In this document: piece by piece, positions 1 to 64,000 of the stretch | Layout of the letters: the number at the start of each line of letters is the position of its first letter | Position numbering within the stretch: the first letter of the stretch is position 1 | Assembly (NCBI GenBank): GCA_903839975.1 | Contig: CAIMEH010000013.1 | Location: forward strand, 15,999-79,998 | Length of the DNA: 64,000 nucleotides | From: an uncultured Candidatus Berkelbacteria bacterium | GTDB taxonomy: Bacteria; Patescibacteriota; UBA1384; 2-12-FULL-50-11 | Direction: 5' to 3' | Notes under the pieces: generated by a model | Told to the model about the DNA's origin: nothing | Databases searched by the model: none | What the model saw: the letters and a program-made list of their open reading frames with translations, nothing else | Program-made: the position numbers and the translations under genes

Positions 1-1
1 A

Positions 2-967
2 GGAGTCGCTAAGGCCTCTGAGACAGGTCACGGTACTAACATTATTTCCGGCCTTGCTCTGTCGATGCGCTCAACTGCCTTGCCAGCCTTAGTTATTGCC
101 GTTGCTGTGATGGCCGCATTCAAAATTGCTGGCCTATATGGCATTTCTGTGGCCGCTTTCTCGATGTTGTCGCTAGCTGGCATGATTGTAGCCGTCGACG
201 CTTTTGGTCCAATTACCGACAACGCCGGTGGCATCGCCCAGATGGCCGGACTACCAAAAGATGTTCGAATAATTACTGACGAGCTTGATGCTGTCGGCAA
301 CACCACCAAAGCCGTTACCAAGGGTTACGCTATCGCTTCGGCGGGCTTGGCTGCTTTGGTACTTTTCGACTCCTACACCAGAGAAATACTGGCTCGGGGA
401 CATGTTGTAAGTTATAGCCTGTCCGATCCATATGTTATCGTCGGTCTGTTTATTGGCGGTATGCTGCCTTACATCTTTGCCGCCTTGTCGATGGAAGCAG
501 TTGGCCGTGCGGCCGGCGCTATCGTCGAGGAGGTTCGCAAGCAGTTCCGTGAGCGCCGCGGGATCTTAGAGGGCAAAGTTAAGCCAGATTATGCTCGAGC
601 AGTTTCAATAGTAACCAAAGCCGCCTTAAAAGAGATGATATTCCCGGCGATTGTTCCTGTCGTGGCTCCGATAATTGTTGGTTTCATTCTAGGTCCAGCT
701 GCTCTTGGTGGGATGCTAATCGGTTCAATCGTTACCGGACTATTCCTGGCTCTCTCGATGACTACTGGTGGTGCCGCCTGGGATAACGCCAAAAAGCATA
801 TCGAAGAAGGTAACCATGGTGGCAAGGGCAGTGACGCTCACCACGCCGCTGTTACTGGTGATACTGTCGGCGATCCTTACAAAGATACCGCTGGCCCAGC
901 CATCAACCCAATGATCAAGATTGTGAACATCGTTGCCATACTAATCATTCCTCTGATCGCCAAATAA
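2..967 (+). CDS. hppA: K+/H+-translocating membrane pyrophosphatase, C-terminal part; the gene begins upstream of the window
   Basis: The frame is open from the window start. The protein is multi-TM with the conserved V-PPase C-terminal region ([13 protein letters not shown]...[14 protein letters not shown]). Confidence 0.85.
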
Positions 968-974
968 CAAAAAT

Positions 975-1193
975 ATGGAACACAAAAATCTCTCCTGGAT
1001 CGTCGAGAAATTTGAGAACGGCTCGGTCGTTCTCAAAGCCGACGGCGAGAGATTGCGTGTGCCACGAACTCAGATACCTAAAGGCATAAAAGAAGGTGAT
1101 ATCGTTACTGCCGAATTCTACCTGTTAAAAGACGAAAAAAAGCGCAAAGATAACCTCGCCAGGGCTATTCTTGAAGAAATCCTGAACACGTAG
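975..1193 (+). CDS. small hypothetical protein (72 aa)
   Basis: ORF immediately after hppA with no recognisable motif. Confidence 0.4.
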   Translation: MEHKNLSWIVEKFENGSVVLKADGERLRVPRTQIPKGIKEGDIVTAEFYLLKDEKKRKDNLARAILEEILNT

Positions 1194-1209
1194 TAGTCTT
1201 AGCGCATAG

Positions 1210-3048
1210 ATGAGTGAAAAGAAGACGAAGAAGTTAACCTTCGCCAAGTTTTTAGATATTTTCAAGAAACAATCTTCCTGGAAGAAGTGGATTTTTGGCT
1301 CGCTCGCAGTAGTTGCCGTTATCGGCTTAGCCTACTTAACTTTTTCCCTGATTTATATCGGTAAAACTTACCCACGTTTAACAGTCGGTGGCGTAAAAGT
1401 TAGTGGGTTAAAGCAAGCCCAGGTTAAAAGTCTATTAGATGAACAGGCTAAAATAAACCAAGGTACGCCGCTAACACTCGTCTTCCAAGACAAAACTTCA
1501 ACCTTAAAACCAGAAGATATTAGCTGGCAGCTCGATACCGATGCAACGGCAACAAGTGCCGTTAATATCGGTCGCCAGAATGGTTTTTGGCGTAGCCTTT
1601 GGGCTCAGCTAAAATCACCTTTCGTAGTTACGGAAGTGCCGATGGCGATTACTTATAATTCTGATTCTTTAGCTAATAAACTTTCGGCTATCACTGGGCC
1701 AATTAACAAGCCGGCCACTAACGCTCAAGGGCAGTTTGCTGGCGGCAAGCTAACACTTACAGCAGAGAAGTCTGGCCAGGTAATCGATACCGATACAGTT
1801 TCCGCTCAAATTCTCTCGGCCTGGAGCCACTTTCAAACTATAAGCATTGCCATGCAGATGACTACGGATTTGCCGACGATTGTATTAGGCGACCAAGCTG
1901 CTCTTACCGCGCAGGCAAACAGTCTGGCGGCCACAAAATTAACCTTAAAGTGGCCAGCTGGCCAGGCAACGCTTTCTAAGACGGATGTCGAGCAGATGGT
2001 AGATTTTACCGCTGGTGATGCAAATACTGATGGCACCAAAACGCTAACGGCCCAGTTCACAGCCGATAAGATTCACCAGTTCCTACTAACTTATGCCACT
2101 ACAAATATCGATAAACCAGCGGTCGAACCGAAGCTGGCGATGGTTAATAACGTTCTAACCGTAACGACGCCAGCGGTTGGTGGCACGATTACTGATCTTG
2201 AATCTTCAACGCCGATAATTTTAGCCGAGCTTCGGTCGACTGACACAGCCAAGGTAGCGACTCTAACAATGAAGAGCCAAGATCCAACCATCAATCAGAA
2301 TAATCTGGCCTCGCTAGGCATTACTAGTTTAATCGGTGAAGGTATCACCAGCTTCGCTGGCTCACCGGCCAACCGAATAGTAAATATTAATCGAGGAGTA
2401 ACATTATTAAATAGTATTCTTGTTAAGCCAGGAACGGAGTTCTCTACACTGGATAATCTTGGCGAGATTGATGCCGCCAACGGTTTCGGCCAGGGCTTGG
2501 TGATAAAAGATAATCGAACTGTACCGGATTATGGCGGTGGGCTCTGCCAGGTTTCAACTACCCTTTTTCGCGCCGCCTTGGCTTCTGGGTTAAAGATTAC
2601 CGAGCGCCAGAATCATGCTTACAGAGTTAGCTACTACGAGCCGCCAGTTGGTTTGGATGCCACTATCTTTGATCCAGCTCCAGATTTTAAGTTCCTAAAC
2701 GACACCCCTGGCTATATTCTGGTTCAGGGAAAAGTTGTCGGCAATAAAGTAACTTTTGATTTCTACGGTACTAGTGACGGCAGAACTTCGGTTGTCTCGA
2801 CACCACAGATTCTAAGCACCACACCGGCCGGTGATCCGATTTATACCAATACCGATACGCTTAACATTGGGACCACTCAACAAATTGAAAAGGCCCATGA
2901 CGGTGCTCTGGCATCTGCGACTTACACAGTTACTCGTAACGGTGTGGTAATTAACCAACAGACGTTTAAGTCGAAATATAAACCTTGGCCGGCTCAGTAT
3001 TTAGTTGGCACCCACGACCCAGCTACTGGCCCAGCACCTACGCAGTAG
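1210..3048 (+). CDS. VanW-family protein with N-terminal TM anchor
   Basis: N-terminal hydrophobic segment. The C-terminal region (PGTEFSTLDNLGEI...GGGLCQVSTTLFRAAL...YRVSYYEPPVGLDATIF) resembles the VanW domain. Confidence 0.7.
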   Translation: MSEKKTKKLTFAKFLDIFKKQSSWKKWIFGSLAVVAVIGLAYLTFSLIYIGKTYPRLTVGGVKVSGLKQAQVKSLLDEQAKINQGTPLTLVFQDKTSTLKPEDISWQLDTDATATSAVNIGRQNGFWRSLWAQLKSPFVVTEVPMAITYNSDSLANKLSAITGPINKPATNAQGQFAGGKLTLTAEKSGQVIDTDTVSAQILSAWSHFQTISIAMQMTTDLPTIVLGDQAALTAQANSLAATKLTLKWPAGQATLSKTDVEQMVDFTAGDANTDGTKTLTAQFTADKIHQFLLTYATTNIDKPAVEPKLAMVNNVLTVTTPAVGGTITDLESSTPIILAELRSTDTAKVATLTMKSQDPTINQNNLASLGITSLIGEGITSFAGSPANRIVNINRGVTLLNSILVKPGTEFSTLDNLGEIDAANGFGQGLVIKDNRTVPDYGGGLCQVSTTLFRAALASGLKITERQNHAYRVSYYEPPVGLDATIFDPAPDFKFLNDTPGYILVQGKVVGNKVTFDFYGTSDGRTSVVSTPQILSTTPAGDPIYTNTDTLNIGTTQQIEKAHDGALASATYTVTRNGVVINQQTFKSKYKPWPAQYLVGTHDPATGPAPTQ

Positions 3049-4714
3049 TTTTTCGGTGGTGAGCTACGGCTCGACCGAGCGGTAACGGAATCAGGATATT
3101 TTTGTGCTCGTTTTGGGCGATAGCCGATTTGATAAAACCATCAAATAACGGATGAGGTTGGTTCGGGCGGCTCTTAAACTCTGGGTGAAACTGGCAGGCC
3201 ACAAAATACGGATGGTCTTTCAGCTCGATAATCTCTACAAGATTTAACTCTGGGTTCACGCCGGAGATTACGAAATTTTCATCGTTCTCAAATTGCTTTC
3301 GGAAATCATTATTAAACTCGTAGCGATGGCGATGTCGTTCCAGAATATGATCCTTGCCATAAAGCTGAAAAGTTTTCGTTTTGTGAATTATCTTGCAGGC
3401 AAAATTTCCCAGTCTCATCGAGCCGCCGTAGTGGCTAGTCTGCATTTTTTTAATCTGGTCGGGCATTAGGTCGATAACTGGGCTGCCATTCTCGGCAAAT
3501 TCGGTTGAGCTGGCATCTTTTATTCCCAGAACATTACGGCCGTATTCGATACAGGATAGTTGCATACCTAGGCACAAACCAAGTAGCGGAATTCGATGTT
3601 CGCGGGCAAACTTGATAGCGGTGATAATACCTTCAATTCCACGATTGCCAAATCCACCAGGCACACAGATGCCGTCGTAACCCCGAAGCTTTTCTGGGCC
3701 TTCTTGCTCAATCATCTCGCTATCCACCATCTGAATATTAACCTTATACGGCGTCTGCCAGCCGGAAGATTTTAGGGCCTCAATAACAGAGAAATAAGTG
3801 TCGCTCATGGTCATATATTTGCCGACCATGGCGATGGTAATCTCCTTGGTTCGGTTTCGGCGAATGCGGGAAACCAGCAACTTCCAGTCTTTGCCGTTGT
3901 GGTGTTTCATCTTCAGGCCGAATTTTTTCAGAACTAAGGTATCCACTTTGTATTTGCCCAAAGTCAGTGGCACGGCGTAGACGGTATCAGCCGTTTCTAG
4001 CGGAATAACTGCTTCTTCTTTTAGTCCTGAGAAAAGAGCAATTTTGCGCAGATGCTCTTTATATACCGGATAATCTGAGCGGCAGAAGATAATACTTGGG
4101 TGGATTCCTCTCGATTGCAGATCGTGAATAGAGTTCTGAATTGGTTTAGTTTTAATCTCGTGCGAAGCCTCAAGATACGGCAAGTAGCCAACTTGAACAA
4201 ACATCACGTTCTCCGGCTGCTCCATCGCTACCTGACGAGCCGCCTCCACAAAGTGAGTGCTCTCGATATCGCCGATGGTGCCGCCTATCTCGGTAATTAG
4301 TATCTGGGCTTTGTTTTTTTCAGCCGCTTGGAAAAGTCGTTGCTTAACCTCATTGGTAACATGTGGGATAACCTGAACGGTTTTGCCTAAGTATTTTCCC
4401 TGACGTTCTTTCTCTATAACTGCCCCGTAGATCGAGCCGCTCATCACCGAGGACTCGCGCGACATCTCTTCGTTTAAAAATCTTTCATAATGGCCCAAGT
4501 CCAGATCGGTTTCGGCGCCGTCGGCAGTAACAAAACACTCGCCGTGTTCGGCGGGGTTCAAAGTGCCGGCATCAGTATTTAAGTAGGGGTCAAACTTTTG
4601 GAGGAAAACGCGATAGCCCCGATTCTTCAGGAGGTTTCCAAGCGAGGCGGCCACAATCCCCTTGCCGACCCCAGATAAAACACCTCCAGTCACAAAGACA
4701 AACTTTGTTGACAT
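3038..4714 (-). CDS. pyrG: CTP synthase
   Basis: N-terminus MSTKFVFVTGGVLSGVGKGI. The C-terminal glutamine amidotransferase region has GLCLGMQ. Length 558 aa. Confidence 0.95.
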   Translation of the reverse strand: MSTKFVFVTGGVLSGVGKGIVAASLGNLLKNRGYRVFLQKFDPYLNTDAGTLNPAEHGECFVTADGAETDLDLGHYERFLNEEMSRESSVMSGSIYGAVIEKERQGKYLGKTVQVIPHVTNEVKQRLFQAAEKNKAQILITEIGGTIGDIESTHFVEAARQVAMEQPENVMFVQVGYLPYLEASHEIKTKPIQNSIHDLQSRGIHPSIIFCRSDYPVYKEHLRKIALFSGLKEEAVIPLETADTVYAVPLTLGKYKVDTLVLKKFGLKMKHHNGKDWKLLVSRIRRNRTKEITIAMVGKYMTMSDTYFSVIEALKSSGWQTPYKVNIQMVDSEMIEQEGPEKLRGYDGICVPGGFGNRGIEGIITAIKFAREHRIPLLGLCLGMQLSCIEYGRNVLGIKDASSTEFAENGSPVIDLMPDQIKKMQTSHYGGSMRLGNFACKIIHKTKTFQLYGKDHILERHRHRYEFNNDFRKQFENDENFVISGVNPELNLVEIIELKDHPYFVACQFHPEFKSRPNQPHPLFDGFIKSAIAQNEHKNILIPLPLGRAVAHHRKTTA

Positions 4715-4775
4715 CTAGCCCACCCTACGGGCGAACCGTCAAAGTGTCAAGGACACCAATTTACTGCTTAAACCC

Positions 4776-4804
4776 TTGACTTTTCAGGTTAAATATGCTA
4801 AGCT
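4776..4804 (+). promoter_or_regulatory. sigma70-like promoter TTGACT-17-TAAGCT upstream of the 4840 ORF; near-identical to the promoter of the DGR target gene
   Basis: cttgacttttcaggttaaatatgctaagct is read directly from the sequence. The same ~30-bp string recurs at 32548-32578. Confidence 0.5.
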
Positions 4805-4839
4805 GGCCATAATATCTTGTTCCTTAAGGGGGCCGAAAA

Positions 4840-5430
4840 TTGGACAAACTCGAGTTTGGAAGGGTTAAGCCTTTCTATTTTAGATTTAAAGAAGACTTCC
4901 TAAAGGAAGTCACGACCGAACAGGAAAAAACCTGTTTGTTTATGTTCTTCACGGACGAGAATGCTCTGGTCAGGACGGTGCCGCCTTCACCGGCGGAGGA
5001 GATTGGTATCATCAGTCGAATTCATAAAGAGTTCGAGAAGATGAGGCAATTCGGGTCAAAGCATTTTCCGAGAGAAGAGTGCACGTACGAGGCAACCGAG
5101 CGCACCTATCAAAGTGCTCTCAAGAAGCTTCGTGACCGATGCGCTCTGTATCATGAAGAGGTGCACGACTGTCGGCACGAGCCGCTTGCAGTTATTCCGC
5201 TTGATTGGTGGGTAATTAAGCTGCTTAAGGCGACTTGCTACGACTCAACCGTCCGGATCGCCAGAGCGACTGACCGACAGCTGCTTTCGATTAGGGGTAT
5301 CGGACCAGTGACTCTAAAGCAGATTCGGGTTTTTATTCCGTTTGATCCGGAAGCTGGCAAGGTCGCACGCGACAGGCGCAGCCGAATCAATGCCCAGATC
5401 CGAGCCGGCCAAAAAGGTCTCGGAATCTGA
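4840..5430 (+). CDS. hypothetical protein with C-terminal helix-hairpin-helix-like motif; TTG start
   Basis: A good RBS (aaggggg) lies 7 nt before the TTG. The motif LLSIRGIGPVTLKQIR is HhH-like. Confidence 0.5.
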   Translation: MDKLEFGRVKPFYFRFKEDFLKEVTTEQEKTCLFMFFTDENALVRTVPPSPAEEIGIISRIHKEFEKMRQFGSKHFPREECTYEATERTYQSALKKLRDRCALYHEEVHDCRHEPLAVIPLDWWVIKLLKATCYDSTVRIARATDRQLLSIRGIGPVTLKQIRVFIPFDPEAGKVARDRRSRINAQIRAGQKGLGI

Positions 5431-5440
5431 CCGACACCAT

Positions 5441-5482
5441 GCCGCCATACGTCAAAACTGACGTATGGCGGCTTTTCTTTTT
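5441..5482 (+). terminator. rho-independent terminator hairpin gccgccatacgtca-aaact-gacgtatggcggc followed by a T-run
   Basis: Perfect 14-bp stem plus ttttctttttcc. Confidence 0.7.
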
Positions 5483-5506
5483 CCTTCAAAAAAAGTACGT
5501 TCAAGA

Positions 5507-6860
5507 TATGAACGAGAAAATTTTTAAAGCTTACGACATCCGCGGGACTTATCCAGACCAGGTTAACGAAGATTCGTTTAAGAGAATTGCTCAGGCCTTC
5601 GCCATGTATATTCAACCAAAAACCGTTGCCGTTGGTCGCGACGTTCGCGTTTCCGGGCCAAGTTTGCAAAAAGCCGTTATCGAGGGACTAATTTCAATGG
5701 GCGTAAATGTCATCGACATCGGAGTCGTACCAACGGAGATGATGTACTTTGCGGTAGGCTTGCTTGGTTTGGATGGCGGTATCCAGGTTTCGGCCAGTCA
5801 CAATCCAGCTGAGTATAACGGCCTCAAGATGGTCAAAAAAGGCGTCGAGGCTATCTCAACTGATACCGGTTTATTGCAGATAAAAGAAATGGCTCTTAGC
5901 GGTCAGGAATTTTCTGCTGAAACAAAAGGTGAAGTTAGGCAGAAAGATTTAACCGACGAGTACCTAGATTACATCGCCAAGCTAGTTAATTTAAAAGATT
6001 TGCCACAACTCAAGATTGTCGCCAACGGCAACTTTGGCATGAGTGGCGTTATGGCAAAGAAGTTAATCGAGAAAATGGAGTTGCCAATCGAACTAGTTGA
6101 ACTTAACTTCGAACCAGATGGAACATTTCCAAAAGGCCGCCCCGATCCTTTAATACCAGAGAATAGGGCTGAAACTAGCGCACAAGTCAAAGAAAACGGC
6201 GCAAATATGGGAGTAGCTTGGGACGCGGATGGCGATCGTTGCTACATCGCCGACGAAAGTGGTACGTTTATAGAAGGCTGCCACATGACGGCCTTGCTCG
6301 CTGTACACTTACTCGAGAAAAATCCTAAACAAAAGATTCTCTACGACCCACGAAATATCTATGCTACTCGTGATTCAATTACCGCTACTGGCGGAATCCC
6401 GATCGAAACCAAAACTGGCCACACTTTTATCAAAAACCGCATGCGTAGCGAACAGGCACTCTTTGCCGGCGAGATGAGCGGTCACTACTACTACCGCGAT
6501 TTCTATAACGCGGATAACGGCTTGCTAACATTTCTTTATTTCCTCGAGTTAATAGCCCAGAAGAAACAAAAAGTTTCAGAAATAGCAGCCCCGCTTAGAG
6601 AAAAATACTTCGTCTCCGGTGAGATTAATTTCAAGGTTAAAGATGCCCAGACGGCGATAGAAGCTATAAAAAAAGAATATCCCGACGGCAAGATCGACAC
6701 GACCGACGGCATCTCAATCGATTTTAACAGCTGGCGATTTAATCTGCGTTCCAGTAATACCGAACCGTTACTCCGATTGAATGTAGAATCAACCGACAAA
6801 AATATCTGCGAGCAGAAAACCGCCGAGCTTCGGTCGCTGATTGAAGATCACAAAGTTTAA
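5507..6860 (+). CDS. phosphoglucomutase/phosphomannomutase family protein
   Basis: Starts MNEKIFKAYDIRG. It has the active-site SASHNP motif (VSASHNPAEYNG) and the GEMSGH motif. Confidence 0.85.
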
Positions 6861-7238
6861 GCGCTTCGAGTTCTCCTACCCAAAGCGCTTTTATGTGTTA
6901 GACGACACTGACGTTTTTCCGGATATCGTCAGCGCAGATGTTGCATATTCCATAGACAACATCGATTATCTTCCCCTGTTTCATCTCTGGCACGGATACA
7001 GACCGGCCTTCGGAGAATGCGGCACTACTCACCCTTCGAAATTTCCCTTTCTGCTTACAATAGAAGCAGATCGGTTTGTACTCGATGGGTTTTACGACTA
7101 ATTTTGGGGCAACGACATCGCTTGATTGCGATAGATCACCCAAGGTACGAACTTGAAGCGAGCGCATTTTTAGACCTCCTTGCACTCAGGATGCGAAAAT
7201 TATGCGCCAAAAAAATATGTCAATCAAGGGGTGAAGCT

Positions 7239-8228
7239 CTAAAGTAAACCGAGGGATTCTTTAACCTTTTTCAGGGTTTCTTCGGCAACTGGCTCGGCTT
7301 TTTTCCGACCTTCTTCTGCTATCTTAATTAGCCCTGCCTCGTCCTTACGCAGTGATGCATAAGTTTTTTGAATTGGTTTTAGAAAACGAATAATATCTTC
7401 AATTAGTTGTTCTTTCAGCTCGCTGTAGCGGATAGTCCCCTTCTTGTGCTGCTCTTCGAAATGTTTGACGGTCTCCGGGTCGCTAACGCCTTCAAGGATG
7501 ACAAATAGATTTTTGACGCCCGGGCTCATCTCGCCTGAATTTGGATCGGTGTCGGTAACGGCGCGCTTGATGGTTTGGGTAATTTCTCCTTCGGTGGCTA
7601 ACAAGCCGATCGCTGAGCCTGGAATGCTCTTGCTCATCTTCTTTGATGGGTCGTTTAGGGCCATGATTCGGGCAGCTTTAGTCAGGAGCGGCTTCGGTTC
7701 AACCAGTATATTATCTCCGACAAAGTGATTAACTGAACGGATAATCTCTCGGGAAAGTTCGAGATGCTGAACTTGGTCTTCGCCAACTGGCACCACTTCG
7801 GCGCCGTAAAGGGCAATATCAGCAGCCTGTAAAACTGGATAAGTGAATAAGCCGACGTTCTGGCCGTGACGATCTGATTTCTCCTTAAACTGAGTCATGC
7901 GATTAAGCTGGCCCAAAGAAGTAAAGTTGCCAAAAAGCTGACCGAGCTCGGCGTGGGCGGGAATCTGGGACTGAACGAATAGTGTTGAGGATTTCGGGTC
8001 AATTCCTAAGGCCACCATCATCGCTAACAGGTCAAGCGTCTGGCTGCGCATCTTCTCGGGAGAAGGTTTTATCGAGAGAGTATGCAAATCGGCAATAAAG
8101 AAAAAAGCGTCGTAGTCGTGCTGAAACTCCACCATCTGTTTGACGGCGCCAAGGTAGTTGCCGATATGTAGTTCGCCGGTTGGCTGAATGCCACTAAGTA
8201 GTTTTTCCATCCCTTCTATTCTAGCCAT
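7239..8228 (-). CDS. trpS: tryptophanyl-tRNA synthetase
   Basis: Class I aaRS with HIGN-like GELHIGNYLG and the KMSKS motif; 329 aa. Confidence 0.9.
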   Translation of the reverse strand: MARIEGMEKLLSGIQPTGELHIGNYLGAVKQMVEFQHDYDAFFFIADLHTLSIKPSPEKMRSQTLDLLAMMVALGIDPKSSTLFVQSQIPAHAELGQLFGNFTSLGQLNRMTQFKEKSDRHGQNVGLFTYPVLQAADIALYGAEVVPVGEDQVQHLELSREIIRSVNHFVGDNILVEPKPLLTKAARIMALNDPSKKMSKSIPGSAIGLLATEGEITQTIKRAVTDTDPNSGEMSPGVKNLFVILEGVSDPETVKHFEEQHKKGTIRYSELKEQLIEDIIRFLKPIQKTYASLRKDEAGLIKIAEEGRKKAEPVAEETLKKVKESLGLL

Positions 8229-8330
8229 TACCTGTCTTTCTGAACAGCCACATTCTACTTGTTGAAATCGTTATAAAAAGTACTAAGCTTAAATTAAGAT
8301 TTTAAATTGAACTATTTAGAGAGGGGAAGG

Positions 8331-9671
8331 ATGATCACAAAGCGTATTGCAGTTCTCTGGTCGGTGGCGATGCTTATTATAGGTTTAGTGGCTGGTTTTT
8401 TGCTTTACTCCCCAGTATCTGATTCGACTGGGTTGCATGCTGGTGGTCTTGTTGGAGTTGGTGCTTTAGGGACGGTGCTTGGAATAAAATCAAGCGATGG
8501 CACTACCACCTCGCCGACTCAATGGTCCAACACTCAGTGGGGTACTTTTTCTAAATGCGTTGGTACTACAAGATATCTAGGCAAGTCTAGCAGCGATTTA
8601 GCTTCGTGCGTTGCCCAAGTATTAGCTGGCTCACCTTTTGCTGGCAGTATGAGGTTGCAGGTATCGACAATCGGACGAATGCCGGTCGCTGACGTCTTGG
8701 CTTTAACTATCTCAAAAACAGGAATGATTACTGGAACAACGGATGTGTCGAGCACAAATGTCTGCCCAGTGCCATCAACTAGCCTCTACCTATACGGTTG
8801 TAATGGTACAACTCCAGTTGGCGCGACAATTACAGGTTATATCAACCCCGCTGGCCAGATTAATCTCACGATCGGCAAGAGCAATCTAGCTGGGTATGTT
8901 TTCAAGAGCGGTCAAACATCAAAGATTGATACCACCCTATACACTGGCGCTCTGTTGGATGCCGGTGGATTAGCGAGTGTGCCAGGCGTAACTCTTATGC
9001 CAACGGCGCCATTTGTAACTGATGGTGTAGCGGCAGTTAATGTTCCTAACGGAGTTAGCATCTACGAGGTTGATATGTGGGCAAATCTACCTGCAACGAC
9101 AACTACACCTACTCCAACACCAAGTCCAACCGCTGACTGGCAGACATACACAAACACGGAATTTGGTTTTAGCTTTAAATATCCTGCAACAGGAAGCGCT
9201 GTTAGTTTGACTGCAGGCACTCAGCCAAGTGAGCTAAAATTCTTCGGTCCGATTAGCGATGGAGGCACTGCTACGCACTTGCTAAGCATCTATACAACGA
9301 CCCAGACATCGCTTCTTAACTTCATAAATCAATCATTTACCAAGACTGCTGCTCTTGACACTAACACATCTACCCCGGGCCATGCGCACACCAATGTTGA
9401 AACAGTTCTTACTAAACCAATAAACATTACTAGCGCTACCATTGCTGGATTGGCTGCTAAAACATTCGTCTGGACCGACAGTCTTAGCAACCCAACACAG
9501 TGGAACGGTGTGGTTGCTTTCATGAAAGGCTCAACTGTAGTAACTTTCAGCACCACGCCACAGACATCGGCAATTGCTTCTGTCTTGTCAGATGCTGAGC
9601 TAAATAACATTGCCTCGACCTTCGCCTTTACTGCTACCACTCCTGGAGGATCGACTTCGGCTTCTAGATAA
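8331..9671 (+). CDS. hypothetical membrane-anchored/secreted protein with Thr/Pro-rich linker
   Basis: RBS ggggaagg precedes an ATG at 8331. There is an N-terminal TM helix and a TTTTPTPTPSPT linker. Confidence 0.55.
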   Translation: MITKRIAVLWSVAMLIIGLVAGFLLYSPVSDSTGLHAGGLVGVGALGTVLGIKSSDGTTTSPTQWSNTQWGTFSKCVGTTRYLGKSSSDLASCVAQVLAGSPFAGSMRLQVSTIGRMPVADVLALTISKTGMITGTTDVSSTNVCPVPSTSLYLYGCNGTTPVGATITGYINPAGQINLTIGKSNLAGYVFKSGQTSKIDTTLYTGALLDAGGLASVPGVTLMPTAPFVTDGVAAVNVPNGVSIYEVDMWANLPATTTTPTPTPSPTADWQTYTNTEFGFSFKYPATGSAVSLTAGTQPSELKFFGPISDGGTATHLLSIYTTTQTSLLNFINQSFTKTAALDTNTSTPGHAHTNVETVLTKPINITSATIAGLAAKTFVWTDSLSNPTQWNGVVAFMKGSTVVTFSTTPQTSAIASVLSDAELNNIASTFAFTATTPGGSTSASR

Positions 9672-9682
9672 CGTTACTTTAA

Positions 9683-9720
9683 ACAAAAACACCCCCAGTT
9701 TTGGGGGTGTTTTTGTTTGT
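9683..9720. terminator. bidirectional rho-independent terminator with 15-bp perfect stem and T-runs on both sides
   Basis: acaaaaacaccccca-gttt-tgggggtgtttttgt. Confidence 0.75.
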
Positions 9721-9781
9721 GTGAGTGATATTATTAAGGTAACGCAGGTTCGTTCGAACCTAAAAATGGTAGGGTGACAAG

Positions 9782-9982
9782 TTGAGAATGTTAATGACGT
9801 TCATTGGGATCTTGCTGGTCTTTCTTGTTGCTTTAAAGTCGGGATTTGTGCTGGCAGAGTTAGCCGACTCCAGTATGTTCTCGTCCAATCAAGCAATCGA
9901 GATCGGTATAGTATTGTTAGGATTCTTTGCAATTGCTATTGGCAATATTGCAATGTTCAACCTAAAACGACTTAATCGTTGA
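9782..9982 (+). CDS. small hydrophobic hypothetical protein (66 aa)
   Basis: Contains two predicted TM helices. Weak call. Confidence 0.3.
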   Translation: MRMLMTFIGILLVFLVALKSGFVLAELADSSMFSSNQAIEIGIVLLGFFAIAIGNIAMFNLKRLNR

Positions 9983-10080
9983 GGTAGATGCCTTCTGCCC
10001 ATGACCCGCCGCCGGCTCCTATGTGATTGCAGCTTCCAGCTGGAGTATGCGTAATCACTAGGCCCGGCGGCATTTACTTC

Positions 10081-10115
10081 TAAAAAAGAATCCGGCGCCC
10101 ATAGGTGGGCGCCGG
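10081..10115 (-). terminator. rho-independent terminator for the 10131-10571 gene
   Basis: Hairpin ccggcgccca-tagg-tgggcgccgg with an A-run on the plus strand, which is a T-run on the minus strand. Confidence 0.6.
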
Positions 10116-10130
10116 TAAATTAGTTCTGCT

Positions 10131-10571
10131 CTAGGCGTGAACAAGTTCACGTTCCTCGACCTCCGCAAACATGTACTCCTTGGCGATGACCGACCTAATT
10201 GGGTCGATAATTCTGTTGAAATAATCGTCCGCTTCCGCTTGAGTAATCGGATTCTTGTCGCCAAGATTCTTAATTCTCTTTTCTAGGCCTTTAAGCTGTT
10301 TCTTCAGGGTTTCGAACAGTCCCGCAGCTTCACCGCTGGCTTTGAGCTGGTTTGAGCTCAGCTCTTCGCCAAAGATGCGCGCCAAGTCGCTTCTGACCTC
10401 GGGTTTCGTCCCGAAGTCCTTAAAGAGATTGATAATCGCCCATATTGCGTCGATTGCTTCCTTGCGTCTGGCTTCGGTTTGCACCTGTCCCTTTGCCGCA
10501 CATGCGAAGAAGCAGCAAATGTTGATAGGGTACTTCAAATTAACGTTACCGTCGTAGTTACCTTTCCTCAT
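10131..10571 (-). CDS. hypothetical protein (146 aa)
   Basis: ORF with coiled-coil-like C-terminal half and no recognisable family. Confidence 0.45.
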   Translation of the reverse strand: MRKGNYDGNVNLKYPINICCFFACAAKGQVQTEARRKEAIDAIWAIINLFKDFGTKPEVRSDLARIFGEELSSNQLKASGEAAGLFETLKKQLKGLEKRIKNLGDKNPITQAEADDYFNRIIDPIRSVIAKEYMFAEVEERELVHA

Positions 10572-10680
10572 TCTCGTTGCCTTCCTTGCTCTTTCGTCGA
10601 AATATAAAATACAAAATACACTCGCATACTAACTTAAATAGATATAAAAAAACATCATTCGTGTTCTGTGCGACATATTC

Positions 10681-10708
10681 TTGACTTATGTAAAGCTCGC
10701 TTTACAAT
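10681..10708 (+). promoter_or_regulatory. sigma70-like promoter TTGACT-16-TACAAT for groES-groEL; no CIRCE element seen
   Basis: ttgacttatgtaaagctcgctttacaat, with RBS aaggagg 10 nt before the ATG at 10745. Confidence 0.6.
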
Positions 10709-10744
10709 ACAGATATATAAAAAGCATAAAGGAGGCTAATAAAC

Positions 10745-11083
10745 ATGCATGTAAAACCATTAGCTGATCGAGTTGTGGTCAAAGTCGAAAGCGCGCAGCA
10801 GAAGTTAAAATCTGGCATTATCATTCCTGATACTGCCAAAGAAAAACCACAAGAGGGTGAAGTTATTGCTGTTGGCCCGGGCCGCTTAGACAAAGACGGC
10901 AAGCGCATTGCCGTTGAACTGAAAAAGGGCGATAAAGTTATGTTCGAGAACTGGGGCGGTAAAGATTTTAAATCCGATGGCGCCGATTACAAAATACTAC
11001 GTGAAGACGACATCTTGGGAATCGTCGAAGATGGTACCACGGAGATACTCAAGAAAATGGCTAAAAATATTGGGAGCAAATAA
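10745..11083 (+). CDS. groES: co-chaperonin GroES
   Basis: Cpn10 fold sequence (KPLADRVVVK...IIPDTAKEKPQEGEVIAVGPG); directly precedes groEL. Confidence 0.95.
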   Translation: MHVKPLADRVVVKVESAQQKLKSGIIIPDTAKEKPQEGEVIAVGPGRLDKDGKRIAVELKKGDKVMFENWGGKDFKSDGADYKILREDDILGIVEDGTTEILKKMAKNIGSK

Positions 11084-12709
<1,626 letters not shown>

Positions 12710-12734
12710 TCAAATAGAGTATCGGTTTGTGAAA

Positions 12735-12760
12735 AAGGCTCGCCAGAGCCTTTTTTATTT
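12735..12760 (+). terminator. rho-independent terminator after groEL
   Basis: aaggctc-gcca-gagcctt followed by ttttttattt. Confidence 0.7.
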
Positions 12761-12848
12761 ACCCGCGGTGCCTTCATAACATCTCTTACCTCTGATATAC
12801 TGCTTTCAGCACATCGTCCAAGAAATTGGACAAACATATAGGTGGAAT

Positions 12849-13634
12849 ATGAACAACGAACAACTCTTATTGAAAGCGCTCGACATAGTTACTGAAGCGA
12901 CCAACAAGCTTCGACCTTTCTACGGAAACGTGAAGGGTGAGAGAAAAGAACACGCTACGGATTGCGATATGGTTACGGAACTCGATAGGCAAACTGAGCA
13001 GATACTATTTGACGAGCTAACTAAGCTCGATCATGGTATCGGCTTTCGTGGCGAGGAATTTGGCCAGGTCAAAGAAGGTGACCGGTATTGGTCGGCCGAC
13101 CCGATTGACGGTACGGACCCATTTATTAGAGGGTTACCATTTTGCTCAGTTCAATTAGCGCTAATCGAAGAAGGAAAACCAGTTCTCTCGATTATTGACT
13201 GTATCGCTCAATTCCAAACGTTCTACGCCCTAAAGGGCAGTGGCTCTTGGCTTGGCGGCGAACCGATACACGTTAGCGAGCGTTCGCTCGAGAATGGGGC
13301 GATGATCTTTGAGGCAAACCTGCGCAGTAACCCCGAGCATATTGAGCTTCGTCTCAAACTAAGACAGCGAATCTGCTTGATGCAGTTTTGCGCCAGCGGT
13401 TACGAGTTGGCAATGGTGGCGAGCGGGGCGCTAGAGGCCAAGGTCTCGGTTAACGGTTACGGCAAAAGCTGGGATTATGCACCTGGTGCGCTCTTAATCC
13501 AAGAGGCAGGTGGTACGGTCGCAAACATTGGAAAGACCAGTTACGACGTTCAGAACTGCGAGGTGATAATGGCTAATCCCATTGTCTATAAACAACTGAT
13601 AACTGACCAGGACTTACCGTTCGGTGTCAGTTGA
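12849..13634 (+). CDS. inositol monophosphatase family protein
   Basis: WSADPIDGT motif (DPIDGT) and FIG-like architecture; 261 aa. Confidence 0.8.
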   Translation: MNNEQLLLKALDIVTEATNKLRPFYGNVKGERKEHATDCDMVTELDRQTEQILFDELTKLDHGIGFRGEEFGQVKEGDRYWSADPIDGTDPFIRGLPFCSVQLALIEEGKPVLSIIDCIAQFQTFYALKGSGSWLGGEPIHVSERSLENGAMIFEANLRSNPEHIELRLKLRQRICLMQFCASGYELAMVASGALEAKVSVNGYGKSWDYAPGALLIQEAGGTVANIGKTSYDVQNCEVIMANPIVYKQLITDQDLPFGVS

Positions 13635-13698
13635 CACACAGGCGCTTCGGCGCCTTTTTCTTTTCGCAAAAAAGCGGAGTAGGCTGGATGTGAGGTGA

Positions 13699-14079
13699 TT
13701 GCACATGTCAGTTGCGGAAAAACTACAAACTGTCGATGAGATGGTGGCCGCAGTTGATATCTGCTGCGCCTACCTTTCTCCCGAAGGAATATTTCTTCAT
13801 CGAACAGGGTTGAAGCAGTTAATCGAGCCGATGTATTGGCTCAATGGGCCAGAAGGCCATTGGCTCGGCTTTGAATGCCAGCGTTCGATGTGGTGGTTCA
13901 AGGCAGCTTTCGGCTATCCGCCGATCTGCTACCAGAAGAAGTTGAATCGTCCGCTTGAGGATGTTTCGTTTTGGAACCCGTTTATCGGGCTCTTCGACCT
14001 GTCTAATCCGGAGGGAATAAATGCTCTTGAGGCATTTGCCAAGAAGTGTGATGTTCCTTTCAAGCTTGTTTACATATAA
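13699..14079 (+). CDS. hypothetical protein (126 aa)
   Basis: ORF with no recognisable family. Confidence 0.4.
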   Translation: MHMSVAEKLQTVDEMVAAVDICCAYLSPEGIFLHRTGLKQLIEPMYWLNGPEGHWLGFECQRSMWWFKAAFGYPPICYQKKLNRPLEDVSFWNPFIGLFDLSNPEGINALEAFAKKCDVPFKLVYI

Positions 14080-14156
14080 CCGTCACGGCTTCTCCGCGGC
14101 GGTTTTCTTTACTGGATAAGTCGAAGGCCTTCCGTGTGAACGGAAGGCCAGGGTCT

Positions 14157-14453
14157 TCAGGCAACTGCTTTTCTGCGGCTATACGTTTGAATCAATTCTC
14201 CGTAAGCCATCGGATTTCTTCTAAGAGATCGAACAACTGCCTCAATTGTCTTCTTGTCGATGACCCAAACGGCCACCGGCACTACGGATACGGGGTAGAG
14301 TAACCGGCGGTCATTCCTACATACTTCACAAACTTCCGTGTCGTTGCAACTAAGATTATGATTCTTAATCGGCAAGAAATATTGTACTGCGTGACCGCAC
14401 AACGTCACAAAACCTCCGGAGCCGTCTGGAATTATCGCATGGATTTTTTCCAC
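14157..14453 (-). CDS. hypothetical Cys-rich small protein (possible zinc ribbon)
   Basis: CGH...C..C..C spacing. Weak call. Confidence 0.35.
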   Translation of the reverse strand: MEKIHAIIPDGSGGFVTLCGHAVQYFLPIKNHNLSCNDTEVCEVCRNDRRLLYPVSVVPVAVWVIDKKTIEAVVRSLRRNPMAYGELIQTYSRRKAVA

Positions 14454-14536
14454 AATCTTCTCCTTGTTTTGCTCAAGTTGAGCGTACGCAAATTATATGC
14501 CAATACGGGCAAGTGGGTCAATACGCTATAAGGCTG

Positions 14537-14911
14537 TTAGCGAATCTGGGCGCCGAGGCCAACGTCTTTTTCTGGGTCGGGGTGCAGAGCCACTGGCTGC
14601 TCATCATATTCGGCCGACAAAATCTCGCCGCTTTGCGGCTTGAGTTTTCGTGCTACCGCACTCAAAATCATCCCTTGGCTCTCAATGCCACGAATTACTC
14701 GTGGCTCTAAATTCATTAAAACCGGCATGAGCGTTCCAACCAAAACCGATGGATCGGGATACGAAATAGCCCAGCCGCCGATAATTGTTCGTTTTTCGCT
14801 ACCGAAATCGAACTCAAATTTCAGCAACCGGTCGGTACCTTCAACTTTTTCCACCGACAAAACCTTGCCGATCTTAATCTCTAATTTCGAGAATTCGTCG
14901 TACGTGACCAT
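14537..14911 (-). CDS. tRNA-binding domain protein (CsaA/EMAP/MetRS-C-terminal-like)
   Basis: LEIKIGKVLSVEKVEGTDRLLKFEFDFG matches the OB-fold tRNA-binding domain signature. Confidence 0.7.
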   Translation of the reverse strand: MVTYDEFSKLEIKIGKVLSVEKVEGTDRLLKFEFDFGSEKRTIIGGWAISYPDPSVLVGTLMPVLMNLEPRVIRGIESQGMILSAVARKLKPQSGEILSAEYDEQPVALHPDPEKDVGLGAQIR

Positions 14912-15427
14912 TTAAGCAGTTGGTTCGATTATGGGGATTTCAATGGCCAGTTTGTCGAATATTGGCTGGTCCACAACATCCTGAAAAACAACCGCGTTCG
15001 GGGTGATACTTACCAGAAAATGTCGGGGAATAATTCGTTCGTGAAACAAACTTCGAATAACGAAACGAACAATCAAGCCGGTATCGGCGTCGATTAAAAC
15101 ATCGCTAATGCGGCCGATGCGCTTACCGGACTCGGTAGTGGCGGTTACGTTAATTACCCGGCCGTAGTGGTGGTAGATATTGTCCAGATCTTTTAAGTTA
15201 GTTTTTAGGGCGGATTTATCGTGAATTACAATGGCGCGGCGATTTGAGCTGGCAATGTCTCGCCACTCCAGGCCAAAGAATTTTTTCACTACTCCGCTTT
15301 TTGCGACTTGCAGCCCGACTGCTTGGCCGATCTTGCCGTCGTACACCAGGAAATCAATAACGCCATATTCGGTACCGGAGCTATCAACAACCGGCAGCCC
15401 CTTACAATGGGTCGCTTCTATGATCAT
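14912..15427 (-). CDS. PRC-barrel domain protein (tandem PRC barrels); start placed at the internal Met (MIIEATHCKGLPVV)
   Basis: Two ~80-aa PRC-barrel-like repeats with G-x-V-x-D patterns. The 31-aa N-terminal extension in the track ORF looks spurious. Confidence 0.5.
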   Translation of the reverse strand: MIIEATHCKGLPVVDSSGTEYGVIDFLVYDGKIGQAVGLQVAKSGVVKKFFGLEWRDIASSNRRAIVIHDKSALKTNLKDLDNIYHHYGRVINVTATTESGKRIGRISDVLIDADTGLIVRFVIRSLFHERIIPRHFLVSITPNAVVFQDVVDQPIFDKLAIEIPIIEPTA

Positions 15428-15654
15428 GCTATTACAGTACCAAATTCCCCTAGTTATCTCTACGTTAGAGTCTACTAACAATCCTTTCAGATAGCTGCAA
15501 ACTGTAAATTTTGGCTGCAAAACTCGAGTTGCTCGTCAAGGTAGGCCAGCTATCCCTCCTCGCAAACTCGAATTTTTCGCACAAAATTTCCTTGTTTTCG
15601 CATCAAGAAAAGATTATTACTAGGCTCTTAAAAATGCTATGGTAGTCTGGAGGG

Positions 15655-17571
15655 ATGAATTTTAATCTTAAAAAAATTCGGAAGTACATCAAACTAAATG
15701 CCGCTGCGACGATTGTTAGCGCGGTTATCTTGCTAGTAGTCGGAACTTTCCTGATTTGGGTTGTTGGAAGTTATCTAGCTGGTTTGAATTCTAGTACCGG
15801 CCCTGGCGTAACAGCATCATTAAGTGCTTCCGATCATGACTCTAGCTGTAAGCCATTGGATACTGCTGCGGCCAATCCATCCTATCCTGACTGCCCTTCA
15901 CCGACTCAACTAACGTTAAATGGTACCAATATTACAATCCCACGGTTTCAAGGTGGGTTGAGCTATCTTGGCGGTAGTGGTGGTGGAACAACATCAGATC
16001 TACTTACTAAAAATTTGGTCTGGGCCTGGAATATTCCAACTTTCGATTATCACAACACCAGTACTCAGTGGGGATCAACCTTCCCGCTTGATATTGATGC
16101 CCAGAACGACATTACCAATGCCAAGAAAGCAGGTGTCGATGGTTTTGTAATCGATACGCTACCGGATATGAACAATATGCTTAAAGCCGTTAACTCTACT
16201 ACCGACGCAGCCGGCTTCTATGTTGCTCCGTCAATTAACTTTGGGGCGTCAACCAACCCTTATTATTCACCTTCTGCGACGCCAGACTATAACAAAACGC
16301 AAAGTGGCTACATTGCTTACGGAAACCAATACTGCAGTGCTGCTGCCGGTCACTCATCGGCCGCCAAAGTTGGTGATAAGCTAGTTGTTTTTGCCTACAG
16401 TGATCCTGCCGACAGAACTAACGCAGCCGCCTACTCGGCTGCCTGGACATCAATTAAGGCTGGAATCAGCTGCCCAATTTACTGGGTCGGAAAGCTAAAT
16501 GCTGGCAGAACCGTTGACTTAACTCAAACTGCTGCACAGATAAATACCAGCGTCTCTCAGGTAATTCCGTACGTTGATGCTGGTTATAATTTCGAGAATA
16601 CAAGTGTTGCCTACTGGTCAACAATTATCAGCGATATGGGCGGCAAGCCGTTTTTTGGTGGCTCGATGCCAGGGTATTATCGCAGCTCCGGAAATGGCAT
16701 CGACGAGCTCACTGACTCGGCTGGAATCCAGAACTACATCAGCTCTTGGAATGCGATTATTGCCAACAAGGCTAATGGCCCATGGACGATTATCTCTTCC
16801 TGGAACGATTTTACCGAGCACACTAATATCGATCCAGACTCAGATCTTGGAACCCTGAGAAGTGATTTTACGGCTTGGTACTCGGCTAAATTCAAAGGGG
16901 TAGCTACGTCATTTGCCACACCACAGCTTTATGCAATTACACCACAGGCGCTTTATCTTGGACAAAGTAGTTTTACTTATGCCCAAGTAATTAACCCAAC
17001 GAGTAGTCCAGTAGTCATACACCTCTCTTATATTGATAGAAACGGAAAAATTATTGGCGGTGGCTCAAGTGGCACGATACCTGCTAACAGTGTCGGAGGA
17101 ATTGCTAGATCGATGAATTATGCATCCTCTCCTTCGGGTAACTACGTTAGAACAAGAGTATCGATGGACGCGCCGTACACATTGTCAGTCACGGGTGCTC
17201 CAACGCTTGTCTATCCAGCTAGTAAGCCAGCTGGCTATAACACAGCTGCGTTGTATTATTCTGTTGGCGCTGCCCACGCCTTGTCTGGTTCGCCAACGGC
17301 GGTTGTTGTCGGTACCACAGCCACTCCAACCAAGGCTAGCGGCACGACGGTACGTTTCTTAAGTACTCTTCACGACCAGAACCTACTAGGCTTATTAAGC
17401 AAGAGCGCTAACTCGCCGTACTCTGTTTCTCCACTTGCGATTGGCGCTGGTTCACAGACAAACAATAACGGCTACGAAATTACTAATAGTCTTAATTTTC
17501 ACCTTTATGTTGCCAGGGAAATTGATAGCAATAATAATATTGGTTATAGTACCCCAATAATTGGTCCGTAA
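15655..17571 (+). CDS. large secreted/membrane-anchored hypothetical protein (638 aa), possibly glycoside-hydrolase-like
   Basis: N-terminal TM/signal anchor; Ser/Thr/Asn-rich. No confident family. Confidence 0.5.
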   Translation: MNFNLKKIRKYIKLNAAATIVSAVILLVVGTFLIWVVGSYLAGLNSSTGPGVTASLSASDHDSSCKPLDTAAANPSYPDCPSPTQLTLNGTNITIPRFQGGLSYLGGSGGGTTSDLLTKNLVWAWNIPTFDYHNTSTQWGSTFPLDIDAQNDITNAKKAGVDGFVIDTLPDMNNMLKAVNSTTDAAGFYVAPSINFGASTNPYYSPSATPDYNKTQSGYIAYGNQYCSAAAGHSSAAKVGDKLVVFAYSDPADRTNAAAYSAAWTSIKAGISCPIYWVGKLNAGRTVDLTQTAAQINTSVSQVIPYVDAGYNFENTSVAYWSTIISDMGGKPFFGGSMPGYYRSSGNGIDELTDSAGIQNYISSWNAIIANKANGPWTIISSWNDFTEHTNIDPDSDLGTLRSDFTAWYSAKFKGVATSFATPQLYAITPQALYLGQSSFTYAQVINPTSSPVVIHLSYIDRNGKIIGGGSSGTIPANSVGGIARSMNYASSPSGNYVRTRVSMDAPYTLSVTGAPTLVYPASKPAGYNTAALYYSVGAAHALSGSPTAVVVGTTATPTKASGTTVRFLSTLHDQNLLGLLSKSANSPYSVSPLAIGAGSQTNNNGYEITNSLNFHLYVAREIDSNNNIGYSTPIIGP

Positions 17572-17574
17572 AAT

Positions 17575-18132
17575 TTAGTGCGAGACGCGGGAAGTGTATT
17601 CGGCGGTATCTGTATTAATCTGAATAACGTCGCCTTCTTTAATGAACAGTGGCACGTTTATCTCGGCGCCGGTTTCTAACTTGGCTGGTTTTAGAACTGA
17701 ACTAGCTGTATTGCCTTTAAAGCCTGGTTCGGTGTAAACAACCTTTAACTCAACTTTTTTCGGTAGGTTAACGTCTATTGGTTGGTCTTTCCACATCATA
17801 AGGTCGACGTTCTCGCCTTCTTTGAGGAAACGAACTCGGTTTTCCGGTAATTTTAGGGAAACTGTCTCGAAAGTGTCGTTGGTCATAAAGTAAGCTTCGC
17901 CCGCTTCAAGATACAGATACTGAGTTTGTTTGTAGCTGATGTCAGCCTCATCGAGGCGTTCGTTGCCGGCAAAAGTGTAGTCGTAAACCGAACCATCAAG
18001 CAGATTGCGCAATTTGGTCACCAATTTGGCGCCGCCACGACCCATCTTCAGATGATCGGCAGCAACAACGACGTGAGGTGATTCACGGAAGATTATTTTA
18101 TCACCTGGTCTGACTTCTCCTAGGTTCAGCAT
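17575..18132 (-). CDS. efp: elongation factor P
   Basis: 185 aa; GRGGAKLVTKLRNL and three OB-like domains typical of EF-P. Confidence 0.9.
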   Translation of the reverse strand: MLNLGEVRPGDKIIFRESPHVVVAADHLKMGRGGAKLVTKLRNLLDGSVYDYTFAGNERLDEADISYKQTQYLYLEAGEAYFMTNDTFETVSLKLPENRVRFLKEGENVDLMMWKDQPIDVNLPKKVELKVVYTEPGFKGNTASSVLKPAKLETGAEINVPLFIKEGDVIQINTDTAEYTSRVSH

Positions 18133-18235
18133 TGTTTGTTCGAATATATTATATTATCCGATAAAATACTTACATCGATTAAATTCGAGCAAGTAATCTT
18201 GTCGCCGGGGCGAACTTCACCTAAATTTAACATTC

Positions 18236-18448
18236 TTAACCTCTTTTAGCGTAAGGCAGCAAACCTAGGAATCTTGCGCGTTTAATAGCAACGCCGAGCT
18301 GACGCTGGTACTTGGTTGAAGTATTGGTGTCTTTGGCGCTCTTAATCTTGCCCCAGCTGGTCAAATAGCGACCCAAAAGAGCGGTATCGCGGTAGTCGAT
18401 TTCTTTGATCTGGTTTTTCGTAAAGTAACAGTCAACTTTTCTTTTCAT
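18236..18448 (-). CDS. rpsR: 30S ribosomal protein S18
   Basis: 70 aa, basic, S18 consensus (RFLGLLPY), lying in an rpsF-ssb-rpsR arrangement. Confidence 0.9.
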   Translation of the reverse strand: MKRKVDCYFTKNQIKEIDYRDTALLGRYLTSWGKIKSAKDTNTSTKYQRQLGVAIKRARFLGLLPYAKRG

Positions 18449-18450
18449 GT

Positions 18451-18918
18451 TTAGAATGGAATGTCGTCTAGGTTAATCTCGTCGGTGGTTGTTTCGGTCT
18501 CCGACTTCTTGGTTTCTTTTTTGCTTGGTTTCTCGTGATCAGCTCCTTCGGTGATGGCAGAGGCAACGTCAAACGAGTTGGCGCCGTCTTTTGGTGCTAG
18601 GGCGATAAAGTTATCAGCTACGATCTCGGTTCGCTGACGCTTAGCGCCATCGGTACCTTCCCAGCTACGAGTCTGCAAACGGCCTTCGATGTAAACTTTT
18701 TTACCCTTTGAAAGCGAGCTAGCAGCCCATTCGCCTGGTTTGCCCCAGATACTAATCTCGTGATACTCGGTTGAATCCTGAGTATTGCCGTCTTTGTCTT
18801 TCCAACGGCGGTTAGTAGCTACGGCAAACGAACAAACGGTCTGACCACTTGGTAAGCTGCGAATCTCTGGATCGCGGGTCAAGTTACCAATAATTTCGGC
18901 GCGGTTTAAACTAAACAT
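18451..18918 (-). CDS. ssb: single-stranded DNA-binding protein; start placed at the internal Met (MFSLNRAEIIGNLTRDP)
   Basis: OB-fold SSB N-terminus and an acidic C-terminal tail ending DDIPF. Confidence 0.9.
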   Translation of the reverse strand: MFSLNRAEIIGNLTRDPEIRSLPSGQTVCSFAVATNRRWKDKDGNTQDSTEYHEISIWGKPGEWAASSLSKGKKVYIEGRLQTRSWEGTDGAKRQRTEIVADNFIALAPKDGANSFDVASAITEGADHEKPSKKETKKSETETTTDEINLDDIPF

Positions 18919-19279
18919 TCTTCTCGTCCTTGTCGTACTTTTTGCGAGGTCGGTTCTGGCGCTGTTCCATGTCACCCTTCCAATCGGTTAAAAGGAAACG
19001 CAACACTTCTTCTTCGTGATGTAGGCCTTTTTCTATCTTGCCAACTTCAGATGGGTCGGTCGTAAAGAAAATAGAGATTAAAATTAGCTCGTGATGTTTT
19101 TTAACTGGGAAAGATAGAGTCTTTGGACCGAGGCTCTCAGATTTTTTAATTTTAACGTCGAATTTCTTAAGATACTCAACAATACCATCAAGCTCAGCTT
19201 CGTTCTTGATTAAAGCCGACAAAAGATACAGCTGCTCTGCCTTTGTTGGTGTTTCAGTAATTTCTTTTATCTCTGACAT
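18911..19279 (-). CDS. rpsF: 30S ribosomal protein S6 with basic C-terminal extension
   Basis: Lies upstream of ssb-rpsR in the conserved operon order; S6-like N-terminal region. Confidence 0.75.
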   Translation of the reverse strand: MSEIKEITETPTKAEQLYLLSALIKNEAELDGIVEYLKKFDVKIKKSESLGPKTLSFPVKKHHELILISIFFTTDPSEVGKIEKGLHHEEEVLRFLLTDWKGDMEQRQNRPRKKYDKDEKNV

Positions 19280-19322
19280 TCAAGGGATAGTATACCGTAC
19301 TTTGGCATATCCTTTCAAGGGG

Positions 19323-20231
19323 TTAATTACTAGCTTTGTCGTGGAATTTTTTGTGGACTTCCCGGAGGGATTTGTCGGTGATGTGGGTATAGACTTGGGT
19401 GGTAGCAATCGAGCTGTGGCCAAGTAAGGCCTGAACCGAACGAAGATCCGCACCGTTGCGTAAAAGGTCGGTAGCGAAGCTGTGACGCAGCTTGTGGGGG
19501 CTGATGGGCTTGGTGATACCAGCTGCGCGAGCATATTTATTAAGCATTCGCTGAATTGAACGTGCCGATAGGGGATTCTTCTTGTTATCTAGCTCGGGGT
19601 TGGTGAAGTGGCGGATAAATAAATACGGGTTCACGTCTTGGCGAACATCGATATAATCACCCAAATCCTCGATAGCTTCTTCTGTTAAGAAAACTGGCCG
19701 GACTTTACCGCCCTTGCCTTTAACCGAGAACTCGCCGGAGACAACGCTAACTTGGTTGCGTTTTAATTCTGTTAGCTCGCTGATACGCAAACCGGTGGAA
19801 TAAAGCATGCTATATATGGCTCGGTCACGCAGTCCTGACAGGTCACCGATTGGAATGGCGGTTCTAATCTGGGCAACTTCTTCCGGTTCCAGGAAGCTAA
19901 CTTGGCGGCCACGAGTTTTGCTCAGGGTAATTTTTTCTGGCGACATCACTTCGACGTCACGGTTGATTAAGTATTTCAGCAATGCACGGATAGCAATTAA
20001 ATAATAGTTTTGAGTCGATTTGCTTTTTCCCACCTCGTAAAGTTTTTCTATCTGAAAATCGACAATATCTTCGGCAGTTACTTGCTCAATATCAGTTATC
20101 TTTTTCTCTTCGGTCCAGTTCTCAAAAAGTGTCAGGTAGGTGGTGTAGTTGCGAACGGTGTTGGGCGAGTAGCCTTTAGAAACGACGCAGTACTTTAAGA
20201 ATTCTTTTATTGCTCTTTTTGTAGTCATTGT
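19323..20231 (-). CDS. tyrosine recombinase XerC/XerD family
   Basis: The C-terminal catalytic region has RHSFAT, LGHSSIATTQVYTH and the Tyr. Start placed at MTTKRAIKEF. Confidence 0.85.
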   Translation of the reverse strand, partial: TMTTKRAIKEFLKYCVVSKGYSPNTVRNYTTYLTLFENWTEEKKITDIEQVTAEDIVDFQIEKLYEVGKSKSTQNYYLIAIRALLKYLINRDVEVMSPEKITLSKTRGRQVSFLEPEEVAQIRTAIPIGDLSGLRDRAIYSMLYSTGLRISELTELKRNQVSVVSGEFSVKGKGGKVRPVFLTEEAIEDLGDYIDVRQDVNPYLFIRHFTNPELDNKKNPLSARSIQRMLNKYARAAGITKPISPHKLRHSFATDLLRNGADLRSVQALLGHSSIATTQVYTHITDKSLREVHKKFHDKASN

Positions 20232-20280
20232 TATATAACTCCGGTATACTTTAACACGAATTAAGATACTATTTTTTTGT

Positions 20281-20883
20281 ATGCCAAAAACCAATATAGA
20301 CTGGAAAAACGACCTAGCCGAGACAATCTCGGTGTTGGCGAACCCAGCACTAGTTATGCTCGGCGGGCTGGTGCTAATTATCTATCATTTTGCCCCTAGT
20401 ACCGACAAATTTTGGCACTGGTTGCTGATCAGTGGATTGCTTTTATTTATCCCCAGCTCACTTTACTTGGCCTATACCTGGAAAAAAGAAGACCAGATTG
20501 ATATCGATGTTTCAAAACGTCAGGACAGGTTTGTGCCGATGATGCTAATGACTTTAGGCGCGATTGTGGGGGGTTTTATGGTTCAGAGACGATTGGATAA
20601 TGAAACTATAACGGCTTTAAGTTTTACTCTTGCAGCTTTATTGATGGTTCTGACCATTACTACTTTTGTCTGGAAGATAAGTTTACACGCCGCTAGCCTG
20701 GCCACGACTGTTAGTTTGCTTGTGGCCTTCGGTGGTGCAAATTACGCTTGGCTGTATTTAGTGCTAATACCGGTAGTTTGGGCGCGCTTAACTTTAAATA
20801 AACATACGCCGGCACAGGTAACTGGCGGAACTTTGGTTGGAATAATTATCACCTTCTTGGGTGTAGGATTTTTCAAAGGATAA
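20281..20883 (+). CDS. hypothetical integral membrane protein (200 aa)
   Basis: Five to six predicted TM helices. Confidence 0.5.
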   Translation: MPKTNIDWKNDLAETISVLANPALVMLGGLVLIIYHFAPSTDKFWHWLLISGLLLFIPSSLYLAYTWKKEDQIDIDVSKRQDRFVPMMLMTLGAIVGGFMVQRRLDNETITALSFTLAALLMVLTITTFVWKISLHAASLATTVSLLVAFGGANYAWLYLVLIPVVWARLTLNKHTPAQVTGGTLVGIIITFLGVGFFKG

Positions 20884-20939
20884 GTGTGCGCTAAACGCAC
20901 TAAAGAACTGACGACACAAATTCTGCACGTCGATACTTC

Positions 20940-21005
20940 GACAGAATTAACTGTTTTTTGACCGGGCTCGTTACACTCCAAGTCTACAAAACAGTTAATT
21001 CTGTC
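20940..21005. repeat. 18-bp perfect inverted repeat (gacagaattaactgtttt / aaaacagttaattctgtc) with 30-nt spacer, flanked by the 10-bp direct repeat acgacacaaa, in a convergent intergenic region
   Basis: Read directly from the sequence. Additional nested hairpins lie at 20917-20948. Confidence 0.6.
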
Positions 21006-21026
21006 TTGTAATCTTTACGACACAAA

Positions 21027-22181
21027 CTATATCTCAATGTCTTGAACTACTGGGGCGGCTGGCTTTGGCGCGTCGGCCGGAGCAACTGGTGTTGAAGTCG
21101 GTATCTTTGGTGCTGGTTCGGCTAATGGCTCAACTTTTTTTATAGAATCCATTGGTTCACCTGGCTCAGTGACAGTCTTTGGTGGTTCATCAAAAGGAAT
21201 GGTGATGTGATTTTCTGGTGGTGGTGGCAAATCTACCTTTTTTTCTGCCATTGGTGCTGGCGGAGGTGGTGGTGGCAACGGAACATCAACTTTTGGTACT
21301 ACTGGCGTAGGCGAAGAAGTAACAGGTGGTGGTGGAGGTGGCAAAATCGGTTTTGGTGCGGAATCAAAAGCCGGTGGGGCTGGTGGCGGCGGAGGTGCTG
21401 GAGTAAAACTTGGAGCTGGTGGGGTTGAAGGCGAAGAGATGGGGAACATTGGCTTAGCAATTGGAGCAGGTGGCACTGGCAACGGTGGAGCAACTGGCAA
21501 CGGTGGTGGGGTTGGTCGTGGTGGCGTAACCGGCGGCATTGGCAACGGTGGCGTTGGTGTAACTGGCGCAGCTACTGGTGGTGGCGTTGGGTTCGTGAAC
21601 TGAGTTGATGGAGTGCTATTAATTGCTAGCGGCTCGGATTTTGGTGGCATGATTGGCCATGGATTAACTGTCCGTGGCGCTGCCGATGGTGGCGGTGTCG
21701 TGTTAGACGGCGCGCTCATCCACGAAGGATCTACCATTGGTTTTACAAACGGTGCTGGATTAGTCGGGGCAGATACAGGTTTAGGTGTAAAAGTTGGCTG
21801 AGTTGGTGCTACTGGTTTTGTTGGAAATGGCACAACTGGCGGCGAAAAAGGCTTGGCGTCAAAAGATGGTAGATCAATCTTTGGCGTTGGCACAGACGTT
21901 TTTGGCACGCTAAAACTTTCAACTTTTGGCAAGTCTACGTAATGAATTTCGGATTTTTCCTCTTTTTTCGTTTCGTGAATTTGTGGGGTTGTGGAGCTGG
22001 TTGGTTTCTCGCCCATAATCTCGGCGAGGTAATTTATATTAATAAGTGCGATAGCTGGCTTGCCGCCCTTGGTTAGGACGTACATACCATCTTTCTGGTT
22101 CTCGATGTCGGCAACTATACGGCTAAAATTATCACGGGCGTCCGTGAGTGGCACGATTCTGTCTATCGGAACATTAATCAT
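21027..22181 (-). CDS. Phd/YefM-like N-terminal domain fused to ~330-aa proline-rich low-complexity tail
   Basis: N-terminus MINVPIDRIVPLTDARDNFSRIVADIENQ...KPAIALININYLAEIM is antitoxin YefM-like. It is followed by PPPPLP/PTPP repeats. Confidence 0.5.
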   Translation of the reverse strand: MINVPIDRIVPLTDARDNFSRIVADIENQKDGMYVLTKGGKPAIALININYLAEIMGEKPTSSTTPQIHETKKEEKSEIHYVDLPKVESFSVPKTSVPTPKIDLPSFDAKPFSPPVVPFPTKPVAPTQPTFTPKPVSAPTNPAPFVKPMVDPSWMSAPSNTTPPPSAAPRTVNPWPIMPPKSEPLAINSTPSTQFTNPTPPPVAAPVTPTPPLPMPPVTPPRPTPPPLPVAPPLPVPPAPIAKPMFPISSPSTPPAPSFTPAPPPPPAPPAFDSAPKPILPPPPPPVTSSPTPVVPKVDVPLPPPPPPAPMAEKKVDLPPPPENHITIPFDEPPKTVTEPGEPMDSIKKVEPLAEPAPKIPTSTPVAPADAPKPAAPVVQDIEI

Positions 22182-22305
22182 TAATATCTTCTCCCCTCTA
22201 TAAAATAGACTAAAGAGTGTGGGTGGTACTGTCAATGTTTACTAAAAATAGCGCCATTTGGCAGATATTTGTCGCCCTTGCTCGTGGCCGTCATTAGGTT
22301 AGAAT

Positions 22306-23589
22306 GTGACCATGTCATTAAATATAAAAAAATCCAAGCTCGACAACGGCCTGACGATCGTCAAAGTAAATCTGCCCAATTTCCACTCCATTTTAAACTT
22401 TTTGGTGGTGCGCAGCGGTTCGCGTTACGAAACGCCGGAAATAAATGGTATCGCTCATTTTTTGGAGCACATGGTTTTCAAAGGTACGAAATCTTACGCC
22501 AACACTAAAGAAATTTCCGAAGCTGTTGAGGGTGTCGGTGGTTACTTTAACGCTTGGACGGCCAACGACCACACCGCCTACTGGAATATTGTGCCGCAAG
22601 ATCAGTGGCAGCTCGGCATAAAAATGCCAAGTGAACTAGCTTTTTATCCAACATTGCCGGCACCAGATTTAGAGCGCGAACGTGGCGTTATTATTGAAGA
22701 GATTCGACGCATGAACGACGATCCATCGAGTTTAGTTCAAGATCTGATCGGTGAAATTCTGTATCCAGAAAGCACGCTTGGCTATTCAATTATCGGTACC
22801 GAAAAAAATATTCAGGAGATGTCGATCGAAGATTTTCGTGCTTATCACAAGAAGCACTATCAGCCGAACCAAGCCTATTTTATATGTGTAGGTAATTTAG
22901 AGGACAAAGACATCGATGCTGAAATTGCTAAGAATCTTGGCGAACTAAAGATGGGCGAACGCTCAGAATTTAAGCCGGTTACTACTCCAAGCAAGAAAGG
23001 CCTGGTCGTGAAAGACAAAGACACCGACCAAACGCACTTTGTGTTGGCTGTGGCTGACCCATGTTTAAAGTACAAAAGCGAAGATCTTTACGCTGCCGCT
23101 GTCCTCAATACTGTTCTCGGTGACGGCATGAGCTCCCGATTATTCCTAAATATTCGCGAGAAAAAAGGCTTGGCTTACTCGATTCACTCCGAGATGCAGT
23201 CTTTCGAAGACACTGGCTTAATTCAAATTACCGGTGGCGTGAATACCGGCAAGATTAACCTAACGCTAGAAGCCCTAGAAGAAGAATTAACTAAACTTCG
23301 TAGCGAGCTAGTTAGCGAAGTTGAACTTAAAAAAGCCAAAGCCAAGATTACTGGCAGCTACGATTTAAGCTCCGATCGCCAGCTTGATATCGCTCGTTGG
23401 TACGGTGTGGCCAGAATGCTTGGCGACGACACCACTATCGAATCGTCCAAGGAAAAGATTGAAAAAGTTACCGCTGAACAGGTAAAAGCGATCGCTGAAA
23501 AACTCTTAATCAAAGATCGTCAGTGTCTATCGGTAATCGGACCGTTCAAAGACGATAAAAAATTCAAAGAGTTCTTACAGTTAGATTAA
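22306..23589 (+). CDS. M16 family (insulinase-like) zinc peptidase
   Basis: Inverted zinc-binding HxxEH motif (HFLEHMVFKGT); 427 aa. Confidence 0.85.
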   Translation: MTMSLNIKKSKLDNGLTIVKVNLPNFHSILNFLVVRSGSRYETPEINGIAHFLEHMVFKGTKSYANTKEISEAVEGVGGYFNAWTANDHTAYWNIVPQDQWQLGIKMPSELAFYPTLPAPDLERERGVIIEEIRRMNDDPSSLVQDLIGEILYPESTLGYSIIGTEKNIQEMSIEDFRAYHKKHYQPNQAYFICVGNLEDKDIDAEIAKNLGELKMGERSEFKPVTTPSKKGLVVKDKDTDQTHFVLAVADPCLKYKSEDLYAAAVLNTVLGDGMSSRLFLNIREKKGLAYSIHSEMQSFEDTGLIQITGGVNTGKINLTLEALEEELTKLRSELVSEVELKKAKAKITGSYDLSSDRQLDIARWYGVARMLGDDTTIESSKEKIEKVTAEQVKAIAEKLLIKDRQCLSVIGPFKDDKKFKEFLQLD

Positions 23590-23610
23590 ATATTAGCTAC
23601 AATTAAAGTC

Positions 23611-24138
23611 ATGAACACAGAACATATTCAAAGAAGTTTGATACTAATAAAACCTGACGCCGTCGACCGCAGCTTAATCGGCGAAGTAATTAGCCGTTTC
23701 GAAAGAGCTGGATTAAAAATTGTTGGACTGAAACTTTTACAAGCGACTCCCGAGTTGGCCAGAACCCACTACGGCGATTTCGTTGAGCGTTACACACCAA
23801 AACTCGGTGCCGAAAAAGCCAATCAGATTATGGACGAGATGGCCGGCTTTTTATCTTCTGGCCCTATCGTTGCTATGGTTTTGGAGGGTGTTGAAGCGGT
23901 TGCAAATGTTCGTCGCTTGGTTGGCACGACCTATCCCAACGAATCACCGGCCGGAACTATTCGTGGCGACTACGCCCATGTAACTCAGGCTTATGCCAAC
24001 GTTAGCAATATCACTGTTAAGAACTTAGTTCATGCATCCGGAAATCCTGAAGAAGCAGTGGTAGAAGTTGGCATTTGGTTTAAACAGGATGAACTAGTTG
24101 AATATTCACCGCTTCACGAGAAGCACACCCGAAAGTAG
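23611..24138 (+). CDS. ndk: nucleoside diphosphate kinase
   Basis: NDK fold motifs (LILIKPDAV, GDFCIQ-like region, HASGN active-site His region). Confidence 0.85.
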   Translation: MNTEHIQRSLILIKPDAVDRSLIGEVISRFERAGLKIVGLKLLQATPELARTHYGDFVERYTPKLGAEKANQIMDEMAGFLSSGPIVAMVLEGVEAVANVRRLVGTTYPNESPAGTIRGDYAHVTQAYANVSNITVKNLVHASGNPEEAVVEVGIWFKQDELVEYSPLHEKHTRK

Positions 24139-24147
24139 AGGCAGATA

Positions 24148-25203
24148 GTGAAACTCTACTACTTGAGTTTCTTTGCTGCCGCCGTCATCTCCGCCGTTCT
24201 AACGCCGTTACTGGTTAAATTTGCCCAAAAGCGTCATATTTTCATGACCGAAGTTCGCGAGCGCGATCTTCACAAAAAGCCAACTCCAAGAGTTGGTGGT
24301 ATCGCCGTGGTGGTTTCATTTTTGGTGGTTACGGCCGCATTTATTATCTTCTCTCCAACTAGTTTGGTCTTTACTGGTGCGAAAGTTTGGGGCATCGACA
24401 AAAATTTGTTTGGCGTATTACTGTCAGTAATTTTGCTGAGCGCCTTTAACGTTGCTGATGACTTCAAGAGTTTGCCTTGGCAGATACGACTATTTATTCA
24501 AACCGTTGTGGCATTAATGATTGTGGCCTTTGGAGTGAACGTGCCGTGGCTCTCTAGTCCGTTCGGAGGCAAGATAATTTTAGGTGCCTTCAGTAGTATC
24601 TTCTCGATTCTGTGGCTGGTTGGCTTAACCAACGTTATTAACTGGCTCGATGGTGTCGATGGTTTGGCTGGTGGCGTTAGCGCTATTGCCATGGTTTTTA
24701 TTATTTTCTTATCGGTCAGTAGCAAGGTTAATAACCACGCCAATGCTTTATTGGCCACGGCCGCCCTTGGGGCAATCGCCGGATTCCTACCTTTTAATAT
24801 TGTTCGTGCCAAAGCTTTCTTAGGCGATACCGGCTCGCAGTTTGTTGGTTTTATGGTTGGGGTTTTGGCGATAATTTCTGGCGGCAAAATCGCCACCGCT
24901 TTTTTGGTACTGGCGATCCCCTTCCTTGATGCCATTGTTGTTTTGGGCTCTAGAATAATTCATCATCAGTCGCCGTTTCAGGCCGACAAACGTCATCTTC
25001 ACCACCGCTTGCTCGACATCGGTTTTAAACCTTGGCAGATCGTTGGTCTGTACTATTTTATTACCGCCTTGTTTGGCCTTATCGCCGTTAACACCGAGTC
25101 GCTCGGCAAACTTCAGGCCAGTATGTTCGCCCTGGCTTTAATGATGGTGCTGGTTCTGCTTTACTCGTATGGAGGCAAAAGAAATGTCGCAAAAAATATC
25201 TGA
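24148..25203 (+). CDS. glycosyltransferase family 4 (MraY/WecA-like) polyprenyl-phosphate sugar-1-phosphate transferase
   Basis: Multi-TM protein with NVADDFKSL (DDxxD) and NWLDGVDGLAGG motifs. Confidence 0.75.
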   Translation: MKLYYLSFFAAAVISAVLTPLLVKFAQKRHIFMTEVRERDLHKKPTPRVGGIAVVVSFLVVTAAFIIFSPTSLVFTGAKVWGIDKNLFGVLLSVILLSAFNVADDFKSLPWQIRLFIQTVVALMIVAFGVNVPWLSSPFGGKIILGAFSSIFSILWLVGLTNVINWLDGVDGLAGGVSAIAMVFIIFLSVSSKVNNHANALLATAALGAIAGFLPFNIVRAKAFLGDTGSQFVGFMVGVLAIISGGKIATAFLVLAIPFLDAIVVLGSRIIHHQSPFQADKRHLHHRLLDIGFKPWQIVGLYYFITALFGLIAVNTESLGKLQASMFALALMMVLVLLYSYGGKRNVAKNI

Positions 25204-25699
25204 AGACGAATATAATTTTCGCGGTCGTAGAGCGGACGAGCAAGTTTTGCTAGTTGCTAAGAACCATTCTTGGCTACTAATGCCGATTTTTTATGCCTGG
25301 GTACTAATAATTGCGGTTTGTGGTGTAGCTTTGTGGAAATTTGGTGCATCAAGAGTTGTTTCATATACAGTCGTTATATCGGTAGCTATAGGAATCTTAT
25401 ACACACTTTACCAGTGGTTTATCTGGGACTGCGGTACATATATCATCACTAATCAAAGAGTTATTAGGATTGAACAAATTGGACTGTTTAATCGCCAAAT
25501 TTCCGAAGCTGAGATTGACCGAATCCAGGAAATTTCCACAGAAATAAAGGGACCAATTCACACACTATTCAATTTTGGTACTGTTCATATTCAAACTGCC
25601 TCAAGTGATGCAAAAGTGGATTTTGAAGATATAGCAATTCCCTATGACATACAGCAAGAGATAGCTAGGATTCGTAAAACCTTCAACGCTAGTGTTTAG
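25184..25699 (+). CDS. membrane protein with bacterial PH (bPH_2/YdbT-like) domain
   Basis: Two TM helices followed by a PH-like domain. Confidence 0.55.
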   Translation: MSQKISEDEYNFRGRRADEQVLLVAKNHSWLLMPIFYAWVLIIAVCGVALWKFGASRVVSYTVVISVAIGILYTLYQWFIWDCGTYIITNQRVIRIEQIGLFNRQISEAEIDRIQEISTEIKGPIHTLFNFGTVHIQTASSDAKVDFEDIAIPYDIQQEIARIRKTFNASV

Positions 25700-25705
25700 T
25701 AGAGC

Positions 25706-26827
25706 TTAAGGCTTTTCGGCTTCAATAAACAATATACCGTGGTATTTTGACTCTGATGGTTTTTCGGAGTTCTTCTTGGAGATAGAAAGTATTCTGAACC
25801 CAGCTTCTGATAAATATTTTTGGGCAAAATCTTCGTCTAGATATATCGCAGGAAAGTAACTATCGCCACTTTTGTAAACAATGGCTCCCTCAAGGGCTGT
25901 CATAAGTAGAATTCCCTTGGGCTTAAGATAGGAATGTATATTATCAAGCATATTCTTGTATTCGGTAATGTCGTCAGTCGCGCTTTCGGGACAAAAGTTA
26001 GACTGTACTATATCGAAGCTATCTACTAGCTTGTCGTTGAGGTTGTTAAGGTTTAGGGGTTCGATGCTTGTAATCTTCTTTCTTAGGAGCTTGCTTCGTT
26101 CTTCAACTTCGCTTCCTCCCTTGGGCTTATCCTCTAAAGACAAGACATATCTAGTAAAGTCGTCCCATTGAAAGGCTTGGCTATTATTTTTTTGCCAATC
26201 TCTTATCTTATCTAAGTTATTTTCTGAGTAATCAGTAAAGGTTATTGATTTAACCTTATTGGCCGCCGATAGAAGTTGGTAAACCGTTGGACCGCCACCA
26301 ACTTCAAGGAGCTTGTAGCTGTCGCTTTTCATCTTGGAGTATATCTTGTTGTACCAATTTAGAATGTCTTTATTCTCTCTGCTCAATACTCGGTAATATT
26401 CTTTAAGGTATTTTTCGGGAGAGAAAGTGTCAAACGTCCTGTTTATATTCATCTGATCGTATCTAACCACAGAGCTGTAGATATTATTGTCTAGCAAGCT
26501 AAAATATTCTTTAACAAAATTTATTACCTTCTGTGAGTCGAAGTATTTACAAGAGAAAACGTCCAGGCAGAACTCACCATTCTTGGTAAAAGTATGTATT
26601 GAAATGTGAGAGAAATCGATAATCGCAAATGCAGTTACTCCGGGATTTTCAGGTATACCATCAACAACAATTGGCCCTGCTAATATTTTCATGTCAACTA
26701 AACTAGCTAGCTTTAATATCAGTGAGCTAATGGCTTTTTTGTCGGACAGCTTTTTTTCTTCGCACCCAAAGGCGTCCAAAACAATATGAAATCTTCTCGA
26801 CGTATAGCTGTCCACTCTAGCTTTCAT
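25706..26827 (-). CDS. fusion protein: class-1b S-adenosylmethionine decarboxylase (SpeH-like) N-terminal domain plus NNMT/PNMT/TEMT-family SAM-dependent methyltransferase C-terminal domain
   Basis: N-domain: HIVLDAFGC and the FSHISIHTF (ESH-like pyruvoyl site) motifs. C-domain: FSPEKYLKEYY and LLEVGGGPTVYQLLSAANKVKSITFTDYSENNL, which closely resembles the NNMT SAM-binding region. Confidence 0.7.
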   Translation of the reverse strand: MKARVDSYTSRRFHIVLDAFGCEEKKLSDKKAISSLILKLASLVDMKILAGPIVVDGIPENPGVTAFAIIDFSHISIHTFTKNGEFCLDVFSCKYFDSQKVINFVKEYFSLLDNNIYSSVVRYDQMNINRTFDTFSPEKYLKEYYRVLSRENKDILNWYNKIYSKMKSDSYKLLEVGGGPTVYQLLSAANKVKSITFTDYSENNLDKIRDWQKNNSQAFQWDDFTRYVLSLEDKPKGGSEVEERSKLLRKKITSIEPLNLNNLNDKLVDSFDIVQSNFCPESATDDITEYKNMLDNIHSYLKPKGILLMTALEGAIVYKSGDSYFPAIYLDEDFAQKYLSEAGFRILSISKKNSEKPSESKYHGILFIEAEKP

Positions 26828-26868
26828 ATTCTGACCGTAGCACTGATGGTTAAGGCTGTAAAGCCTTG

Positions 26869-29800
26869 CTAGCTAGATAGTAACGCCGCGACAGTTTCTT
26901 CTAATTCTGGCGAAGATTTTACTTTCATCTTAGTGTTTATCAATTTCGTGCTACCGTCTTGCATAACCCTTAGTTCCACCGGAACTGATCCGGGATGCTT
27001 AGAGAATAAAAGCTTTAGCTCTTCCATTTTTTCGCGGTTGGCATTACGAGGCACTTCAACCAAAAAACTCTTGCTCTTGGCTGGCTCAGGGCTCTTGCCG
27101 TTGCCGCTGCCACCGTTGCTCCCCCACTTTCCACTAGATGGCCTGGCCATAGGCCGAGTGGAATCGATATCGGGCAAGTTGGCCTTGGTCACATGATCTA
27201 GCTCCCAAACCTTATCAACTAGAATTTTTGGTACGTCGTCTTTGTCGCTGACTTTGCCCTCAACTAACAGTAGTTTGTCGCTTTGCCACAAAGCTTGCTG
27301 ATCTTTGAAGATGGTTGGGAAAACTATCGCTTCAATCATGCCGGTGGCGTCTTCCAGTTGAACGAAAGCCATCATCTGGTTGGACTTGGTGGTAATTTTC
27401 TTGACCTCAACGGTTACTCCGCCAACGCGAACGGTGGTGTTGGCTTTGTCGATTGTTACTTCGTTAATTGGCTGAGCCACTTCGCCCAGCAGTTTGGCGT
27501 ATTCCTTAATTGGATGGTCAGAAAGATACAATCCTAGAAGTTCTTTCTCCCAGGTCAAAAACATTTTTTTATCTTCTGGGCCGTGTGGCAGCGCCAACTT
27601 GGCGATAGCATCTTGAGCTTCGGCTTCACCAAAAATGTTTAGCTGGTCGGCGTTGCTATTTTTGCCGTTATTAGCGTACTTGGCGATTAGCTCTAGCCCG
27701 GCGTAAAGATTGCCACGGGTGTCAAATCGATCCAACGCGCCAGTTTTAACCAAACTCTCCAAACTCTTTTTATTAACGACGCTTCCACAACGTTGCAAAA
27801 AGTTTTCCAAGTTTATAAACGGCCCGTTTTTCTTTCGTTCGGCCACAATTCCTTTGGCCACATTCTGGCCAACATTTTTGATAGCGGACAAGCCAAAGCG
27901 AATGCTTCTATTGTCTTTTACCACCGAGAAAGCGGCAAACGATTCGTTAACGTCTGGGTTCAAAACTTTCATGCCCATACGTTCGCACTCGGTAATCTCA
28001 ATTGTTAAACGCTCAAGATTATCAAGATCGCTTGTCATTAAGGCAGCCATATAGCAATCGGGGAAGTGAGCTTTTAAGTAGGCGGTCTGAAAGGCGATCA
28101 TGGCGTAGCAAACGGCGTGGCTTTTGTTGAAGCAGTAAGCGGCAAATTCCTCGAGTTGTTTCCAGATTTCCGAGGCTTTTGTTTCGGGCACGCCATTTTT
28201 CTTGGCGCCTTCGATAAACTTCTCTTTCATCTCGGCCATCAGTTTTGGAATCTTTTTACCGATAGCTTTTCGCAAAGTATCGGCCTCGCCGCCGGTGAAA
28301 CCGCACATATCCTTACTCATCTGCATCACCTGTTCCTGATATACCGGAATACCGTAAGTTGCTTTAAGCGAATTCTCGGCCAGTGGGTGCGAGTACTCAA
28401 TCTCTTCTTTGCCGTTTTTGCGATCTATAAAGCTCTGGATCCACTGCATCGGACCTGGACGATAAAGCGCCACCATAGCGACGATATCTTCCAGCTGGCT
28501 TGGTTTAAGCTCCTTGATGTAGCGTTTCATACCGGCCGATTCTAACTGGAATACACCTGTTGTTTCACCACGACCCAAGAGTTCGTAAGTTTTTTTATCC
28601 TCGAGCGGCAGGTTGTAAATATCTATTTGTTTGCCGTAAACTGCCTCGATGATCTCGGTGGCGTTGCGCATAGTTGTTAAGTTGGACAGGCCCAAAAAGT
28701 CCATTTTTAACAGGCCAATTTTCTCGATTGGGCCCATTGAGTACTGAGTAACTTGGTGAACGTCGCCGCCCTGTGATGCTTGAACCGGCACGTACTCTTC
28801 CAAAGGTTCCTTGGAGATAACGATGGCGCAGGCGTGTTGGGAAGCGTGGCGAATCGTGCCTTCAAGTTTGCCGGCGGCATCTAAAAGCTGATGAGCTTCA
28901 GGATCTTTGTCGTAAACTTCTTTCAGTTCCGGCGACTCTGTAACAGATTTAGAAAGCGGTACATGGCGGCCCTGAACTGGTGGTGGCACTACTTTGGCGA
29001 TGGCATCAACTTGGGCGTAAGGCATGCCTAAAACTCGACCAACGTCACGGACGGCGGCTCGGGCTTGAATCGTTCCGAAAGTAATAATGCCGGCCACGTG
29101 GTCGTCGCCGTACTTCTGACGAACGTAGTCGATAACTTCACCTCGCCTGGTGTCTTCAAAGTCCAAGTCGAAGTCTGGCATCGAGATACGATCCGGGTTT
29201 AAGAAACGTTCGAAAAGTAGGCCGTATTTAATTGGGTCCACGTTGGTAATGCCGGTAACGTAAGCCATTAGCGAGCCGGCACCAGAGCCACGACCCGGAC
29301 CAACGACTATGCCTTTGCTTTTGGCGTGGCGAATAAAGTCAGCCACAATCAAAAAGTAACCTGGGAAACCCATACGCAGAACAACGCTGAGCTCGTACTC
29401 TAAGCGCTGTTTTAGCTCGGGGGTGATAGTTGAATAACGCTCTTTTAGGCCATCTTCGCACCACTTTCTAAGCATCGATTCTTCGGTCTCTTCCGCCGGC
29501 AAGGGGAAGTTTGGCAAAAGATCACCGCCGAGCGGAATCTCTAAATCAACCATATCGGCAATCTTGACGGTGTTCTCGATTGCTTCCGGCACATCGGGAA
29601 CGGCTGCGGCCATCTCCTCCGCCGTTTTCAAGGAGAAGTCGCCGGTGTAAAGCATACGGTTAGTGTCGCTCACTAAGCGGCCGGTTTGGATACAAACAAG
29701 CTGATCGTGGGTCACGTGATCGTCGGAGTTAACGTAGTGAGTATCGTTGGTTAAAATCAGCGGCAAGCCGGTTTTTTTGGCTAGTTCCTTGATGTGTTGG

Positions 29801-30369
29801 TTAACCACGTGCTGCTCGGGAATCGATGGGTGATGTTGTAATTCAAGATAGTAATTATCTTTGCCAAAAATTTCGCGGTATTCGGTAACGGTTTTTTCCA
29901 AGCCTTCAAAGTCTTTATTTAGAATTAATCTCGAAGTCTCGCTGGCCAAGCAGGCGGAAGCGCCGATTAGTCCTTCGCTGTGGCGACTCAGCAGATCGCG
30001 ATCGATACGCGGTTTGTAGTAATATCCTTCCATGTGGGCGACGGAGGTGAGCTTGATTAAATTTTTATAACCGGCGAAATTTTTAGCCAGTAAAACCATA
30101 TGATAAGGCTTGGTATCGATACCGGCCGATTTGTCGGTTAGGGCGCGTGGCGCCACGTAAGCTTCCACGCCGATTATAGGTTTAATGCCGGCTTTTTGGC
30201 AGGCTAAATAAAATTCAATGGCGCCGTGCATAACGCCGTGGTCAGTTAGGGCCAACCCTGGCATACCCAGCTCGACGGCCTTGTCGACAAGTTGGTCCAC
30301 CCTGCCCAAGCCGTCCAGGAGTGAGTAATGAGAGTGAACGTGTAAGTGAACGAAATTAGGCTTGGCCAT
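26869..30369 (-). CDS. dnaE: DNA polymerase III alpha subunit
   Basis: 1166 aa. N-terminal PHP domain (HLHVHSHYSLLDG), polIII alpha core and an OB-fold. Confidence 0.95.
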   Translation of the reverse strand: MAKPNFVHLHVHSHYSLLDGLGRVDQLVDKAVELGMPGLALTDHGVMHGAIEFYLACQKAGIKPIIGVEAYVAPRALTDKSAGIDTKPYHMVLLAKNFAGYKNLIKLTSVAHMEGYYYKPRIDRDLLSRHSEGLIGASACLASETSRLILNKDFEGLEKTVTEYREIFGKDNYYLELQHHPSIPEQHVVNQHIKELAKKTGLPLILTNDTHYVNSDDHVTHDQLVCIQTGRLVSDTNRMLYTGDFSLKTAEEMAAAVPDVPEAIENTVKIADMVDLEIPLGGDLLPNFPLPAEETEESMLRKWCEDGLKERYSTITPELKQRLEYELSVVLRMGFPGYFLIVADFIRHAKSKGIVVGPGRGSGAGSLMAYVTGITNVDPIKYGLLFERFLNPDRISMPDFDLDFEDTRRGEVIDYVRQKYGDDHVAGIITFGTIQARAAVRDVGRVLGMPYAQVDAIAKVVPPPVQGRHVPLSKSVTESPELKEVYDKDPEAHQLLDAAGKLEGTIRHASQHACAIVISKEPLEEYVPVQASQGGDVHQVTQYSMGPIEKIGLLKMDFLGLSNLTTMRNATEIIEAVYGKQIDIYNLPLEDKKTYELLGRGETTGVFQLESAGMKRYIKELKPSQLEDIVAMVALYRPGPMQWIQSFIDRKNGKEEIEYSHPLAENSLKATYGIPVYQEQVMQMSKDMCGFTGGEADTLRKAIGKKIPKLMAEMKEKFIEGAKKNGVPETKASEIWKQLEEFAAYCFNKSHAVCYAMIAFQTAYLKAHFPDCYMAALMTSDLDNLERLTIEITECERMGMKVLNPDVNESFAAFSVVKDNRSIRFGLSAIKNVGQNVAKGIVAERKKNGPFINLENFLQRCGSVVNKKSLESLVKTGALDRFDTRGNLYAGLELIAKYANNGKNSNADQLNIFGEAEAQDAIAKLALPHGPEDKKMFLTWEKELLGLYLSDHPIKEYAKLLGEVAQPINEVTIDKANTTVRVGGVTVEVKKITTKSNQMMAFVQLEDATGMIEAIVFPTIFKDQQALWQSDKLLLVEGKVSDKDDVPKILVDKVWELDHVTKANLPDIDSTRPMARPSSGKWGSNGGSGNGKSPEPAKSKSFLVEVPRNANREKMEELKLLFSKHPGSVPVELRVMQDGSTKLINTKMKVKSSPELEETVAALLSS

Positions 30370-30488
30370 ATCTAATTCTTTGTAGCAAACTTAACCCTAA
30401 ATAGCCAAGCACAAAATTACCAACCAAGGATTGAAAAACTGCCCAAGAAAAAGTATAATTTCCGTATCTTTCTACGAGGTGAAGAAAC

Positions 30489-30773
30489 ATGACTTTTCCA
30501 GAAGAATTCTGGCAGAGGTTCGAAGGAGTGGCGAAAGAAGCCATTCTGACCGATGATGAAGTGGCATTGCCTGAAACGGTCTTGGGAAGCCTTTATTTGG
30601 CGTGGGGAGCAGAAGTTGATGTATTGGACTTTTGTCTGCAGCTAGAGGATGAGTTTGGGGTCGAGATTACAGATGCAGAGATTAGTGATTTCGTGGATCG
30701 ACATGAGACGATAACACTGGGCGACATTGCTCAGATGGTCTATGAGAAGGTCTTGGCTCTTCCGGCTAAATAA
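30489..30773 (+). CDS. small acidic ACP-like protein lacking the canonical phosphopantetheinyl Ser
   Basis: GAEVDVLDFCLQLEDEFGVEITD resembles ACP helix II-III ([24 protein letters not shown]), but no DSL serine is present. Confidence 0.35.
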   Translation: MTFPEEFWQRFEGVAKEAILTDDEVALPETVLGSLYLAWGAEVDVLDFCLQLEDEFGVEITDAEISDFVDRHETITLGDIAQMVYEKVLALPAK

Positions 30774-30789
30774 TTGGTTCGGCAATCCT

Positions 30790-30825
30790 GCCTGACGGCA
30801 TACAACCGTCAGGCATTCTTTTTAT
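30790..30825 (+). terminator. rho-independent terminator
   Basis: gcctgacgg-cataca-accgtcaggc followed by attcttttt. Confidence 0.7.
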
Positions 30826-30835
30826 CCCAACTCTG

Positions 30836-30864
30836 TTGACCATTTTCCCCAGATTGGGTACAAT
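30836..30864 (+). promoter_or_regulatory. sigma70-like promoter TTGACC-17-TACAAT for rpmA
   Basis: Read directly from the sequence, 12 nt upstream of the rpmA ATG. Confidence 0.6.
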
Positions 30865-30875
30865 TGAGTTCATAA

Positions 30876-31148
30876 ATGGCAAGTACAAAAGCAAAAGGAT
30901 CTAGTAAGAACGGCCGAGACTCGCAAAGCAAACGCTTGGGCGTCAAGGTTTATGGCGGCCAAACTGTTCGTGTCGGCGGCATGATTGTCCGTCAGCGCGG
31001 CAGCAAGTTCTACACCGGTACCAACGTAATGAAGGCCGGTGACGACTCAATTTTTGCCACGAAAGATGGCGTTGTTGAATTTGGCACCAAAAAAGTCAAA
31101 AATTTTGCCGGTAAATCTGTGACCAAAACTTTTGTCAGCGTTAAGTAA
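30876..31148 (+). CDS. rpmA: 50S ribosomal protein L27
   Basis: N-terminus [24 protein letters not shown]; 90 aa. Confidence 0.9.
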
Positions 31149-31160
31149 CAACAATACAAA

Positions 31161-31733
31161 ATGGACTCACATCAAATCATCCGCGACCTTAATAGCAGCA
31201 GTCTTAAAAAGACGGTTGCCGATATTCGCGTAGGTGAAACCGTTAAGGTCCACTACAAGATTCGTGAAGGCGCCAAAGAACGTATCCAGATTTTCGAAGG
31301 CCTAGTTGTTGCTACCAAAAATGGCAAGGCTTTACAGGGCAGTTTTACCGTTCGCAAAGTTGTTAGCGGAATCGGCGTCGAAAGAATTTTCCCATTGCAC
31401 TCCCCATGGATTGTTAAAATTGAGACCACTAAATCCGGTAAAGTTCGCCGTGCCAAATTAAATTTTGTTCGCAAGTACGCCACCTCTTCTAAGTTCAAAC
31501 TTAAAGACAAAGGCAAGGCTGGTTCTATTTGGGAAACTGTGGCCGAAGAACAAGAAAAAGTAGCTGAAGCTGCCGAAGAACAAGAAAGCGCTGAAGTTGC
31601 ACCGGAAGTAATCGAAGAAACTCCAGAAGTTGCAGAAGTAACCGAAACCGCCGAGAATACAGACAATGACAAAGGCGAGCAAGGAGCTGGGGAACAGGTC
31701 GGAGAATCTAGCAGCGAAGCTGTTACAGAATAA
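31161..31733 (+). CDS. rplS: 50S ribosomal protein L19 with ~70-aa acidic C-terminal extension
   Basis: L19 core ([16 protein letters not shown]...[11 protein letters not shown]). The extension is E/A-rich. Confidence 0.85.
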
Positions 31734-32028
31734 GGGTTACAAGATTGTCGCGCAGAACCTGCGCACTAAGTACGGAGAGATCGATATCCTTGCCGAAGAT
31801 GGCAAGGCTTTAGTTGTTGTCGAGGTTAAGGCCAAAACTTCCGAAAGATTTGGCTCGGCTCTGGAGATGGTCACGCCAACCAAGCAGCGCAAACTGATTC
31901 TGCTAACTGCTGAACTTCAGGCCAAACATAAAGTTGAGAATGTCCGTATTGATGTTGTTGCCGTCGACAATGCTTCTTCTGAGCCAGTCCTAAAACACTA
32001 CAAAGGCATCGTCGAATTCCACGGCTAA
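31666..32028 (+). CDS. YraN/UPF0102 family endonuclease-like protein
   Basis: [36 protein letters not shown] matches the YraN signature. It overlaps the rplS 3' end by 68 nt in another frame. Confidence 0.7.
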
Positions 32029-32085
32029 AAAGTCACTATATGTAGCTATTTTATATTAACGTTATTATTAATATTCTCAGACACA

Positions 32086-32106
32086 AATATGACCGATAGG
32101 TCATAT
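32086..32106. repeat. palindrome copy 1: aatatgacc-gat-aggtcatatt, abutting the stop of the HTH gene
   Basis: Perfect 9-bp arms with a 3-bp spacer. Confidence 0.8.
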
Positions 32107-32108
32107 TG

Positions 32109-32435
32109 CTACTTGAGGGTAATATTCAGTTTTCTATCTAAAATATCTGCATATCTTTCCAGAAAATCTAACGATGGATTAAATTTTCCAGCCTCAAATT
32201 TAGAGACAACCGACTGATAGGTTTTTAATTTGTCGGCTAGCTGTTTTTGGGTCATTCTTTTTTGCAGCCTGGCGTTACGGAAACCGCCGATCACTAACTG
32301 TCGTTTCTCTGGTACTGCCATAGGCTCGGGTTTTGGCTTGATGTAGTGAGGATTGCGGACTTTTTTGTGGCGATATACCTTCTTTGGTCCACCGGTTGTA
32401 ATAATTATAAACTCATCAACGGTGTTTAATTCCAT
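32109..32435 (-). CDS. XRE-family helix-turn-helix transcriptional regulator
   Basis: C-terminal HTH_XRE region LQKRMTQKQLADKLKTYQSVVSKFEAGKFNPSLDFLERYADIL. An alternative start at the internal Met (MAVPEKRQL) is possible. Confidence 0.7.
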   Translation of the reverse strand: MELNTVDEFIIITTGGPKKVYRHKKVRNPHYIKPKPEPMAVPEKRQLVIGGFRNARLQKRMTQKQLADKLKTYQSVVSKFEAGKFNPSLDFLERYADILDRKLNITLK

Positions 32436-32439
32436 ACAC

Positions 32440-32465
32440 TAAATATGACCCGTAGGTCATATTTA
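32440..32465. repeat. palindrome copy 2: taaatatgacc-cgt-aggtcatattta, 5 bp upstream of the HTH start codon
   Basis: Perfect 11-bp arms. Confidence 0.8.
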
Positions 32466-32549
32466 TGCAAATGTGCTAGGATGGGTGCGCAAAGGCTTAA
32501 TAAATAAACTAACATAAGAGCATTTAAACTTTACAGACGGCTTTATGGC

Positions 32550-32578
32550 TTGACTTTCAGGTTAAAAGATGCTAATCT
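32550..32578 (+). promoter_or_regulatory. sigma70-like promoter TTGACT-17-TAATCT of the DGR target gene
   Basis: cttgactttcaggttaaaagatgctaatct, with RBS aaggagg before a GTG start at 32652. Confidence 0.5.
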
Positions 32579-32651
32579 TTAGCCACTCTAATTGAGTATT
32601 TTGTTCATTTACACGACCGCGGTGCAAAGCATCGCAAGGAGGAAGTAACCC

Positions 32652-33389
32652 GTGGAAGACGGAATTACCCCTATTCAAAAACAAGTTGATCATGCTGAAA
32701 ATATGATCGAGAGGACATTTTCAAACTATCCCGACGCCAAAAGGCTTCAAAGAGCCATGGGCAATGCCGACTGGAAAAAGCGCCTATGGGCGCTAGCAGA
32801 CGAGCTTGGCTTCGACCCAACCAAAATCTTGGAACGGGCTCGTTTCGAAGTTTATGGCAAGTTTCTGGGTTTTGATTGCCCAGACTTAACCCAGCTAGCT
32901 ATCCCAGCACCTAGGAATGGTTTCAATTGGATTCGTCCAATCGTAGCAATTCACGAAAAGGCCCCAAATGAAGCTGCCTTCCAGCAGCTAAAGAAGCAGT
33001 TTGGTGATAAGGCGTGGAAGTACACCGATAAGGTGCTTGACGAGGTGATAAAAGACAACGACCGTGACCCCCTTAAAAGCGGGCCTTACGTCATCCGAGC
33101 GCGCGACCGAGTTGAAGCTGACGAGGAGCTAAAAAACTTTTCAGCTAACCAACTGACTGAGCGCAAGATTGCTGGTAACACGCTCTATGAGCGACAGATA
33201 CTTGAAGCCTTTCACTATGTGGAAACCGGTGAACATTTAGACGTGGTGAATGTTACGCTCTGTTCAGGGTCACGTGGCTCCGACGGTAGCGTCCCGGACT
33301 ACTACTGGTACAACGGCGAGTTCAGGGTCCTTTGGTACTTTCCCGACGACCACAACGACAACTTGCGTGCCCGTGAGGTGGTTTCCTAA
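32652..33389 (+). CDS. DGR target (variable) protein. The C-terminal ~40 aa are encoded by the VR; the C-terminus is C-type-lectin/FGE-like, a frequent DGR-target architecture.
   Basis: The 3' 120 bp match the TR with A-specific substitutions. The C-terminal Y/W/N-rich segment (VPDYYWYNGEFRVLWYFPDDHNDNLRAREVVS) is typical of diversified CLec ligand-binding loops. Confidence 0.8.
   Translation: MEDGITPIQKQVDHAENMIERTFSNYPDAKRLQRAMGNADWKKRLWALADELGFDPTKILERARFEVYGKFLGFDCPDLTQLAIPAPRNGFNWIRPIVAIHEKAPNEAAFQQLKKQFGDKAWKYTDKVLDEVIKDNDRDPLKSGPYVIRARDRVEADEELKNFSANQLTERKIAGNTLYERQILEAFHYVETGEHLDVVNVTLCSGSRGSDGSVPDYYWYNGEFRVLWYFPDDHNDNLRAREVVS
33267..33386 (+). repeat. DGR variable region (VR)
   Basis: 120-bp homology to the TR. 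About 20 mismatches lie almost exclusively at TR adenine positions. The last ~35 bp are invariant and IMH-like. Confidence 0.85.
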
Positions 33390-33407
33390 CCCTTCTTCCT
33401 TTTCTCT

Positions 33408-33454
33408 TTTTCCCTTGCCCAGCCCAATGTTTTGCTCTGCAAAACTAGGGCTGG
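33408..33454 (+). terminator. GC-rich hairpin (gcccagccc...gggctgggc, with a nested inner stem) plus T-run immediately 3' of the VR. This is the DGR homing-associated hairpin and the terminator of the target gene.
   Basis: Read directly from the sequence. Confidence 0.7.
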
Positions 33455-33660
33455 GCTTTCTTTATGGCCAAAATTTTAATACTGTTGTTTTGGCTACAAA
33501 ACCGGTTCGTAGTTCGTTCGAATAGCGGTTTGCCAGCATTAGGAAACTACGTGCCAAGTTCAAAGAGGGTTGCTTCTACGCATGCCTCGTAATGCATCGC
33601 GAAAAGAAAATGTTTAATTTTCTGCTTATTTTGGCTCATACAGAAGGATAAGGCACATAA

Positions 33661-33780
33661 GGGTCACGTAACTCCAACGGTAACGTCCCGAACTGCAACT
33701 GGTACAACGACAAGTTCAGGGTCAATTGGTACAATCCCGACAACCACAACGACAACTTGCGTGCCCGTGAGATAGTCTCC
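33661..33780 (+). repeat. DGR template region (TR)
   Basis: Asn-codon (AAC)-rich when read in the VR frame (GSRNSNGNVPNCNWYNDKFRVNWYNPDNHNDNLRAREIVS). It is non-coding by itself. Confidence 0.85.
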
Positions 33781-33799
33781 GAAACGAACCCCGCTGTAT

Positions 33800-34186
33800 T
33801 TAGCGGGGTTCGTGATCTAATGATTTTATCCAACCGTTAGTCATCTGTGAGATTTCCTGAAGCTCTTGCGATACTAACACATAGTTTCTTGGCTTGATTA
33901 TTTTTAGCTCATAGCTAACTCTAATTAGCCTCTTCTCTAGCTCAACCTCTCTGCGTAATTTTTTAAGGTTAGGTAGCTTCTCTTGTTTGGGTAAAAAAGC
34001 CGCCTCTACAGCCAGTGTTAAGCTGTTTAAGCACGAGTTTTCGATCCTCGTAAATATTCCTAACTTGTCCCTCTTGGGTAGACTTGAGCTAAGGCTGTAA
34101 ATCTGTTTGTATAATTCAATAATCTTATGAACAACGGGAACATCGTTTGTGGAAAACTTTCCCGAGAGAGAGAGAGGGAGAGAGAG
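33800..34186 (-). CDS. avd: Avd-like accessory variability determinant (four-helix-bundle family). The open frame is 128 codons with no canonical start codon in frame.
   Basis: Translation ...VVHKIIELYKQIYSLSSSLPKRDKLGIFTRIENSCLNS...QELQEISQMTNGWIKSLDHEPR resembles Avd/bAvd proteins, including the C-terminal I.KMLNGLIKSL-type helix. The stop codon sits in the loop of hairpin 33786-33811. Confidence 0.6.
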   Translation of the reverse strand, partial: LSLPLSLSGKFSTNDVPVVHKIIELYKQIYSLSSSLPKRDKLGIFTRIENSCLNSLTLAVEAAFLPKQEKLPNLKKLRREVELEKRLIRVSYELKIIKPRNYVLVSQELQEISQMTNGWIKSLDHEPR

Positions 34187-35184
34187 CTAAAAGAGTCTTT
34201 TTCCATGAAGGTACTTTCGCAAAAATAATCTCTTTAGACAACCTATTCTTGGCATGGGCGAATTATTGTAAGGGCAAGAGGAGTAAAGATGATGTTCAGA
34301 AATTTGAATTTTCGCTAGAAGACAATATTTTCCAGCTTCATAACGAGTTGCTAGCGCACAAATACAGTCCAGGAAAATACCAACAATTTTTAATCACTGA
34401 CCCCAAAAAGCGAGTCATAAGCAAAGCACTGGTTCGCGATCGTTTGCTTCATCAAGCGATTTATCAGATTCTTTATCCGCTCTACGACAAAACTTTTATT
34501 TTTGATAGCTATTCATGTCGCAACGGTAAAGGAACGCACAAAGCATTTGCTCGGCTTGTTTCCATGACGCAAAAAGTCAGTCGCAGCTACACCGCACCTT
34601 GTTGGGCGTTGAAGATGGATATTAGAAGGTTTTTTGACAGTATCGACCACGAAACTTTGCTTGAGCTTCTTGGGCAAAGAATAAACGATGCTTACTTAAT
34701 GACGCTACTGGAAAATATTGTAAGAAGCTTTGAATTCAGCCCAGGCAAGGGTATGCCACTTGGAAATCTAACTAGTCAGCTTTTTGCCAATATCTACATG
34801 GATCCGTTAGATAAATTCTTAAAACACAAACTAAATGCTAAATACTATCTGCGCTACGCCGATGATTTTGCAGTTGTCTCGTCAGACCATGATGAATTAC
34901 TTGGGTATTTTATTGAGATAAATAGTTTTCTTAAAGAAAAACTAAAACTATCGTTCCATCCGAATAAAATTGGTCTCCGTAAATTAAGCTGGGGCATTGA
35001 TTTTGTCGGCTATGTGGCGTTACCGCACTATCAATTACCAAGAAATAAAACCGTAAAGCGAATATTGAAGAAAGTCGCAAAATCTTCCGAAGAGGAATTG
35101 TCAAAAACTTTGCCGTCGTACCTTGGCTATCTTAACCACGCTTCAAGCCACAAAGTTACTAAAAAAATAATGCCTTCTACCTAG
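34147..35184 (+). CDS. DGR reverse transcriptase; TTG start as in the ORF track, true N-terminus uncertain
   Basis: RT motifs: DGR-specific LGNLTSQLFANIY (I/LGxxxSQ in motif 4), catalytic YADD (YLRYADDFAV), and the motif 1/2 region (RVISKALVRDRLLHQAIY). Confidence 0.9.
   Translation: MWKTFPREREGERAKRVFFHEGTFAKIISLDNLFLAWANYCKGKRSKDDVQKFEFSLEDNIFQLHNELLAHKYSPGKYQQFLITDPKKRVISKALVRDRLLHQAIYQILYPLYDKTFIFDSYSCRNGKGTHKAFARLVSMTQKVSRSYTAPCWALKMDIRRFFDSIDHETLLELLGQRINDAYLMTLLENIVRSFEFSPGKGMPLGNLTSQLFANIYMDPLDKFLKHKLNAKYYLRYADDFAVVSSDHDELLGYFIEINSFLKEKLKLSFHPNKIGLRKLSWGIDFVGYVALPHYQLPRNKTVKRILKKVAKSSEEELSKTLPSYLGYLNHASSHKVTKKIMPST
34164..34186. repeat. (GA)n / (CT)n dinucleotide microsatellite at the divergent overlap of the RT and Avd N-termini
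   Basis: gagagagagagagggagagagag. Confidence 0.9.
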
Positions 35185-35221
35185 CTACTTTTGGTTGCAC
35201 AAATTTTTTATCTTACTTGAA

Positions 35222-35255
35222 GGCATAAATATGACCTATAGGTCATATTTATGCC
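35222..35255. repeat. palindrome copy 3: ggcataaatatgacc-tat-ggtcatatttatgcc, lying between the RT stop and gltX
   Basis: Perfect 15-bp arms. It shares the core aaatatgacc/ggtcatattt with copies 1 and 2. Confidence 0.8.
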
Positions 35256-35308
35256 AATAGTTATCATTGAGTGAAGCCAGAAACCCCAAAAACAGGTACA
35301 ATACAAAC

Positions 35309-36769
35309 ATGGAAAACGAAGAAATCAGAGTTCGATTTGCCCCGTCACCAACCGGCAAATTCCACATTGGTAGTGCCAGAACGGCTCTGTTCAACTATCT
35401 TTTTGCCAAGAAAATGGGCGGCAAGTTTATTCTGCGTATCGAAGACACCGACAAAGAACGTAGCAGCGAAGAATATACCCAAGACATTATCAACTCACTT
35501 CTCTGGCTGGGTATCGGTTGGGACGAAGGTCCGCAGGTTGGTGGCGAGTACGGCCCGTATTTTCAGACCCAACGCCTAGGTTCGTACAAAAAATTTGCCG
35601 ACAAACTTTTAGAGGACAAAAAAGCCTACAAGTGTTTTTGCACGGCAGAAGAACTTGAAGCAGAGCGAACCGCTCAACACGCTGCCAAGCAAGCACCAAA
35701 GTACTCTGGCAAATGTCGCAATCTGACCCCTGAACAAGTAGCCGAGAACGAGAAGGCCGGCAAGCCGTTTGCTATCCGTTTTATCACCCAAGAGAAGAAG
35801 GTAGATTTTGACGATCTGATCAAAGGTCATATCAGTTACGACGCAGGGTTAATAGGCGATTTTACAATCGTTCGTTCCGACGGCATGCCACTTTTCACTT
35901 TCGCAGTTGTTGTTGACGATTACGAGATGAAAATCAGCCACGTTTTGCGAGGCGAAGAACATCTGCCAAACGCCGCCAAACATATTCTGATTGCTGAAGC
36001 AATGCAGATTATGCCACCGCAGTTTGGCCACATGCCGTTAATTTTGAATACCGACAAAACCAAGATGAGTAAGCGCAAAGATCCAGTTTCTGTGACCGAC
36101 GACTATCGGGCCAAAGGCTACCTGCCAGACGCCTTGGTTAACTTTATCGCCTTGCTCGGTTGGAATAACACCGACGATCAAGAAATTTATTCCATGAAAG
36201 AGCTGATTCAGGAGTTCCAGATCGAGCGTGTCGGCAAAAGTCCATCCATCTTTGATCGCGAAAAATTGCTTTGGATGAATGGTTTGTACATCCGCCATCT
36301 AACTGTTGGCGAGTTGGCATCGCAAGCCCAGAATTTTATTACCGACAAAGAGTTGGAAGATAAGATTATGGAGCGGCCAGATTTCTACCTTCAGGCTGTG
36401 GCTCTGGTTCAAGATCGCTTAAAATTACTCAGCGAAGTTCAGGAGATGATTAAGTTTTTCTTCTTCCCGCAAGAGTATGATGCCGAAGTTTTGATCGCCA
36501 AAAAATCAGATAAAACACGCACAGCTTTGGCTCTAAAGCTGGCCGAGGAAGAACTGGCCAAACTAACCAAATTCTCTCACGACGAGACCGAATCAACTCT
36601 GCGAGCCGCCGCTCAAGTTAACGAGCTGCAAGCCGGTGAAATTTTATGGTCGGTTCGTGCCGCCCTTTCCGGAAGTTCTGCATCGCCAGGAGTATTCGAA
36701 TTACTCGAGGTATTCGGCAAAGACGAATCCCTAAAACGCATCGCCACTGCCCGCACAAAACTTGCCTAA
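35309..36769 (+). CDS. gltX: glutamyl-tRNA synthetase
   Basis: MENEEIRVRFAPSPTGKFHIGSART (HIGH-type motif) and KMSKRK (KMSKS motif). Confidence 0.9.
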   Translation: MENEEIRVRFAPSPTGKFHIGSARTALFNYLFAKKMGGKFILRIEDTDKERSSEEYTQDIINSLLWLGIGWDEGPQVGGEYGPYFQTQRLGSYKKFADKLLEDKKAYKCFCTAEELEAERTAQHAAKQAPKYSGKCRNLTPEQVAENEKAGKPFAIRFITQEKKVDFDDLIKGHISYDAGLIGDFTIVRSDGMPLFTFAVVVDDYEMKISHVLRGEEHLPNAAKHILIAEAMQIMPPQFGHMPLILNTDKTKMSKRKDPVSVTDDYRAKGYLPDALVNFIALLGWNNTDDQEIYSMKELIQEFQIERVGKSPSIFDREKLLWMNGLYIRHLTVGELASQAQNFITDKELEDKIMERPDFYLQAVALVQDRLKLLSEVQEMIKFFFFPQEYDAEVLIAKKSDKTRTALALKLAEEELAKLTKFSHDETESTLRAAAQVNELQAGEILWSVRAALSGSSASPGVFELLEVFGKDESLKRIATARTKLA

Positions 36770-36837
36770 CTTAATTTTTCTGCTTACTCTTGTATTAAGA
36801 GTGTCTCGTTAATAGTAGACGCAATAGGAGGAGAGAG

Positions 36838-37041
36838 ATGAAAATATTAGCATCAGTAAGTTCGCTTTTGGCCTTGGTTGGTTTGTACATGGTATACGCA
36901 GGTAGCCTATCGAATACCTGGGGTTATCTATTGTTTGCCTACTTCTTAGTAGTCAACTTGGTTGGTTTGTTCATGGGCGGCAAAAAGGATGAGGCTTCCT
37001 CACCATCGATGCCATCAACCCCAACAACTCCAACAGTCTAA
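36838..37041 (+). CDS. small membrane protein with Ser/Thr/Pro-rich tail (67 aa)
   Basis: Strong RBS aggaggagagag before the ATG; two TM helices. Confidence 0.45.
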   Translation: MKILASVSSLLALVGLYMVYAGSLSNTWGYLLFAYFLVVNLVGLFMGGKKDEASSPSMPSTPTTPTV

Positions 37042-37056
37042 TTGAATTTGGAAAAA

Positions 37057-37091
37057 GAAAGAGACAGGGTTAAAATCCTGTCTCTTTTTTG
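37057..37091 (+). terminator. rho-independent terminator
   Basis: agagacagg-gttaaaat-cctgtctct followed by tttttt. Confidence 0.75.
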
Positions 37092-37115
37092 GTAGAATTA
37101 CAGAAGTAATATCGA

Positions 37116-37187
37116 TGCCGGGTCGTCTAGTGGTAGGACGATTGCCTCTGGAGCAATAAATCGAAGGTTCGAATCCTTCCCCGGCAA
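37116..37187 (+). tRNA. tRNA-Gln (anticodon CTG)
   Basis: Cloverleaf folded by hand: acceptor tgccggg/cccggca, 3-bp D-stem gtc/gac (Glu/Gln-like), anticodon stem attgc/gcaat with loop ctCTGga, T-arm gaagg-ttcgaat-ccttc. No encoded CCA. Confidence 0.75.
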
Positions 37188-37188
37188 C

Positions 37189-37475
37189 ATAAGAAAAGTC
37201 CCCTTGTGGGGCTTTTTCTTTTGTTGCCTAGATTCGAACCGCAAGCTGATAGGCTTGTAAGGTTCGCTAACGAGCGTAACGAAGTGAAGCGAGTTTTACG
37301 CAGTGAAGCGGAGTCCTCCTTCCCCGGCAACAAAAAGTAAATATTGAGAAGTGAGCGACGGCACGTCGCGAAAACGGTAGGACGCTTGCCTCTGGAGCAG
37401 GAGATCTCGCTACGCTCGAGCTCTCACACTTCGTGTTCGACATCGAAGGGAATCCCTCCCCGGCAACAAAAAAAT
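37189..37475 (+). other. Degenerate tRNA-Gln-derived repeats: two further copies of the tRNA 3' end tcc(c)ccggcaaca at ~37315-37334 and ~37455-37470, plus a partial D/anticodon arm copy (ggtaggacgcttgcctctggagca, ~37378-37401). Possible pseudo-tRNAs or att-site scars.
   Basis: Direct sequence comparison with the intact tRNA. None of the copies can form a complete acceptor stem. Confidence 0.4.
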
Positions 37476-37766
37476 AGAGCCAAGGTATTAGCTTGGCTCT
37501 TCGAGAATAGCGGGATGAGTCTTATTGGCATTTAAATACCTAGGTTTAGCTTATCTAAGCTTAAGACCTGACTAAACTTGTGCGGTATTTCCTAGATAAC
37601 AGATGACTTCATAGCTCCGTTTCCATTTGCACGGCTTTTTAGGGCGGTGCTTTTTTGTGTCAGCGTGGGCCTGTCTACTTGCTTCTTGTCTACCGACAGT
37701 GTTCAAGTACCTAGTTGGGCTGTCGCCTGATCTGCCTCAATTCCTCATCCGACTCGTTAACGTGCA

Positions 37767-38765
37767 TTAGCATTGTCGCACAGAATTTCGATAATTCAAG
37801 GCTAGTACTTCCAGTGCCTCTTGATGGCTGTTAGTGGCCATTAGTTTTTCTCGTAAGTCGGCGGCGCCATCGAAGCCGCTAACGTAAATTTTGAAGTACT
37901 TCTTGAGTGGCGGATAACATTTCTCACCTGTCCAGGTTTTTTCGTGAAGTTTGATATGATGGACAAGAAGTGAGATGAGCTCCGTATTTTTTGAGGTTGC
38001 CCTATTCATGCTGAATACCAGGGGATTATGAAATATTCCGCGGCCAATCATAACGCCGTCTATGCCATATTTTTTTACCAGCTCTTCGCCCTGTTCTCTT
38101 GATAATATATCGCCGTTGGCGATTATTTTTGTTTCTGGCGAAATCTTGTCACGAAGTTCCACTATCTTGGTTAGTTCGTCGTATTGAGCCGGCGCTTTGC
38201 TCATCTGAACAGCGGTACGTAAGTGAATGGTTGAGGCAGCCAATTTGAACCCAAGTAAAAAGCTAATCCACCTCTCGGTATCTACTGTTTTGTATCCAAG
38301 ACGAGTTTTAACGCTGACAGGCAGATTTTTGCCAGCCGCTTTTTGGACGGCGGTAATAATTTCTCCGGCAAGTTGTTCGTTGTTAATTAGAGCGGCGCAG
38401 GCACCTTTCCTGACAACCGTTTTCTCTGGGCAGCCCATATTGATGTCGACACCGGCAAAGCCCGCTCTCTTAATGTATTTAGTTAAGGTAGTAAAATTCT
38501 CTGGTTTTAACCCCCAGATCTGAGCGATGAGGGGTTGTTCTTCTGGGGTAAACTTAAGTTTCTGGGATACTTTTTCTCTCCCTACTGAGCAAAAACCATC
38601 AGCGTTCACGAATTCAGTAAAAAATAGATCAGGTTTGGCAGTGCCAGCGATTATTCCGCAGGACTCTGAAGCGCCAGTGATGATACGACGAAAAACGGTG
38701 TCAGTGACATCGTCCATGGGAGCAAGCACAAAAAACGGATGCGGTAGCTCGTCGTAAATATTCAT
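37767..38765 (-). CDS. tRNA-dihydrouridine synthase
   Basis: Dus family TIM barrel (FFVLAPMDDVTDTVFRRII; catalytic Cys region NMGCPEK). Start placed at MNIYDELP. Confidence 0.8.
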   Translation of the reverse strand: MNIYDELPHPFFVLAPMDDVTDTVFRRIITGASESCGIIAGTAKPDLFFTEFVNADGFCSVGREKVSQKLKFTPEEQPLIAQIWGLKPENFTTLTKYIKRAGFAGVDINMGCPEKTVVRKGACAALINNEQLAGEIITAVQKAAGKNLPVSVKTRLGYKTVDTERWISFLLGFKLAASTIHLRTAVQMSKAPAQYDELTKIVELRDKISPETKIIANGDILSREQGEELVKKYGIDGVMIGRGIFHNPLVFSMNRATSKNTELISLLVHHIKLHEKTWTGEKCYPPLKKYFKIYVSGFDGAADLREKLMATNSHQEALEVLALNYRNSVRQC

Positions 38766-38860
38766 CTTAGTAATTTTACCAGTAAATATGGCATAAACCG
38801 AGTGTATTAGGGTAAATAATCTTGACACAGTAGTTTAGGGTGCTAGCATTATGTTGAACC

Positions 38861-39343
38861 ATGACTGAAGATAACAAACCAACCTACAAACAAATGTTCC
38901 GCTCGAAATCCGACCGAATGCTTTTTGGCGTCTGCGCTGGTATCGCCAAATATTTTGAAATCGACCCAGTTCTCGTTCGAGTTCTATTTGTAATCTCGGC
39001 TTTCTTCGGTGGCTTCGGAGTTTTGGTTTACATCGTTCTGGCAATCGTCATGCCGGAAGAGGGTAAAGAAGCGCCTATGAACAAGGAAGATTTCAAGAAA
39101 AATGCCGAGGAGTTTGGCAAAGAAATGAAAGATAGCGCTGAAAAGTTCTCTCAGGATTGGCGCGAGCATAAGCACGAACATCGCTACCACAGCGGCGGCC
39201 GTTTTTGGGTTGGTGCCTTACTACTATTCTTTGGCGTTATGTTCTTGCTTGGTAGTCTTGGCTTTGTCGCATTCTCGATAATCGGCCATCTTTGGCCAGT
39301 AATCTTAATTCTTGTTGGCATCTCAATTTTACTGCGCGACTAA
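38861..39343 (+). CDS. PspC-domain membrane protein
   Basis: PspC domain LFRSKSDRMLFGVCAGIAKYFEIDPVLVRVLFVI, followed by TM segments. Confidence 0.7.
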   Translation: MTEDNKPTYKQMFRSKSDRMLFGVCAGIAKYFEIDPVLVRVLFVISAFFGGFGVLVYIVLAIVMPEEGKEAPMNKEDFKKNAEEFGKEMKDSAEKFSQDWREHKHEHRYHSGGRFWVGALLLFFGVMFLLGSLGFVAFSIIGHLWPVILILVGISILLRD

Positions 39344-39344
39344 G

Positions 39345-39716
39345 ATGGAAGAAGCACAGGTTAGTTACTACAAACATTACCGAGCTGGTCGGGGACTTGT
39401 TTGGGCGTTTATCCTAATCTCGGCCGGGATAGTTCTGTTACTAAATAACCTAGGCTATCTTTCTCAAGATGTTTGGCAGGTCATCTGGAGATTCTGGCCA
39501 GTACTGGTAATAATCTGGGGAATTCGGGCAATTTTGGGCCGAAACGCAGTTTCATATTACATCGCCAATATATTAGGCGTCTTAATTATTCTTAGCGTCT
39601 TATTCTACGTGCTGATGGCTAGCCACACCGGACTGGGTAACTGGTTAGTTGATCACTACACAAATATCGCCAACTACTCCTTTCCCGGCACCGGCAGTAT
39701 TCTAAACTACCGCTAA
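39345..39716 (+). CDS. hypothetical membrane protein, partner of the PspC-domain protein
   Basis: Four TM helices, adjacent to and co-oriented with pspC. Confidence 0.5.
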   Translation: MEEAQVSYYKHYRAGRGLVWAFILISAGIVLLLNNLGYLSQDVWQVIWRFWPVLVIIWGIRAILGRNAVSYYIANILGVLIILSVLFYVLMASHTGLGNWLVDHYTNIANYSFPGTGSILNYR

Positions 39717-39803
39717 ATCATAAAGCGTAATCTCAGACTAATTTAGGATATTGCTTTTTGCGCTCGAAAAAACTAACAATTAAATTTCCTGGAGGAATAT
39801 TAC

Positions 39804-40928
39804 ATGCAAAAAGACAAATTTGGCCCTGAGACGATATACGAAATTTACGACCCAAAAATTGGCCTAGAAGCCTACCTGGTAATAGATAATACGGCGATGG
39901 GCGTGGGCAAGGGCGGAATTCGGATGACGCCTGATGTTTCGAAAGAAGAGGTCTTCCGGCTGGCTCGCACGATGACCTGGAAGAATGCCTTATTCGATCT
40001 GCCATTTGGCGGCGCCAAAGCCGGTATCAGATGGAACGGTGGCGACGAGGCCAAAAAGCGTGAAGCTGTGGAGAGCTTTGCCCGGGCAATCGAGCCGATT
40101 CTTGTTACCAGATATATTGCTGGTCCAGATGTGGCCACTGGAGAGGAACAGATGAAATGGATCGCCCAGACCGTCAATAATTTCAAAGCTACAACTGGAA
40201 AACCAAAAGATTTCTGTGAGGCTGGCCAGTGTGGCTTGCCACACGAACTTGGCTCGACTGGTTATGGCGTAGTTCAGTCGACACTTGAGGCTTTAAAGTT
40301 CCAAGGTATTGATCCAAAAGATGTTACTGTTGCTATTGAAGGTTTCGGTAATGTCGGAACATTTGCTTTCAAACACTTGTCTGAAGCTGGCGCCAAAATC
40401 GTAGCCGTATCAGATATTAAAGGCACGGCTTTTAACGAAAAAGGCTTAAAAATGGATGACCTCATCAAAGCCCAAAAAGAAAAAGGCTCGGTTAAGTTTG
40501 CCCAAGGTGCTACCGAAATGACGCACGATGAGATCTTTGGTCTGGAGGTGGACATTCTGATTCCGGCTGCCACAACTGACGTAATTAACGACTCAAACAA
40601 AGATGGCGTTAAGGCCAAGATTATTGTTGAAGGTGCAAACATCCCGATGACCGAATCAATTGAAAAAGAACTGGTCGCTAAAGGAATATTGATAATTCCC
40701 GACTTTGTCGCTAATGGTGGTGGGGTCATTTCTTCGTACTGTGAGCACGTTGGCAAGAAGCCTGAGGAGATGTTCGAGATTGTCAAAGAAAAGATTACCA
40801 CGGCCACTAGAGCGGTATTAGAGCGGGCCAAAAAGGACAACCGGACCTTGCGCGAGGTTGCTTACGACATCGCCCGGGAAAAAGTAGAAGTGGCTATGGA
40901 AAAACGTGCCACAACGTTCAATATTTAG
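39804..40928 (+). CDS. Glu/Leu/Phe/Val dehydrogenase family (glutamate dehydrogenase-like)
   Basis: Substrate-binding FGGAKAGI motif and NAD(P)-binding GFGNVG. Confidence 0.85.
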   Translation: MQKDKFGPETIYEIYDPKIGLEAYLVIDNTAMGVGKGGIRMTPDVSKEEVFRLARTMTWKNALFDLPFGGAKAGIRWNGGDEAKKREAVESFARAIEPILVTRYIAGPDVATGEEQMKWIAQTVNNFKATTGKPKDFCEAGQCGLPHELGSTGYGVVQSTLEALKFQGIDPKDVTVAIEGFGNVGTFAFKHLSEAGAKIVAVSDIKGTAFNEKGLKMDDLIKAQKEKGSVKFAQGATEMTHDEIFGLEVDILIPAATTDVINDSNKDGVKAKIIVEGANIPMTESIEKELVAKGILIIPDFVANGGGVISSYCEHVGKKPEEMFEIVKEKITTATRAVLERAKKDNRTLREVAYDIAREKVEVAMEKRATTFNI

Positions 40929-40972
40929 GCAAAAGACACTGTTGCTTGGAAATCTAGTATGCTGGAAAGAGC

Positions 40973-42382
40973 ATGCAACTTGTTGACCCAAGATCAAAAC
41001 ACGAGAGAATCGTTGAGCGGATTAGTATCCAAGTAAAAGCGGCTTACGATCAGAAAAAACCAGTCAAGATTTTTCATGGTGGTACACACTCAACGCGCCC
41101 GCAGCATTTTACCCGGGACAATACGGTAGATATTAGTGATTTAAATCAAGTAATAAATATTGATGTGGCTGGCCAGTTTGCCATCGTTGAACCAAACGTA
41201 CCGATGGATGCCTTAGTATCTGCAACGCTGCCATATGGTTTGGTTCCGGCGGTAATTATGGAGTTTCCTGGCATTACTGTTGGCGGTGGTGTTCAAGGCG
41301 GCGCCGGTGAGAGCAGCTCGTTCCGTTGGGGGCTATTCCACGAGATCTGCCACGAGTACGAATTAGTACTTGGCGACGGTACCGTAACCAAGGCTTCCGA
41401 GGAAGAAAATCATGATTTGTTTCACGCAAATGTTGGCTCGTACGGTTCGATGGATATTATTACCTCTGTCAAAATTTCTTTGATTCCAGCTAAGAAATAC
41501 GTCCGCTTAAAATACATTCCAACTGGCAATGTAGCCGAAGCGGTAAAAGCCATCCAGGAAAACGTTAAAGAGAACGTTGGCTTTGTCGACGCTATCCAAT
41601 TCAGCAAAGAAAAAGGTGTTGTCATGTCAGGTGACTTTTCTGATGAAGCCGATCTGCCAAAATCTCGTTTCCGCATGGCTTGGAACGCGTGGTTCTATCA
41701 GCACGCCAAAAAAGTTGTAAAGAAAGGTCAGCCTTACGAAGAACTAATTCCGATTCAGGATTATCTCTTCCGTTACGATCGAGGCGCATTCTGGGTTGGT
41801 GACTACGGCTTTGGCATTCTACACCTGCCGAATATATGGCTATTTAGATTCTTATTACACTCTTTGTTCACTACTCGGACGCTTTACCGATTCCTCCATG
41901 CTACTAATGCGTCCGGCCAGTATATCGTCCAAGATCTTTGCTTGCCCGAGGATTCAATAGTGCCGTTTGCTGCCATGAACGATGATTTGGCAAAAGTTTA
42001 TCCGCTCTGGCTCTGCCCGATTCGACCGGATGACGAGAATAAACTATCGCCGTCGTACATCAAGACAAAATTGGTGATCAACGTTGGTGTTTGGGGAAAA
42101 TATGTTGTTGATTCGGAAAAGTTTATCGAAACAAATAGGAAGATCGAGCAGCAGATCAAAGATTTAGGTGGCCGAAAAGTTTTGTACGCCCATGCGTATT
42201 ACACCGAGGATGAGTTCTGGTCGATCTACGACAAAGAGTGGTACGACAAAACGCGTAGGATAATTCACGCCAGCTCCACCTTCTATAATATTTACAACAC
42301 TGTTGTAGTGAAAGAGAAGATTCAGTCCTCTCGCCTAACTGGCCTGATGGGCTTAATCAAATCGCCGTTCAAGATTCAATAA
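40973..42382 (+). CDS. FAD-binding (PCMH-type) oxidoreductase
   Basis: FAD_binding_4-like N-domain (GITVGGGVQGGAGESSSFRWG); 469 aa. Confidence 0.65.
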   Translation: MQLVDPRSKHERIVERISIQVKAAYDQKKPVKIFHGGTHSTRPQHFTRDNTVDISDLNQVINIDVAGQFAIVEPNVPMDALVSATLPYGLVPAVIMEFPGITVGGGVQGGAGESSSFRWGLFHEICHEYELVLGDGTVTKASEEENHDLFHANVGSYGSMDIITSVKISLIPAKKYVRLKYIPTGNVAEAVKAIQENVKENVGFVDAIQFSKEKGVVMSGDFSDEADLPKSRFRMAWNAWFYQHAKKVVKKGQPYEELIPIQDYLFRYDRGAFWVGDYGFGILHLPNIWLFRFLLHSLFTTRTLYRFLHATNASGQYIVQDLCLPEDSIVPFAAMNDDLAKVYPLWLCPIRPDDENKLSPSYIKTKLVINVGVWGKYVVDSEKFIETNRKIEQQIKDLGGRKVLYAHAYYTEDEFWSIYDKEWYDKTRRIIHASSTFYNIYNTVVVKEKIQSSRLTGLMGLIKSPFKIQ

Positions 42383-42423
42383 TTTCTGTCTAATTTGTTG
42401 GTATTTGGTACGCTGAATGTAGC

Positions 42424-45093
42424 ATGCAAAAACCGTACGCGCTGCCAGCTTCGACAGTCCTGCGCGAGCTTGGCGCTGACAAGTTTCATGGCCTTAGTCG
42501 TAAGGAAGCCTTCAGGCGTCTGGCGATTCACGGTACCAACGAGTTGCGCCACAAAAACAAAGTCAGCTCGTGGGAAATATTTTGGCGACAGTGGGTGAGT
42601 CCGCTGGTCTGGATTTTACTGGTAGCGGCCATACTGGCGCTGCTTAAAAAAGAGTACGCCGATGCCGTTGTAGTGCTGGTTGTTATCTCAATTAACACAA
42701 TTATCGGTTGGGCGCAGGAGTATAAAGCCGAAAGAACCATCAGCAAGCTACGTTCAATTTTGGCGCCGATGGCGCGAGTGATTCGCGATTCTACAGAGCA
42801 GAAGATCGCCGCCACTTATCTGGTGCCGGGTGATATCGTGCTGCTGGAGGCTGGCGACAGAGTACCGGCGGATCTGCGAATAATTGAGTCAAGAAATTTA
42901 CGTATTAACCAAGCCTCGCTAACCGGCGAGTCGATTCCGGTGGAGAAAAAAGACGGCATCTTAGGTCCAAGTACAACTTTAGCCGAGCGTCACAACATGG
43001 CGTTTGCCTCGACCTTGGTTATTTCCGGAACCTCAGTGGCAATTGTTGTTGGCACCGGCGGCAACACCGAACTTGGCACAATAAGCCGAGAAGTCGCCCA
43101 GATTCAAGATAGGGAAACTGCCTTGATGACCGGAATCAAGAAACTTGGCCAATGGTTGTTGATTGCGGCGATTGTCTCCTCGGCTTTAGCGCTGGTGATT
43201 GGTCTGTACCGCGGCATCGCTTTAACAGACATGGTCAGCATCTCGATCTCGCTGTTGGTCTCGTTAATTCCAGAAGAGCTGCCGATAATTTTGACGGTGA
43301 TACTGTCGATCGCTCTGCTGCGAATTTTCAAACAGAAAGCGCTTATCAGAAACCTGCCGGCCTCTGAGACTTTGGGCAACGTCGATGTCATTTGCTTGGA
43401 TAAAACCGGCACTATCAGCGAAGGCACGATGACGGTCGAGAAAATATACGTGCCAGGTAGCGAGTACCAAGTTGAGGGTAAGGGTTACGGTTTATCCGGC
43501 AGTTTCAAAAAAGATGGTGCCAAAATTGACGTTACTAAATCCGGCGTGGCCAAAACTTTGCTTGAGCTAGCTTCGCTCTCGACCATGTCGACGATCTCCA
43601 AGGCCGATCTTCTGGCCGACCAAGCCAAGGCATTAACTGACCCAACAGAGACGGCGCTGGCAGTTGTCGCAGCTAAGGCAGGTTACTACGCTTTCCGTGA
43701 AGAGGGTCAGCATCCCGAGCTGCTGGAGATTCCATTTGACCAAGAGTTGCGTTTTTCTACCTCGGTTCACAAGTTTGGCACCGACAACCGCTATATCGCT
43801 AAGGGTGCAGCCGAGAAAATTCTGCAGCTTTCTACGCATTTCTTGGGTGACGGCGGCAAGAGCTACCGCATGATGCTGGAAACAAAAAATGATATTGAGA
43901 AACGAATTACCGATTACGCCAGGGCCGGCTATCGTGTGGTGGCCTTGGGCTATGCTGACCATTCCGCCAAAGAACCGATTAGCCCACACAACATTAAGGG
44001 CCTAACTTTTGTCGGGCTGTTTTGCATGGACGACCCAGTCAAGCCAGAGGCGGCCTTAGCCATCAAGCGAGCCGTGGCTGAAGGTTTGCGCCCGATAATG
44101 ATTACTGGCGATCATCTACTAACTGCTCACGCTGTGGCAATCAGAATTGGCTTGGATGCTTTGGGCAAAACAATTCATGCCAGCGAATTATCTCGGGTAA
44201 ATCTTAATGAAGTGGCGGTAATTGCTCGGGCTACGCCACACGACAAGTTGGCTATTATTGAACGACTGCAAAAGCACGGTTACGTGGTGGCAATGACCGG
44301 CGACGGTATCAACGACGCTCCAGCTTTGAAAAAGGCCGATATCGGCATTGCCATGGGCAAGGGTGGCACTGATGTGGCGGTTGAGGCGTCAGACATGGTG
44401 CTGCTTAACGACGGGCTAGATTCTATAACCGCGGCTGTCAAAGAAGGCCGACTGATTCAGGCCAATATGAGTAAAGTGGTCTTTAGCTTAGTTACGACCA
44501 GTATTGCCGAGGCTATCTTAATTATTGGCGCGCTCTTGGTTAATCTGCCAATTCCACTACTGGCTATTCAAATATTATTTATGAACTTGGTTACTGACGG
44601 TATCGGTTCACTTGGTTTGGTGGGCGAGCAGACGGAGGATAACTGTAAGAAGCCTATGGGCGCAGGGCTTATCAATTGGGCAATCGCTCGGCGGATGGCC
44701 TTATTGGGTGTGATTATGGCGACGGGAACGCTGTTGATTTTTAGGGCCTACTTGGGCAACGGCAATACTTATGCCGATACGGTCGCTTTTGTAACTATGA
44801 TAATTTTTGAGCTCAATGTTTTGATAAACGCTCGCTCAGATCGTAGGTCAATTTTCAGCGGCAAACTAAAGGCCAACTGGTGGTTGATCATGACGATATC
44901 CATTGCTGTACTTATCATGCTAGTTGCTGTTTATAGCGCCGTTGGCAACAAGTTGCTGGGTACTGTTCCGCTTAGCTTGGGGACACTAATTATCTGCGCC
45001 CTGGTGGCCGATTCGGTGATAGTTGTAGACGAACTTCGAAAGCTTATTGTCTCCGCCGCCCATGCCTGGGCAAAACGTGTAACAGCTGTTTGA
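42424..45093 (+). CDS. P-type cation-transporting ATPase (type II-like)
   Basis: Phosphorylation motif CLDKTGTIS, TGDGINDAPAL hinge motif and about 10 TM helices; 889 aa. Confidence 0.9.
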   Translation: MQKPYALPASTVLRELGADKFHGLSRKEAFRRLAIHGTNELRHKNKVSSWEIFWRQWVSPLVWILLVAAILALLKKEYADAVVVLVVISINTIIGWAQEYKAERTISKLRSILAPMARVIRDSTEQKIAATYLVPGDIVLLEAGDRVPADLRIIESRNLRINQASLTGESIPVEKKDGILGPSTTLAERHNMAFASTLVISGTSVAIVVGTGGNTELGTISREVAQIQDRETALMTGIKKLGQWLLIAAIVSSALALVIGLYRGIALTDMVSISISLLVSLIPEELPIILTVILSIALLRIFKQKALIRNLPASETLGNVDVICLDKTGTISEGTMTVEKIYVPGSEYQVEGKGYGLSGSFKKDGAKIDVTKSGVAKTLLELASLSTMSTISKADLLADQAKALTDPTETALAVVAAKAGYYAFREEGQHPELLEIPFDQELRFSTSVHKFGTDNRYIAKGAAEKILQLSTHFLGDGGKSYRMMLETKNDIEKRITDYARAGYRVVALGYADHSAKEPISPHNIKGLTFVGLFCMDDPVKPEAALAIKRAVAEGLRPIMITGDHLLTAHAVAIRIGLDALGKTIHASELSRVNLNEVAVIARATPHDKLAIIERLQKHGYVVAMTGDGINDAPALKKADIGIAMGKGGTDVAVEASDMVLLNDGLDSITAAVKEGRLIQANMSKVVFSLVTTSIAEAILIIGALLVNLPIPLLAIQILFMNLVTDGIGSLGLVGEQTEDNCKKPMGAGLINWAIARRMALLGVIMATGTLLIFRAYLGNGNTYADTVAFVTMIIFELNVLINARSDRRSIFSGKLKANWWLIMTISIAVLIMLVAVYSAVGNKLLGTVPLSLGTLIICALVADSVIVVDELRKLIVSAAHAWAKRVTAV

Positions 45094-45294
45094 ATATAAA
45101 TTCTTGAGCGAAAATCCCAGAAATTGTGATGTAACAGGCCGATTAGGCTTTGCAATTTCGCCTGGATTTTCTCCCCACGCCTGTGGCAGCGAGTGGGGGT
45201 AGGGTCGCAAGGGCCTAGGGGGCGACTTCGCAAATCAGCCCCCTGGCCTTTGCGGAATGGTGCGAAAACAGTAATAAAAATGTAATCTATTTCT

Positions 45295-45669
45295 ATGGGA
45301 AAAACATATAAAGTCCTGCTAGTTGAAGATAACGAACCAATCAGAACCATGTACAAGGAAGAATTCTTGCACTGTAATTTTGAGGTGGTGGAGGCCGAAG
45401 ACGGCGAGATAGCCGTGAATGCAGCAATTCAACATCTGCCAGATATTATTTTGCTTGACCTAATGTTGCCGAAACAGGGTGGCTTAAGCGTCTTAAAAAT
45501 ACTTCGTTCACATCCAGAGACAAAAGATACTCCCGTTGTTATTTTGACCGCTTTGCCAAACCCAGAGTATCAAGATGAAGCTGGCGATAAAGTTCAAGGA
45601 TATTTCTTGAAGATTCAGGTTAAGCCACGTGAGTTGGTCAACAAAGTCCGCTCGATGCTAGACGTGTAA
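45295..45669 (+). CDS. single-domain response regulator (CheY-like receiver)
   Basis: Receiver motifs LLVEDNEPIR...DIILLDLMLP...K (Asp pocket). Confidence 0.8.
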   Translation: MGKTYKVLLVEDNEPIRTMYKEEFLHCNFEVVEAEDGEIAVNAAIQHLPDIILLDLMLPKQGGLSVLKILRSHPETKDTPVVILTALPNPEYQDEAGDKVQGYFLKIQVKPRELVNKVRSMLDV

Positions 45670-45720
45670 TAAGCCTCGACTAATTTGTCCAATTTTAGTA
45701 AAATTACAGAAGTAATGTTT

Positions 45721-45794
45721 GGTCTCATCGTCTAGTGGCCTAGGACACTTGGTTCTCATCCAAGAGATCGCGGGTTCGACTCCCGCTGAGACCG
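45721..45794 (+). tRNA. tRNA-Glu (anticodon CTC)
   Basis: Acceptor ggtctca/tgagacc, 3-bp D-stem gtc/gac, anticodon stem cttgg/ccaag with loop ttCTCat, T-arm gcggg-ttcgact-cccgc. Confidence 0.85.
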
Positions 45795-45852
45795 CAATTA
45801 AGCTCCCTTTCAGCTTGGAGTATTACTCTTTCTCCAAGAAAGGTAAAAATAC

Positions 45853-46392
45853 ATGGAAGATAAAGAAGAAATGAAATCTGAAGGCGAACAGCCGGAAGAA
45901 AAAGCCAGTCAAGACAACCACGAACAGTGGCGCAAGGAGAAGTGGGAGAAATACCACATGTACCATCGCCATCGAACTTCGCGATTTGTTGCACTGACGT
46001 TAGTTGTGGTTGGTGGTGTAATTATTTTACTCGGTGCGTTTGCGGTCGGGCACAACATGGGCAACCGTCGAGCATTTGTTGGTGGTGCGACTTCTGAGCG
46101 CGGTGTAATTACCAATAATATGGTTGGTAATTTTGCTGGCCGAATGGGTGGCATGGGCGGCCGTCATATGGGCAGCTCAATTCTTGGCTCGGTTACAAAT
46201 ATCGGTGGAAATACCTTAACTGTTCATAACAGCAGCAAAGACTATACCGTTACCGTTTCAAGCACAACCTCGTTCTACAAACTCGGTGCCGTCTCTAGTC
46301 AATCAACATTGAAGACCGGAGACGTGATCGTGGTCTCTGGTACGCCAGACTCCAGCGGAAATATCACCGCTACAGCAATTAGTATTCAGTAA
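45853..46392 (+). CDS. hypothetical membrane-anchored protein with Gly/Met-rich region
   Basis: Charged N-terminus, one TM helix and a GGMGG repeat. Confidence 0.5.
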   Translation: MEDKEEMKSEGEQPEEKASQDNHEQWRKEKWEKYHMYHRHRTSRFVALTLVVVGGVIILLGAFAVGHNMGNRRAFVGGATSERGVITNNMVGNFAGRMGGMGGRHMGSSILGSVTNIGGNTLTVHNSSKDYTVTVSSTTSFYKLGAVSSQSTLKTGDVIVVSGTPDSSGNITATAISIQ

Positions 46393-46411
46393 TACTAGAA
46401 AGGATTTAAGG

Positions 46412-46449
46412 CAGCCATACGTCATATATGACGTATGGCTGTTTGTGTT
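46412..46449 (+). terminator. rho-independent terminator cagccatacgtcatat-atgacgtatggctg followed by a T-run; sequence-related to the terminator at 5441
   Basis: 30-bp perfect palindrome followed by tttgtgtt. Confidence 0.7.
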
Positions 46450-47135
46450 GACGACAACTAATTGCAGTAGCACAATGTGGCTAATGTATGACGCTCAAGC
46501 AAAGATGGCTGTTTTCTTCGGATGTATTATTTTGACAGTAATTATCGGCTGCGGAATTTATTTATTCAGAAATCCAGTTAACGCCATGCATATTATTCAG
46601 TCTTTTCATAAGTAAAATAAAAGCCCCGCAATCCAATCGAATGATTGTGCGGGGCGTGCGGATTTGGTTCGGACAGTTGACACAGCTGCCTAGCGGCTTA
46701 GCTCAGCCGGACCGTAAGACGAATTAGTCTTCGAGATCTGTTAGTTGATCGTCAAGCGACAGATCTGTTTTGACTGCTTGAACAATGCTGGCGTGCTGCC
46801 GGCGACGCGGTTTCGTGCTCGTATTAGATGCTCGAAGTCTTGCAGAAAGCCTTCGGTGCCTGGCTTTATCATCGCTGTCCTTGAGTTTTTCATATGGGCC
46901 CAAGTCGTTGAGCGCGGCAATAATGCTTAGTTTTGCTCTCTCCCCAATTGTGACGGTGATAAACTTTGCTTTCCTTCGCGTTACCGGTGTAGTAATGCGT
47001 CCCCTAGTAATCAAAGCTGAAACTGACATAGAATTTTCCTCCATGCGCTACCAATCTCATTGGCAGATTAGCAGATAATACCATTAAACCCCCGAATAAT
47101 CCACAGTTTCAAGCCCATTTCGGTATACTGGGTAT

Positions 47136-47879
47136 ATGGGATTGTTTTCACTTTTCGAAAAAAAAGTTGAATCGAAACAAGTTATCGAGCCTCTAGGCTT
47201 GGCTTTTGCCGACTGGCAGCTGGCCAGAGTTGTTGGCGACGAAACCAAATCCAAGCAGGTCCTGTCGATATTTCAGGCCACTTGTATCGACCCAAATAGC
47301 CTTCTGCAAGCCATTTTAGGGCGAGGCAAAAGTCGTGACGGCGCCAGGTTAATTAAAGACGAACCAATGTCGCTTTTGGGCGGTAAAAGAACAGTTGAAA
47401 TTGGTAACCATAAGATAGAGATTGTTATTGGCTTGCCGGAAGAAGTTGATAGTTATTTAACCGAAAATAACGGCCGTGAGGCCGAGCTGGCGCTGGAAAA
47501 CGGCTTTTTGCCGCTGATTGTAGCCGAGAGTTATAACGAAAAAACTAAACTTCAGTATTTGGGCACTTTGCTTTACGAACCGCAGGTTAACAAAAAGTAT
47601 TTCTTCGGCGAGAAAAAGTTTCTAAGCGTTCTGCCATCTGCCTTAATTGCCTATTACGTGGGCAAAACGGCCGAGTACCAGCCGATGGCGGTGGAGGCCG
47701 ATGAACTAATGAGCGGTACGCCACAACAGATTGAGCAGAAACTTAAAACGGTCTCAATTATCGGTTCGGCCAGCTTGCGTGATCGTCATCATATTCTGTC
47801 GCTGCTCCATAACGCCGGCAGCTTCAAATATCTCTCCACCAACTCCGCCGACGAAGGGCTCCAAAAAACCGACAGCTAG
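47136..47879 (+). CDS. hypothetical protein (247 aa)
   Basis: ORF upstream of hisS with no recognisable motif. Confidence 0.45.
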   Translation: MGLFSLFEKKVESKQVIEPLGLAFADWQLARVVGDETKSKQVLSIFQATCIDPNSLLQAILGRGKSRDGARLIKDEPMSLLGGKRTVEIGNHKIEIVIGLPEEVDSYLTENNGREAELALENGFLPLIVAESYNEKTKLQYLGTLLYEPQVNKKYFFGEKKFLSVLPSALIAYYVGKTAEYQPMAVEADELMSGTPQQIEQKLKTVSIIGSASLRDRHHILSLLHNAGSFKYLSTNSADEGLQKTDS

Positions 47880-47914
47880 TTTAATCGTTCGATCTCTTCA
47901 GGTAAAATAAAACG

Positions 47915-49147
47915 GTGATGGATAAAGAATTATTACAGCCACTTTCTGGATTTCGCGATTATTTAGGACCAACGAAAGTTAGGATTATTCGAGCACTTCA
48001 GGAAACTTTTGAGCAGTACGGTTATCAGGCATTGGAGACGCCGGCCCTTGAACGTCAGGAGATACTGCTAGGCAAATTGGGCGAGGAAGGCCAGAAACAA
48101 CTTTATTTATTCGAGGACAACGGCAAACGAAAAGTGGGTTTGCGCTACGATCTAACCGTGCCGCTAGCTCGTTTTGTTTCCTCGAATCTCGGCAATATAC
48201 CATTACCATTTAAGCGTTACGAAATCGGTAATGCATGGAGAGCCGAGAAAGCCCAGAAAGGCCGTTTTCGCCAGTTTACCCAGGCCGATATTGACGTTGT
48301 TGGGGCGCCAGAACCATCGAGCGAAATCGAACTATTCTCGCTAGTGGCAGCTGTCGCCAAAAAGCTCGGTCTAAAAATTATCTATCAAGTATCTGACCGA
48401 CGAGTTTTGGCAGAAATCATGGAAGCGCTGAAAATTCCTGAGGGCGAGCGAATGCCGCTAATGCGCTTGCTCGATAAAAAAGACAAAATTAGCTCCGAAG
48501 ATTTTAATGCCGAGTTGGTTAAACTTGGGCTCAGTGATATCGAACGTCGTCAGATCGCCAGTACTTTCTTGAATGAAAGAGCCGATATTGAAAAAATCGA
48601 GAAGCTAACCGGCAAACCGGAGTTATTTAATACTGTTCGCGCCCTTTTGGATTGGGCTAAAAACGAGGGAGTTGAGGCTGAGTTTACGCCGGGCATGGTT
48701 CGCGGTTTGGACTACTACACCGGTACGATCTTCGAGATTAAAGCGCCCGAGTACGACGGCGGCACCGTCGTGGCTGGCGGTCGTTTCGATTCGCTAGTAG
48801 AGCAGTTAACTGGTCAAAAAATTCCAGCCGTTGGTATCTCGTTTGGTGTTGATCGTCTGGCCGATTTATTACAGGATAAAGAACAGAACGAGACTTTATA
48901 CATTGTTCGCTTGCCTGAGACCGCTAACGAGCTCGATAACTGGGTTCGTCAGCTGCGTGCCGACGGCAAAGACGTGGAAGTTTACTTGGACGAAAATGTA
49001 GAGCTAGGCAAGCAGATTAAATACGCCGACAAGCGCGGTTACCAAAATATTTTAATACCGTTCGAGAACGAGTGGGCCCGTGGTCAGATCGTTAGAAAAA
49101 ATCTAAAATCAGGTGACCAAGAGAGTATTAACCGAGACAAAATCTAA
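47915..49147 (+). CDS. hisS: histidyl-tRNA synthetase
   Basis: Class II aaRS motifs: GFRDYLGP (motif 1), RYDLTVPLARF and the GGRFD motif 3 region. Confidence 0.85.
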   Translation: MMDKELLQPLSGFRDYLGPTKVRIIRALQETFEQYGYQALETPALERQEILLGKLGEEGQKQLYLFEDNGKRKVGLRYDLTVPLARFVSSNLGNIPLPFKRYEIGNAWRAEKAQKGRFRQFTQADIDVVGAPEPSSEIELFSLVAAVAKKLGLKIIYQVSDRRVLAEIMEALKIPEGERMPLMRLLDKKDKISSEDFNAELVKLGLSDIERRQIASTFLNERADIEKIEKLTGKPELFNTVRALLDWAKNEGVEAEFTPGMVRGLDYYTGTIFEIKAPEYDGGTVVAGGRFDSLVEQLTGQKIPAVGISFGVDRLADLLQDKEQNETLYIVRLPETANELDNWVRQLRADGKDVEVYLDENVELGKQIKYADKRGYQNILIPFENEWARGQIVRKNLKSGDQESINRDKI

Positions 49148-52056
49148 TGGCTGAAAATAATACCGAAAAACGCAAATCGTTGTTTGATCTTGAAGAAGAA
49201 ACTTTAAAGTTCTGGCAGGAGAACAAGATCTTTGAAAAGTCCTTGGAGAAAAACGATAAGTCTAATATTTTCTCGTTCTACGATGGCCCACCATTTATTA
49301 CCGGTATGCCGCACTACGGCACGCTCTTGCCGTCGATTGCTAAGGATATAATTCCACGTTATCAAACCATGAAAGGCAAGTACGTCCGCCGAGTTTGGGG
49401 TTGGGACGTCCATGGGTTGCCGGCCGAAAATCAAGTCGAGAAACAGCTCGGGCTAAAATCCAAAAAAGACATCGAAAAGATGGGCATCGACAAGTTTATT
49501 GCCGCCTGCCGCGAGTACGTTAAAACTGGTTCGGAACAGTGGAATTGGTACGTTGACCACATCGGCCGTTGGGTTGATATGGAGCACTCTTATCGCACCG
49601 ACAATATCGAGTTTATGGAATCAGTCATGTGGATCTTCAAAGAACTCTACGACAAAGATTTAATTTATCAGGGTCGTCGAGTTTCGCTTTACTGCCCGCG
49701 TTGCGCCACCCCGCTCTCGAAGTTCGAGATTACGATGGACGACGAGAACTATAAAGACGTGGAAGACCCAGCCGTTACTGTCGCTTTCAAGCTGAAAGAT
49801 CAGGATGCTTACGTTTTGGCCTGGACAACTACCCCTTGGACGCTGCCATCCAACTTGGCCTTGGCTGTCGATGAGAACGCCGAGTATGTTAAGGTTTACG
49901 ACGCCAAAAACAAGCGCTACTACATCTTGGCTCACGAGGCGATGGTGCGCTACGACGAGATGGACTGGGAGATTAAAGAACATATTCCGGGCAAAGATTT
50001 AGTGGGCAAAGAGTACGAGCCGCTATTCAACTTCTTAGCCACCAACCCAGAGAAGGATTACCATATCTACGCTGCTAAGTTCGTAACGATGAACGAGGGT
50101 ACCGGCGTCATTCATATCGCTCCAGCGTTTGGCGAAGAAGATTTTAACTTCGGTCAAGAAGTTGGTTTGTCGATTCTGGAAACCTTGAACGACGAAGGCA
50201 AGTTTATCGAGCAGGTTAAACCTTGGGCGGGCGCTTATTATAAATCCGCCGATCCCGAGATTACCGCCGATTTAGAGAAACGTCAGCTTTTAATTAAAAA
50301 TGAGACTATTACGCACTCTTTTCCGCACTGCTACCGTTGCGGCACGCCGTTAATCTACAAGTCACAGATGCAGTGGTATCTAAAGATCTCCGAGCTCAAG
50401 AGCAAACTGCTCAGCGAGAACGACGCCATTAACTGGGTACCAGAGCATTTTGGCAAGGGTCGCTTTAACTACAATATTGAGAACGCACCCGACTGGTCGA
50501 TCTCCCGAACCCGTTACTGGGGTTCGCCGATTCCGGTTTGGGTCACCGAAAACGGCGAAAAAGTTGTAGTTGGCTCGATTAAGGAGTTGGAAGAACTTTC
50601 GGGCGAAAAAATTACCGACTTACACCGACCGAAGATCGATGACGTTGTTCTAACTCTAAAAGACGGACGCAAAGCCCATCGCGTCAAAGAAGTGTTGGAC
50701 TGCTGGTTCGAATCCGGGGCCATGCCGTACGCCCAGTTCCATTATCCATTCGAAAATAAAGAAGAGTTCGAAGCCAGTTACCCGACCGACTTTATCGTTG
50801 AATACACCGGTCAGCTCCGCGGTTGGTTCTACTACCTGCACGTCTTGGGTAACGCTTTAATGGGCAAGAACTCGTTCAAAAACGTTGTCGTTACTGGTGT
50901 GTTAATGGGCAACGACGGCCGCAAAATGAGCAAGAGCTACAATAATTTCCCAGACCCACGCCAAACACTAGAGAAGTACGGGGCAGAGTCGCTACGTCTA
51001 TTTTTCATGAACTCGAACGTCATGGCCGGCGGCGATTTGGCGGTTACCGAGGATGATATCCGCGAGCAGTCGCGCTTGCTGGGAATCCTGCACAACAGCT
51101 TTAAATACTTCCAGACCTACGCCGAGGTTCACAAATTCAAACCGATTGATGATCCCGAAAATCCTACAGCTGGTCGTGAGAACCCAACTTTAATCGATCG
51201 CTGGATATTACTGCGTTTGGAAGAGTTTATTATCGAGTACTCCGAGGCGCTCGACGCCTTCGATTTCGTGAAGTCCTCTCGCGCCATACGGCCGTTTATT
51301 GAGGACCTTTCCACGTGGTACATCAGACGCAGCCGTGATCGTTTCGTAGCGGGCGATTCTGCCGCCTTAGAGACGTTGCACGATGTCCTGACCAGCTTCG
51401 CTAAAGCGGTGGCACCGACGTTGCCGTTTAGCGCCGAATTAATCTACCGCTCGCTTACCGGCAAGACCAAAGAGAACTCAGTTCACCTACAAGAATACCC
51501 AGCCCTGCAGCATGATATCGTTAGCGAAAACAGCAATGTTTTAGCCAGGATGAGCGATATCCGCGAGATCGCTTCGATCGCCCACAAGATTCGGGCCGAG
51601 GCCGGTATCTCGCTTCGTCAGCCACTGGAATCGCTTTCAATCGTCGGTTTCAAAGAGCTGGAAACCGAAGAAGAGTTCTTGGAAATTCTGAAAGACGAAC
51701 TCAATATCTCCACCATTACCTTCGATGAGGTTGGCGGCAACTTTAAGTGCGTCGAGGCCAACGGCAAAAAAGTTTGCCTAAATCTAACTATCAACCAAGC
51801 CCTACAAGAAGAAGGTCAGTACCGTGAACTGCTTAGAGCCCTGCAAGATGCTCGTAAAAAAGCCGGCCTGAACGTCGGTGAACGGGTAACGGCGTGGTTC
51901 CATACCGACGAACAGAAAATTTCGGCCTTAATCGAAAAACGCCGCGAAGACATTCAAACAGCTCTGTCGTTTGAGGCGTTAATTCAAAAAGGCGCCCTAT
52001 CAGGAGCCGTGGAAACTATGAGCGGCGATCTGATGGTCGAATTTAAAAAGAACTAA
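49147..52056 (+). CDS. ileS: isoleucyl-tRNA synthetase
   Basis: Class I. GWDVHGLP (IleRS-type GWDCHGLP), the CP1 editing region and KMSKS (RKMSKSYNN); 969 aa. Confidence 0.85.
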   Translation: MAENNTEKRKSLFDLEEETLKFWQENKIFEKSLEKNDKSNIFSFYDGPPFITGMPHYGTLLPSIAKDIIPRYQTMKGKYVRRVWGWDVHGLPAENQVEKQLGLKSKKDIEKMGIDKFIAACREYVKTGSEQWNWYVDHIGRWVDMEHSYRTDNIEFMESVMWIFKELYDKDLIYQGRRVSLYCPRCATPLSKFEITMDDENYKDVEDPAVTVAFKLKDQDAYVLAWTTTPWTLPSNLALAVDENAEYVKVYDAKNKRYYILAHEAMVRYDEMDWEIKEHIPGKDLVGKEYEPLFNFLATNPEKDYHIYAAKFVTMNEGTGVIHIAPAFGEEDFNFGQEVGLSILETLNDEGKFIEQVKPWAGAYYKSADPEITADLEKRQLLIKNETITHSFPHCYRCGTPLIYKSQMQWYLKISELKSKLLSENDAINWVPEHFGKGRFNYNIENAPDWSISRTRYWGSPIPVWVTENGEKVVVGSIKELEELSGEKITDLHRPKIDDVVLTLKDGRKAHRVKEVLDCWFESGAMPYAQFHYPFENKEEFEASYPTDFIVEYTGQLRGWFYYLHVLGNALMGKNSFKNVVVTGVLMGNDGRKMSKSYNNFPDPRQTLEKYGAESLRLFFMNSNVMAGGDLAVTEDDIREQSRLLGILHNSFKYFQTYAEVHKFKPIDDPENPTAGRENPTLIDRWILLRLEEFIIEYSEALDAFDFVKSSRAIRPFIEDLSTWYIRRSRDRFVAGDSAALETLHDVLTSFAKAVAPTLPFSAELIYRSLTGKTKENSVHLQEYPALQHDIVSENSNVLARMSDIREIASIAHKIRAEAGISLRQPLESLSIVGFKELETEEEFLEILKDELNISTITFDEVGGNFKCVEANGKKVCLNLTINQALQEEGQYRELLRALQDARKKAGLNVGERVTAWFHTDEQKISALIEKRREDIQTALSFEALIQKGALSGAVETMSGDLMVEFKKN

Positions 52057-52299
52057 GGCTTGACGACCGAAATTACTGAGCCTACGCTTATGTCTGGAAA
52101 CGCGTAATGTACCTTTCGACGAAAGGTCGTGACTAGTGTTTTGGGACTCATCTCAAGAGAGGTGACAACTATAAGGAATTTCATTTCGTAGTGAACCGGA
52201 CAACGATAAATCCTCGGGGGCGCAGCTACTAGCGCCCCTTTAACTTTGTAATAAAAATTCTGCCCGCGGAAATAATCCGCGGGCATTGTGTTTTTTCGC

Positions 52300-54102
52300 T
52301 TACTTAACCGAAGATTTCGGTGTATGTGTTGGCGAAAGCGATCGAGCCTTGGCAGCAGGCTGGATCATAGTTATCGGGTTGTTGATGGGTACGATAGAAC
52401 CGTAGTGACGTGTTAAAGTCACCGATTTTACCGCCTGTCTTTCGCTGTTTACGGCTGCACGGACGATTACTTTTGTGGTGCCGCACTGGTATTGCGGGGT
52501 AAAGTTCCATATAGGATCTTTGTTTGAATTTAACCACAAATGAACATCCTTTGACCAAGTTCCGTAAGGCGCTAATACAAGCAAACTATCAAGCATGTAA
52601 AAGTGATACGGAAAGAATTGACCGTCGGGTAAACCAGGGTTTAACCAACTTGTGTCGAGCGAGTTGCCGTACTGGTCGTAGTCAGCCATTGTCAGGTCGT
52701 GAACTGGTAGGTAACTGCCGGTGTTGTTCTTCAGAATTATGGTGTAGTTCCAACCATCACTGGCAGCATCGACGTTATTGCTTGCTAGACTGACGTCGAT
52801 GGCCGCATCTGAGTGGTTTTTAACGAAATTTACCACTTCGGCCATCACGTTTTTGTCGGTTTTGATCGAGCAGTGTCCGGCACCTTGAACGATGTGTCGT
52901 TCGATAGCACCGGAAGTAATCTCTTCCATAACCACGTTTTTGGCCAGGGCGCTGTCTTGGGGGACAACGCTGTCCTTGCTACCAGCAAAGAAGTAGTAAT
53001 TAACGGCAACTCGTTGGTTGTAGCCGTTGTTCAGGTCGGGAAGGTTGAGGGCATTTAGGTAGCTGCTGCCAGTTGCCATTTCCGTGACGCAACCCTCTTG
53101 TTCGTACTGTGGCGTCGGACAGATACTGAACGGGTCGTTCAAAAGCTGATCCATATCACGTTTCAAGTTTGTTAATGGATCGGCGATTGTCGCGCCGGTA
53201 TTGGGAGTGCCGTAGGCAATCACATCGCTTATCTTAGTTGGGTCAATCTTGTGTTCCACAAGATCTCGGCCGATAAGACCACCACGCGAGTGCAGGAAAA
53301 GCATAATGCTTTTGTCTAGGGCGCTAATCGAATTCAGTTGTTGTTGGAAGTAGCTAACCGCCGTTGCACCACCATCGAGGTAGTTATACGGCATGCCGTA
53401 GGTAAGATACGCCCCGAAGTTCAAGTGGAGATAGTTGGCCAAGTCGGTAATAGAACCGACGTTGTCAAGAATGCCGTGTCCGACAAAGATTCTTTTTCCG
53501 GCTGTGTTAGACGAGTTGTTTAACAGTAGCGGTGTTGGCGAATCGGTATCGGGAACATTGTCTATAAACGAAGCTACCAACCAGTTCCAAGTGTTGGCGA
53601 TTGTCTGGCCGACGCTGCGATCTTGTAACGATCGGCCGGAAGCGGTGCTTAGCTGGAAAGGCGTAGCGCCTGTGCCAGTGTTAGTGGTGCTCCAGTGCCA
53701 GATCGTCGGATCATTGGCGTCGCGGTAGGCGACGATTTTTATCTCGTTGCTGTTACCACCGGCGATTGAGATATTAATCGGTTGCTGATTGGCAGCCACC
53801 GATTTTAGCTCAGTTACGTTAAAGATTTTGAGCTTAGTGTTGGCTGGCGGGTACAAGAAACCCGTTGAGTTGAATAGGTCGTTCGTTAAGGTCGTACCAG
53901 TTGGGAAGGTTGCCGTAGAAGCAGTGATTGTTTCGTTGCCGTAAACTTGGTTGACGGCCTGATTTGGGGCAACGTTTAGAACGTCAGTTTTAATTGGTTT
54001 GGTTGGGTCTGGGGGTACGGATGGGCCTGAGCCTCCACCACCACAACTTACGAGAGAGATGCAGGCAGCAATGCCAGCAAAAAGTAACGAGATTCGTTTC
54101 AT
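52300..54102 (-). CDS. lipoprotein with alpha/beta-hydrolase (lipase/esterase-like) core
   Basis: Lipobox LVSC after the signal peptide. The LHSRGG nucleophile elbow (GxSxG variant) and a GAGHCS region are present. Confidence 0.55.
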   Translation of the reverse strand: MKRISLLFAGIAACISLVSCGGGGSGPSVPPDPTKPIKTDVLNVAPNQAVNQVYGNETITASTATFPTGTTLTNDLFNSTGFLYPPANTKLKIFNVTELKSVAANQQPINISIAGGNSNEIKIVAYRDANDPTIWHWSTTNTGTGATPFQLSTASGRSLQDRSVGQTIANTWNWLVASFIDNVPDTDSPTPLLLNNSSNTAGKRIFVGHGILDNVGSITDLANYLHLNFGAYLTYGMPYNYLDGGATAVSYFQQQLNSISALDKSIMLFLHSRGGLIGRDLVEHKIDPTKISDVIAYGTPNTGATIADPLTNLKRDMDQLLNDPFSICPTPQYEQEGCVTEMATGSSYLNALNLPDLNNGYNQRVAVNYYFFAGSKDSVVPQDSALAKNVVMEEITSGAIERHIVQGAGHCSIKTDKNVMAEVVNFVKNHSDAAIDVSLASNNVDAASDGWNYTIILKNNTGSYLPVHDLTMADYDQYGNSLDTSWLNPGLPDGQFFPYHFYMLDSLLVLAPYGTWSKDVHLWLNSNKDPIWNFTPQYQCGTTKVIVRAAVNSERQAVKSVTLTRHYGSIVPINNPITMIQPAAKARSLSPTHTPKSSVK

Positions 54103-54247
54103 ATCCTTCCTCCAATATCTTTTCCAGGTTGGAAAAGTTCGTCTGCAAAAGCAGTTGGCTGAATTTTATCTGAAAACGGCTGTTTTTTCAAGGAAAGAGA
54201 AAGGGCCCGACGTTTTTATACGTCGGGCCATGAGTGTCCAGTTTGGA

Positions 54248-54916
54248 CTAACGGATCTTGAGGTCGCTTGCCTTTTGGCTTTTGACGTAAGGGTCAGTGG
54301 CAACAATTAAGGCATTGGAGGCCGCTTTGGCGATTGGGCCGGTCTTAGCGCCGCCCGAGAACCAGTTAAAGCCGAAGGTTAGCCAACCGGCTGCCACCAT
54401 CCAATCGGGTACTTTTGTTTGGTTATTTGCTTCGATGGTGCAGACTGGGGTTGCAAGATCGCCAGCGTTAACATCGACCATAACGAGGTTAAGGTTCGCC
54501 TTGGTCTTTGTCTCAGTTCCTCGAAGCGTTACAACCGAGTAGGCGTGAAAGTTGTAGTTGGCGTAGACGATCATGTCGACGTCTAGCTTCTTCCCTATTT
54601 GCAGCAAATCCTTGGGATCGGCTGTCATGTTCGGGTTGTCGCTCTGTTTATAGAAGTCGGGATTTACGTCCTTGAGCGCGGTTTGGACTTCTGCACTGTC
54701 AACCATCTTGTAGTCTTTCAAAATGAAAGCCAAGGTGTCGTCGAAAGCTTGAGGTGGCTCCTTGTGTCCAGTGTAAACCTTGCCATCCTCGAACATTCGA
54801 ACGATAACTGCGCAGTATTTAAGGCGCGGTTTTTCCTTGTTCTCTTGGGCGAACGTGGTAACCGATAGTAAGGCGGCCATAGCCGCAATGACGATTGTTC
54901 TAGCGATTTTATTCAC
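54248..54916 (-). CDS. secreted hypothetical protein; GTG start after RBS aggagg
   Basis: Signal peptide VNKIARTIVIAAMAALLSVTTFA. Confidence 0.5.
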   Translation of the reverse strand: MNKIARTIVIAAMAALLSVTTFAQENKEKPRLKYCAVIVRMFEDGKVYTGHKEPPQAFDDTLAFILKDYKMVDSAEVQTALKDVNPDFYKQSDNPNMTADPKDLLQIGKKLDVDMIVYANYNFHAYSVVTLRGTETKTKANLNLVMVDVNAGDLATPVCTIEANNQTKVPDWMVAAGWLTFGFNWFSGGAKTGPIAKAASNALIVATDPYVKSQKASDLKIR

Positions 54917-55037
54917 TCCGATCCTCCTGAATGTTGTGCCTATTAAGGCGTGCAATAACAGGCATATTGTACAGGTAATTGCTGTTTTACTCAATGGTTT
55001 TTGGTTTTGTTTTAATGGTCAGCTACAATAACCAGAG

Positions 55038-55685
55038 ATGCTTATCGCCTTTTTTCAAATTATCGCCACCTCTGTTGTTTGGGCGGTGTTAAAAATTTTT
55101 ACTCGTTTCGAGATACACGGCACGGAAAATTTGAAAGAAGTTAGTCGGCCATTTGTGGTTGTTGCAAATCATGAAAGCGTGCTGGATCCGCCGCTGATTG
55201 GGGTGATGTTGCTTCATCGACCACAGCTTTTTCCGATTCGTTTTATGACCAAAGATCTTTTGATCTATATCCCAATTTTCGGGCAGATTATTTGGTTATT
55301 GGGCGCTTTCAGGGCTCGCAAGAAGAAGGGTATTGGACGGTCGTTATTGGCGCCGGTTAAAATTCTTGAAGGTAGAAATGGCGTGATGATGTTCCCAGAA
55401 GCGCATATTATTCACGAACGGGCACATTTGGGCGAGGGTCGTCGTGGTGCGGCAATTTTGGCATTAACAACTAAGGCTCAGCTACTGCCTGTTTCTTTGC
55501 ATACTCCGGCTAATTTGAACCTGTTTACCTTTATTTTCACCAGGCCAAAAATCGTTGTTCGTGTCGGTACGCCGTATTATTTAAATAACCTGGATTACCC
55601 TGACTTCTCCGACGAAAACACCTTTGCCGCCACCAAAGTAATTATGCAAAAAATCGCCGACTTATATTTCCAGCACAAGTACTAA
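55038..55685 (+). CDS. plsC: 1-acyl-sn-glycerol-3-phosphate acyltransferase
   Basis: HxxxxD acyltransferase motif (VVANHESVLDPP) and the FPEAHII motif. Confidence 0.8.
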   Translation: MLIAFFQIIATSVVWAVLKIFTRFEIHGTENLKEVSRPFVVVANHESVLDPPLIGVMLLHRPQLFPIRFMTKDLLIYIPIFGQIIWLLGAFRARKKKGIGRSLLAPVKILEGRNGVMMFPEAHIIHERAHLGEGRRGAAILALTTKAQLLPVSLHTPANLNLFTFIFTRPKIVVRVGTPYYLNNLDYPDFSDENTFAATKVIMQKIADLYFQHKY

Positions 55686-55709
55686 GTTGATAATTGGTAC
55701 TATCAGGTA

Positions 55710-55738
55710 TTGACAGAGTATTTTTATAGTTGTATATT
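55710..55738 (+). promoter_or_regulatory. consensus-like sigma70 promoter TTGACA-17-TATATT driving precursor A and its maturase
   Basis: ttgacagagtatttttatagttgtatatt. Confidence 0.65.
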
Positions 55739-55785
55739 TTTCGTGATTGTTGAGGGGTCCGTACCCTAACATGGAGGTAAGTGAC

Positions 55786-55932
55786 ATGTCACTCGAAGAG
55801 TTGAAAAAGCTCTCGATCTCCACTTGTAATCTCGCGGTCAATTCGGTGCTAAGCAACGAATGTGACGGGGGTGACGACGATTGCGTCGACGGTCAGGACT
55901 CTGACGACGACTGCACAACGGCTGGCGGCTAG
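55786..55932 (+). CDS. RiPP precursor-like peptide A (48 aa) with Asp/Cys-rich core
   Basis: RBS ggaggt sits 7 nt before the ATG. Sequence: MSLEELKKLSISTCNLAVNSVLSNECDGGDDDCVDGQDSDDDCTTAGG. It lies immediately upstream of an rSAM/SPASM gene. Confidence 0.65.
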   Translation: MSLEELKKLSISTCNLAVNSVLSNECDGGDDDCVDGQDSDDDCTTAGG

Positions 55933-55953
55933 TTCGCAGGTCGGCATACTTCT

Positions 55954-55981
55954 GTGGGCGCGTACTTTTGTTCGCGCCCAC
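55954..55981 (+). terminator. attenuator-type GC hairpin between precursor A and the maturase (gtgggcgcg-N10-cgcgcccac followed by tattcttt)
   Basis: 9-bp GC stem with a weak T tract, suggesting partial termination. Confidence 0.55.
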
Positions 55982-55999
55982 TATTCTTTGGAGAAAAAT

Positions 56000-57223
56000 A
56001 TGGATCATAAAGCATATAAGCTAATCGTTGACGGTAGGGCGATAGTTTTCCTTCCAACACTAGGAAAATGTTTCGAAGTTTCTCCAGAGAAACTCGATGA
56101 ACTGCCCGACTACATAACCGCAGACGACTCTGTGAAACCTGTCGTCAAGAAGAAATACACCAGCGCCACCCTTGTACTAACCGATGATTGCAACTTGGCG
56201 TGTTCGTACTGCTATGAATTCGGGAAGCCAAGGCGCGACCCAATAACGATGAGTGTGGAGACGATTGAGAAAGCGATAAAAAGTCTAGTCGGGCGTGCCG
56301 TAAGTGAAAAAACTTCTGGCGTCAGACTCTACTTTTTTGGCGGCGAACCAACTTTGCGTCTCGATGAAATTATTTACGCCAAGCAACTCCTGGACAAGAA
56401 ATGCGGAGAGCTTGGCTTAAAAACCAGGTACTGCATTACTACTAATTGTTGCATGTCGGACGAAGCTGCTAATTGGGTCATGGAAAACATTGATTCAATT
56501 GGCATATCTTTCGACGGCAACAAGAGGATACAGGACAGGCAAAGAGATATGAGCTTTGATCAAGCTTTTGATCGAGCGAAACAATTCTTCTCTGTCTGTG
56601 GCAGTAAGAAAGTGAGCATTAGAGTGACAGTTTCGCTATGGAGTGCTCGTAAAATGGAAGAGATTGTCAGCTTCTTTGCGGCGAGCTTTCCCGGAGTAAA
56701 AATCTATCTTGAACCATTATTCAAGATAGGTAGAGGCAAAACAACTTCGCTTGAGATGCCAAATCCAGACAGATTCTTCAACGGATGTCTGGCTTGCTAT
56801 AAACTTGCCAAGACACTTGGGGTTGATGTTGTAACTAGCATTGGCAAACCGAGGAACGACACACCGTACTTCTGCGGTGCGCATGGTGGAGGACAAGTCT
56901 TCGCGCCTAATGGCGAAGTTCTTACCTGTCCAAGAATGTCATTGAGTTGTGAGCCCGGAAGAGACTTCTTCGTTTGCGGAGAAATTACAAATGATGGCAT
57001 TGTCTTTGATCGGGCAAAAACAGAATCGTTGGCGAGTCTACTAGACTACTCAAAGATACCTAAGTGTGCCGATTGCTTTGCAAGATATGCCTGTAGGGGC
57101 GACTGTCCGGCCAATAAAGCAGTGATTAACCAAGCTACCTTCTTCCATGAGCCTAGCTATAGGTGCGAAGCAATTAAGCGTTTCGTGTCAAAACTTTTGC
57201 TCTTGGAACTCGATTCAAGCTAA
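56000..57223 (+). CDS. radical SAM / SPASM-domain peptide maturase A
   Basis: CxxxCxxC (CNLACSYC) rSAM cluster. The C-terminal SPASM Cys pattern is CGAHGGG...CP...CGE...CADCFARYACRGDCP. Start placed at MDHKAYK after RBS ggagaaaaat. Confidence 0.85.
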   Translation: MDHKAYKLIVDGRAIVFLPTLGKCFEVSPEKLDELPDYITADDSVKPVVKKKYTSATLVLTDDCNLACSYCYEFGKPRRDPITMSVETIEKAIKSLVGRAVSEKTSGVRLYFFGGEPTLRLDEIIYAKQLLDKKCGELGLKTRYCITTNCCMSDEAANWVMENIDSIGISFDGNKRIQDRQRDMSFDQAFDRAKQFFSVCGSKKVSIRVTVSLWSARKMEEIVSFFAASFPGVKIYLEPLFKIGRGKTTSLEMPNPDRFFNGCLACYKLAKTLGVDVVTSIGKPRNDTPYFCGAHGGGQVFAPNGEVLTCPRMSLSCEPGRDFFVCGEITNDGIVFDRAKTESLASLLDYSKIPKCADCFARYACRGDCPANKAVINQATFFHEPSYRCEAIKRFVSKLLLLELDSS

Positions 57224-58144
57224 TTCACCCGGTGTTTCGCACTCTGCGACGCACCGGGCTATTTTTTTAACAAAATCCGCATCAATTGATTGGTTAGAAA
57301 TAATATATTCTTGCGCTAATGGCATTCCAATTTTGCCAGATTCGTAAATTATTTTGTTCAGTCTGTTTCTTTCTGATTTGCTCTCGGACCTTTCTTCGGA
57401 ATCCGTTATACCAAAATACTTTTCTGCAAAAATGCCACGTGGGGCAAACAGATTAACAATTGCTTCGCGAGTTAGTTGTGTTTCTTGGTTGTAAAAATCT
57501 TTCTCAACTGACTGACTTAAAAATTCTCTATATCGACTTGTTTCAAACACACTATGAATAATCTCGTGCAATACTAGTAAAATTATCCGTCGGACTAGTA
57601 TATCGCTCTCAATATTAAATACGGATAAGCCAATAAATTCGCGACTTAAAGATTTACCAAAATCGGCGCCGTATCTTGCTGGTTTGGAGTTTATTGCCAG
57701 CAACTCGATAGTAACTGGCTTGGAAATGTCTGGATTGAAGTTGCCGTAAAGTACAGACAGATCTTTAAGCGCCAGCTCAATCTCCTTTGAGTATTTTTTT
57801 ACTCCTTGATCCAAAGCTTCCCTAAAACTTTCTAATCTCTTTTGGTCGTCGGCCCAAGTTTCTTCAACAAATACTTGTAACTCTTCGAAATGTTTTGCAA
57901 TCGAAGCTGGAAAGATAGATGTGTCGCTTTCTGACAATGATTCTAGTAAGTCTGCTTTCTTGACGGTATCGAGAGATTTGAAATAACTTTTGAAATTAGA
58001 GTAATATTCAGTATCTTTCCAAGTTTGTTGCCTTATCTCTTCTGCAATCTCTAGGAATTTTTTTGAGCCGCCTTCGCTCCCGCTAGCTAGTAGTAGTGAA
58101 TAATAAACGTTAAATGCTTTATTGACCTCAAATTTTATCTCCAT
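57215..58144 (-). CDS. HExxH-motif putative zinc metallopeptidase (candidate leader peptidase); convergent with maturase A
   Basis: LVLHEIIHSVFE. The last ~15 codons overlap the rSAM-A terminator hairpin. Confidence 0.5.
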   Translation of the reverse strand: MEIKFEVNKAFNVYYSLLLASGSEGGSKKFLEIAEEIRQQTWKDTEYYSNFKSYFKSLDTVKKADLLESLSESDTSIFPASIAKHFEELQVFVEETWADDQKRLESFREALDQGVKKYSKEIELALKDLSVLYGNFNPDISKPVTIELLAINSKPARYGADFGKSLSREFIGLSVFNIESDILVRRIILLVLHEIIHSVFETSRYREFLSQSVEKDFYNQETQLTREAIVNLFAPRGIFAEKYFGITDSEERSESKSERNRLNKIIYESGKIGMPLAQEYIISNQSIDADFVKKIARCVAECETPGELA

Positions 58145-58337
58145 TTACTTGCAGAATACGCCTTGAGCAAGATAGATAAAAGAGGTGCTTTTTTGACGCG
58201 GAGGGGGAGTAAATAAATTGGGATGTGTTTTGGCTCATTGCATTTATTCTGGCCACTCATTGTAGCTATAAATTTTCGTAAAAATGTGCTACTATGACCG
58301 CATCCTGCCCATCAAGGGGCACCTTAAGGTGATCGAC

Positions 58338-58472
58338 ATGAAAACAAAGGCACGAGTTCGTGTTCCTTCCTGCTCTCAGCTCAAAAAGCTGAGGGGCAGA
58401 ATTAAGGGCTCAGCGTCTGCGGCCAATTGCGGTTCAAGCCAGTGTGCTTGTTCCTGTGCCTGCAGAAACTGA
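58338..58472 (+). CDS. RiPP precursor-like peptide B (44 aa) with Cys-rich C-terminal core
   Basis: RBS aaggtga precedes the ATG. Sequence: MKTKARVRVPSCSQLKKLRGRIKGSASAANCGSSQCACSCACRN. Confidence 0.55.
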   Translation: MKTKARVRVPSCSQLKKLRGRIKGSASAANCGSSQCACSCACRN

Positions 58473-58483
58473 ACATCGTCAAC

Positions 58484-58522
58484 GGGGTGGGAGTAGTAAT
58501 ACTTTCCGCCCCACTATTTTTT
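58484..58522 (+). terminator. attenuator/terminator hairpin between precursor B and the maturase (ggggtgg...ccgcccc followed by actatttttt)
   Basis: The same architecture and the same cccactatt tail as the hairpin after precursor A. Confidence 0.55.
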
Positions 58523-58539
58523 GATATTCAAGGAGCAAA

Positions 58540-59502
58540 ATGATGGGAAGCGAATTAAAGCTTTCGAGATTCGTTCATGCATTCGATATTGAAGATTCCC
58601 TGGCGCTCTTCCACTCATTTCGCGTGGATACTGTGTTTTTGCCGAAGGAGTCTCGCGACTTGTTGGATAGGCTAAGACTAGGAGTTTCTCCTACCGAGGC
58701 GAGGAAAATGTTTGGCACGAAGTCGACTAAAACTCTGACTGATAAATATTTTCTGGTCGACTCGTCATACGACGAAATTGCTGAGTTACAGAAATGCGTT
58801 CGTAAGGATGTTTCGGGAACGTACTTCCATACGATGTACCTTCTTCTTGCAGAACCGTGCAACCTCGACTGCGGGTATTGCTTCTTTCAGGACGAGATGC
58901 CGGTTAGAAAAACAGGCGACCGTATCATGAAGGAGTCGACGGCCAAAAACGCACTGGATTTATTCAGTACATGGGCTGAGAAGAAACAACCCGCGACAAT
59001 TATCCTCTATGGAGGCGACCCGTTGATAAACATGAGGACGTTAAAGTTTGCTATCTCCTACACTGACCAATTGGTAAGCGAAGGTAAATTGCACGCTGAC
59101 ACGGTTGTCTCGATTGTCTGCAACGGCACTCTAATCAACGAGGACTTTGTTGAGTTCCTGAAGAGCTTCGGCCGAAGAGTGTCTCTAGGGATATCTCTCG
59201 ACGGCCCGCGGCACATTCATGACTTTTGGCGAAAAGACAAGAAGAAGCGGGGCTCGTATGACCGAGCGATTGCAGGGTATACACTTGCGAAGGAGGGAGG
59301 CTTGAGCCCGTCTATATCTTGCACGCTTGCGCCCAACAATCTCCCTGAGATTGACGCAATCACTGACTGGCTAATTGAAATGGAGCCGGCTGGAATGAGT
59401 TTCAATCTACTGGCCGATACATCCAAATTGCACATGGATGCTAAATACGCCGAAGACGCAACTAACGCTATGATCAGGGCGTTTAAGCGTTTAAGCGTTT
59501 AA
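58540..59502 (+). CDS. radical SAM maturase B, rSAM core. It is terminated by a stop created within a (gcgtttaa)x3 tandem repeat and continues in the SPASM ORF 59508-59921.
   Basis: CNLDCGYCFF CxxxCxxC motif. Confidence 0.8.
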   Translation: MMGSELKLSRFVHAFDIEDSLALFHSFRVDTVFLPKESRDLLDRLRLGVSPTEARKMFGTKSTKTLTDKYFLVDSSYDEIAELQKCVRKDVSGTYFHTMYLLLAEPCNLDCGYCFFQDEMPVRKTGDRIMKESTAKNALDLFSTWAEKKQPATIILYGGDPLINMRTLKFAISYTDQLVSEGKLHADTVVSIVCNGTLINEDFVEFLKSFGRRVSLGISLDGPRHIHDFWRKDKKKRGSYDRAIAGYTLAKEGGLSPSISCTLAPNNLPEIDAITDWLIEMEPAGMSFNLLADTSKLHMDAKYAEDATNAMIRAFKRLSV

Positions 59503-59507
59503 GACAG

Positions 59508-59921
59508 GTGGGTATCTATGAGGACCGAATGATGCGGAAGGTGGACTCATTCACCGACGGCAGGAGATTCTACAAGGACTGTGCTGGCTACGGGGAACAA
59601 GTTGTAATCGCGCCCGATGGAGATATCGGACCATGCCATGCCCATACGGCAACTCGTAAATACTTCCGGGCAAACGTTAACACGCCTGGAGAGTTCGATC
59701 CTAGGAACGATTCAACTTTCGTTGAATGGAGTCAAAGGTCGCCCTTTACAATGCCCGAGTGTATTGGCTGCGAGGCTCTCGGCGTATGTGGTGGCGGTTG
59801 TGCCGCTAATGCCGAGAGAAGATCGGGAAGTATGCGTGGACTAGACGACTTGTTTTGTATTCACGCTAAGCAGGTCTTGGCCTGGATGATAACCGACCTG
59901 TACCTCGGTATGAATAGCTAG
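59508..59921 (+). CDS. SPASM-domain C-terminal fragment of maturase B (separate ORF in this assembly)
   Basis: CIGCEALGVCGGGCAANAE SPASM Cys cluster. Its frame is restored to the rSAM core if one 8-bp repeat unit is removed. Confidence 0.7.
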   Translation: MGIYEDRMMRKVDSFTDGRRFYKDCAGYGEQVVIAPDGDIGPCHAHTATRKYFRANVNTPGEFDPRNDSTFVEWSQRSPFTMPECIGCEALGVCGGGCAANAERRSGSMRGLDDLFCIHAKQVLAWMITDLYLGMNS

Positions 59922-59948
59922 CTCGCTAACAGCGAAACTAACAATGGC

Positions 59949-60635
59949 CTATCCCAGCAGGGATAGGCCTCTTTCTATAAATTCGTTAATATCTTTAATT
60001 GCAATATCGGTAAGTTCCTTTTGAGATTTCACCAACTCAGGATAGTTATGGTCGGTATAAGCACCGGTTTTGTCCCAAGGCCATAAGCTTTTTAATACAG
60101 GGTCTAATCCAGTAATTGCAAATGCATATATTTCTGCAAGTTTCCAAGTGATTTGGTCTGGTACGTCTGGATAACCCGAGCGCATTTTAGAAAAAAATTG
60201 GGTAATTACTAATTCGTGAGCTGTAATTCGTCGTTGTTCTCTGAAATCTTTATTCCATATACGCGCAACTTTATTTCCGCCCCAATTACTTATTCCTGGA
60301 TGGAATAAACTGACAACACATTCATAATTCTTATGAGCGAGCGGAAATTTTGTTAGTTCGGCAAGGCGCTTGAAAAATTTTTCATCAATTTCATCCCAAC
60401 CTTTTTGGTATTCAGATATTACTTTGTCTAGTTTGTCACCAGTTTCTGAATATCTTTTGTCGACAATCTTTTCAGAAAGTTTTTTATCACCTCTCGCAAT
60501 CCTTTTTGCATCTCCCGTATTAATATTCATAACTTGAGCATATTCAAGAATACCTTCTTCGCTTCTGCCCTGAAGCATTATAGAAATCATCTCGGTGTCG
60601 TATTCTTTGTCTTTAATAAATTTAAGTAGTGACAT
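59949..60635 (-). CDS. hypothetical protein (228 aa), convergent with maturase B
   Basis: ORF that shares the upstream motif ttttgacgcggagggggag with the HExxH gene. Confidence 0.45.
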   Translation of the reverse strand: MSLLKFIKDKEYDTEMISIMLQGRSEEGILEYAQVMNINTGDAKRIARGDKKLSEKIVDKRYSETGDKLDKVISEYQKGWDEIDEKFFKRLAELTKFPLAHKNYECVVSLFHPGISNWGGNKVARIWNKDFREQRRITAHELVITQFFSKMRSGYPDVPDQITWKLAEIYAFAITGLDPVLKSLWPWDKTGAYTDHNYPELVKSQKELTDIAIKDINEFIERGLSLLG

Positions 60636-60720
60636 ACTGCGATTATATACTCTCGATTAGCCAATTACACAATTTTGACGCGGAGGGGGAGGTTGGGTAA
60701 TAGAAATTAAACCGCCGCCC

Positions 60721-61008
60721 CTATTGGGGGCGGCGTTCATGATTGAGCGTCCAGTAGTACTGGAAGACGGCAGCAGCAGCAATGAATACTGCTGGCGTGT
60801 CAGATATCTTTAAGAACGTGTCTGGCTTTGTCCAGCCATACAGCGCCCAAAAAAGAATATTAAAGAATACGAGTAGGATGATATAGGGCGATACGTCCCT
60901 AACAGATCCGGTCTTCCGAACTCTTAACATCTGGAGCGGCAAACCGACCCAAGTAGTTATGATGGAAAAACTAACGGCGAAGAATCCAAAAACTGTGCTT
61001 GGTATCAA
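60721..61008 (-). CDS. SemiSWEET/PQ-loop family small transporter (95 aa, 3 TM)
   Basis: PQ-loop motif GLPLQML. Confidence 0.6.
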   Translation of the reverse strand: MIPSTVFGFFAVSFSIITTWVGLPLQMLRVRKTGSVRDVSPYIILLVFFNILFWALYGWTKPDTFLKISDTPAVFIAAAAVFQYYWTLNHERRPQ

Positions 61009-61079
61009 CTAACCCTCCATACAAATCTTGTGAACTATACCATTCAACAGGTTAAAAGTCAAGTAGTATGGTCTAATTT

Positions 61080-61108
61080 TTGACGGTCTAAGTATTTGTC
61101 TGTAAATT
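61080..61108 (+). promoter_or_regulatory. sigma70-like promoter TTGACG-17-TAAATT for the GNAT-MT operon
   Basis: Read directly from the sequence, 10 nt before the ATG. Confidence 0.5.
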
Positions 61109-61118
61109 TTACCTATAC

Positions 61119-61664
61119 ATGATTTCTTTTTTGCGTGCCAAGCCGAAAGTTGAAAAAATTCTCGTCAAAGACGACCTTTTTTCGAAGGTAGCAGAGATGC
61201 GCTATAAGATTTACTGCGAAGAACTTGGGTTTCTAGAGAAGAAAAAATACCCAGAGAAGAGAGAGATGGACGAGTACGATGGTCAGTCGATTCACGTGGT
61301 AGTTAAGGTCGGTAACCGCATGGCAGGTTACGCCAGAGTTATTCTTCCCAATGGCAAGAAGTTGCCTATATTTGAAAACTTTAAAGTTCCGGAAGAGAAA
61401 GATCCTCATCATGCCTGTGAAATATCTCGTTTTATGATTTCCAAAGCTTATAGACATAAAGATGAAACAAGACGTGAAATATTTAAGCTTCTAGCCGAAG
61501 AAATTTTGAAGATAGTTGAAGAGCAAGAAGTAAAAGTTGTTTATGCAGTTGTTGAGGAGTGGCTTCTGAAAAGTCTTCAAAAGAGAGGGTATGAATTTGA
61601 AAAAATTGGAGAAGGACACTTCCACATGGGTGCGGTGACTTACCCAATTAAGCTCGTGCTATGA
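61119..61664 (+). CDS. GNAT-fold N-acyltransferase of the LuxI/FeeM (autoinducer-synthase-like, N-acyl amino acid synthase) family
   Basis: MRYKIYCEELGF, EYDGQSIHVVVKVGNRMAGYARV and EISRFMISKAYR align with the LuxI/FeeM conserved blocks. Confidence 0.65.
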   Translation: MISFLRAKPKVEKILVKDDLFSKVAEMRYKIYCEELGFLEKKKYPEKREMDEYDGQSIHVVVKVGNRMAGYARVILPNGKKLPIFENFKVPEEKDPHHACEISRFMISKAYRHKDETRREIFKLLAEEILKIVEEQEVKVVYAVVEEWLLKSLQKRGYEFEKIGEGHFHMGAVTYPIKLVL

Positions 61665-62689
61665 GCTCTCTGGCCCAATTTTTCACGAGCTGGGCAAGTA
61701 CGATTCAGTCAAGCTACGGTGTAAATCCGTGGATATTTATTGTTATTTACCTCGCTACCCTACCTTTTACTTGGTGGTTATTTTTTCTGATAGTTTTCTC
61801 GCTAAAAGATAAAAAATACTCCAAAGCCGGTTATTTTATTGTGCTCGAGCTAATTTTACTTGCGCTACCATACCTGTATCTTCTGATCTATATGCAAAAT
61901 ATTCACTGGTTGATAAGGGTGGCGGTAGTTATTCTAATATTCTGGTCATTTGTTTCTTTAAGAAAAAGGCTGCTACGCAAACAAAACGACTGGGATGATA
62001 TTGCTAAAGACTATGATTCAATCTCGAATATCTCAAAGGCTCATAAAGAAAAGATTGGCTATGTGTCAGAACTGGCGACCAAAAATAGTCCGAAAACAAT
62101 TCTAGATTTAGGTTGTGGCAGCGGCGTGATAGAAAAGAAGCTAGATGAGATGGGGTATAGAGGCGAGGTTACTTCTCTCGATTCTTCGGAAGAGATGTTG
62201 AAGATTGCCAAGAAGCACAGCTATAAAAACTTCAAACCCAATTTTATCTACCAGGACTTGAATGCTCAGCTACCCTTCAGGGAAGAGAAATTTGATTCAA
62301 TTATTATGGTCAACGTTCTGTTCTGCCTAAGGGACCAGAAGTCCTTTTTAGAGAGTGTGAATAAATTGCTAACAACGGATGGCAGTTTTGTATTGGTAAA
62401 TCCAAAGCCGATACCAACAACTGCCAACTTTTTCTCGGAACATTTCAAAGGTCTAAACCTGGTGGGGAAAATAAGGGAAATAGGAAGAGTAATTATTAAC
62501 ATTCCTGGATTAATCCATCTATTAGTATTCCAGAACAAATTAGATTCACAGGAAAAAAATAAAGATTCTTACGACTACAAAGATAAAGACGAGCTTGCAA
62601 CCCTCCTTAAAGGAGCTGGTTTGCTGGTGGAAAAAGTGGAGGAGATACAGGCTAACCAGAACTGGCTTTTCTACTGTAAAAAAGCCTAA
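61661..62689 (+). CDS. membrane-anchored class I SAM-dependent methyltransferase
   Basis: N-terminal 3-4 TM helices. SAM-binding motif I ILDLGCGSGV, with post-I and motif II also present. Confidence 0.75.
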   Translation: MSSLAQFFTSWASTIQSSYGVNPWIFIVIYLATLPFTWWLFFLIVFSLKDKKYSKAGYFIVLELILLALPYLYLLIYMQNIHWLIRVAVVILIFWSFVSLRKRLLRKQNDWDDIAKDYDSISNISKAHKEKIGYVSELATKNSPKTILDLGCGSGVIEKKLDEMGYRGEVTSLDSSEEMLKIAKKHSYKNFKPNFIYQDLNAQLPFREEKFDSIIMVNVLFCLRDQKSFLESVNKLLTTDGSFVLVNPKPIPTTANFFSEHFKGLNLVGKIREIGRVIINIPGLIHLLVFQNKLDSQEKNKDSYDYKDKDELATLLKGAGLLVEKVEEIQANQNWLFYCKKA

Positions 62690-62855
62690 GCAGGGCAGGG
62701 CTCGCCCCAAAAAGATAACAGCAAGACCCTGGGTCATTCCTAGTGTGGGTTTCCCCATGTTACTTTTAAAACTCGTGTGCACTATAGTGCAGTTGCGAGT
62801 GTTTTGGGATATAATATGCCCAGTTTGATCCTTTACAGAGACGGAACGATTAACT

Positions 62856-64000
62856 ATGGAAACTGCCACGAGAATATATGAATTTTCTGTCGGAGAAAGG
62901 CAATACACTTTTGACGGCGACGGCCTAAGGCTGTTTGAGGGCTCCTGTCTTCCAACGTCAGATTCTTTGCCCAACCAACCTAGTAATTTAATTGAAACGA
63001 GACCTGCCTTTCTGAGGAATCTCGCTCTTAATTTAACTAATAACTGTAACTTTTGCTGTGGCTACTGTTATGCCAAGCAGGGTAACTACGACATACCAGG
63101 TCTAGTAATGACGCTTGACACTGCCAAGCACGGCATTGATCTTCTTTGCGAATCAGTTAGAAAGAATGATAGCGAGAAGGCAACTATTGCCTTGTTTGGT
63201 GGCGAGCCACTCCTCGAGTTTGAGCTAATTAAAGAAATAGTTGCTTACACGAAAAGGAATATGCCTACTTCAACGTCAATCCAATACCTGATTACGACCA
63301 ACGGCACTCTCATCGACAAAGAAGTTGCTGAGTTCATGCAGGAGAATGGTTTTATCGTCACTGTCAGTATAGATGGGGACGAGGAGACTCACGACGCTTA
63401 CCGCCGCTACAAAAAAATTGGTACAGGAACCTACAACGATGTTGTTGCTGCTGCTAAACTTCTGCAAGGTAAGGTCCCCCTAACAGGTAGGCTTACTGTT
63501 GCCGAAAGAACGCCCGATGTTTGCGCTTCGGTTTTGGCGGTTAAGGCCGCCGGATTTGATCGCATTACCTACGCTTTCGACTACAGAATGAGCGAAGAAG
63601 CCTTCCAGGCTAGCCTAATCTCAGTCGAAAAATTACTTGTTGCATACGAAGATTCTATTAAGGCTGGAGACTATTACGATATTACCAACGTTACGGAGCC
63701 AATCACTTCAATTGTCCTAAAAAGGAAGAAGCGGTCGCACTGTAACGCTGGCCTTTCGTATTTGTCACTGTCAGCCGATGGGGCGATACATCGTTGCCCG
63801 AGATTTACAGGCATAAAACAGTTCTCTCTCGGCAAGATTCAAGAGAATAACCTACTTAGGGTCGAAAGTTCGATCCAAAGCTACCAACGCTCTCTCGGAA
63901 GAAATGCCGGGGACAGAGTTACCGGTTGCTACGACTGCGCTTTCGTCCATCTGTGTGGCGGCCTTTGCTCCCATCAATCGTTTACTGAATCCGGCTCAGA
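62856..64000 (+). CDS. radical SAM / SPASM-domain protein C; 3' end beyond the window
   Basis: CNFCCGYC rSAM motif. Downstream Cys clusters CNAGLSYL...CPRF...CYDCAFVHLCGGLCS. The frame is open to the window end. Confidence 0.8.
   Translation, partial: METATRIYEFSVGERQYTFDGDGLRLFEGSCLPTSDSLPNQPSNLIETRPAFLRNLALNLTNNCNFCCGYCYAKQGNYDIPGLVMTLDTAKHGIDLLCESVRKNDSEKATIALFGGEPLLEFELIKEIVAYTKRNMPTSTSIQYLITTNGTLIDKEVAEFMQENGFIVTVSIDGDEETHDAYRRYKKIGTGTYNDVVAAAKLLQGKVPLTGRLTVAERTPDVCASVLAVKAAGFDRITYAFDYRMSEEAFQASLISVEKLLVAYEDSIKAGDYYDITNVTEPITSIVLKRKKRSHCNAGLSYLSLSADGAIHRCPRFTGIKQFSLGKIQENNLLRVESSIQSYQRSLGRNAGDRVTGCYDCAFVHLCGGLCSHQSFTESGS

Follow-up and report, generated by a model that had tools for sequence, protein, structure and literature searches.

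The terminal 8.3 kb of the window (the whole analysed stretch of DNA, 64,000 nucleotides) is best read as three independent RiPP-type modules that form a small island in a Patescibacteria-like chromosome, each combining a maturase from a different family with its own cysteine-rich precursor; we give this reading a probability of about 0.7. Judged from their sequences, the three modules, which lie side by side, are mutually unrelated and uncharacterised systems for cysteine-rich modified peptides. We treat them as independent because the three maturases (A, B, and C) are only 22–24% identical to one another, and because modules A and B are found separately in relatives. The related contig L002 has module B and lacks A and C, and on the contig of protein P0242, module A sits ahead of genes which in L002 come after module B. 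All three maturases have the CxxxCxxC motif and the full seven-Cys SPASM motif. The host GroEL has 77% identity to that of a Patescibacteria MAG.

Every element that the initial annotation had listed between 55,710 and 64,000 was located at its position (Table 1). That annotation had described a single multi-maturase cluster of tandemly duplicated modules. The duplication is true of the layout only, since the maturases are so divergent in sequence. The single cluster was not upheld: the maturases belong to three families, A and B occur apart in relatives, and the GNAT, methyltransferase, and SemiSWEET genes show no conserved link to the maturases across 88 related loci.

Table 1. Features of the region, in window coordinates
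Feature	Position	Strand	Remarks
Promoter-like site TTGACA-17-TATATT	55710-55738	+	11/12 matches; upstream of precursor A; best site in 55000-64000
Precursor A, 48 aa, MSLEELKKLSISTCNLAVNSVLSNECDGGDDDCVDGQDSDDDCTTAGG	55786-55932	+	GGAGGT 7 nt ahead of ATG; alternative ATG at 55771
Precursor A–maturase A intergenic hairpin	55954-55981	+	12-nt arms, 92% complementary, then T-rich tract
rSAM/SPASM maturase A, 407 aa	56000-57223	+	PF04055; CxxxCxxC at residue 64; seven-Cys SPASM motif 292-389
HExxH protein, 309 aa	57215-58144	-	Convergent with maturase A and conserved alongside it; predicted fold zincin-like
Precursor B, 44 aa, MKTKARVRVPSCSQLKKLRGRIKGSASAANCGSSQCACSCACRN	58338-58472	+	Homologues 5' of maturase B homologues in L002 and L088
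Precursor B–maturase B intergenic hairpin and T tract	58484-58514	+	Conserved in L002
rSAM/SPASM maturase B, frameshifted	58540-59921	+	ORFs 58540-59502 and 59508-59921; 457 aa when repaired
GTTTAAGC GTTTAAGC GTTTAAGA	59481-59504	+	Third copy of 8-bp unit; cause of the frameshift
Hairpin, perfect 10-bp arms	59946-59969		Lies where the maturase B and 228-aa genes converge; resembles a terminator on either strand
228-aa protein of unknown family	59949-60635	-	Conserved convergent partner of maturase B
SemiSWEET transporter	60721-61008	-	PF03083, 44 bits
FeeM/LuxI-like GNAT, N-acyl amino acid synthase type	61119-61664	+	PF13444, 48.9 bits
Membrane-anchored class I SAM methyltransferase	61661-62689	+	PF13847, 72 bits
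Palindrome TGCACTATAGTGCA, perfect 14 bp	62778-62791		Upstream of maturase C; possible operator; read from sequence
rSAM/SPASM maturase C	62856-64000	+	381 of 436 aa inside the window; full protein P0119

Modules A and B

Module A is intact, and its precursor, maturase, and HExxH protein co-occur in distant relatives. The promoter annotated ahead of precursor A was recovered as a near-consensus site; in total, 14 promoter-like sites were observed vs 14.6 expected from shuffles, so there is no overall enrichment. Precursor A has a leader beginning MSLEEL and a Cys/Asp-rich core, ECDGGDDDCVDGQDSDDDCTTAGG. Only five homologues of maturase A were found at 35–40% identity, and Cys/Asp-rich precursor A homologues adjoin such maturases in L006/L007, L089, and L090; the HExxH partner accompanies the module in L006/L007 and L090. 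More distant A-like maturases (25–30% identity) likewise adjoin xxDC-repeat peptides. The 67-nt intergenic region ahead of maturase A has a folding energy of −22.7 kcal/mol. A strong promoter-like site stands ahead of the 48-aa precursor, and a leaky terminator hairpin probably holds precursor transcripts in excess of the enzyme transcript. Maturase A would most likely join Cys sulfur to carbons of nearby acidic residues, giving ranthipeptide-like thioethers, and the conserved convergent HExxH protein, with its zincin-like predicted fold, is most likely the leader peptidase.

The annotated precursor B, hairpin, split maturase B, and convergent ORF were all confirmed (58,338–60,635). Module B has the same layout as module A. 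Its precursor terminates in CACSCACRN, the FibroRumin-like maturase has an RRE-like domain for leader binding, and the partner is the 228-aa protein. This set is found in two other Patescibacteria-type contigs, and the CACSCACR core occurs again in a Berkelbacteria MAG, where the maturase is 49% identical to maturase B. Compared with L002, precursor B shows 17 synonymous and 10 nonsynonymous codon differences with all core Cys retained. The hairpin and ribosome-binding site are also conserved, in contrast to the intergenic DNA upstream, which is unalignable. The codon differences, the retained Cys, and the unalignable upstream DNA indicate that precursor B is under purifying selection. The 67-nt region between precursor and maturase folds with −21.4 kcal/mol. 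The 228-aa protein has identically placed and oriented homologues in L002 (71% identity) and L088 (48%); it gave no hit in Pfam or NCBIfam, and no relation to the HExxH family was detected. Both small ORFs taken as precursors are, then, conserved beside homologous maturases in other genomes.

The frameshift in maturase B is an extra copy of the 8-bp unit. When one copy of GTTTAAGC is deleted, the reading ...AFKRLRQVGIYEDR... is regained, in agreement with the relatives, in which the enzyme is intact (443–456 aa). The ENA contig L001 carries the identical triple repeat; no repeat occurs at that site in L002 or L088. Because the extra copy breaks the maturase, module B of this genome is probably inactive, or was inactivated very recently. 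The split maturase could in principle work as two polypeptides.

What is the function of the HExxH protein? Its family is small (33 representatives) and unannotated, and has no sequence-level match to Pfam, NCBIfam, or PDB families. The protein had been called a peptidase; the gene and a zincin-like predicted fold are there, but the role could instead be that of an α-ketoglutarate-dependent hydroxylase (PMC12636437). That paper, citing Morishita et al. 2024, describes HExxH oxygenases with a zincin-like fold that hydroxylate Asp and His in radical-SAM RiPPs, and the core of precursor A is exceptionally rich in Asp. The partner might then be an Fe(II)/α-ketoglutarate-dependent oxygenase that β-hydroxylates core Asp residues, like ChlH beside the radical-SAM enzyme ChlB, with the architecture otherwise unchanged. 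We consider this rather unlikely. None of 30 family members matches the curated HExxH-hydroxylase model or related NCBIfam models, their sporadic matches are to the Zn proteases FtsH, SprT, and HtpX, and a profile search of PDB sequences did not recover ChlH. Furthermore, the family has an invariant HExxH...E...Y pattern, which we take to be the signature of gluzincin hydrolases (M1 and thermolysin-type enzymes). The lineage is generally regarded as fermentative and anaerobic, and a step dependent on O2 and α-ketoglutarate would be awkward in it. The family stands apart in sequence from both groups: it has no Pfam, NCBIfam, or PDB sequence match to the gluzincin metallopeptidases (M1, M4, M61) or to the oxygenases ChlH and PflC, and it is without the further domains found in M1 enzymes.

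Module C and the chemistry of the maturases

The third maturase had been annotated with its own promoter and palindrome. The palindrome is present, but the promoter scan flagged no promoter for this gene. Homologues of maturase C in L003, L004, and L005 have a ...CEGGxEGxxG peptide downstream in all three contexts, so the putative precursor of module C should lie beyond the end of the window. In C-family relatives the precursor is followed by a C39-like peptidase (L003, L005) or, in a Senegalia relative, by an ABC exporter. Maturase C is a PapB/QhpD-like enzyme, and its relatives would act on single-Cys peptides of this kind, encoded directly downstream.

The top NCBIfam models for the three maturases (PapB, SCIFF, nif11, QhpD, and FibroRumin) are all peptide maturases, which supports the annotation of RiPP-type peptide-maturase modules. 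None of the maturases reaches a curated NCBIfam cut-off, so the chemistry is not confidently transferable, and the ranthipeptide assignment offered earlier was not supported, as no maturase reaches the thresholds of the ranthipeptide or SCIFF families. The HMM classification that the annotation had proposed gave no confident anSME (cut-off 349) or cofactor-maturation assignment. Could the maturases nevertheless mature proteins or cofactors, as enzymes of the anSME, QhpD, PQQ, or mycofactocin type do, with the small ORFs present only by chance? There are significant sub-threshold anSME and QhpD scores (for maturase C, QhpD 187.5 and anSME 114.6 bits), and anSME is among the structural matches to maturase B. 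We consider this highly improbable, as the scores are far under the cut-offs (QhpD 453) and under the peptide-maturase matches, and the small ORFs are conserved as proteins beside homologous maturases across 35–76% identity. The RRE-like domain of maturase B is outside the anSME alignment, and the genes adjacent to the maturases include no sulfatase, Qhp, or PQQ genes.

The annotation had also proposed a search for RRE domains in the maturase N-termini. The AF2 model of repaired maturase B (pLDDT 93.9) has an RRE-like N-terminal domain, β-β-β-α-α-α, but in maturases A and C the CxxxCxxC motif is preceded by only about 63 residues, too few for a full RRE. The closest solved folds to maturase B are TigE, the best match, and CteB (the SCIFF maturase), which align over the full length including the RRE domain (TM about 0.73–0.77); anSME aligns over the core only. 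The sequence identity to CteB and TigE is only 17–20%, and the score with the SCIFF model is 114 bits (cut-off 425). Since TigE makes cyclopropyl groups and is not known to form thioethers, the fold alone does not fix the chemistry of maturase B. SPASM enzymes are also responsible for C–C links, C–O links, epimerisation, and cyclopropane formation. Thioether cross-linking is still the most likely chemistry of the maturases.

The ranthipeptide maturases PapB, of the freyrasin system, and QhpD are likewise radical-SAM/SPASM enzymes and make Cys-to-Asp/Glu thioethers (PMC9413430, PMC10114670). Among the NCBIfam models matched by maturases A and C, theirs rank first or second. Cys/Asp repeats form the A-type cores, and C-type cores read C-E-G-G-x-E. 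However, the PapB scores (A, 105.6 bits, its best model; C, 216.7 bits) are far under the cut-off of 340, PapA has CxxxD repeats rather than xxDC repeats or a single CEGG, and the partner proteins here are HExxH and C39-like. The A-like precursors also resemble the CXXX-repeat system (TIGR04114, TIGR04115, and TIGR04117, in silico families) in their Cys-x-x-(D)-Cys repeats, and the L006 precursor is a weak hit to TIGR04117 (E = 3e-4). In contrast, precursor A of the window, with three widely spaced core Cys, gave no hit, and maturase A scores 59.8 bits with TIGR04115 (cut-off 350).

For maturase B, the FibroRumin model TIGR04136 aligns end to end (residues 8–452 with model positions 1–454 of 458) at 270.5 bits (cut-off 400), and P0034, a relative with 34% identity to maturase B, scores 760 bits as a genuine member of that family. 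The whole Patescibacteria-type clade, however, scores 233–345 bits, below the cut-off; the comparison is one of maturases. In the hairpin sactipeptide system StsA/StsB, an RRE-dependent radical-SAM/SPASM enzyme likewise acts on a short core with alternating Cys, CxCxCx4GxGxG (PMC10288494). Precursor B differs in having four alternating Cys at the extreme C terminus, without the GxGxG acceptor run. StsB is MftC-like and outside the top matches of maturase B, and the RRE is a separate protein in the Sts system.

Neighbouring genes and biological role

The initial annotation had counted the acyltransferase and methyltransferase as tailoring enzymes and the SemiSWEET gene as a cluster member. The GNAT matches PF21926 (29.2 bits, cut-off 27) and falls short of TIGR03694 (104.4 bits, cut-off 111.95). 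The GNAT and methyltransferase genes overlap by 4 nt, stop over start; the methyltransferase has hydrophobic segments within residues 23–105, and no relatives of it appeared in a JGI metagenome scan. The SemiSWEET gene has its own promoter-like site (61,062–61,034) and a GC-rich terminator-like hairpin (60,735–60,713). Among the 88 related maturase loci, the GNAT and SemiSWEET have no match and the methyltransferase has one weak generic match; a conserved link of these genes to the maturases is absent, and neither proposed membership was retained. We would regard the monocistronic SemiSWEET gene and the translationally coupled GNAT–methyltransferase pair as neighbours without a demonstrated link to the modules.

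It is improbable, in our judgement, that the maturases, GNAT, methyltransferase, HExxH peptidase, and SemiSWEET of 55.7–64 kb share precursors in one biosynthetic cluster that makes acylated or methylated thioether peptides. All of the genes are adjacent, acylating GNATs occur in some RiPP pathways (cited in PMC12636437), and the precursor A core (CDGG...AGG) is faintly like the C-type core, so that action of maturase C on precursor A is conceivable. However, modules A and B each retain only their own partner protein where they occur separately, and C-family loci have their own downstream precursor without a GNAT or methyltransferase of this type. The transcription signals of the SemiSWEET gene, the bidirectional terminator-like hairpin bounding module B, and the low maturase identity also argue for three independent modules.

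Would the products of these modules be secreted? A tentative possibility is that, with the modules and chemistry as proposed, they are not secreted antimicrobials, and are kept in the cell like SCIFF peptides or bind metal. The window contains neither an exporter nor an immunity gene, and the ABC signature LSGGQ is found in none of its frames; the annotation, too, had noted no ABC exporter. The loci L002, L088, and L006, of Patescibacteria type, showed none of these either. Metal-liganding residues dominate the cores (poly-Asp/Cys; CxCxCxC). The module B proteins are 75% and 71% identical to those of L002, above HisRS (53%) and IleRS (59%), which fits a housekeeping-like constraint. By contrast, the ABC exporter of the Senegalia relative and the C39-like peptidases of L003 and L005 point to export for the C family. 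The loss of maturase B in this genome suggests that module B is dispensable, and the modules are distributed patchily, at a variable locus, as is usual for accessory functions.

Layout of the maturase region and its host

ORF mapping, translation, and domain scans reproduced every element of the initial annotation, and the features of the region and of its relatives are collected in the table.

Features of the maturase region and peptide ORFs of related loci (window positions unless a relative is named)
Feature	Position	Description
Promoter-like site	55710-55738	TTGACA-17-TATATT; 11/12 matches, the closest match in the region
Precursor A	55786-55932	48-aa ORF; GGAGGT ribosome-binding site 7 nt upstream
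Hairpin	55954-55981	12-bp arms; between precursor A and maturase A
Maturase A	56000-57223	radical-SAM, 407 aa
HExxH protein	57215-58144	309 aa, convergent with maturase A
Precursor B	58338-58472	small ORF
Hairpin and T tract	58484-58514	after precursor B
Maturase B	58540-59502, 59508-59921	radical-SAM, split
Perfect hairpin	59946-59969	after maturase B; terminator-like on both strands
228-aa ORF	59949-60635	convergent
SemiSWEET	60721-61008	minus strand
GNAT	61119-61664	FeeM/LuxI-like
Methyltransferase	61661-62689	N-terminal membrane region; begins 4 nt before the GNAT stop
Perfect palindrome	62778-62791	14 bp, ahead of maturase C
Maturase C	62856 to beyond 64000	radical-SAM; leaves the window, ends at about 64166
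A-type peptide, L006/L007		MELELLLRSALVDVSFRGNANADCEDKCSDNCQDSDGCDGDCGGDCEDSAS
A-type peptide, L089		MSDEELDLMALGSANFGTNNHESFCGPDCGGDCGSDCSSDRDECCECSDPSY
A-type peptide, L090		...SCGCEDSCGCDGDCGGDGSMPDGS; cut by the contig end
C-type peptide, L003	9285-9395	36-43 aa (range of the three C-type ORFs)
C-type peptide, L004	7355-7486	same range
C-type peptide, L005	4337-4447	same range

All three maturases match PF04055 and carry the CxxxCxxC motif (at residue 64 in A, 107 in B, and 64 in C) together with a complete seven-cysteine SPASM motif (residues 292-389, 345-437, and 296-405, respectively), and they are radical-SAM/SPASM proteins. The ABC signature motif was not found anywhere in the window, in agreement with the absence of an ABC exporter noted at the outset. 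Shuffled sequence yields at least as many promoter-like sites in total as the region does. When the window was searched with four motif patterns for a further CEGG-type or Cys-rich precursor, only precursor B matched in a plausible ORF; the one other match, at about 9119, was judged to be due to chance. Directly upstream of the island, at 52300-54994, there are two minus-strand genes. The product of one (600 aa) begins like a lipoprotein (LVSCGGGGS) and weakly matches the α/β-hydrolase family DUF7379; the product of the other (248 aa) is hydrophobic near its N-terminus. The related locus L002 keeps both genes, highly divergent (23-25% identity) and rearranged relative to the acyltransferase gene.

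The window is ordinary chromosome, with genes for DnaE, IleRS, GluRS, GroEL, CTP synthase, and two tRNAs. The best match to this GroEL, at 77% identity, comes from a MAG assigned to the "Patescibacteria group", and the next best, at about 64%, are mostly from Saccharibacteria MAGs; one maturase B homologue is annotated as Candidatus Berkelbacteria. These sequences support the proposed small-genome lineage at the level of a phylum-type affiliation, whereas an episymbiotic habit would follow from what is generally known of Patescibacteria.

Precursors, maturases, and partner proteins

None of the maturases reaches any curated NCBIfam cut-off. The scores of A, B, and C are 105.6, 150.6, and 216.7 bits for the PapB-family ranthipeptide maturases (NF047865, cut-off 340), 88.2, 114.1, and 147.9 bits for the SCIFF maturases (TIGR03974, cut-off 425), 82, 104.2, and 187.5 bits for QhpD (TIGR03906, cut-off 453), and 69.2, 95.1, and 114.6 bits for the anaerobic sulfatase maturases (TIGR03942, cut-off 349). 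PapB is the best match of both A and C, with QhpD listed next for C, and qhp genes were not found nearby. The SCIFF class also calls for a six-cysteine precursor of roughly 45 residues; precursors A and B match nothing in Pfam or NCBIfam, lax thresholds included. Both are conserved small ORFs kept beside their own enzymes in relatives, as expected of RiPP precursors, which combine a variable leader with a conserved core; the original proposal, which would have fallen with precursors lacking such conservation, withstands this check. An assignment of the maturases as anSME or cofactor-maturation enzymes, which would have undone the original proposal, is thus rejected, given scores well under the cut-offs and the conservation of the precursors.

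Homologues of maturase A are rare. A word-indexed search of 5.8 billion proteins gave five at 35-40% identity, and Cys/Asp-rich peptides adjoin them wherever the DNA is readable (L006/L007, L089, and L090). The leader start MS-x-EEL is common to precursor A of the window and the L089 peptide. In six loci from JGI metagenomes (L091, L096, L099, L100, L108, and L135), A-like maturases of only 25-30% identity likewise have xxDC-repeat peptides beside them. Maturase A falls far short of the CXXX-repeat target maturases (TIGR04115, 59.8 bits against a cut-off of 350), and window precursor A does not match the peptide model TIGR04117 (cut-off 50 bits), to which the L006 precursor scores 20.8 bits.

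What is the function of the HExxH protein? In L006/L007 and L090, the protein again lies convergent behind the maturase A homologue, and L135 has it as well; the contig of P0242, a maturase A homologue, has a convergent 329-aa gene in this place, a candidate by its matching size. The family is small, with 33 representatives among 1.84 billion proteins in an exhaustive HMMER search. The protein matched nothing in Pfam or NCBIfam, even at lax thresholds, nothing in a PDB sequence profile search, and, as a model, nothing significant in Foldseek. In a 30-sequence alignment (mean column identity 32%), H193, E194, H197, E227, and Y280 are invariant, and the AF2 model (pLDDT 88.4) predicts a three-stranded sheet, a HExxH helix, and a Glu-bearing helix. 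The hallmarks of gluzincin metallopeptidases are HExxH, a Glu ligand further downstream in the helices that follow, and a thermolysin-like fold. We favor a leader peptidase because of this gluzincin-type invariant pattern, because the curated HExxH-domain family of α-ketoglutarate-dependent β-hydroxylases (IPR026337, ChlH/PflC type) is not matched, and because the host is likely anaerobic. Hydroxylation is a serious rival to peptidase activity, since HExxH proteins beside radical-SAM RiPP enzymes were recently shown to be Fe/α-ketoglutarate hydroxylases of Asp and His, one of which is also a peptidase (PMC12636437).

Module B is conserved in two relatives. In L002, whose maturase B is about 75-76% identical, a 43-aa ORF, MKTKICIRVPTCSQLKRLKGRIKGAASAANCGSGQCACACACR, lies at the place of precursor B. 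Over 44 codons, the two precursors show 17 synonymous and 10 nonsynonymous differences with all core cysteines kept; the ribosome-binding site and the 3' hairpin are also kept, whereas no alignment is possible for the intergenic DNA upstream. In L088, a Berkelbacteria MAG with a 49% identical maturase, the upstream ORF ends in ...YECACSCACRSK. The 228-aa protein is 71% identical in L002 and 48% in L088, in the same convergent position. It has no match in Pfam or NCBIfam, lax thresholds included, and hhalign found no relation of its family to the HExxH family.

The frameshift in maturase B is located at 59481-59504, where three tandem 8-bp copies are found, GTTTAAGC GTTTAAGC GTTTAAGA. Two copies would leave the gene intact: with one unit deleted, both ORFs become a single reading frame of 457 aa (...AFKRLRQVGIYEDR...). 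Its product can be aligned over the whole length with the intact proteins of relatives (443-456 aa) and gives a confident structure model (AF2, pLDDT 93.9). The triple repeat is also present in L001, a 1.75-kb ENA contig otherwise identical to the window and possibly assembled from the same reads. We read it as a slippage duplication by which maturase B would be inactivated or, at best, split. The frameshift would then be recent, given that neither precursor B nor the 228-aa partner has been disrupted. Programmed frameshifting at the repeat was considered and rejected; there is no evidence for it, and the orthologous sites of L002 and L088 are without the repeat.

Maturase B aligns end to end with the FibroRumin maturase model TIGR04136 at 270.5 bits, below the cut-off of 400. 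Its relatives score 233-345 bits, and P0034, which is 34% identical to B, is a true member at 760 bits, which places maturase B in a sister clade of TIGR04136. A literature search for "FibroRumin" found no papers. The initial annotation had pointed to the N-terminal regions of the maturases as possible sites of RRE domains. The Pfam PqqD model matches none of these regions, but the model of maturase B does contain an RRE-like domain, with strands at residues 12-17, 20-25, and 30-35 and helices at 36-46, 51-58, and 60-68, all at pLDDT >90. This is the β3-α3 arrangement of the N-terminal winged helix, about 80-100 residues long, that characterizes an RRE. Furthermore, the model aligns with the RRE-containing CteB and TigE at full length, over 475-481 columns, compared with about 375 for anSME, where only the core aligns. 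Maturases A and C have about 63 residues ahead of the cluster motif, too short for a full RRE.

In three loci with maturase C homologues, L003, L004 (Senegalia massiliensis), and L005, a small ORF follows immediately downstream. These peptides have an (I/D)FGL leader motif and the end C-E-G-G-x-E-G-x-x-G (...CEGGSEGAGG, ...CEGGAEGSAG, and ...CEGGGEGDAG, respectively), and no NCBIfam model matches them. In L003 and L005, the peptide gene is followed by one for a C39-like peptidase (about 200-220 aa); in L004, an ABC exporter takes this place. Since the window contains no CEGG-type ORF, the precursor of maturase C, if present, lies beyond 64166. A scan of the genome collection with P0119, the full maturase C, gave no relative. 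The palindrome, TGCACTATAGTGCA, precedes the start of maturase C by about 65 nt and may be an operator; about 20 nt downstream of the palindrome there is a TATAAT hexamer. Upstream of the maturase C homologue in L003 (4757-6791), two genes matching the Pfam family 23S_rRNA_IVP, the second with an additional match to bAvd, are interspersed among genes resembling type IV pilins.

One cluster or separate modules

The region had been described as one cluster of tandemly duplicated modules with tailoring enzymes. The maturases are only 22-24% identical pairwise, which rules out recent tandem duplication. The SemiSWEET protein is a single MtN3/PQ-loop repeat of the expected size of about 90 aa (PF03083, 44 bits against a cut-off of 23.7, residues 6-86 of 95; NF037968, 28 bits against 80), and the GNAT resembles FeeM and N-acyl amino acid synthases (PF21926, 29.2 bits against 27; TIGR03694, 104.4 bits, just under the cut-off of 111.95). 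A tblastn search of the GNAT and SemiSWEET against 88 loci with A-, B-, or C-like maturases gave no match, and the methyltransferase gave one weak, generic match. A metagenome scan with the methyltransferase returned no relatives. For the SemiSWEET gene there are separate promoter-like and terminator-like sites, and for the GNAT gene a separate promoter-like site. The tailoring-enzyme reading might hold in this one genome, but, given the tblastn result and the separate sites, it has no comparative support. In the 110-bp gap between the SemiSWEET gene and the GNAT-methyltransferase pair, promoter-like sites stand back to back at 61034-61108 (minus strand, TTGACT-17-TATAGT with a TG extension; plus strand, TTGACG-17-TAAATT), suggesting two divergent transcription units.

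L002 is syntenic with the window, with HisRS, IleRS, and the acyltransferase at 53, 59, and 62% identity. Module B directly follows these shared genes, without A or C, and is followed by aminotransferase, histidine kinase, and response regulator genes. In the P0242 contig, known from gene annotation, module A stands ahead of the same aminotransferase-kinase-regulator set. This looks like a variable, swap-prone site that holds A, B, or both. In L002, the downstream set (12243-16215) includes a 7TM histidine kinase; in the window, where both modules are present, the downstream genes differ. Between window 47915-60635 and L002 1892-12085, the identities of maturase B and its 228-aa partner exceed those of the flanking HisRS and IleRS, for which either strong constraint on the module or its recent transfer may account.

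Proposed chemistry and comparison with known systems

From the gene sets, motifs, and conservation, together with the predicted folds, we infer the following course of biosynthesis. Transcription of each precursor probably begins at a promoter of its own, with the hairpin and T tract as a leaky terminator that would leave precursor mRNA in excess over enzyme mRNA. The leader would be bound by the SPASM maturase, in B through the RRE-like domain, and the Cys residues would be cross-linked by 5'-deoxyadenosyl radical chemistry. The closest characterized enzymes to maturases A and C are PapB and QhpD, which join Cys to side-chain carbons of Asp or Glu (PMC9413430, PMC10114670). Because the A and C cores are made of exactly Cys and Asp/Glu, our best guess is that ranthipeptide-like thioethers would be formed; this composition is consistent with the ranthipeptide class, in which the Cys sulfur is bonded to a non-α carbon of the partner residue. 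Other SPASM chemistries are conceivable in place of the thioether. The CxCxCxC core of precursor B is reminiscent of StsA, a hairpin sactipeptide with a CxCxC donor run (PMC10288494), although, unlike StsA, precursor B has no evident acceptor motif.

A bolder reading, which we consider unlikely, is that module A represents a new RiPP family. A rare radical-SAM/SPASM clade would cross-link Cys/Asp repeats, and an obligatory new zincin-fold enzyme would, rather than cleaving the leader, perform a reaction such as β-hydroxylation of Asp. Episymbiotic Patescibacteria would thereby obtain a poly-(hydroxy)aspartate/thioether peptide, either metal-chelating or host-directed, and the locus would be a hot spot at which modules are swapped between lineages.

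The logic of leader peptide, SPASM maturase, and accessory protein is already known, nothing here departs from it, and radical-SAM RiPP clusters predicted in silico already number in the thousands. What is added are three precursor-enzyme-partner sets outside every curated family: the Cys/Asp-repeat precursor with maturase A and a new, unannotated HExxH zincin-like family; the CACxCACR precursor with a FibroRumin-like maturase and the 228-aa partner; and the ...CEGGxEGxxG precursor with maturase C and a C39-like peptidase. Patescibacteria genomes are tiny and, in surveys, show few clusters or none, so an island of three modules within 8 kb is an unusual and notable investment. For the question of how episymbionts might interact with hosts or competitors, it provides a tangible starting point. 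Surveys have reported few or no biosynthetic clusters in Patescibacteria, the role of those present being undetermined (PMC9765116, PMC11613949, PMC9927545).

The core of precursor A (55855-55932, CDGGDDD...TTAGG) is unlike the CxxDC repeats of the other A-type cores and faintly resembles the C-type core, so that precursor A might conceivably be a second substrate of maturase C. The Cys/Asp-repeat substrate type is carried to an extreme in a 96-aa ORF beside the distant A-like maturase of L096 (4664-4954), with more than 15 consecutive C-x-x-D-C units.

Follow-up and report, generated by a model that had tools for sequence, protein, structure and literature searches.

Among the described pairs of peptides and radical-SAM/SPASM (rSAM-SPASM) maturases, those closest to the locus reported here are PapA/PapB, SCIFF and QhpC/QhpD. 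In the freyrasin system of Paenibacillus polymyxa, a short precursor with a Cys/Asp-rich core (PapA) is followed by the rSAM-SPASM enzyme PapB (NF047865), which links Cys to the beta-carbon of Asp and accepts Cys-Xn-Asp spacings with n = 0-6 (PMC9413430). The SCIFF systems (CteA/CteB and Tte1186a/Tte1186; TIGR03973/TIGR03974) pair a precursor of ~45 residues, which carries its Cys in the C-terminal half, with an rSAM-SPASM maturase; in CteB, a Cys of the substrate binds at the open site of an auxiliary cluster (PMC8172795). QhpD, the rSAM-SPASM maturase of the quinohemoprotein amine dehydrogenase gamma subunit (QhpC), forms Cys-Asp and Cys-Glu methylene thioethers in a protein substrate (PMC8172795). 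How alike rSAM-SPASM enzymes are in sequence is a poor guide to their chemistry: the sactisynthases GggB and QmpB are similar to ranthisynthases, and the sactionines made by StsB are of the Cys-Gly type (PMC10288494).

Within a 64,000-nucleotide stretch of DNA, hereafter the window, we examined a small Cys/Asp-rich ORF that is followed by a hairpin, an rSAM-SPASM gene, which we call matA, and a convergent gene for a protein with an HExxH motif (Table 1). The system works like PapA/PapB, SCIFF/CteB and QhpC/QhpD, yet it fails the HMM cut-offs of those maturases, their precursor HMMs and the regularity of their motifs. As detailed below, we conclude that the window peptide is a genuine RiPP precursor and that it belongs to a new family.

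Table 1. Features of the precursor, maturase and peptidase locus; nucleotide positions are those of the window, and residue positions are those of the respective protein.
Feature	Position	Strand	Details
Sigma-70-like promoter TTGACA-17-TATATT	55710-55738	+	11/12 match; consensus match only
Shine-Dalgarno GGAGG	55773-55777	+	8 nt ahead of precursor ATG
Precursor peptide gene	55786-55932	+	48 aa; translation MSLEELKKLSISTCNLAVNSVLSNECDGGDDDCVDGQDSDDDCTTAGG, then stop
Leader of window peptide	~residues 1-23		starts MSLEELKKLS...
Acidic core of window peptide	~residues 24-48		NECDGGDDDCVDGQDSDDDCTTAGG; 3 Cys, 9 Asp, 1 Glu, 0 Lys/Arg
GC-rich hairpin	55954-55981	+	GUGGGCGCG..CGCGCCCAC, then weak U-tract; MFE -22.7 kcal/mol, z = -3.0
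Radical-SAM/SPASM maturase matA	56000-57223	+	407 aa; GGAG ahead of start
matA CX3CX2C (CNLACSYC)	56189-56212	+	radical-SAM cluster motif
matA 7-Cys SPASM region	56873-57166	+	C..GX4C / CX2CX5CX3C / C
matA N-terminal beta-sheet domain	~residues 1-40		predicted structure
Convergent HExxH protein	57215-58144	-	309 aa; 3' end overlaps matA by 9 nt
HEIIHSVFE of 309-aa protein	57542-57568	-	invariant LHExxHxxFE; downstream Glu E227 invariant

The first-pass annotation of this DNA had described a 48-residue ORF with a strong ribosome-binding site and a consensus promoter, followed by a hairpin and a maturase gene, and each of these elements is present. The relative of the peptide at locus L003 has a GGAGG at the identical distance from its ATG, and an alternative in-frame ATG at 55771 of the window, which would add 5 residues, has no Shine-Dalgarno sequence of its own. 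The promoter is the top promoter-like site within 55000-60800, an interval in which the count of such sites is not above that of shuffles. The same annotation had counted four core Cys, each within or next to runs of Asp, which needs correction: the core that it quoted (NECDGG...TTAGG) holds three, C26, C33 and C43, and the fourth, C14, lies in the leader and has no adjacent Asp. C14 is not conserved, and the homologues carry Ser, Val, Ala or Ile in its place. The core has a net charge of -10 over 25 residues, and the window peptide is alone among the 516 small ORFs (30-120 aa) of the 64-kb window in having at least 3 Cys and at least 5 Asp/Glu in its last 25 residues. A six-frame scan of the window likewise found a single 25-residue stretch with at least 3 Cys and at least 8 Asp, which is this peptide. 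Its Cys/Asp-rich composition is not due to chance. The identical peptide is also called on a 541-bp metagenome contig.

Search of related genomes for small peptides of the same type found Cys/acid-rich ORFs beside related maturases, and the small ORF is kept next to homologous maturases in 11 further distinct loci. Peptides of these loci include those of L003 (MNIDELTRMSVGQSQLASTGAVSCEDECTDGWDSDDDCTTANG), L002 (...CGPDCGGDCGSDCSSDRDECCECSDPSY), L004/L005 (...CEDKCSDNCQDSDGCDGDCGGDCEDSAS) and L006/L007 (...SCGCEDSCGCDGDCGGDGSMPDGS, partial), and L009, L010, L011 and L012 have small Cys/acid-rich ORFs of like kind. A Cys/Asp-rich small ORF lies near the maturase homologues P0003-P0007 (n = 5; 35-40% identity) and those of L009-L012 (n = 4); for P0005 a 49-aa upstream gene is the only one on record, and its contig was left out of the 12-locus count. 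Between the window and L003, the 44 aligned codons comprise 10 identical, 13 synonymous and 21 non-synonymous ones, with differences at codon positions 1/2/3 of 16/14/29, and the DNA flanking the two ORFs is only ~52-55% identical. This excess of third-position differences, together with the diverged flanks, indicates that the peptide is conserved as a protein and under coding constraint. The first-pass annotation had named a lack of conservation, or conservation as DNA alone, as what would speak against its reading, and the 11 other loci and the 16/14/29 distribution show that neither applies, which supports that reading.

We also assessed how closely the peptides keep to one clade of enzymes. 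An alignment of the family peptides recovered 9 clusters from 5.8 billion proteins, and a profile HMM built on the peptide alone returned just 8 representatives at E<=1e-3 among 1.84 billion proteins, in which the family peptides score E-values of 1e-10 to 1e-17. Three new peptides that were found by peptide similarity alone (P0026-P0028) all adjoin matA-clade enzymes (33-37% identity, E 1e-56 to 1e-78), and all profile matches that could be placed have a maturase of this clade as their neighbour (33-40% identity). When the profile was run on all reading frames of 95 loci, which included 78 with distant rSAM-SPASM enzymes, matches were confined to matA-clade loci and 0/78 of the distant loci matched at E<0.01; inspection of more distant rSAM-SPASM loci (including L013-L030) revealed no similar peptides either. 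A related or similarly Cys/acid-rich peptide is found in 12/12 distinct matA-clade loci, a count that includes the L002 and L007 peptides, which fall under the profile threshold. The ORF is short and ORF lists are mechanical, so we considered whether it could have arisen by chance, as an open frame in intergenic DNA or in the leader region of the maturase gene. The codon-position, profile and 78-locus control results effectively refute this explanation, and the correctly spaced Shine-Dalgarno sequence and a composition unique in the window likewise stand against it. Because the family always adjoins one rSAM clade and a protease, the peptide is most likely the substrate of matA, and we consider it very probable that the ORF is both a real gene and the cognate substrate.

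The family peptides share a common anatomy. Their leaders, of 21-38 residues, contain a conserved [ILV]-[ST]-L-E-E-L-x-x-L segment (M-S-L-E-E-L-K-K-L in the window) and a hydrophobic position ~12 residues past this segment. The cores span 22-30 residues (56 in L009) and contain 3-8 Cys, 5-14 Asp plus Glu and at most 3 Lys/Arg, with net charges of -3 to -11. A core motif, C-x-[GD]-[DG]-x-D-S-[C/D], is present in 14/14 members, for example as CVDGQDSD, CWGDRDSC and CNGDPDSC. Cys is the most conserved core residue, with C33 invariant and C26 nearly so, and acidic residues rather than Gly are the most conserved feature of the core besides Cys. Asp and Glu occur at a frequency of 0.51 at position +3 from Cys and of 0.42-0.45 at positions -1 to -3, against a background of 0.30. 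Repeated Cys-X3-Asp/Glu motifs are absent in the window precursor, and the enrichment of Asp/Glu in the family lies at +3 and not at +4. In the window core, CX3D is matched by C26-DGG-D30 alone, successive Cys are separated by X6 and X9, and the Asp positions are irregular. Some relatives (L005, L002 and L010 types) have C-x-x-D-C repeats.

These features bear on the claim in the first-pass annotation that the core is "exactly that substrate chemistry" of ranthipeptides, which was overstated. The acidic, Cys-containing core stands, as the family motif illustrates; the poly-Asp blocks do not hold as a feature of the family, since such runs are limited to the subtype formed by the window and L003. 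Where the window peptide has Asp-Asp-Asp, most relatives have Cys-Gly-Glu, and the most conserved core position is Asp in the window peptide and Cys in most relatives. The accompanying statement that the spacing of the core matches no described family agrees with our searches, in which the window peptide had no match to any precursor HMM in Pfam or NCBIfam at E-values up to 10. The comparison with SCIFF (TIGR03973) and other precursor HMMs that the annotation had proposed also gave no match, and TIGR03973 matched none of 9 family peptides (the window peptide and 8 relatives) at E<=10.

We next turn to the maturase. matA matches Pfam Radical_SAM, and in 13 sequences the cysteines C64/C68/C71 as well as C292, C310, C356, C359, C365, C369 and C389 are invariant. 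The Pfam SPASM HMM does not match matA and TIGR04085 is not among the 25 NCBIfam families listed; the SPASM motif itself is complete (CX9-17GX4C...CX2CX5CX3C...C), one ligand short of eight. Because seven SPASM Cys serve two [4Fe-4S] clusters, one iron site would be left open. The best NCBIfam match of matA is PapB (NF047865; 105.6 bits against a cut-off of 340; E 2.9e-30, over 323/330 profile positions), followed by the SCIFF maturase ScfB (TIGR03974; 88.2 bits, cut-off 425), nif11 (85.2 bits, cut-off 518.7), HxsB (82.3 bits, cut-off 370) and QhpD (TIGR03906; 82.0 bits, cut-off 453; E 3.4e-23), with TIGR04115 at 59.8 bits (cut-off 350). All of the scores lie far below the cut-offs, which places matA in none of the PapB, SCIFF, nif11, HxsB or QhpD families and, for PapB in particular, indicates that matA is no orthologue. 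Three of the five best families (PapB, the SCIFF maturase and QhpD) are formers of Cys thioethers. The AlphaFold model of matA (pLDDT 88.4, pTM 0.87) agrees with the profile search in naming CteB as the closest solved protein (profile E 9.6e-35; Foldseek TM 0.75-0.77, 5wgg/5why), and the next Foldseek neighbours of the model are anSME, ChlB, SkfB and SuiB. PqqE is a weak match (TM 0.44). In the model, the N-terminus forms a ~40-residue beta-sheet with one short helix, and the alignment offset to CteB makes this domain ~37 residues shorter. Pfam gave no PqqD/RRE match in matA, and on the predicted structure the domain may be a truncated RRE. An identical matA is present in the protein collection (P0002). 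A single-sequence pattern scan of genome contigs with matA found no relative, and the alignment-based search succeeded.

Set beside the described systems, the locus thus shares parts with several and coincides with none. PapA/PapB is alike in gene order and in the character of the precursor, and the spacings that PapB tolerates, n = 0-6 in Cys-Xn-Asp, would cover every spacing in the window core (PMC9413430). However, the window peptide lacks six regular CX3D repeats and has only three core Cys, the family has a different leader ([ST]LEEL) and core motif, it is partnered by a protease of the HExxH or M16 type, and its hosts are uncultivated bacteria. CteB and matA are alike in the 7-Cys SPASM region and the open auxiliary-cluster site; in contrast to SCIFF, the three Cys of the window core do not match the six-Cys-in-45 HMM, the family has polyanionic cores and lies outside the clostridia. 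QhpD is among the top five matches of matA, but QhpD acts on one subunit of an enzyme complex and not on a peptide with a leader, and the window neighbourhood contains no qhp genes. The targets of the CXXX-repeat system (TIGR04114/TIGR04117, with TIGR04115) have Cys at short regular intervals, and one family member matches TIGR04117 (E 3e-4); the window peptide itself has no match, and the resemblance of the family to CXXX-repeat peptides is compositional. Finally, four loci (L009, L011, L012 and L091) share with PQQ biosynthesis (PqqA/PqqE/PqqF) the combination of a small peptide, an rSAM-SPASM enzyme and an M16 peptidase, whereas the window family has no Glu/Tyr pair and no PqqB, PqqC or PqqD, and the window locus encodes an HExxH protein instead of an M16 peptidase.

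The hairpin that separates the precursor from the maturase was also part of the earlier annotation, and the order precursor, hairpin, maturase recurs in 7/7 loci tested (the window, L002, L003, L007, L009, L011 and L012). The z-scores are -3.0 to -3.9 in 6/7 of these loci and -0.6 in L011, and the hairpin sequences are unrelated between loci, so that the structure recurs without conservation of sequence. In the window, the U-tract is weak (ACUAUUCUUU) and a terminator scan did not call the hairpin. Rfam, searched over the locus and the whole window, returned two tRNAs only, so that no known RNA family accounts for the hairpin. Intergenic hairpins in this arrangement are known in other RiPP operons. 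To judge from its sequence and position, the hairpin would raise the ratio of precursor to enzyme, either as a partial terminator or as a 3' stabiliser, a reading that fits the retention of the structure among unrelated sequences.

Facing matA, the 309-aa protein has convergent syntenic homologues in L003, L004/5, L006-8 and L010. H193, E194, H197, E201 and E227 are invariant in 5 aligned sequences of 20-24% identity, and LHExxHxxFE with a downstream Glu is, as a sequence pattern, the signature of a gluzincin-type metallopeptidase, so that we regard the protein as a putative leader peptidase. Sequence and profile searches of Pfam, NCBIfam and PDB gave no match to it, and a single-sequence structural model (pLDDT 37) was unusable. 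L094 has a convergent HExxH protein (HELCH) in the same position that has no BLAST match to the 309-aa protein. In L009, L011, L012 and L091, an M16 peptidase follows the maturase instead, and L011 additionally encodes a 395-aa protein in convergent orientation that bears the HExxH motif HEFLH. The occurrence of two alternative metalloproteases at one place argues for leader removal as the third conserved function of the system. The neighbours of the window locus encode a lipid acyltransferase, a SemiSWEET, a FeeM-like acyl-amino-acid synthase, a methyltransferase, HisRS and IleRS, and no transporter, exporter or immunity gene lies near it. Directly downstream is a second, unrelated pair of a peptide and an rSAM enzyme (system B), which looks inactivated. 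Farther along the window, matB carries an apparent 8-bp triplication at 59479-59503. Kinship between the HExxH protein described here and a 228-aa protein of system B was rejected (hhalign probability 0.6%).

Based on these observations, we propose the following pathway. Transcription would start at the promoter ahead of the precursor gene, and the hairpin would end or stabilise most transcripts, which would leave more precursor message than read-through message for the enzyme. matA would bind the leader, with the conserved [ST]-L-E-E-L segment and the small beta-sheet domain at the N-terminus of the enzyme as the probable points of contact, and would cleave SAM at the CX3CX2C cluster, such that an acceptor residue of the core loses a hydrogen from one of its side-chain carbons to the 5'-deoxyadenosyl radical. 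The ring-closing partner would be a core Cys that occupies the open iron site of a SPASM auxiliary cluster; each thioether ring so formed would cost 2 Da, with at most three rings in the window peptide. The likeliest acceptors, by analogy with PapB and QhpD, would be Asp (C-beta) or Glu (C-gamma), which are the most economical choice because PapB and QhpD use them and because the residues conserved alongside Cys in this family are acidic. The convergent HExxH protein, to judge from its motif and synteny, would then remove the leader, which would leave a small and rigid peptide with a strong negative charge and possibly the ability to bind metal. We moderately favour this pathway as a whole, from precursor through leader-guided formation of Cys thioether rings by matA to leader removal. 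By analogy with the related enzymes, a thioether of some kind derived from Cys in the core is, taken separately, somewhat probable; its more specific form, a link from Cys sulfur to the beta-carbon of Asp, is possible and is offered tentatively.

The same precursor and enzyme could in principle yield other products. If the rings were sactionines, in which the Cys sulfur bonds to the alpha-carbon of a residue such as Gly, Asp or Ser, the pathway would yield a sactipeptide rather than a ranthipeptide. Gly and Ser, too, are abundant around the core Cys, the structural neighbours of matA include SkfB and other sactisynthases, and GggB and QmpB are ranthisynthase-like by sequence, with StsB forming Cys-Gly links (PMC10288494). 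We nevertheless consider sactionines unlikely, as the top families (PapB, ScfB and QhpD) and the top structure, CteB, which is now assigned a C-gamma link, all form non-alpha thioethers, and Gly yields to acidic residues in conservation. It is similarly improbable that matA acts on the peptide in a way that makes no thioether, whether through epimerisation of Asp or Cys or another change, or through excision of the G-D-x-D-S-C segment as a cofactor or chelator in the manner of PQQ or mycofactocin. Such an outcome would suit the extreme negative charge of the core, which is apt for cation binding, and the setting of the cluster, which has no exporter or immunity gene and lies among housekeeping genes (HisRS and IleRS in the window; a tRNA synthetase adjoins the cluster in L094). 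It would also suit the four family loci in which an rSAM-SPASM enzyme is combined with an M16 peptidase, a layout that resembles PqqA/PqqE/PqqF. Weighing against this outcome are the conservation of Cys above all other core residues (C33 and nearly C26), the 7-Cys SPASM region with an open site, which is typical of enzymes that bind a substrate Cys, and the far weaker structural match of PqqE than of CteB.

A further alternative dispenses with modification altogether, such that the peptide would be a small acidic Cys protein, either a Ca2+- or metal-binding or a disulfide-bonded module, and its adjacency to matA would carry no enzymatic meaning. Its composition is like that of cation-binding loops, and the segment CxDGxDSDDDC is similar to acidic loops that bind Ca in LDL-A and in thrombospondin type 3 repeats. 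We consider this very improbable given the two-way co-occurrence with one rSAM clade, in 12/12 distinct loci as opposed to 0/78 controls, and given an N-terminal half that is conserved, leader-like and free of a signal peptide. An LDL-A- or TSP3-like Ca-binding module was also rejected, in that Pfam gave no match to these or any other domain. We retain the thioether pathway as our preferred reading.

Taken together, these results describe a peptide family that is small and apparently undescribed. It is absent from Pfam, NCBIfam and the searchable literature, and literature searches for a prior description found nothing specific. Because new rSAM-RiPP families come regularly from genome mining, the find is incremental rather than surprising. 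It adds to the thioether-type rSAM RiPPs a defined and testable family, with a precursor, a maturase, a protease, motifs and 12 loci. The family is known from metagenome-assembled genomes of uncultivated bacteria, at least one of which is labelled Parcubacteria, a group whose natural-product chemistry is almost unexplored. Surveys based on the RRE would miss the system, which may be because matA appears to lack a full RRE. In its most far-reaching form, which we consider unlikely, the system would represent a new RiPP class, largely of uncultivated small-genome bacteria (candidate phyla radiation), with its own leader, a maturase clade without a canonical RRE and its own HExxH peptidase, the product of which, a polyanionic cross-linked Cys/Asp peptide or an excised G-D-x-D-S-C fragment, would serve as a metal chelator or cofactor and not as an antibiotic, with a type or topology of cross-link that is possibly undescribed. 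Should matA prove to join Cys to Asp at irregular spacings, peptide stapling, for which PapB is now exploited, would gain a second and only distantly related enzyme.

Downstream of system A, the window contains a second RiPP-like pair at 58338-59921 (+), system B, which comprises peptide B and the rSAM-SPASM enzyme matB. A terminator-like hairpin with a U-run lies directly 3' of peptide B, before the matB gene (z = -3.6). The family closest to matB is the FibroRumin maturase TIGR04136, with 113 and 137 bits against a cut-off of 400. The matB reading frame breaks where an 8-bp unit is repeated exactly in tandem (GCGTTTAA x3.1, 59479-59503), and removal of one 8-bp unit restores an unbroken 457-aa protein, whose alignment with the homologue in L091, a locus of another source that encodes relatives of both systems, spans the repeat junction (E 4e-62). 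Possible explanations of the split are that matB is a pseudogene, that slipped-strand mispairing switches it on and off, or that the assembly is wrong at this point.

Features of system B and neighbouring genes in the window
Feature	Position	Strand	Remarks
Predicted lipoprotein, 600 aa	52300-54102	-	N-terminal ...LVSCGGGG; weak alpha/beta-hydrolase / DUF7379 matches
Membrane or secreted protein, 248 aa	54248-54994	-	After the 600-aa predicted lipoprotein gene
Peptide B	58338-58472	+	MKTKARVRVPSCSQLKKLRGRIKGSASAANCGSSQCACSCACRN
Convergent gene, 228 aa	59949-60635	-	After matB; relatives at L091 920-1618 and L009 7311-8003
SemiSWEET-type transporter	60721-61008	-	Downstream neighbour
FeeM-like N-acyl amino acid synthase / GNAT	61119-61664		Downstream neighbour
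Membrane-anchored SAM methyltransferase	61661-62689		Downstream neighbour

Comparison of the convergent 228-aa protein with its L091 and L009 relatives, both of which carry AHELLHFIFF, revealed AHELVITQFF in the window copy. The second His of HExxH is thus gone from the window protein, which is consistent with the decay of system B. We also considered this protein as a relative of the HExxH protein of system A, and found no detectable kinship (hhalign probability 0.6%).

Among the neighbouring genes, the 248-aa protein showed no family match, and the other loci tie neither it nor the 600-aa predicted lipoprotein to the peptide system. Methyltransferases also occur near the L009 and L091 clusters.

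For the system A precursor, an in-frame ATG at 55771-55773, 15 nt upstream of the start at 55786, would yield a 53-aa peptide (MEVSDMSLEEL...). Because this ATG overlaps the Shine-Dalgarno of the 55786 start and has none of its own, we prefer 55786 as the predicted start. In some relatives in family A, the precursors of this system, a longer N-terminus precedes the SLEEL motif.

Other loci hold variants of system A. In Parcubacteria group bacterium CG1_02_44_31 (L010 3373-4869), the homologue of the maturase matA is spread over two reading frames that overlap (3471-4640 and 4483-4869) and the peptide bears a 20-residue C-terminal extension absent from its closest relatives, P0022 and P0024, which suggests frameshifts through decay or sequencing error. 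L009 also encodes a 161-aa protein (1929-2414, +), some 1.5 kb upstream of its family cluster, whose C-terminal tail (...NADCTVDCRDDCSNCSQNSCTK) is rich in Cys and Asp and similar to the peptide cores; this protein may be another substrate or a fused form of one. At L006 2601-4506 (-), and likewise in L007 and L008, a 142-aa GNAT acetyltransferase and a second rSAM-SPASM enzyme of 472 aa adjoin the family-A cluster, and these may be extra tailoring genes of that variant.

System A also adjoins system B in L091 (1-5168; JGI Ga0265296_1002255), as in the window. The gene order there is a matB homologue, a 232-aa HELLH protein, a matA homologue in two pieces (136 and 293 aa), an M16 peptidase and a family-A peptide. 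Systems A and B may travel together.

Follow-up and report, generated by a model that had tools for sequence, protein, structure and literature searches.

The 64-kb window analysed here, which is the whole stretch of DNA under study (64,000 nucleotides), carries a short cysteine-rich ORF immediately ahead of a gene for a radical SAM/SPASM enzyme, raising the question of whether this ORF is a real gene and, if so, whether its product is a substrate of the enzyme next door. The evidence makes it likely that 58338-58472 is a genuine, unannotated RiPP precursor gene of a Patescibacteria-type FibroRumin branch, for which a maturation mechanism is proposed below.

Peptide B is conserved as a coding gene

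58287 to 58295, forward strand: putative extended -10 promoter box TGcTACTAT, assigned with low confidence
58306 to 58321, forward strand: conserved 5'-UTR stem-loop (5-6 bp stem, ~6 nt loop), immediately 5' of the ribosome-binding site
58326 to 58332, forward strand: ribosome-binding site of peptide B (Shine-Dalgarno AAGGTGA), spaced 5 nt from the ATG
58338 to 58472, forward strand: gene for precursor peptide B, 44 codons and a stop, product MKTKARVRVPSCSQLKKLRGRIKGSASAANCGSSQCACSCACRN

The sequence and coordinates of precursor B given in a preliminary description of the locus match exactly on re-reading: in the window sequence the ORF runs from an ATG at 58338 to a TGA stop at 58470-58472, beyond which come a stable hairpin (58484-58512), a T-run and the radical SAM/SPASM gene. 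That description proposed comparative genomics to establish whether the ORF is conserved, and it is conserved together with the maturase at nine other loci (L001, L002, L003, L085 (partial), L086, L087, L088, L004 and L005; ten with the window), lying in each case directly upstream of the orthologous maturase and in the same orientation. The orthologous loci carry AAGGTG or AGGAG at the position equivalent to the peptide B Shine-Dalgarno sequence. The dN/dS ratio is 0.07-0.21 with synonymous sites near saturation (pS 0.65-0.72), which shows that peptide B is under strong purifying selection; low dN/dS despite such saturation, combined with orthologues at nine loci, indicates that the ORF is a real gene. 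A short ORF that is conserved as coding and co-oriented with an adjacent peptide-modifying enzyme is the generic signature of a RiPP precursor.

The gene is newly recognised and has been missed by every public annotation. The exact peptide B sequence is absent from a collection of ~15 billion predicted proteins, a phmmer search of 1.84 billion representatives returned no true homologue (one spurious match to a 5241-aa protein), and Pfam and NCBIfam scans with both the 44-aa and the 62-aa versions gave no family at E <= 10.

The 62-aa version would start at an ATG at 58284, the alternative to the start at 58338 that was chosen originally, and that choice holds. The 58284 start is not conserved, and in L001 and L086 there is no in-frame start upstream of M/V-K-T-K; it has no Shine-Dalgarno sequence, it lies inside a conserved promoter-like TGcTAnnnT box, and the upstream similarity among loci is at the DNA/RNA level, in different frames. 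TGCTA(A/C)(A/T/G)(A/C)T occurs at the same position in the window, L001, L002 and L086, and if 58287-58295 is the -10 box then the ATG at 58284 would fall upstream of the transcript start. A consensus promoter scan reported no promoter for peptide B, the -10 box included.

It is extremely improbable, and already disfavoured, that the ORF is untranslated and the conserved element is an RNA, or that translation in fact yields the 62-aa protein. The ORF has escaped every gene caller and RNA structures are conserved on both flanks, as would suit such a reading; for the 5'-UTR stem-loop, RNAalifold on five loci gave six pairs, three of them invariant C-G and one with compensatory G-C / A-U / G-U changes. 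However, these points are set against the dN/dS at near-saturated synonymous sites, the ribosome-binding site 5 nt upstream of the 58338 ATG, an upstream extension that is impossible in L001 and L086 and frame-inconsistent elsewhere, and an Rfam search of 55500-60800 that found no element.

A conserved leader precedes a variable core

58359 to 58403, forward strand: leader recognition motif, residues 8-22, R-V-P-x3-Q-x2-K-L-x-G-x-I, from the subfamily alignment
58440 to 58469, forward strand: predicted core, residues 35-44, QCACSCACRN, from the subfamily alignment

Peptide B has six Cys in 44 residues. Five are in the last 15 residues, NCGSSQCACSCACRN, as had been reported, and four of these alternate (C36, C38, C40 and C42); the C.C.C.C pattern occurs once across all six reading frames of the window. 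Within the subfamily the core residues C36, A37, C38, C40, C42 and R43 are invariant, and C-terminal C-A-C-x-C-x-C-R is invariant across the nine related loci. Core B contains no Asp/Glu and no Val/Ile, and only R-N follows the Cys run. In the leader, L18, G20 and I22 are invariant and form part of a family-wide motif, (V/I)-P-x3-(Q/D/E)-x2-K-(L/V)-x-G-x-I, located ~13-16 residues ahead of the core.

A species-representative scan returned 262 stretches with maturase relatives, from which 80 loci were kept, including, going by their record titles, 33 from Patescibacteria and three from DPANN archaea. A candidate peptide lies upstream at 73 of 88 homologous maturase loci; 59 of these peptides have a CxCxC core, with A/S/G/N/T between the Cys, and 57 carry h-x-G-x-[IVLT] in the leader. 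The leader is conserved and the cores are hypervariable in length and in number of CxC units, which bears out the leader/core organisation first proposed from the single sequence. In hhalign comparisons the leader of the peptide B subfamily matched FibroRumin precursors at 95% probability (E 3.9e-8, 25 leader columns) and other Patescibacteria CxC peptides at 97.7% (E 2e-12). The peptide family is therefore widespread, and it is common in tiny-genome Patescibacteria. Some relatives have cores that end at the final Cys (...CACGCSC), so that the downstream acceptor residue known from sacti- and ranthipeptides has no counterpart.

Maturase B is a radical SAM/SPASM enzyme with an RRE-like N-terminus, interrupted by a frameshift

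58530 to 58535, forward strand: Shine-Dalgarno sequence AAGGAG for maturase B
58540 to 59502, forward strand: maturase B 5' part, RRE-like N-terminus and radical SAM core, ending at a premature TAA
59479 to 59502, forward strand: three tandem copies of GCGTTTAA, the third of which shifts the frame and makes the TAA stop at 59500-59502
59496 to 59921, forward strand: maturase B 3' part, shifted by +1 from the frame of the 5' part, SPASM domain with the motif GIYEDRMMR

The 5' part of maturase B matches Pfam Radical_SAM (PF04055, 1.1e-14, 55.4 bits) and has the radical SAM motif C107-N-L-D-C111-G-Y-C114 (CX3CX2C), and the 3' part matches the SPASM model TIGR04085 with 54.9 bits (cut-off 27). The best family is FibroRumin TIGR04136, which the two halves match separately with 113 bits (profile 1-318) and 136.6 bits (321-454); the repaired protein described below scores 270.5 bits, residues 8-452 aligning to 1-454 of 458 profile positions, and so misses the curated cut-off of 400 bits, with a Fibrobacter maturase scoring 796.9 bits as a control. 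In sequence alignment, residues 4-~95 pair with residues 5-~106 of TigE, a span that contains the TigE RRE, which is residues 3-85 in the crystal structure (8VPO; PMC10878394).

Judged from sequence, peptide B is expected to be modified by this neighbouring enzyme. The view that it is no substrate but a small metal- or Fe-S-binding protein, metallothionein- or chaperone-like, while the radical SAM enzyme acts elsewhere, is very unlikely. Six Cys in so short a peptide would fit that role, as would a neighbourhood with neither transporter nor peptidase, and the module is 76% identical between the window and L001 compared with 59% for IleRS, conservation that suggests a housekeeping-like function. 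Against this reading stand a non-Cys leader motif whose spacing from the core is constant in 57 of 73 loci and an enzyme N-terminus that is RRE-like by its alignment to TigE, and variable cores behind a conserved leader are typical of RiPP precursors.

The preliminary description overlooked the frameshift of maturase B in this genome. Removal in silico of one 8-bp copy of GCGTTTAA gives an uninterrupted 457-aa maturase B, which aligns collinearly with P0001, P0002 and P0004-P0006, the five closest orthologues, all of them intact at 456 aa. The frame is lost at residue ~320, ahead of all seven auxiliary-cluster Cys (345, 363, 405, 408, 414, 418 and 437 in the repaired numbering), and a SPASM domain with all seven is still encoded, but in the sequenced window it sits in another frame behind the premature stop. 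The idea of a maturase split into two subunits was rejected, there being no suitably placed ribosome-binding site or in-frame ATG past the stop.

Because the 8-bp duplication costs the enzyme its entire SPASM domain, module B probably does not function in this genome, where it is probably a recent pseudogene or an off-phase variant with an intact peptide gene. The stronger proposition, that the module is an evolutionary relic whose peptide is encoded but never matured beside a SPASM-less maturase, is evenly balanced. The position of the third GCGTTTAA copy before every SPASM Cys and the intact state of all five closest orthologues argue for it, as does the recurrence of the lesion in the deposited protein P0003, which has the same truncation at 319 aa, and in an ENA contig (L084) that matches the window with 100% identity across 1752 nt, frameshift included. 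However, L084 may share its source data with the window contig, and the frame beyond the lesion is undamaged, as are the peptide gene, the Shine-Dalgarno sequence and the hairpin; an undamaged downstream frame with an intact peptide gene suggests that the lesion arose recently, can be undone by slippage, or represents a minority or assembly allele. For cloning from this genome, maturase B would need to be repaired or replaced by an orthologue.

A stem-loop separates precursor and maturase throughout the family

58484 to 58512, forward strand: intercistronic GC-rich hairpin B, beginning 11 nt after the stop codon
58513 to 58522, forward strand: tail ACTATTTTTT (T-run) of hairpin B, with the stem a possible leaky intrinsic terminator

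The hairpin at 58484-58512 had been pointed out before, and it folds with a dG of -18.8 kcal/mol (z = -3.85; 0 of 200 shuffles fold as well). All ten subfamily loci have an equivalent hairpin of diverged sequence, judged by folding each sequence singly, as the MAFFT alignment of the 3' hairpins is not structure-aware and yields no pair counts. In the wider family an intercistronic hairpin reaches z <= -2 in 43 of 55 loci, with a median z of -3.67, and a stem-loop between precursor and maturase is supported as a conserved design.

The tail of hairpin B has 6 T in its first 9 nt, with a six-T run beginning 4 nt past the stem. The earlier observation that it mirrors the tail after precursor A proved exact to the extent of a 9-mer, CCCACTATT, present in both tails and nowhere else in the window (expected 0.24 matches; 2 of 100 shuffles reach two matches anywhere in the window). 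A simple terminator scan flagged neither hairpin A nor hairpin B, folds of both hairpins and of the subfamily loci gave no anti-terminator or other competing structure, and a U-rich tail (at least 5 T in the next 9 nt) follows only 11 of the 46 related hairpins. Of the attenuator originally suggested, the conserved stem-loop stands and the U-rich tail does not hold for most of the family, so what is conserved is a stem-loop rather than a canonical terminator. Lantibiotic and bacteriocin operons such as nisA-nisB and sboA-albA have a stem-loop between the precursor and modification genes, and partial read-through of these hairpins gives a high ratio of precursor to enzyme mRNA. The hairpins described here are alike in placement, but unlike them most lack the U-tract of an intrinsic terminator.

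Module A and the accessory neighbours

55786 to 55932, forward strand: precursor A, MSLEELKKLSISTCNLAVNSVLSNECDGGDDDCVDGQDSDDDCTTAGG, with a Cys/Asp-rich core
55954 to 55981, forward strand: hairpin A, with tail TATTCTTT (dG -23.4, z -3.0)
56000 to 57223, forward strand: maturase A, radical SAM/SPASM, best family PapB ranthipeptide maturase
57215 to 58144, reverse strand: p309, 309 aa, containing HEIIH (an HExxH motif); the gene converges on maturase A and diverges from peptide B
59946 to 59969, no strand assigned: GC-rich hairpin, a perfect 10-bp palindrome resembling a terminator on either strand, lying where the maturase B and p228 genes converge
59949 to 60635, reverse strand: p228, conserved 228-aa neighbour, a possible third component

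Upstream of module B lies a second precursor-maturase pair. Precursor A has a near-consensus promoter (TTGACA-17-TATATT, 55710-55738), and its 48-aa peptide is present in the collection of ~15 billion proteins; maturase A scores 105.6 bits on NF047865 (cut-off 340). The two modules had been described as paralogous, which is true at superfamily level only: the maturases are 22% identical and differ in best family, the two leaders show no relationship, and neither do p309 and p228, the accessory genes downstream. Locus L001 is otherwise syntenic but lacks module A.

Family searches with p309 gave no match, its single-sequence AF2 model is unusable (pLDDT 37.5), and it is unrelated to p228. The p228 gene adjoins the maturase in ~20 of 88 loci, in convergent or co-directional arrangement, and a 70%-identical homologue in L089 has no maturase nearby. 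It has 41 homologues, none with a Pfam domain, and H140, E141, C106 and H196 are invariant. The AF2 model (pLDDT 94.9) gave weak local Foldseek matches to zincin peptidases (E of at least 0.58), and p228 is perhaps a zincin-like hydrolase.

Comparison with characterised and catalogued systems

FibroRumin (TIGR04135 with TIGR04136) is the best-scoring family for maturase B, end to end, and its precursors have the same layout, a short h-x-G-x-I leader and then a CxCxC-rich core, e.g. ARCACVACNSCTCACSCR, with leaders homologous to that of peptide B at profile level (the 95% match above). Both FibroRumin cut-offs are nevertheless missed, by the maturase (270 against 400 bits) and by the peptide, which has no match to TIGR04135 at E <= 10 against a cut-off of 45 bits that peptides of the Fibrobacter locus L082 pass with 55.2 and 50.1 bits. 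Core B is much shorter, with four Cys, and sits at the extreme C-terminus without an acidic/aromatic follower such as ...EFEW; a hairpin separates peptide B from its maturase where FibroRumin genes overlap; module B has one precursor where FibroRumin has two in tandem; and p228 is an additional conserved neighbour in a patescibacterial host. Literature searches on FibroRumin, TIGR04135/TIGR04136 and the core strings found no published chemistry, and so far as they showed the family has been catalogued by bioinformatics only, and a broader search of the RiPP, CPR and Cys-rich literature found nothing specific to this peptide family.

SCIFF/thermocellin-CteB (TIGR03973/TIGR03974; 5WGG) is alike in pairing a ~45-aa six-Cys peptide with one RRE-rSAM-SPASM maturase and no transporter, and CteB has a seven-Cys SPASM motif like that of the repaired maturase B. 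In contrast, peptide B has no TIGR03973 match at E <= 10, the maturase reaches 78 bits on TIGR03974 (cut-off 425), and core B is an alternating CxC run, unlike the SCIFF motif. PapB/freyrasin (NF047865), the second-best family for maturase B (150.6 bits, cut-off 340), also modifies a Cys-rich repeat core with one SPASM enzyme, but PapB needs CxxxD/E units, which core B, having no Asp/Glu, cannot supply; the C/D-rich precursor A fits this family far better. Streptosactin StsA has alternating Cys-x-Cys-x-Cys donors like core B (Cys2, Cys4 and Cys6; PMC10288494), but also downstream GxGxG acceptors, whereas peptide B has only R-N, and the StsB family shows next to no similarity to maturase B (E 0.064, confined to the SPASM half). 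TigE/TvgB (8VPO) gives the best profile-to-PDB match, over the full length including the RRE; its substrates are TIGSVS/TVGG repeats whose Ile or Val residues are missing from core B.

Thioether formation is the leading guess for the modification

Sactipeptide and ranthipeptide HMMs, which the preliminary description had put forward for classifying peptide B, failed to recognise it, and the corresponding maturase HMMs all scored maturase B far below their cut-offs. By profile, the solved structures nearest to maturase B are TigE (8VPO, E 4e-49) and CteB (5WGG, 2e-44), both RRE-rSAM-SPASM maturases; the best single-sequence PDB match is CteB (E 9e-19), and anSME also matches strongly by profile, at 2.5e-33. 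The CteB catalytic-proximity residues F112, F152, T186, S210, H363 and Q364 correspond to F115, Y157, V193, S219, H364 and A365 in maturase B and to F, F, V, S, K and G in TigE, giving three of six identities with CteB and an equally good match with TigE. The SPASM maturases characterised on Cys-rich cores (CteB, PapB, QhpD and the sactisynthases) all make thioethers (PMC10288494, PMC11002830, PMC10177961), and in PapB and Tte1186 a Cys ligates the auxiliary cluster (PMC10177961). By analogy with these enzymes, thioether cross-linking of core B is the leading guess.

Somewhat unlikely, and yet the chief competitor, is a reading in which the maturase-substrate pairing is right and the CxCxCxC core undergoes some other radical reaction, be it C-C bond formation or cyclopropanation as in TigE/TvgB, Cys oxidation of the anSME kind, epimerisation or a novel sulfur chemistry between neighbouring Cys. 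The closest solved relative by profile, TigE, is a methyl-cyclopropylglycine synthase and ranks ahead of CteB, the six proximity residues fail to separate the two enzyme types, and cores that stop at the last Cys lack a conventional acceptor; these three points also weigh against thioether formation. The strong anSME match favours the competitor as well. The catalytic GYW of TigE aligns with the most conserved motif of the family, G[IVL][YF]EDRMMR, but maturase B has G-I-Y-E-D-R with no Trp, and the Tyr is not invariant (Y in 27, F in 4 and H in 1 of 32 members, so replaced in 5), which disagrees with the TigE/TvgB pattern. Core B ends C-A-C-R-N, and relatives at the last Cys, with none of the acceptors of sacti- and ranthipeptides, and an anSME-type C/S-x-P/A-x-R motif was rejected on inspecting the core. 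What favours a thioether over the alternatives is that, apart from Ala and Arg, only Cys are invariant in the core, that Val/Ile targets are missing, that the Trp is absent and the Tyr replaceable by Phe, and that every characterised precedent on a Cys-rich core forms thioethers.

Discussion

In the model proposed, one promoter would drive both peptide B and the maturase, and the stem-loop, followed in the window by a T-run, would act as a leaky terminator and/or a 3'-protective element, leaving precursor mRNA in excess of enzyme mRNA. The leader would be bound by the RRE-like N-terminal domain of the maturase, and the radical SAM cluster would generate a 5'-deoxyadenosyl radical that abstracts hydrogen from a core residue. 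A core Cys thiolate held at the open site of SPASM auxiliary cluster I would then capture the carbon radical, closing thioether bridges within the peptide as CteB, PapB and the sactisynthases do, and p228 may process the product. Several observations sit awkwardly with this scheme: the maturase is frameshifted in the window, no transporter or recognisable leader peptidase lies near module B, and the terminator step has to accommodate related hairpins that mostly lack a U-tract and a window hairpin that the terminator scan did not call. Identification of peptide B as the precursor of a Patescibacteria-type FibroRumin branch remains the likely explanation.

The genomes of Patescibacteria and DPANN archaea are minimal, and few natural-product pathways are expected in them. 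A more speculative extension, which is distinctly improbable as it stands, is that the CxCxCxC peptides of this branch, which is rich in members of both groups, are not exported antibiotics but intracellular, housekeeping-like products, redox- or metal-active and comparable to mycofactocin, PQQ or SCIFF, made by a two- or three-gene set of peptide, SPASM maturase and p228 through an undescribed cross-link within the alternating Cys, as cores that end at the last Cys would require. The lack of a nearby transporter, conservation above that of IleRS and the family-wide stem-loop are consistent with such products.

Peptide B ties into a large family found in minimal-genome organisms. The conserved leader motif, the intercistronic stem-loop and p228 provide handles for genome mining and heterologous reconstitution, and the four-Cys, eight-residue core CACSCACR is about the smallest substrate imaginable with which the chemistry of this SPASM clade could be solved.

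The peptide B open reading frame and its conservation

The preliminary description read peptide B as a Cys-rich precursor paired with a maturase, and the coordinates and sequence that it gave are exact. The 44-residue product, MKTKARVRVPSCSQLKKLRGRIKGSASAANCGSSQCACSCACRN, is preceded by a good Shine-Dalgarno sequence (AAGGTGA, ending 5 nt 5' of the ATG) and has five Cys, four of which alternate strictly, in its C-terminal 15 residues. In the six frames of the 64-kb window, the C.C.C.C pattern occurs only here.

Features of the peptide B locus and its flanks (window positions; strand where assigned)
57215-58144, minus strand: p309, a 309-aa orphan with an HEIIH (HExxH) motif, converging on the end of maturase A with a 9-nt overlap
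58287-58295: conserved TGcTAnnnT box, upstream of the 5'-UTR stem-loop
58306-58321: conserved 5'-UTR stem-loop with a CCC-N6-GGG core and one compensatory pair, just 5' of the peptide B ribosome-binding site
58338-58472, plus strand: peptide B ORF, 44 aa, ATG at 58338 and TGA at 58470-58472
58484-58512: hairpin B, 11 nt after the peptide B stop, dG -18.8 kcal/mol, z = -3.85
58540-59502: 5' half of maturase B, the radical SAM part (about 319-320 aa)
59479-59502: three tandem copies of the 8-mer GCGTTTAA, separating the two maturase B halves
59508-59921: 3' half of maturase B, the SPASM part (137 aa)
59949-60635, minus strand: p228, 228 aa, converging on maturase B

Orthologues were sought by fetching the contigs of the closest maturase B homologues and by a maturase-profile scan in which each species was represented by a single genome. 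A small ORF of the same layout lies directly 5' of the maturase in nine loci (L001, L002, L003, L085, which is partial, L086, L087, L088 and the Berkelbacteria loci L004 and L005), and across this subfamily M1, L18, G20, I22, C36, A37, C38, C40, C42 and R43 are invariant. Pairwise dN/dS between peptide B and its four closest orthologues is 0.07, 0.08, 0.17 and 0.21 while synonymous differences affect 65-72% of sites, indicating strong purifying selection on the protein; judged by this comparative evidence, the small ORF is a gene. The alternative start at 58284, raised as a possible objection, is refuted, as L001 and L086 have no in-frame start codon upstream of the M/V-K-T-K that opens the peptide. 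Similarity upstream of peptide B falls in differing frames among loci; it is explained by the conserved RNA stem and the TGcTAnnnT box, the latter resembling an extended -10 promoter.

Peptide B is a divergent member of a FibroRumin-like clade

The species-representative profile scan returned 262 stretches with maturase relatives. Counted by record title, Patescibacteria contributed 33 of the 80 loci retained and DPANN archaea three, the remainder including Ruminococcus, Fibrobacter, Bacteroidales, Bacillota, cyanobacteria and proteobacteria. Immediately 5' of the maturase, 73 of 88 loci have a small Cys-rich candidate ORF; 59 of these 73 peptides contain CxCxC and 49 CxCxCxC, with A, S, G, N or T between the Cys, and 57 carry a leader motif, h-x-G-x-[IVLT], whose median distance to the first CxC is 13 residues (range 10-28).

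The TIGR04135 model ('FibroRumin family radical SAM-modified Cys-rich RiPP', cut-off 45 bits) admits peptides of the Fibrobacter/Ruminococcus type as true members, at 50-55 bits; peptide B does not match it even at E <= 10. Profile-profile comparison nevertheless relates the Cys-free leader of the window subfamily to the FibroRumin peptides (95% probability, E 3.9e-8), and the subfamily to other Patescibacteria CxC peptides (97.7%, E 2e-12). Maturase B, once repaired as described below, aligns end to end with TIGR04136 ('FibroRumin system radical SAM peptide maturase') and scores 270.5 bits, against a curated cut-off of 400 and 796.9 bits for a Fibrobacter control. By profile similarity, peptide B is therefore placed as a divergent relative within a broader FibroRumin-like clade and falls outside the two curated models. 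Locus architecture also differs: true FibroRumin loci (L058, L059 and L079-L082, from Fibrobacter, Ruminococcus, Kosakonia and Dechloromonas) have two tandem precursors overlapping or abutting the maturase and no hairpin, whereas Patescibacteria-type loci (among L004-L077) have a single precursor, a gap of ~60-120 nt and a strong hairpin.

Peptide B has never been gene-called. Its exact sequence is absent from ~15 billion proteins, and a phmmer search of 1.84 billion representatives gave a single spurious match. Why annotation misses such peptides is illustrated by L087, where the public maturase call (1536-3020, 494 aa) is over-extended 5' and engulfs the end of the precursor ORF (1435-1569).

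The intergenic stem-loop

Hairpin B is followed by ACTATTTTTT, then AAGGAG and the radical SAM ATG. A strong stem-loop stands 4-15 nt after the stop in all ten subfamily loci (dG -18 to -29, z -1.9 to -5.6), with divergent sequences such as GGGGTGGGAG.../GAGGGTGGGCC.../GGGGCGGGAAGC..., and z is <= -2 in 43 of the 55 wider-family loci whose two genes are at least 25 nt apart (median z -3.67). At least five T occur within 9 nt after the stem in 11 of 46 hairpins, hairpin B among them, and neither an Rfam element nor an alternative structure was found around hairpin B. What is conserved is thus the stem-loop itself, and of the attenuator design proposed for the locus the structure stands while regulated attenuation remains a proposal. 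By analogy with bacteriocin operons, the stem-loop could plausibly act as a leaky terminator and/or a 3'-end stabiliser; a simple terminator scan of the window called neither this hairpin nor the one after precursor A.

The hairpin after precursor A (55954-55981) was said to mirror hairpin B, and the two are indeed of similar strength. The 9-mer CCCACTATT terminates both (55977-55985 and 58510-58518) and occurs nowhere else in the window (expected 0.24), although the modules are otherwise unrelated. Module A (55710-57223) has a promoter close to consensus (TTGACA-17-TATATT), followed by a precursor of 48 aa whose core is ECDGGDDDCVDGQDSDDDC, by the hairpin and by an rSAM/SPASM maturase of PapB-like type (56000-57223, 105.6 bits). 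Its precursor core is Cys/Asp-rich, as is typical of PapB-type ranthipeptides. The idea of two paralogous precursor-maturase modules survives only loosely, since the maturases share 22% identity and the leaders are unrelated, as are p309 and p228, the convergent genes downstream of the respective maturases. In the syntenic locus L001, module A and p309 are both absent. p309 matches no family, recurs among the fetched loci only on L084, the identical contig, and gave an unusable AlphaFold model from its single sequence.

Maturase B is interrupted in the source genome

The two ORFs downstream of hairpin B together make up a single radical SAM/SPASM peptide maturase, and removing one GCGTTTAA copy, leaving two, restores an intact 457-aa protein. 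None of the five nearest homologues (60-76% identity) carries such an interruption, and each is 456 aa long. The deposited protein of the source genome carries the same 319-aa truncation, and the ENA contig L084 is base-for-base identical to the window over the lesion. The truncated protein lacks all seven SPASM cysteines and is probably inactive in the source genome.

Neighbouring genes

p228 adjoins the maturase in ~20 of 88 loci, sometimes co-directionally, but a homologue 70% identical on a groundwater contig (L089) has no maturase within 5 kb, so the association is frequent rather than obligate. Its 41 homologues have no Pfam domain and share invariant H140, E141, C106 and H196; the near-invariant H146 is Q in the window. 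The AlphaFold (AF2) model is confident (pLDDT 94.9), and its structural similarity is limited to weak local resemblance to the catalytic domains of zincin peptidases (120-130 residues, rmsd ~3-4 A, E >= 0.58); a processing role would be a guess. Identity to L001 is 76% for maturase B and 71% for p228 against 59% for IleRS (49147-52056), which hints at strong constraint or module transfer. Among named proteins, the window's IleRS is most similar to those of Saccharimonadales, Patescibacteria and Berkelbacteria (60-63% identity), which places the window in a Patescibacteria (CPR) lineage. A perfect 10-bp GC-rich palindrome (59946-59969), terminator-like on both strands, stands between the genes for maturase B and p228, which converge. 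Further along (61119-62689 region), an acyltransferase scores 104 bits against a cut-off of 112 for a PEP-CTERM/exosortase-associated family and is followed, with stop and start overlapping, by a methyltransferase whose N-terminal region reads as hydrophobic in the sequence.

Possible chemistry

The solved structures closest to the maturase family profile are TigE (8VPO; 4e-49, full length), an RRE-rSAM-SPASM methyl-cyclopropylglycine synthase, CteB (5WGG; 2e-44), a SCIFF thioether synthase, and anSME. The TigE RRE (residues 3-85; PMC10878394) falls inside the region aligned with maturase B, so the leader is likely to be bound by an N-terminal RRE. SPASM enzymes characterised on Cys-rich cores form thioethers, with substrate Cys at an auxiliary cluster (PMC10177961; PMC10288494; PMC11002830), and no conserved reactive residue other than Cys is present. 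Thioether cross-linking therefore leads as a hypothesis, albeit a tentative one and conditional on modification occurring at all. Another chemistry is an open alternative: TigE, the best structural relative, does not make thioethers; maturase B is equidistant from CteB and TigE at the six catalytic-proximity residues; and a conventional acceptor residue is missing in those relatives in which the last Cys ends the peptide. With the intervening residue as acceptor, Gly, found between Cys in 28 cases, would permit C-alpha attack only.

The central reading of peptide B as a precursor peptide for a radical SAM maturase is right and the finding is real. Peptide B belongs, as a divergent and unannotated member, to a family that is catalogued yet chemically uncharacterised, and its gene lies beside a freshly broken maturase gene.
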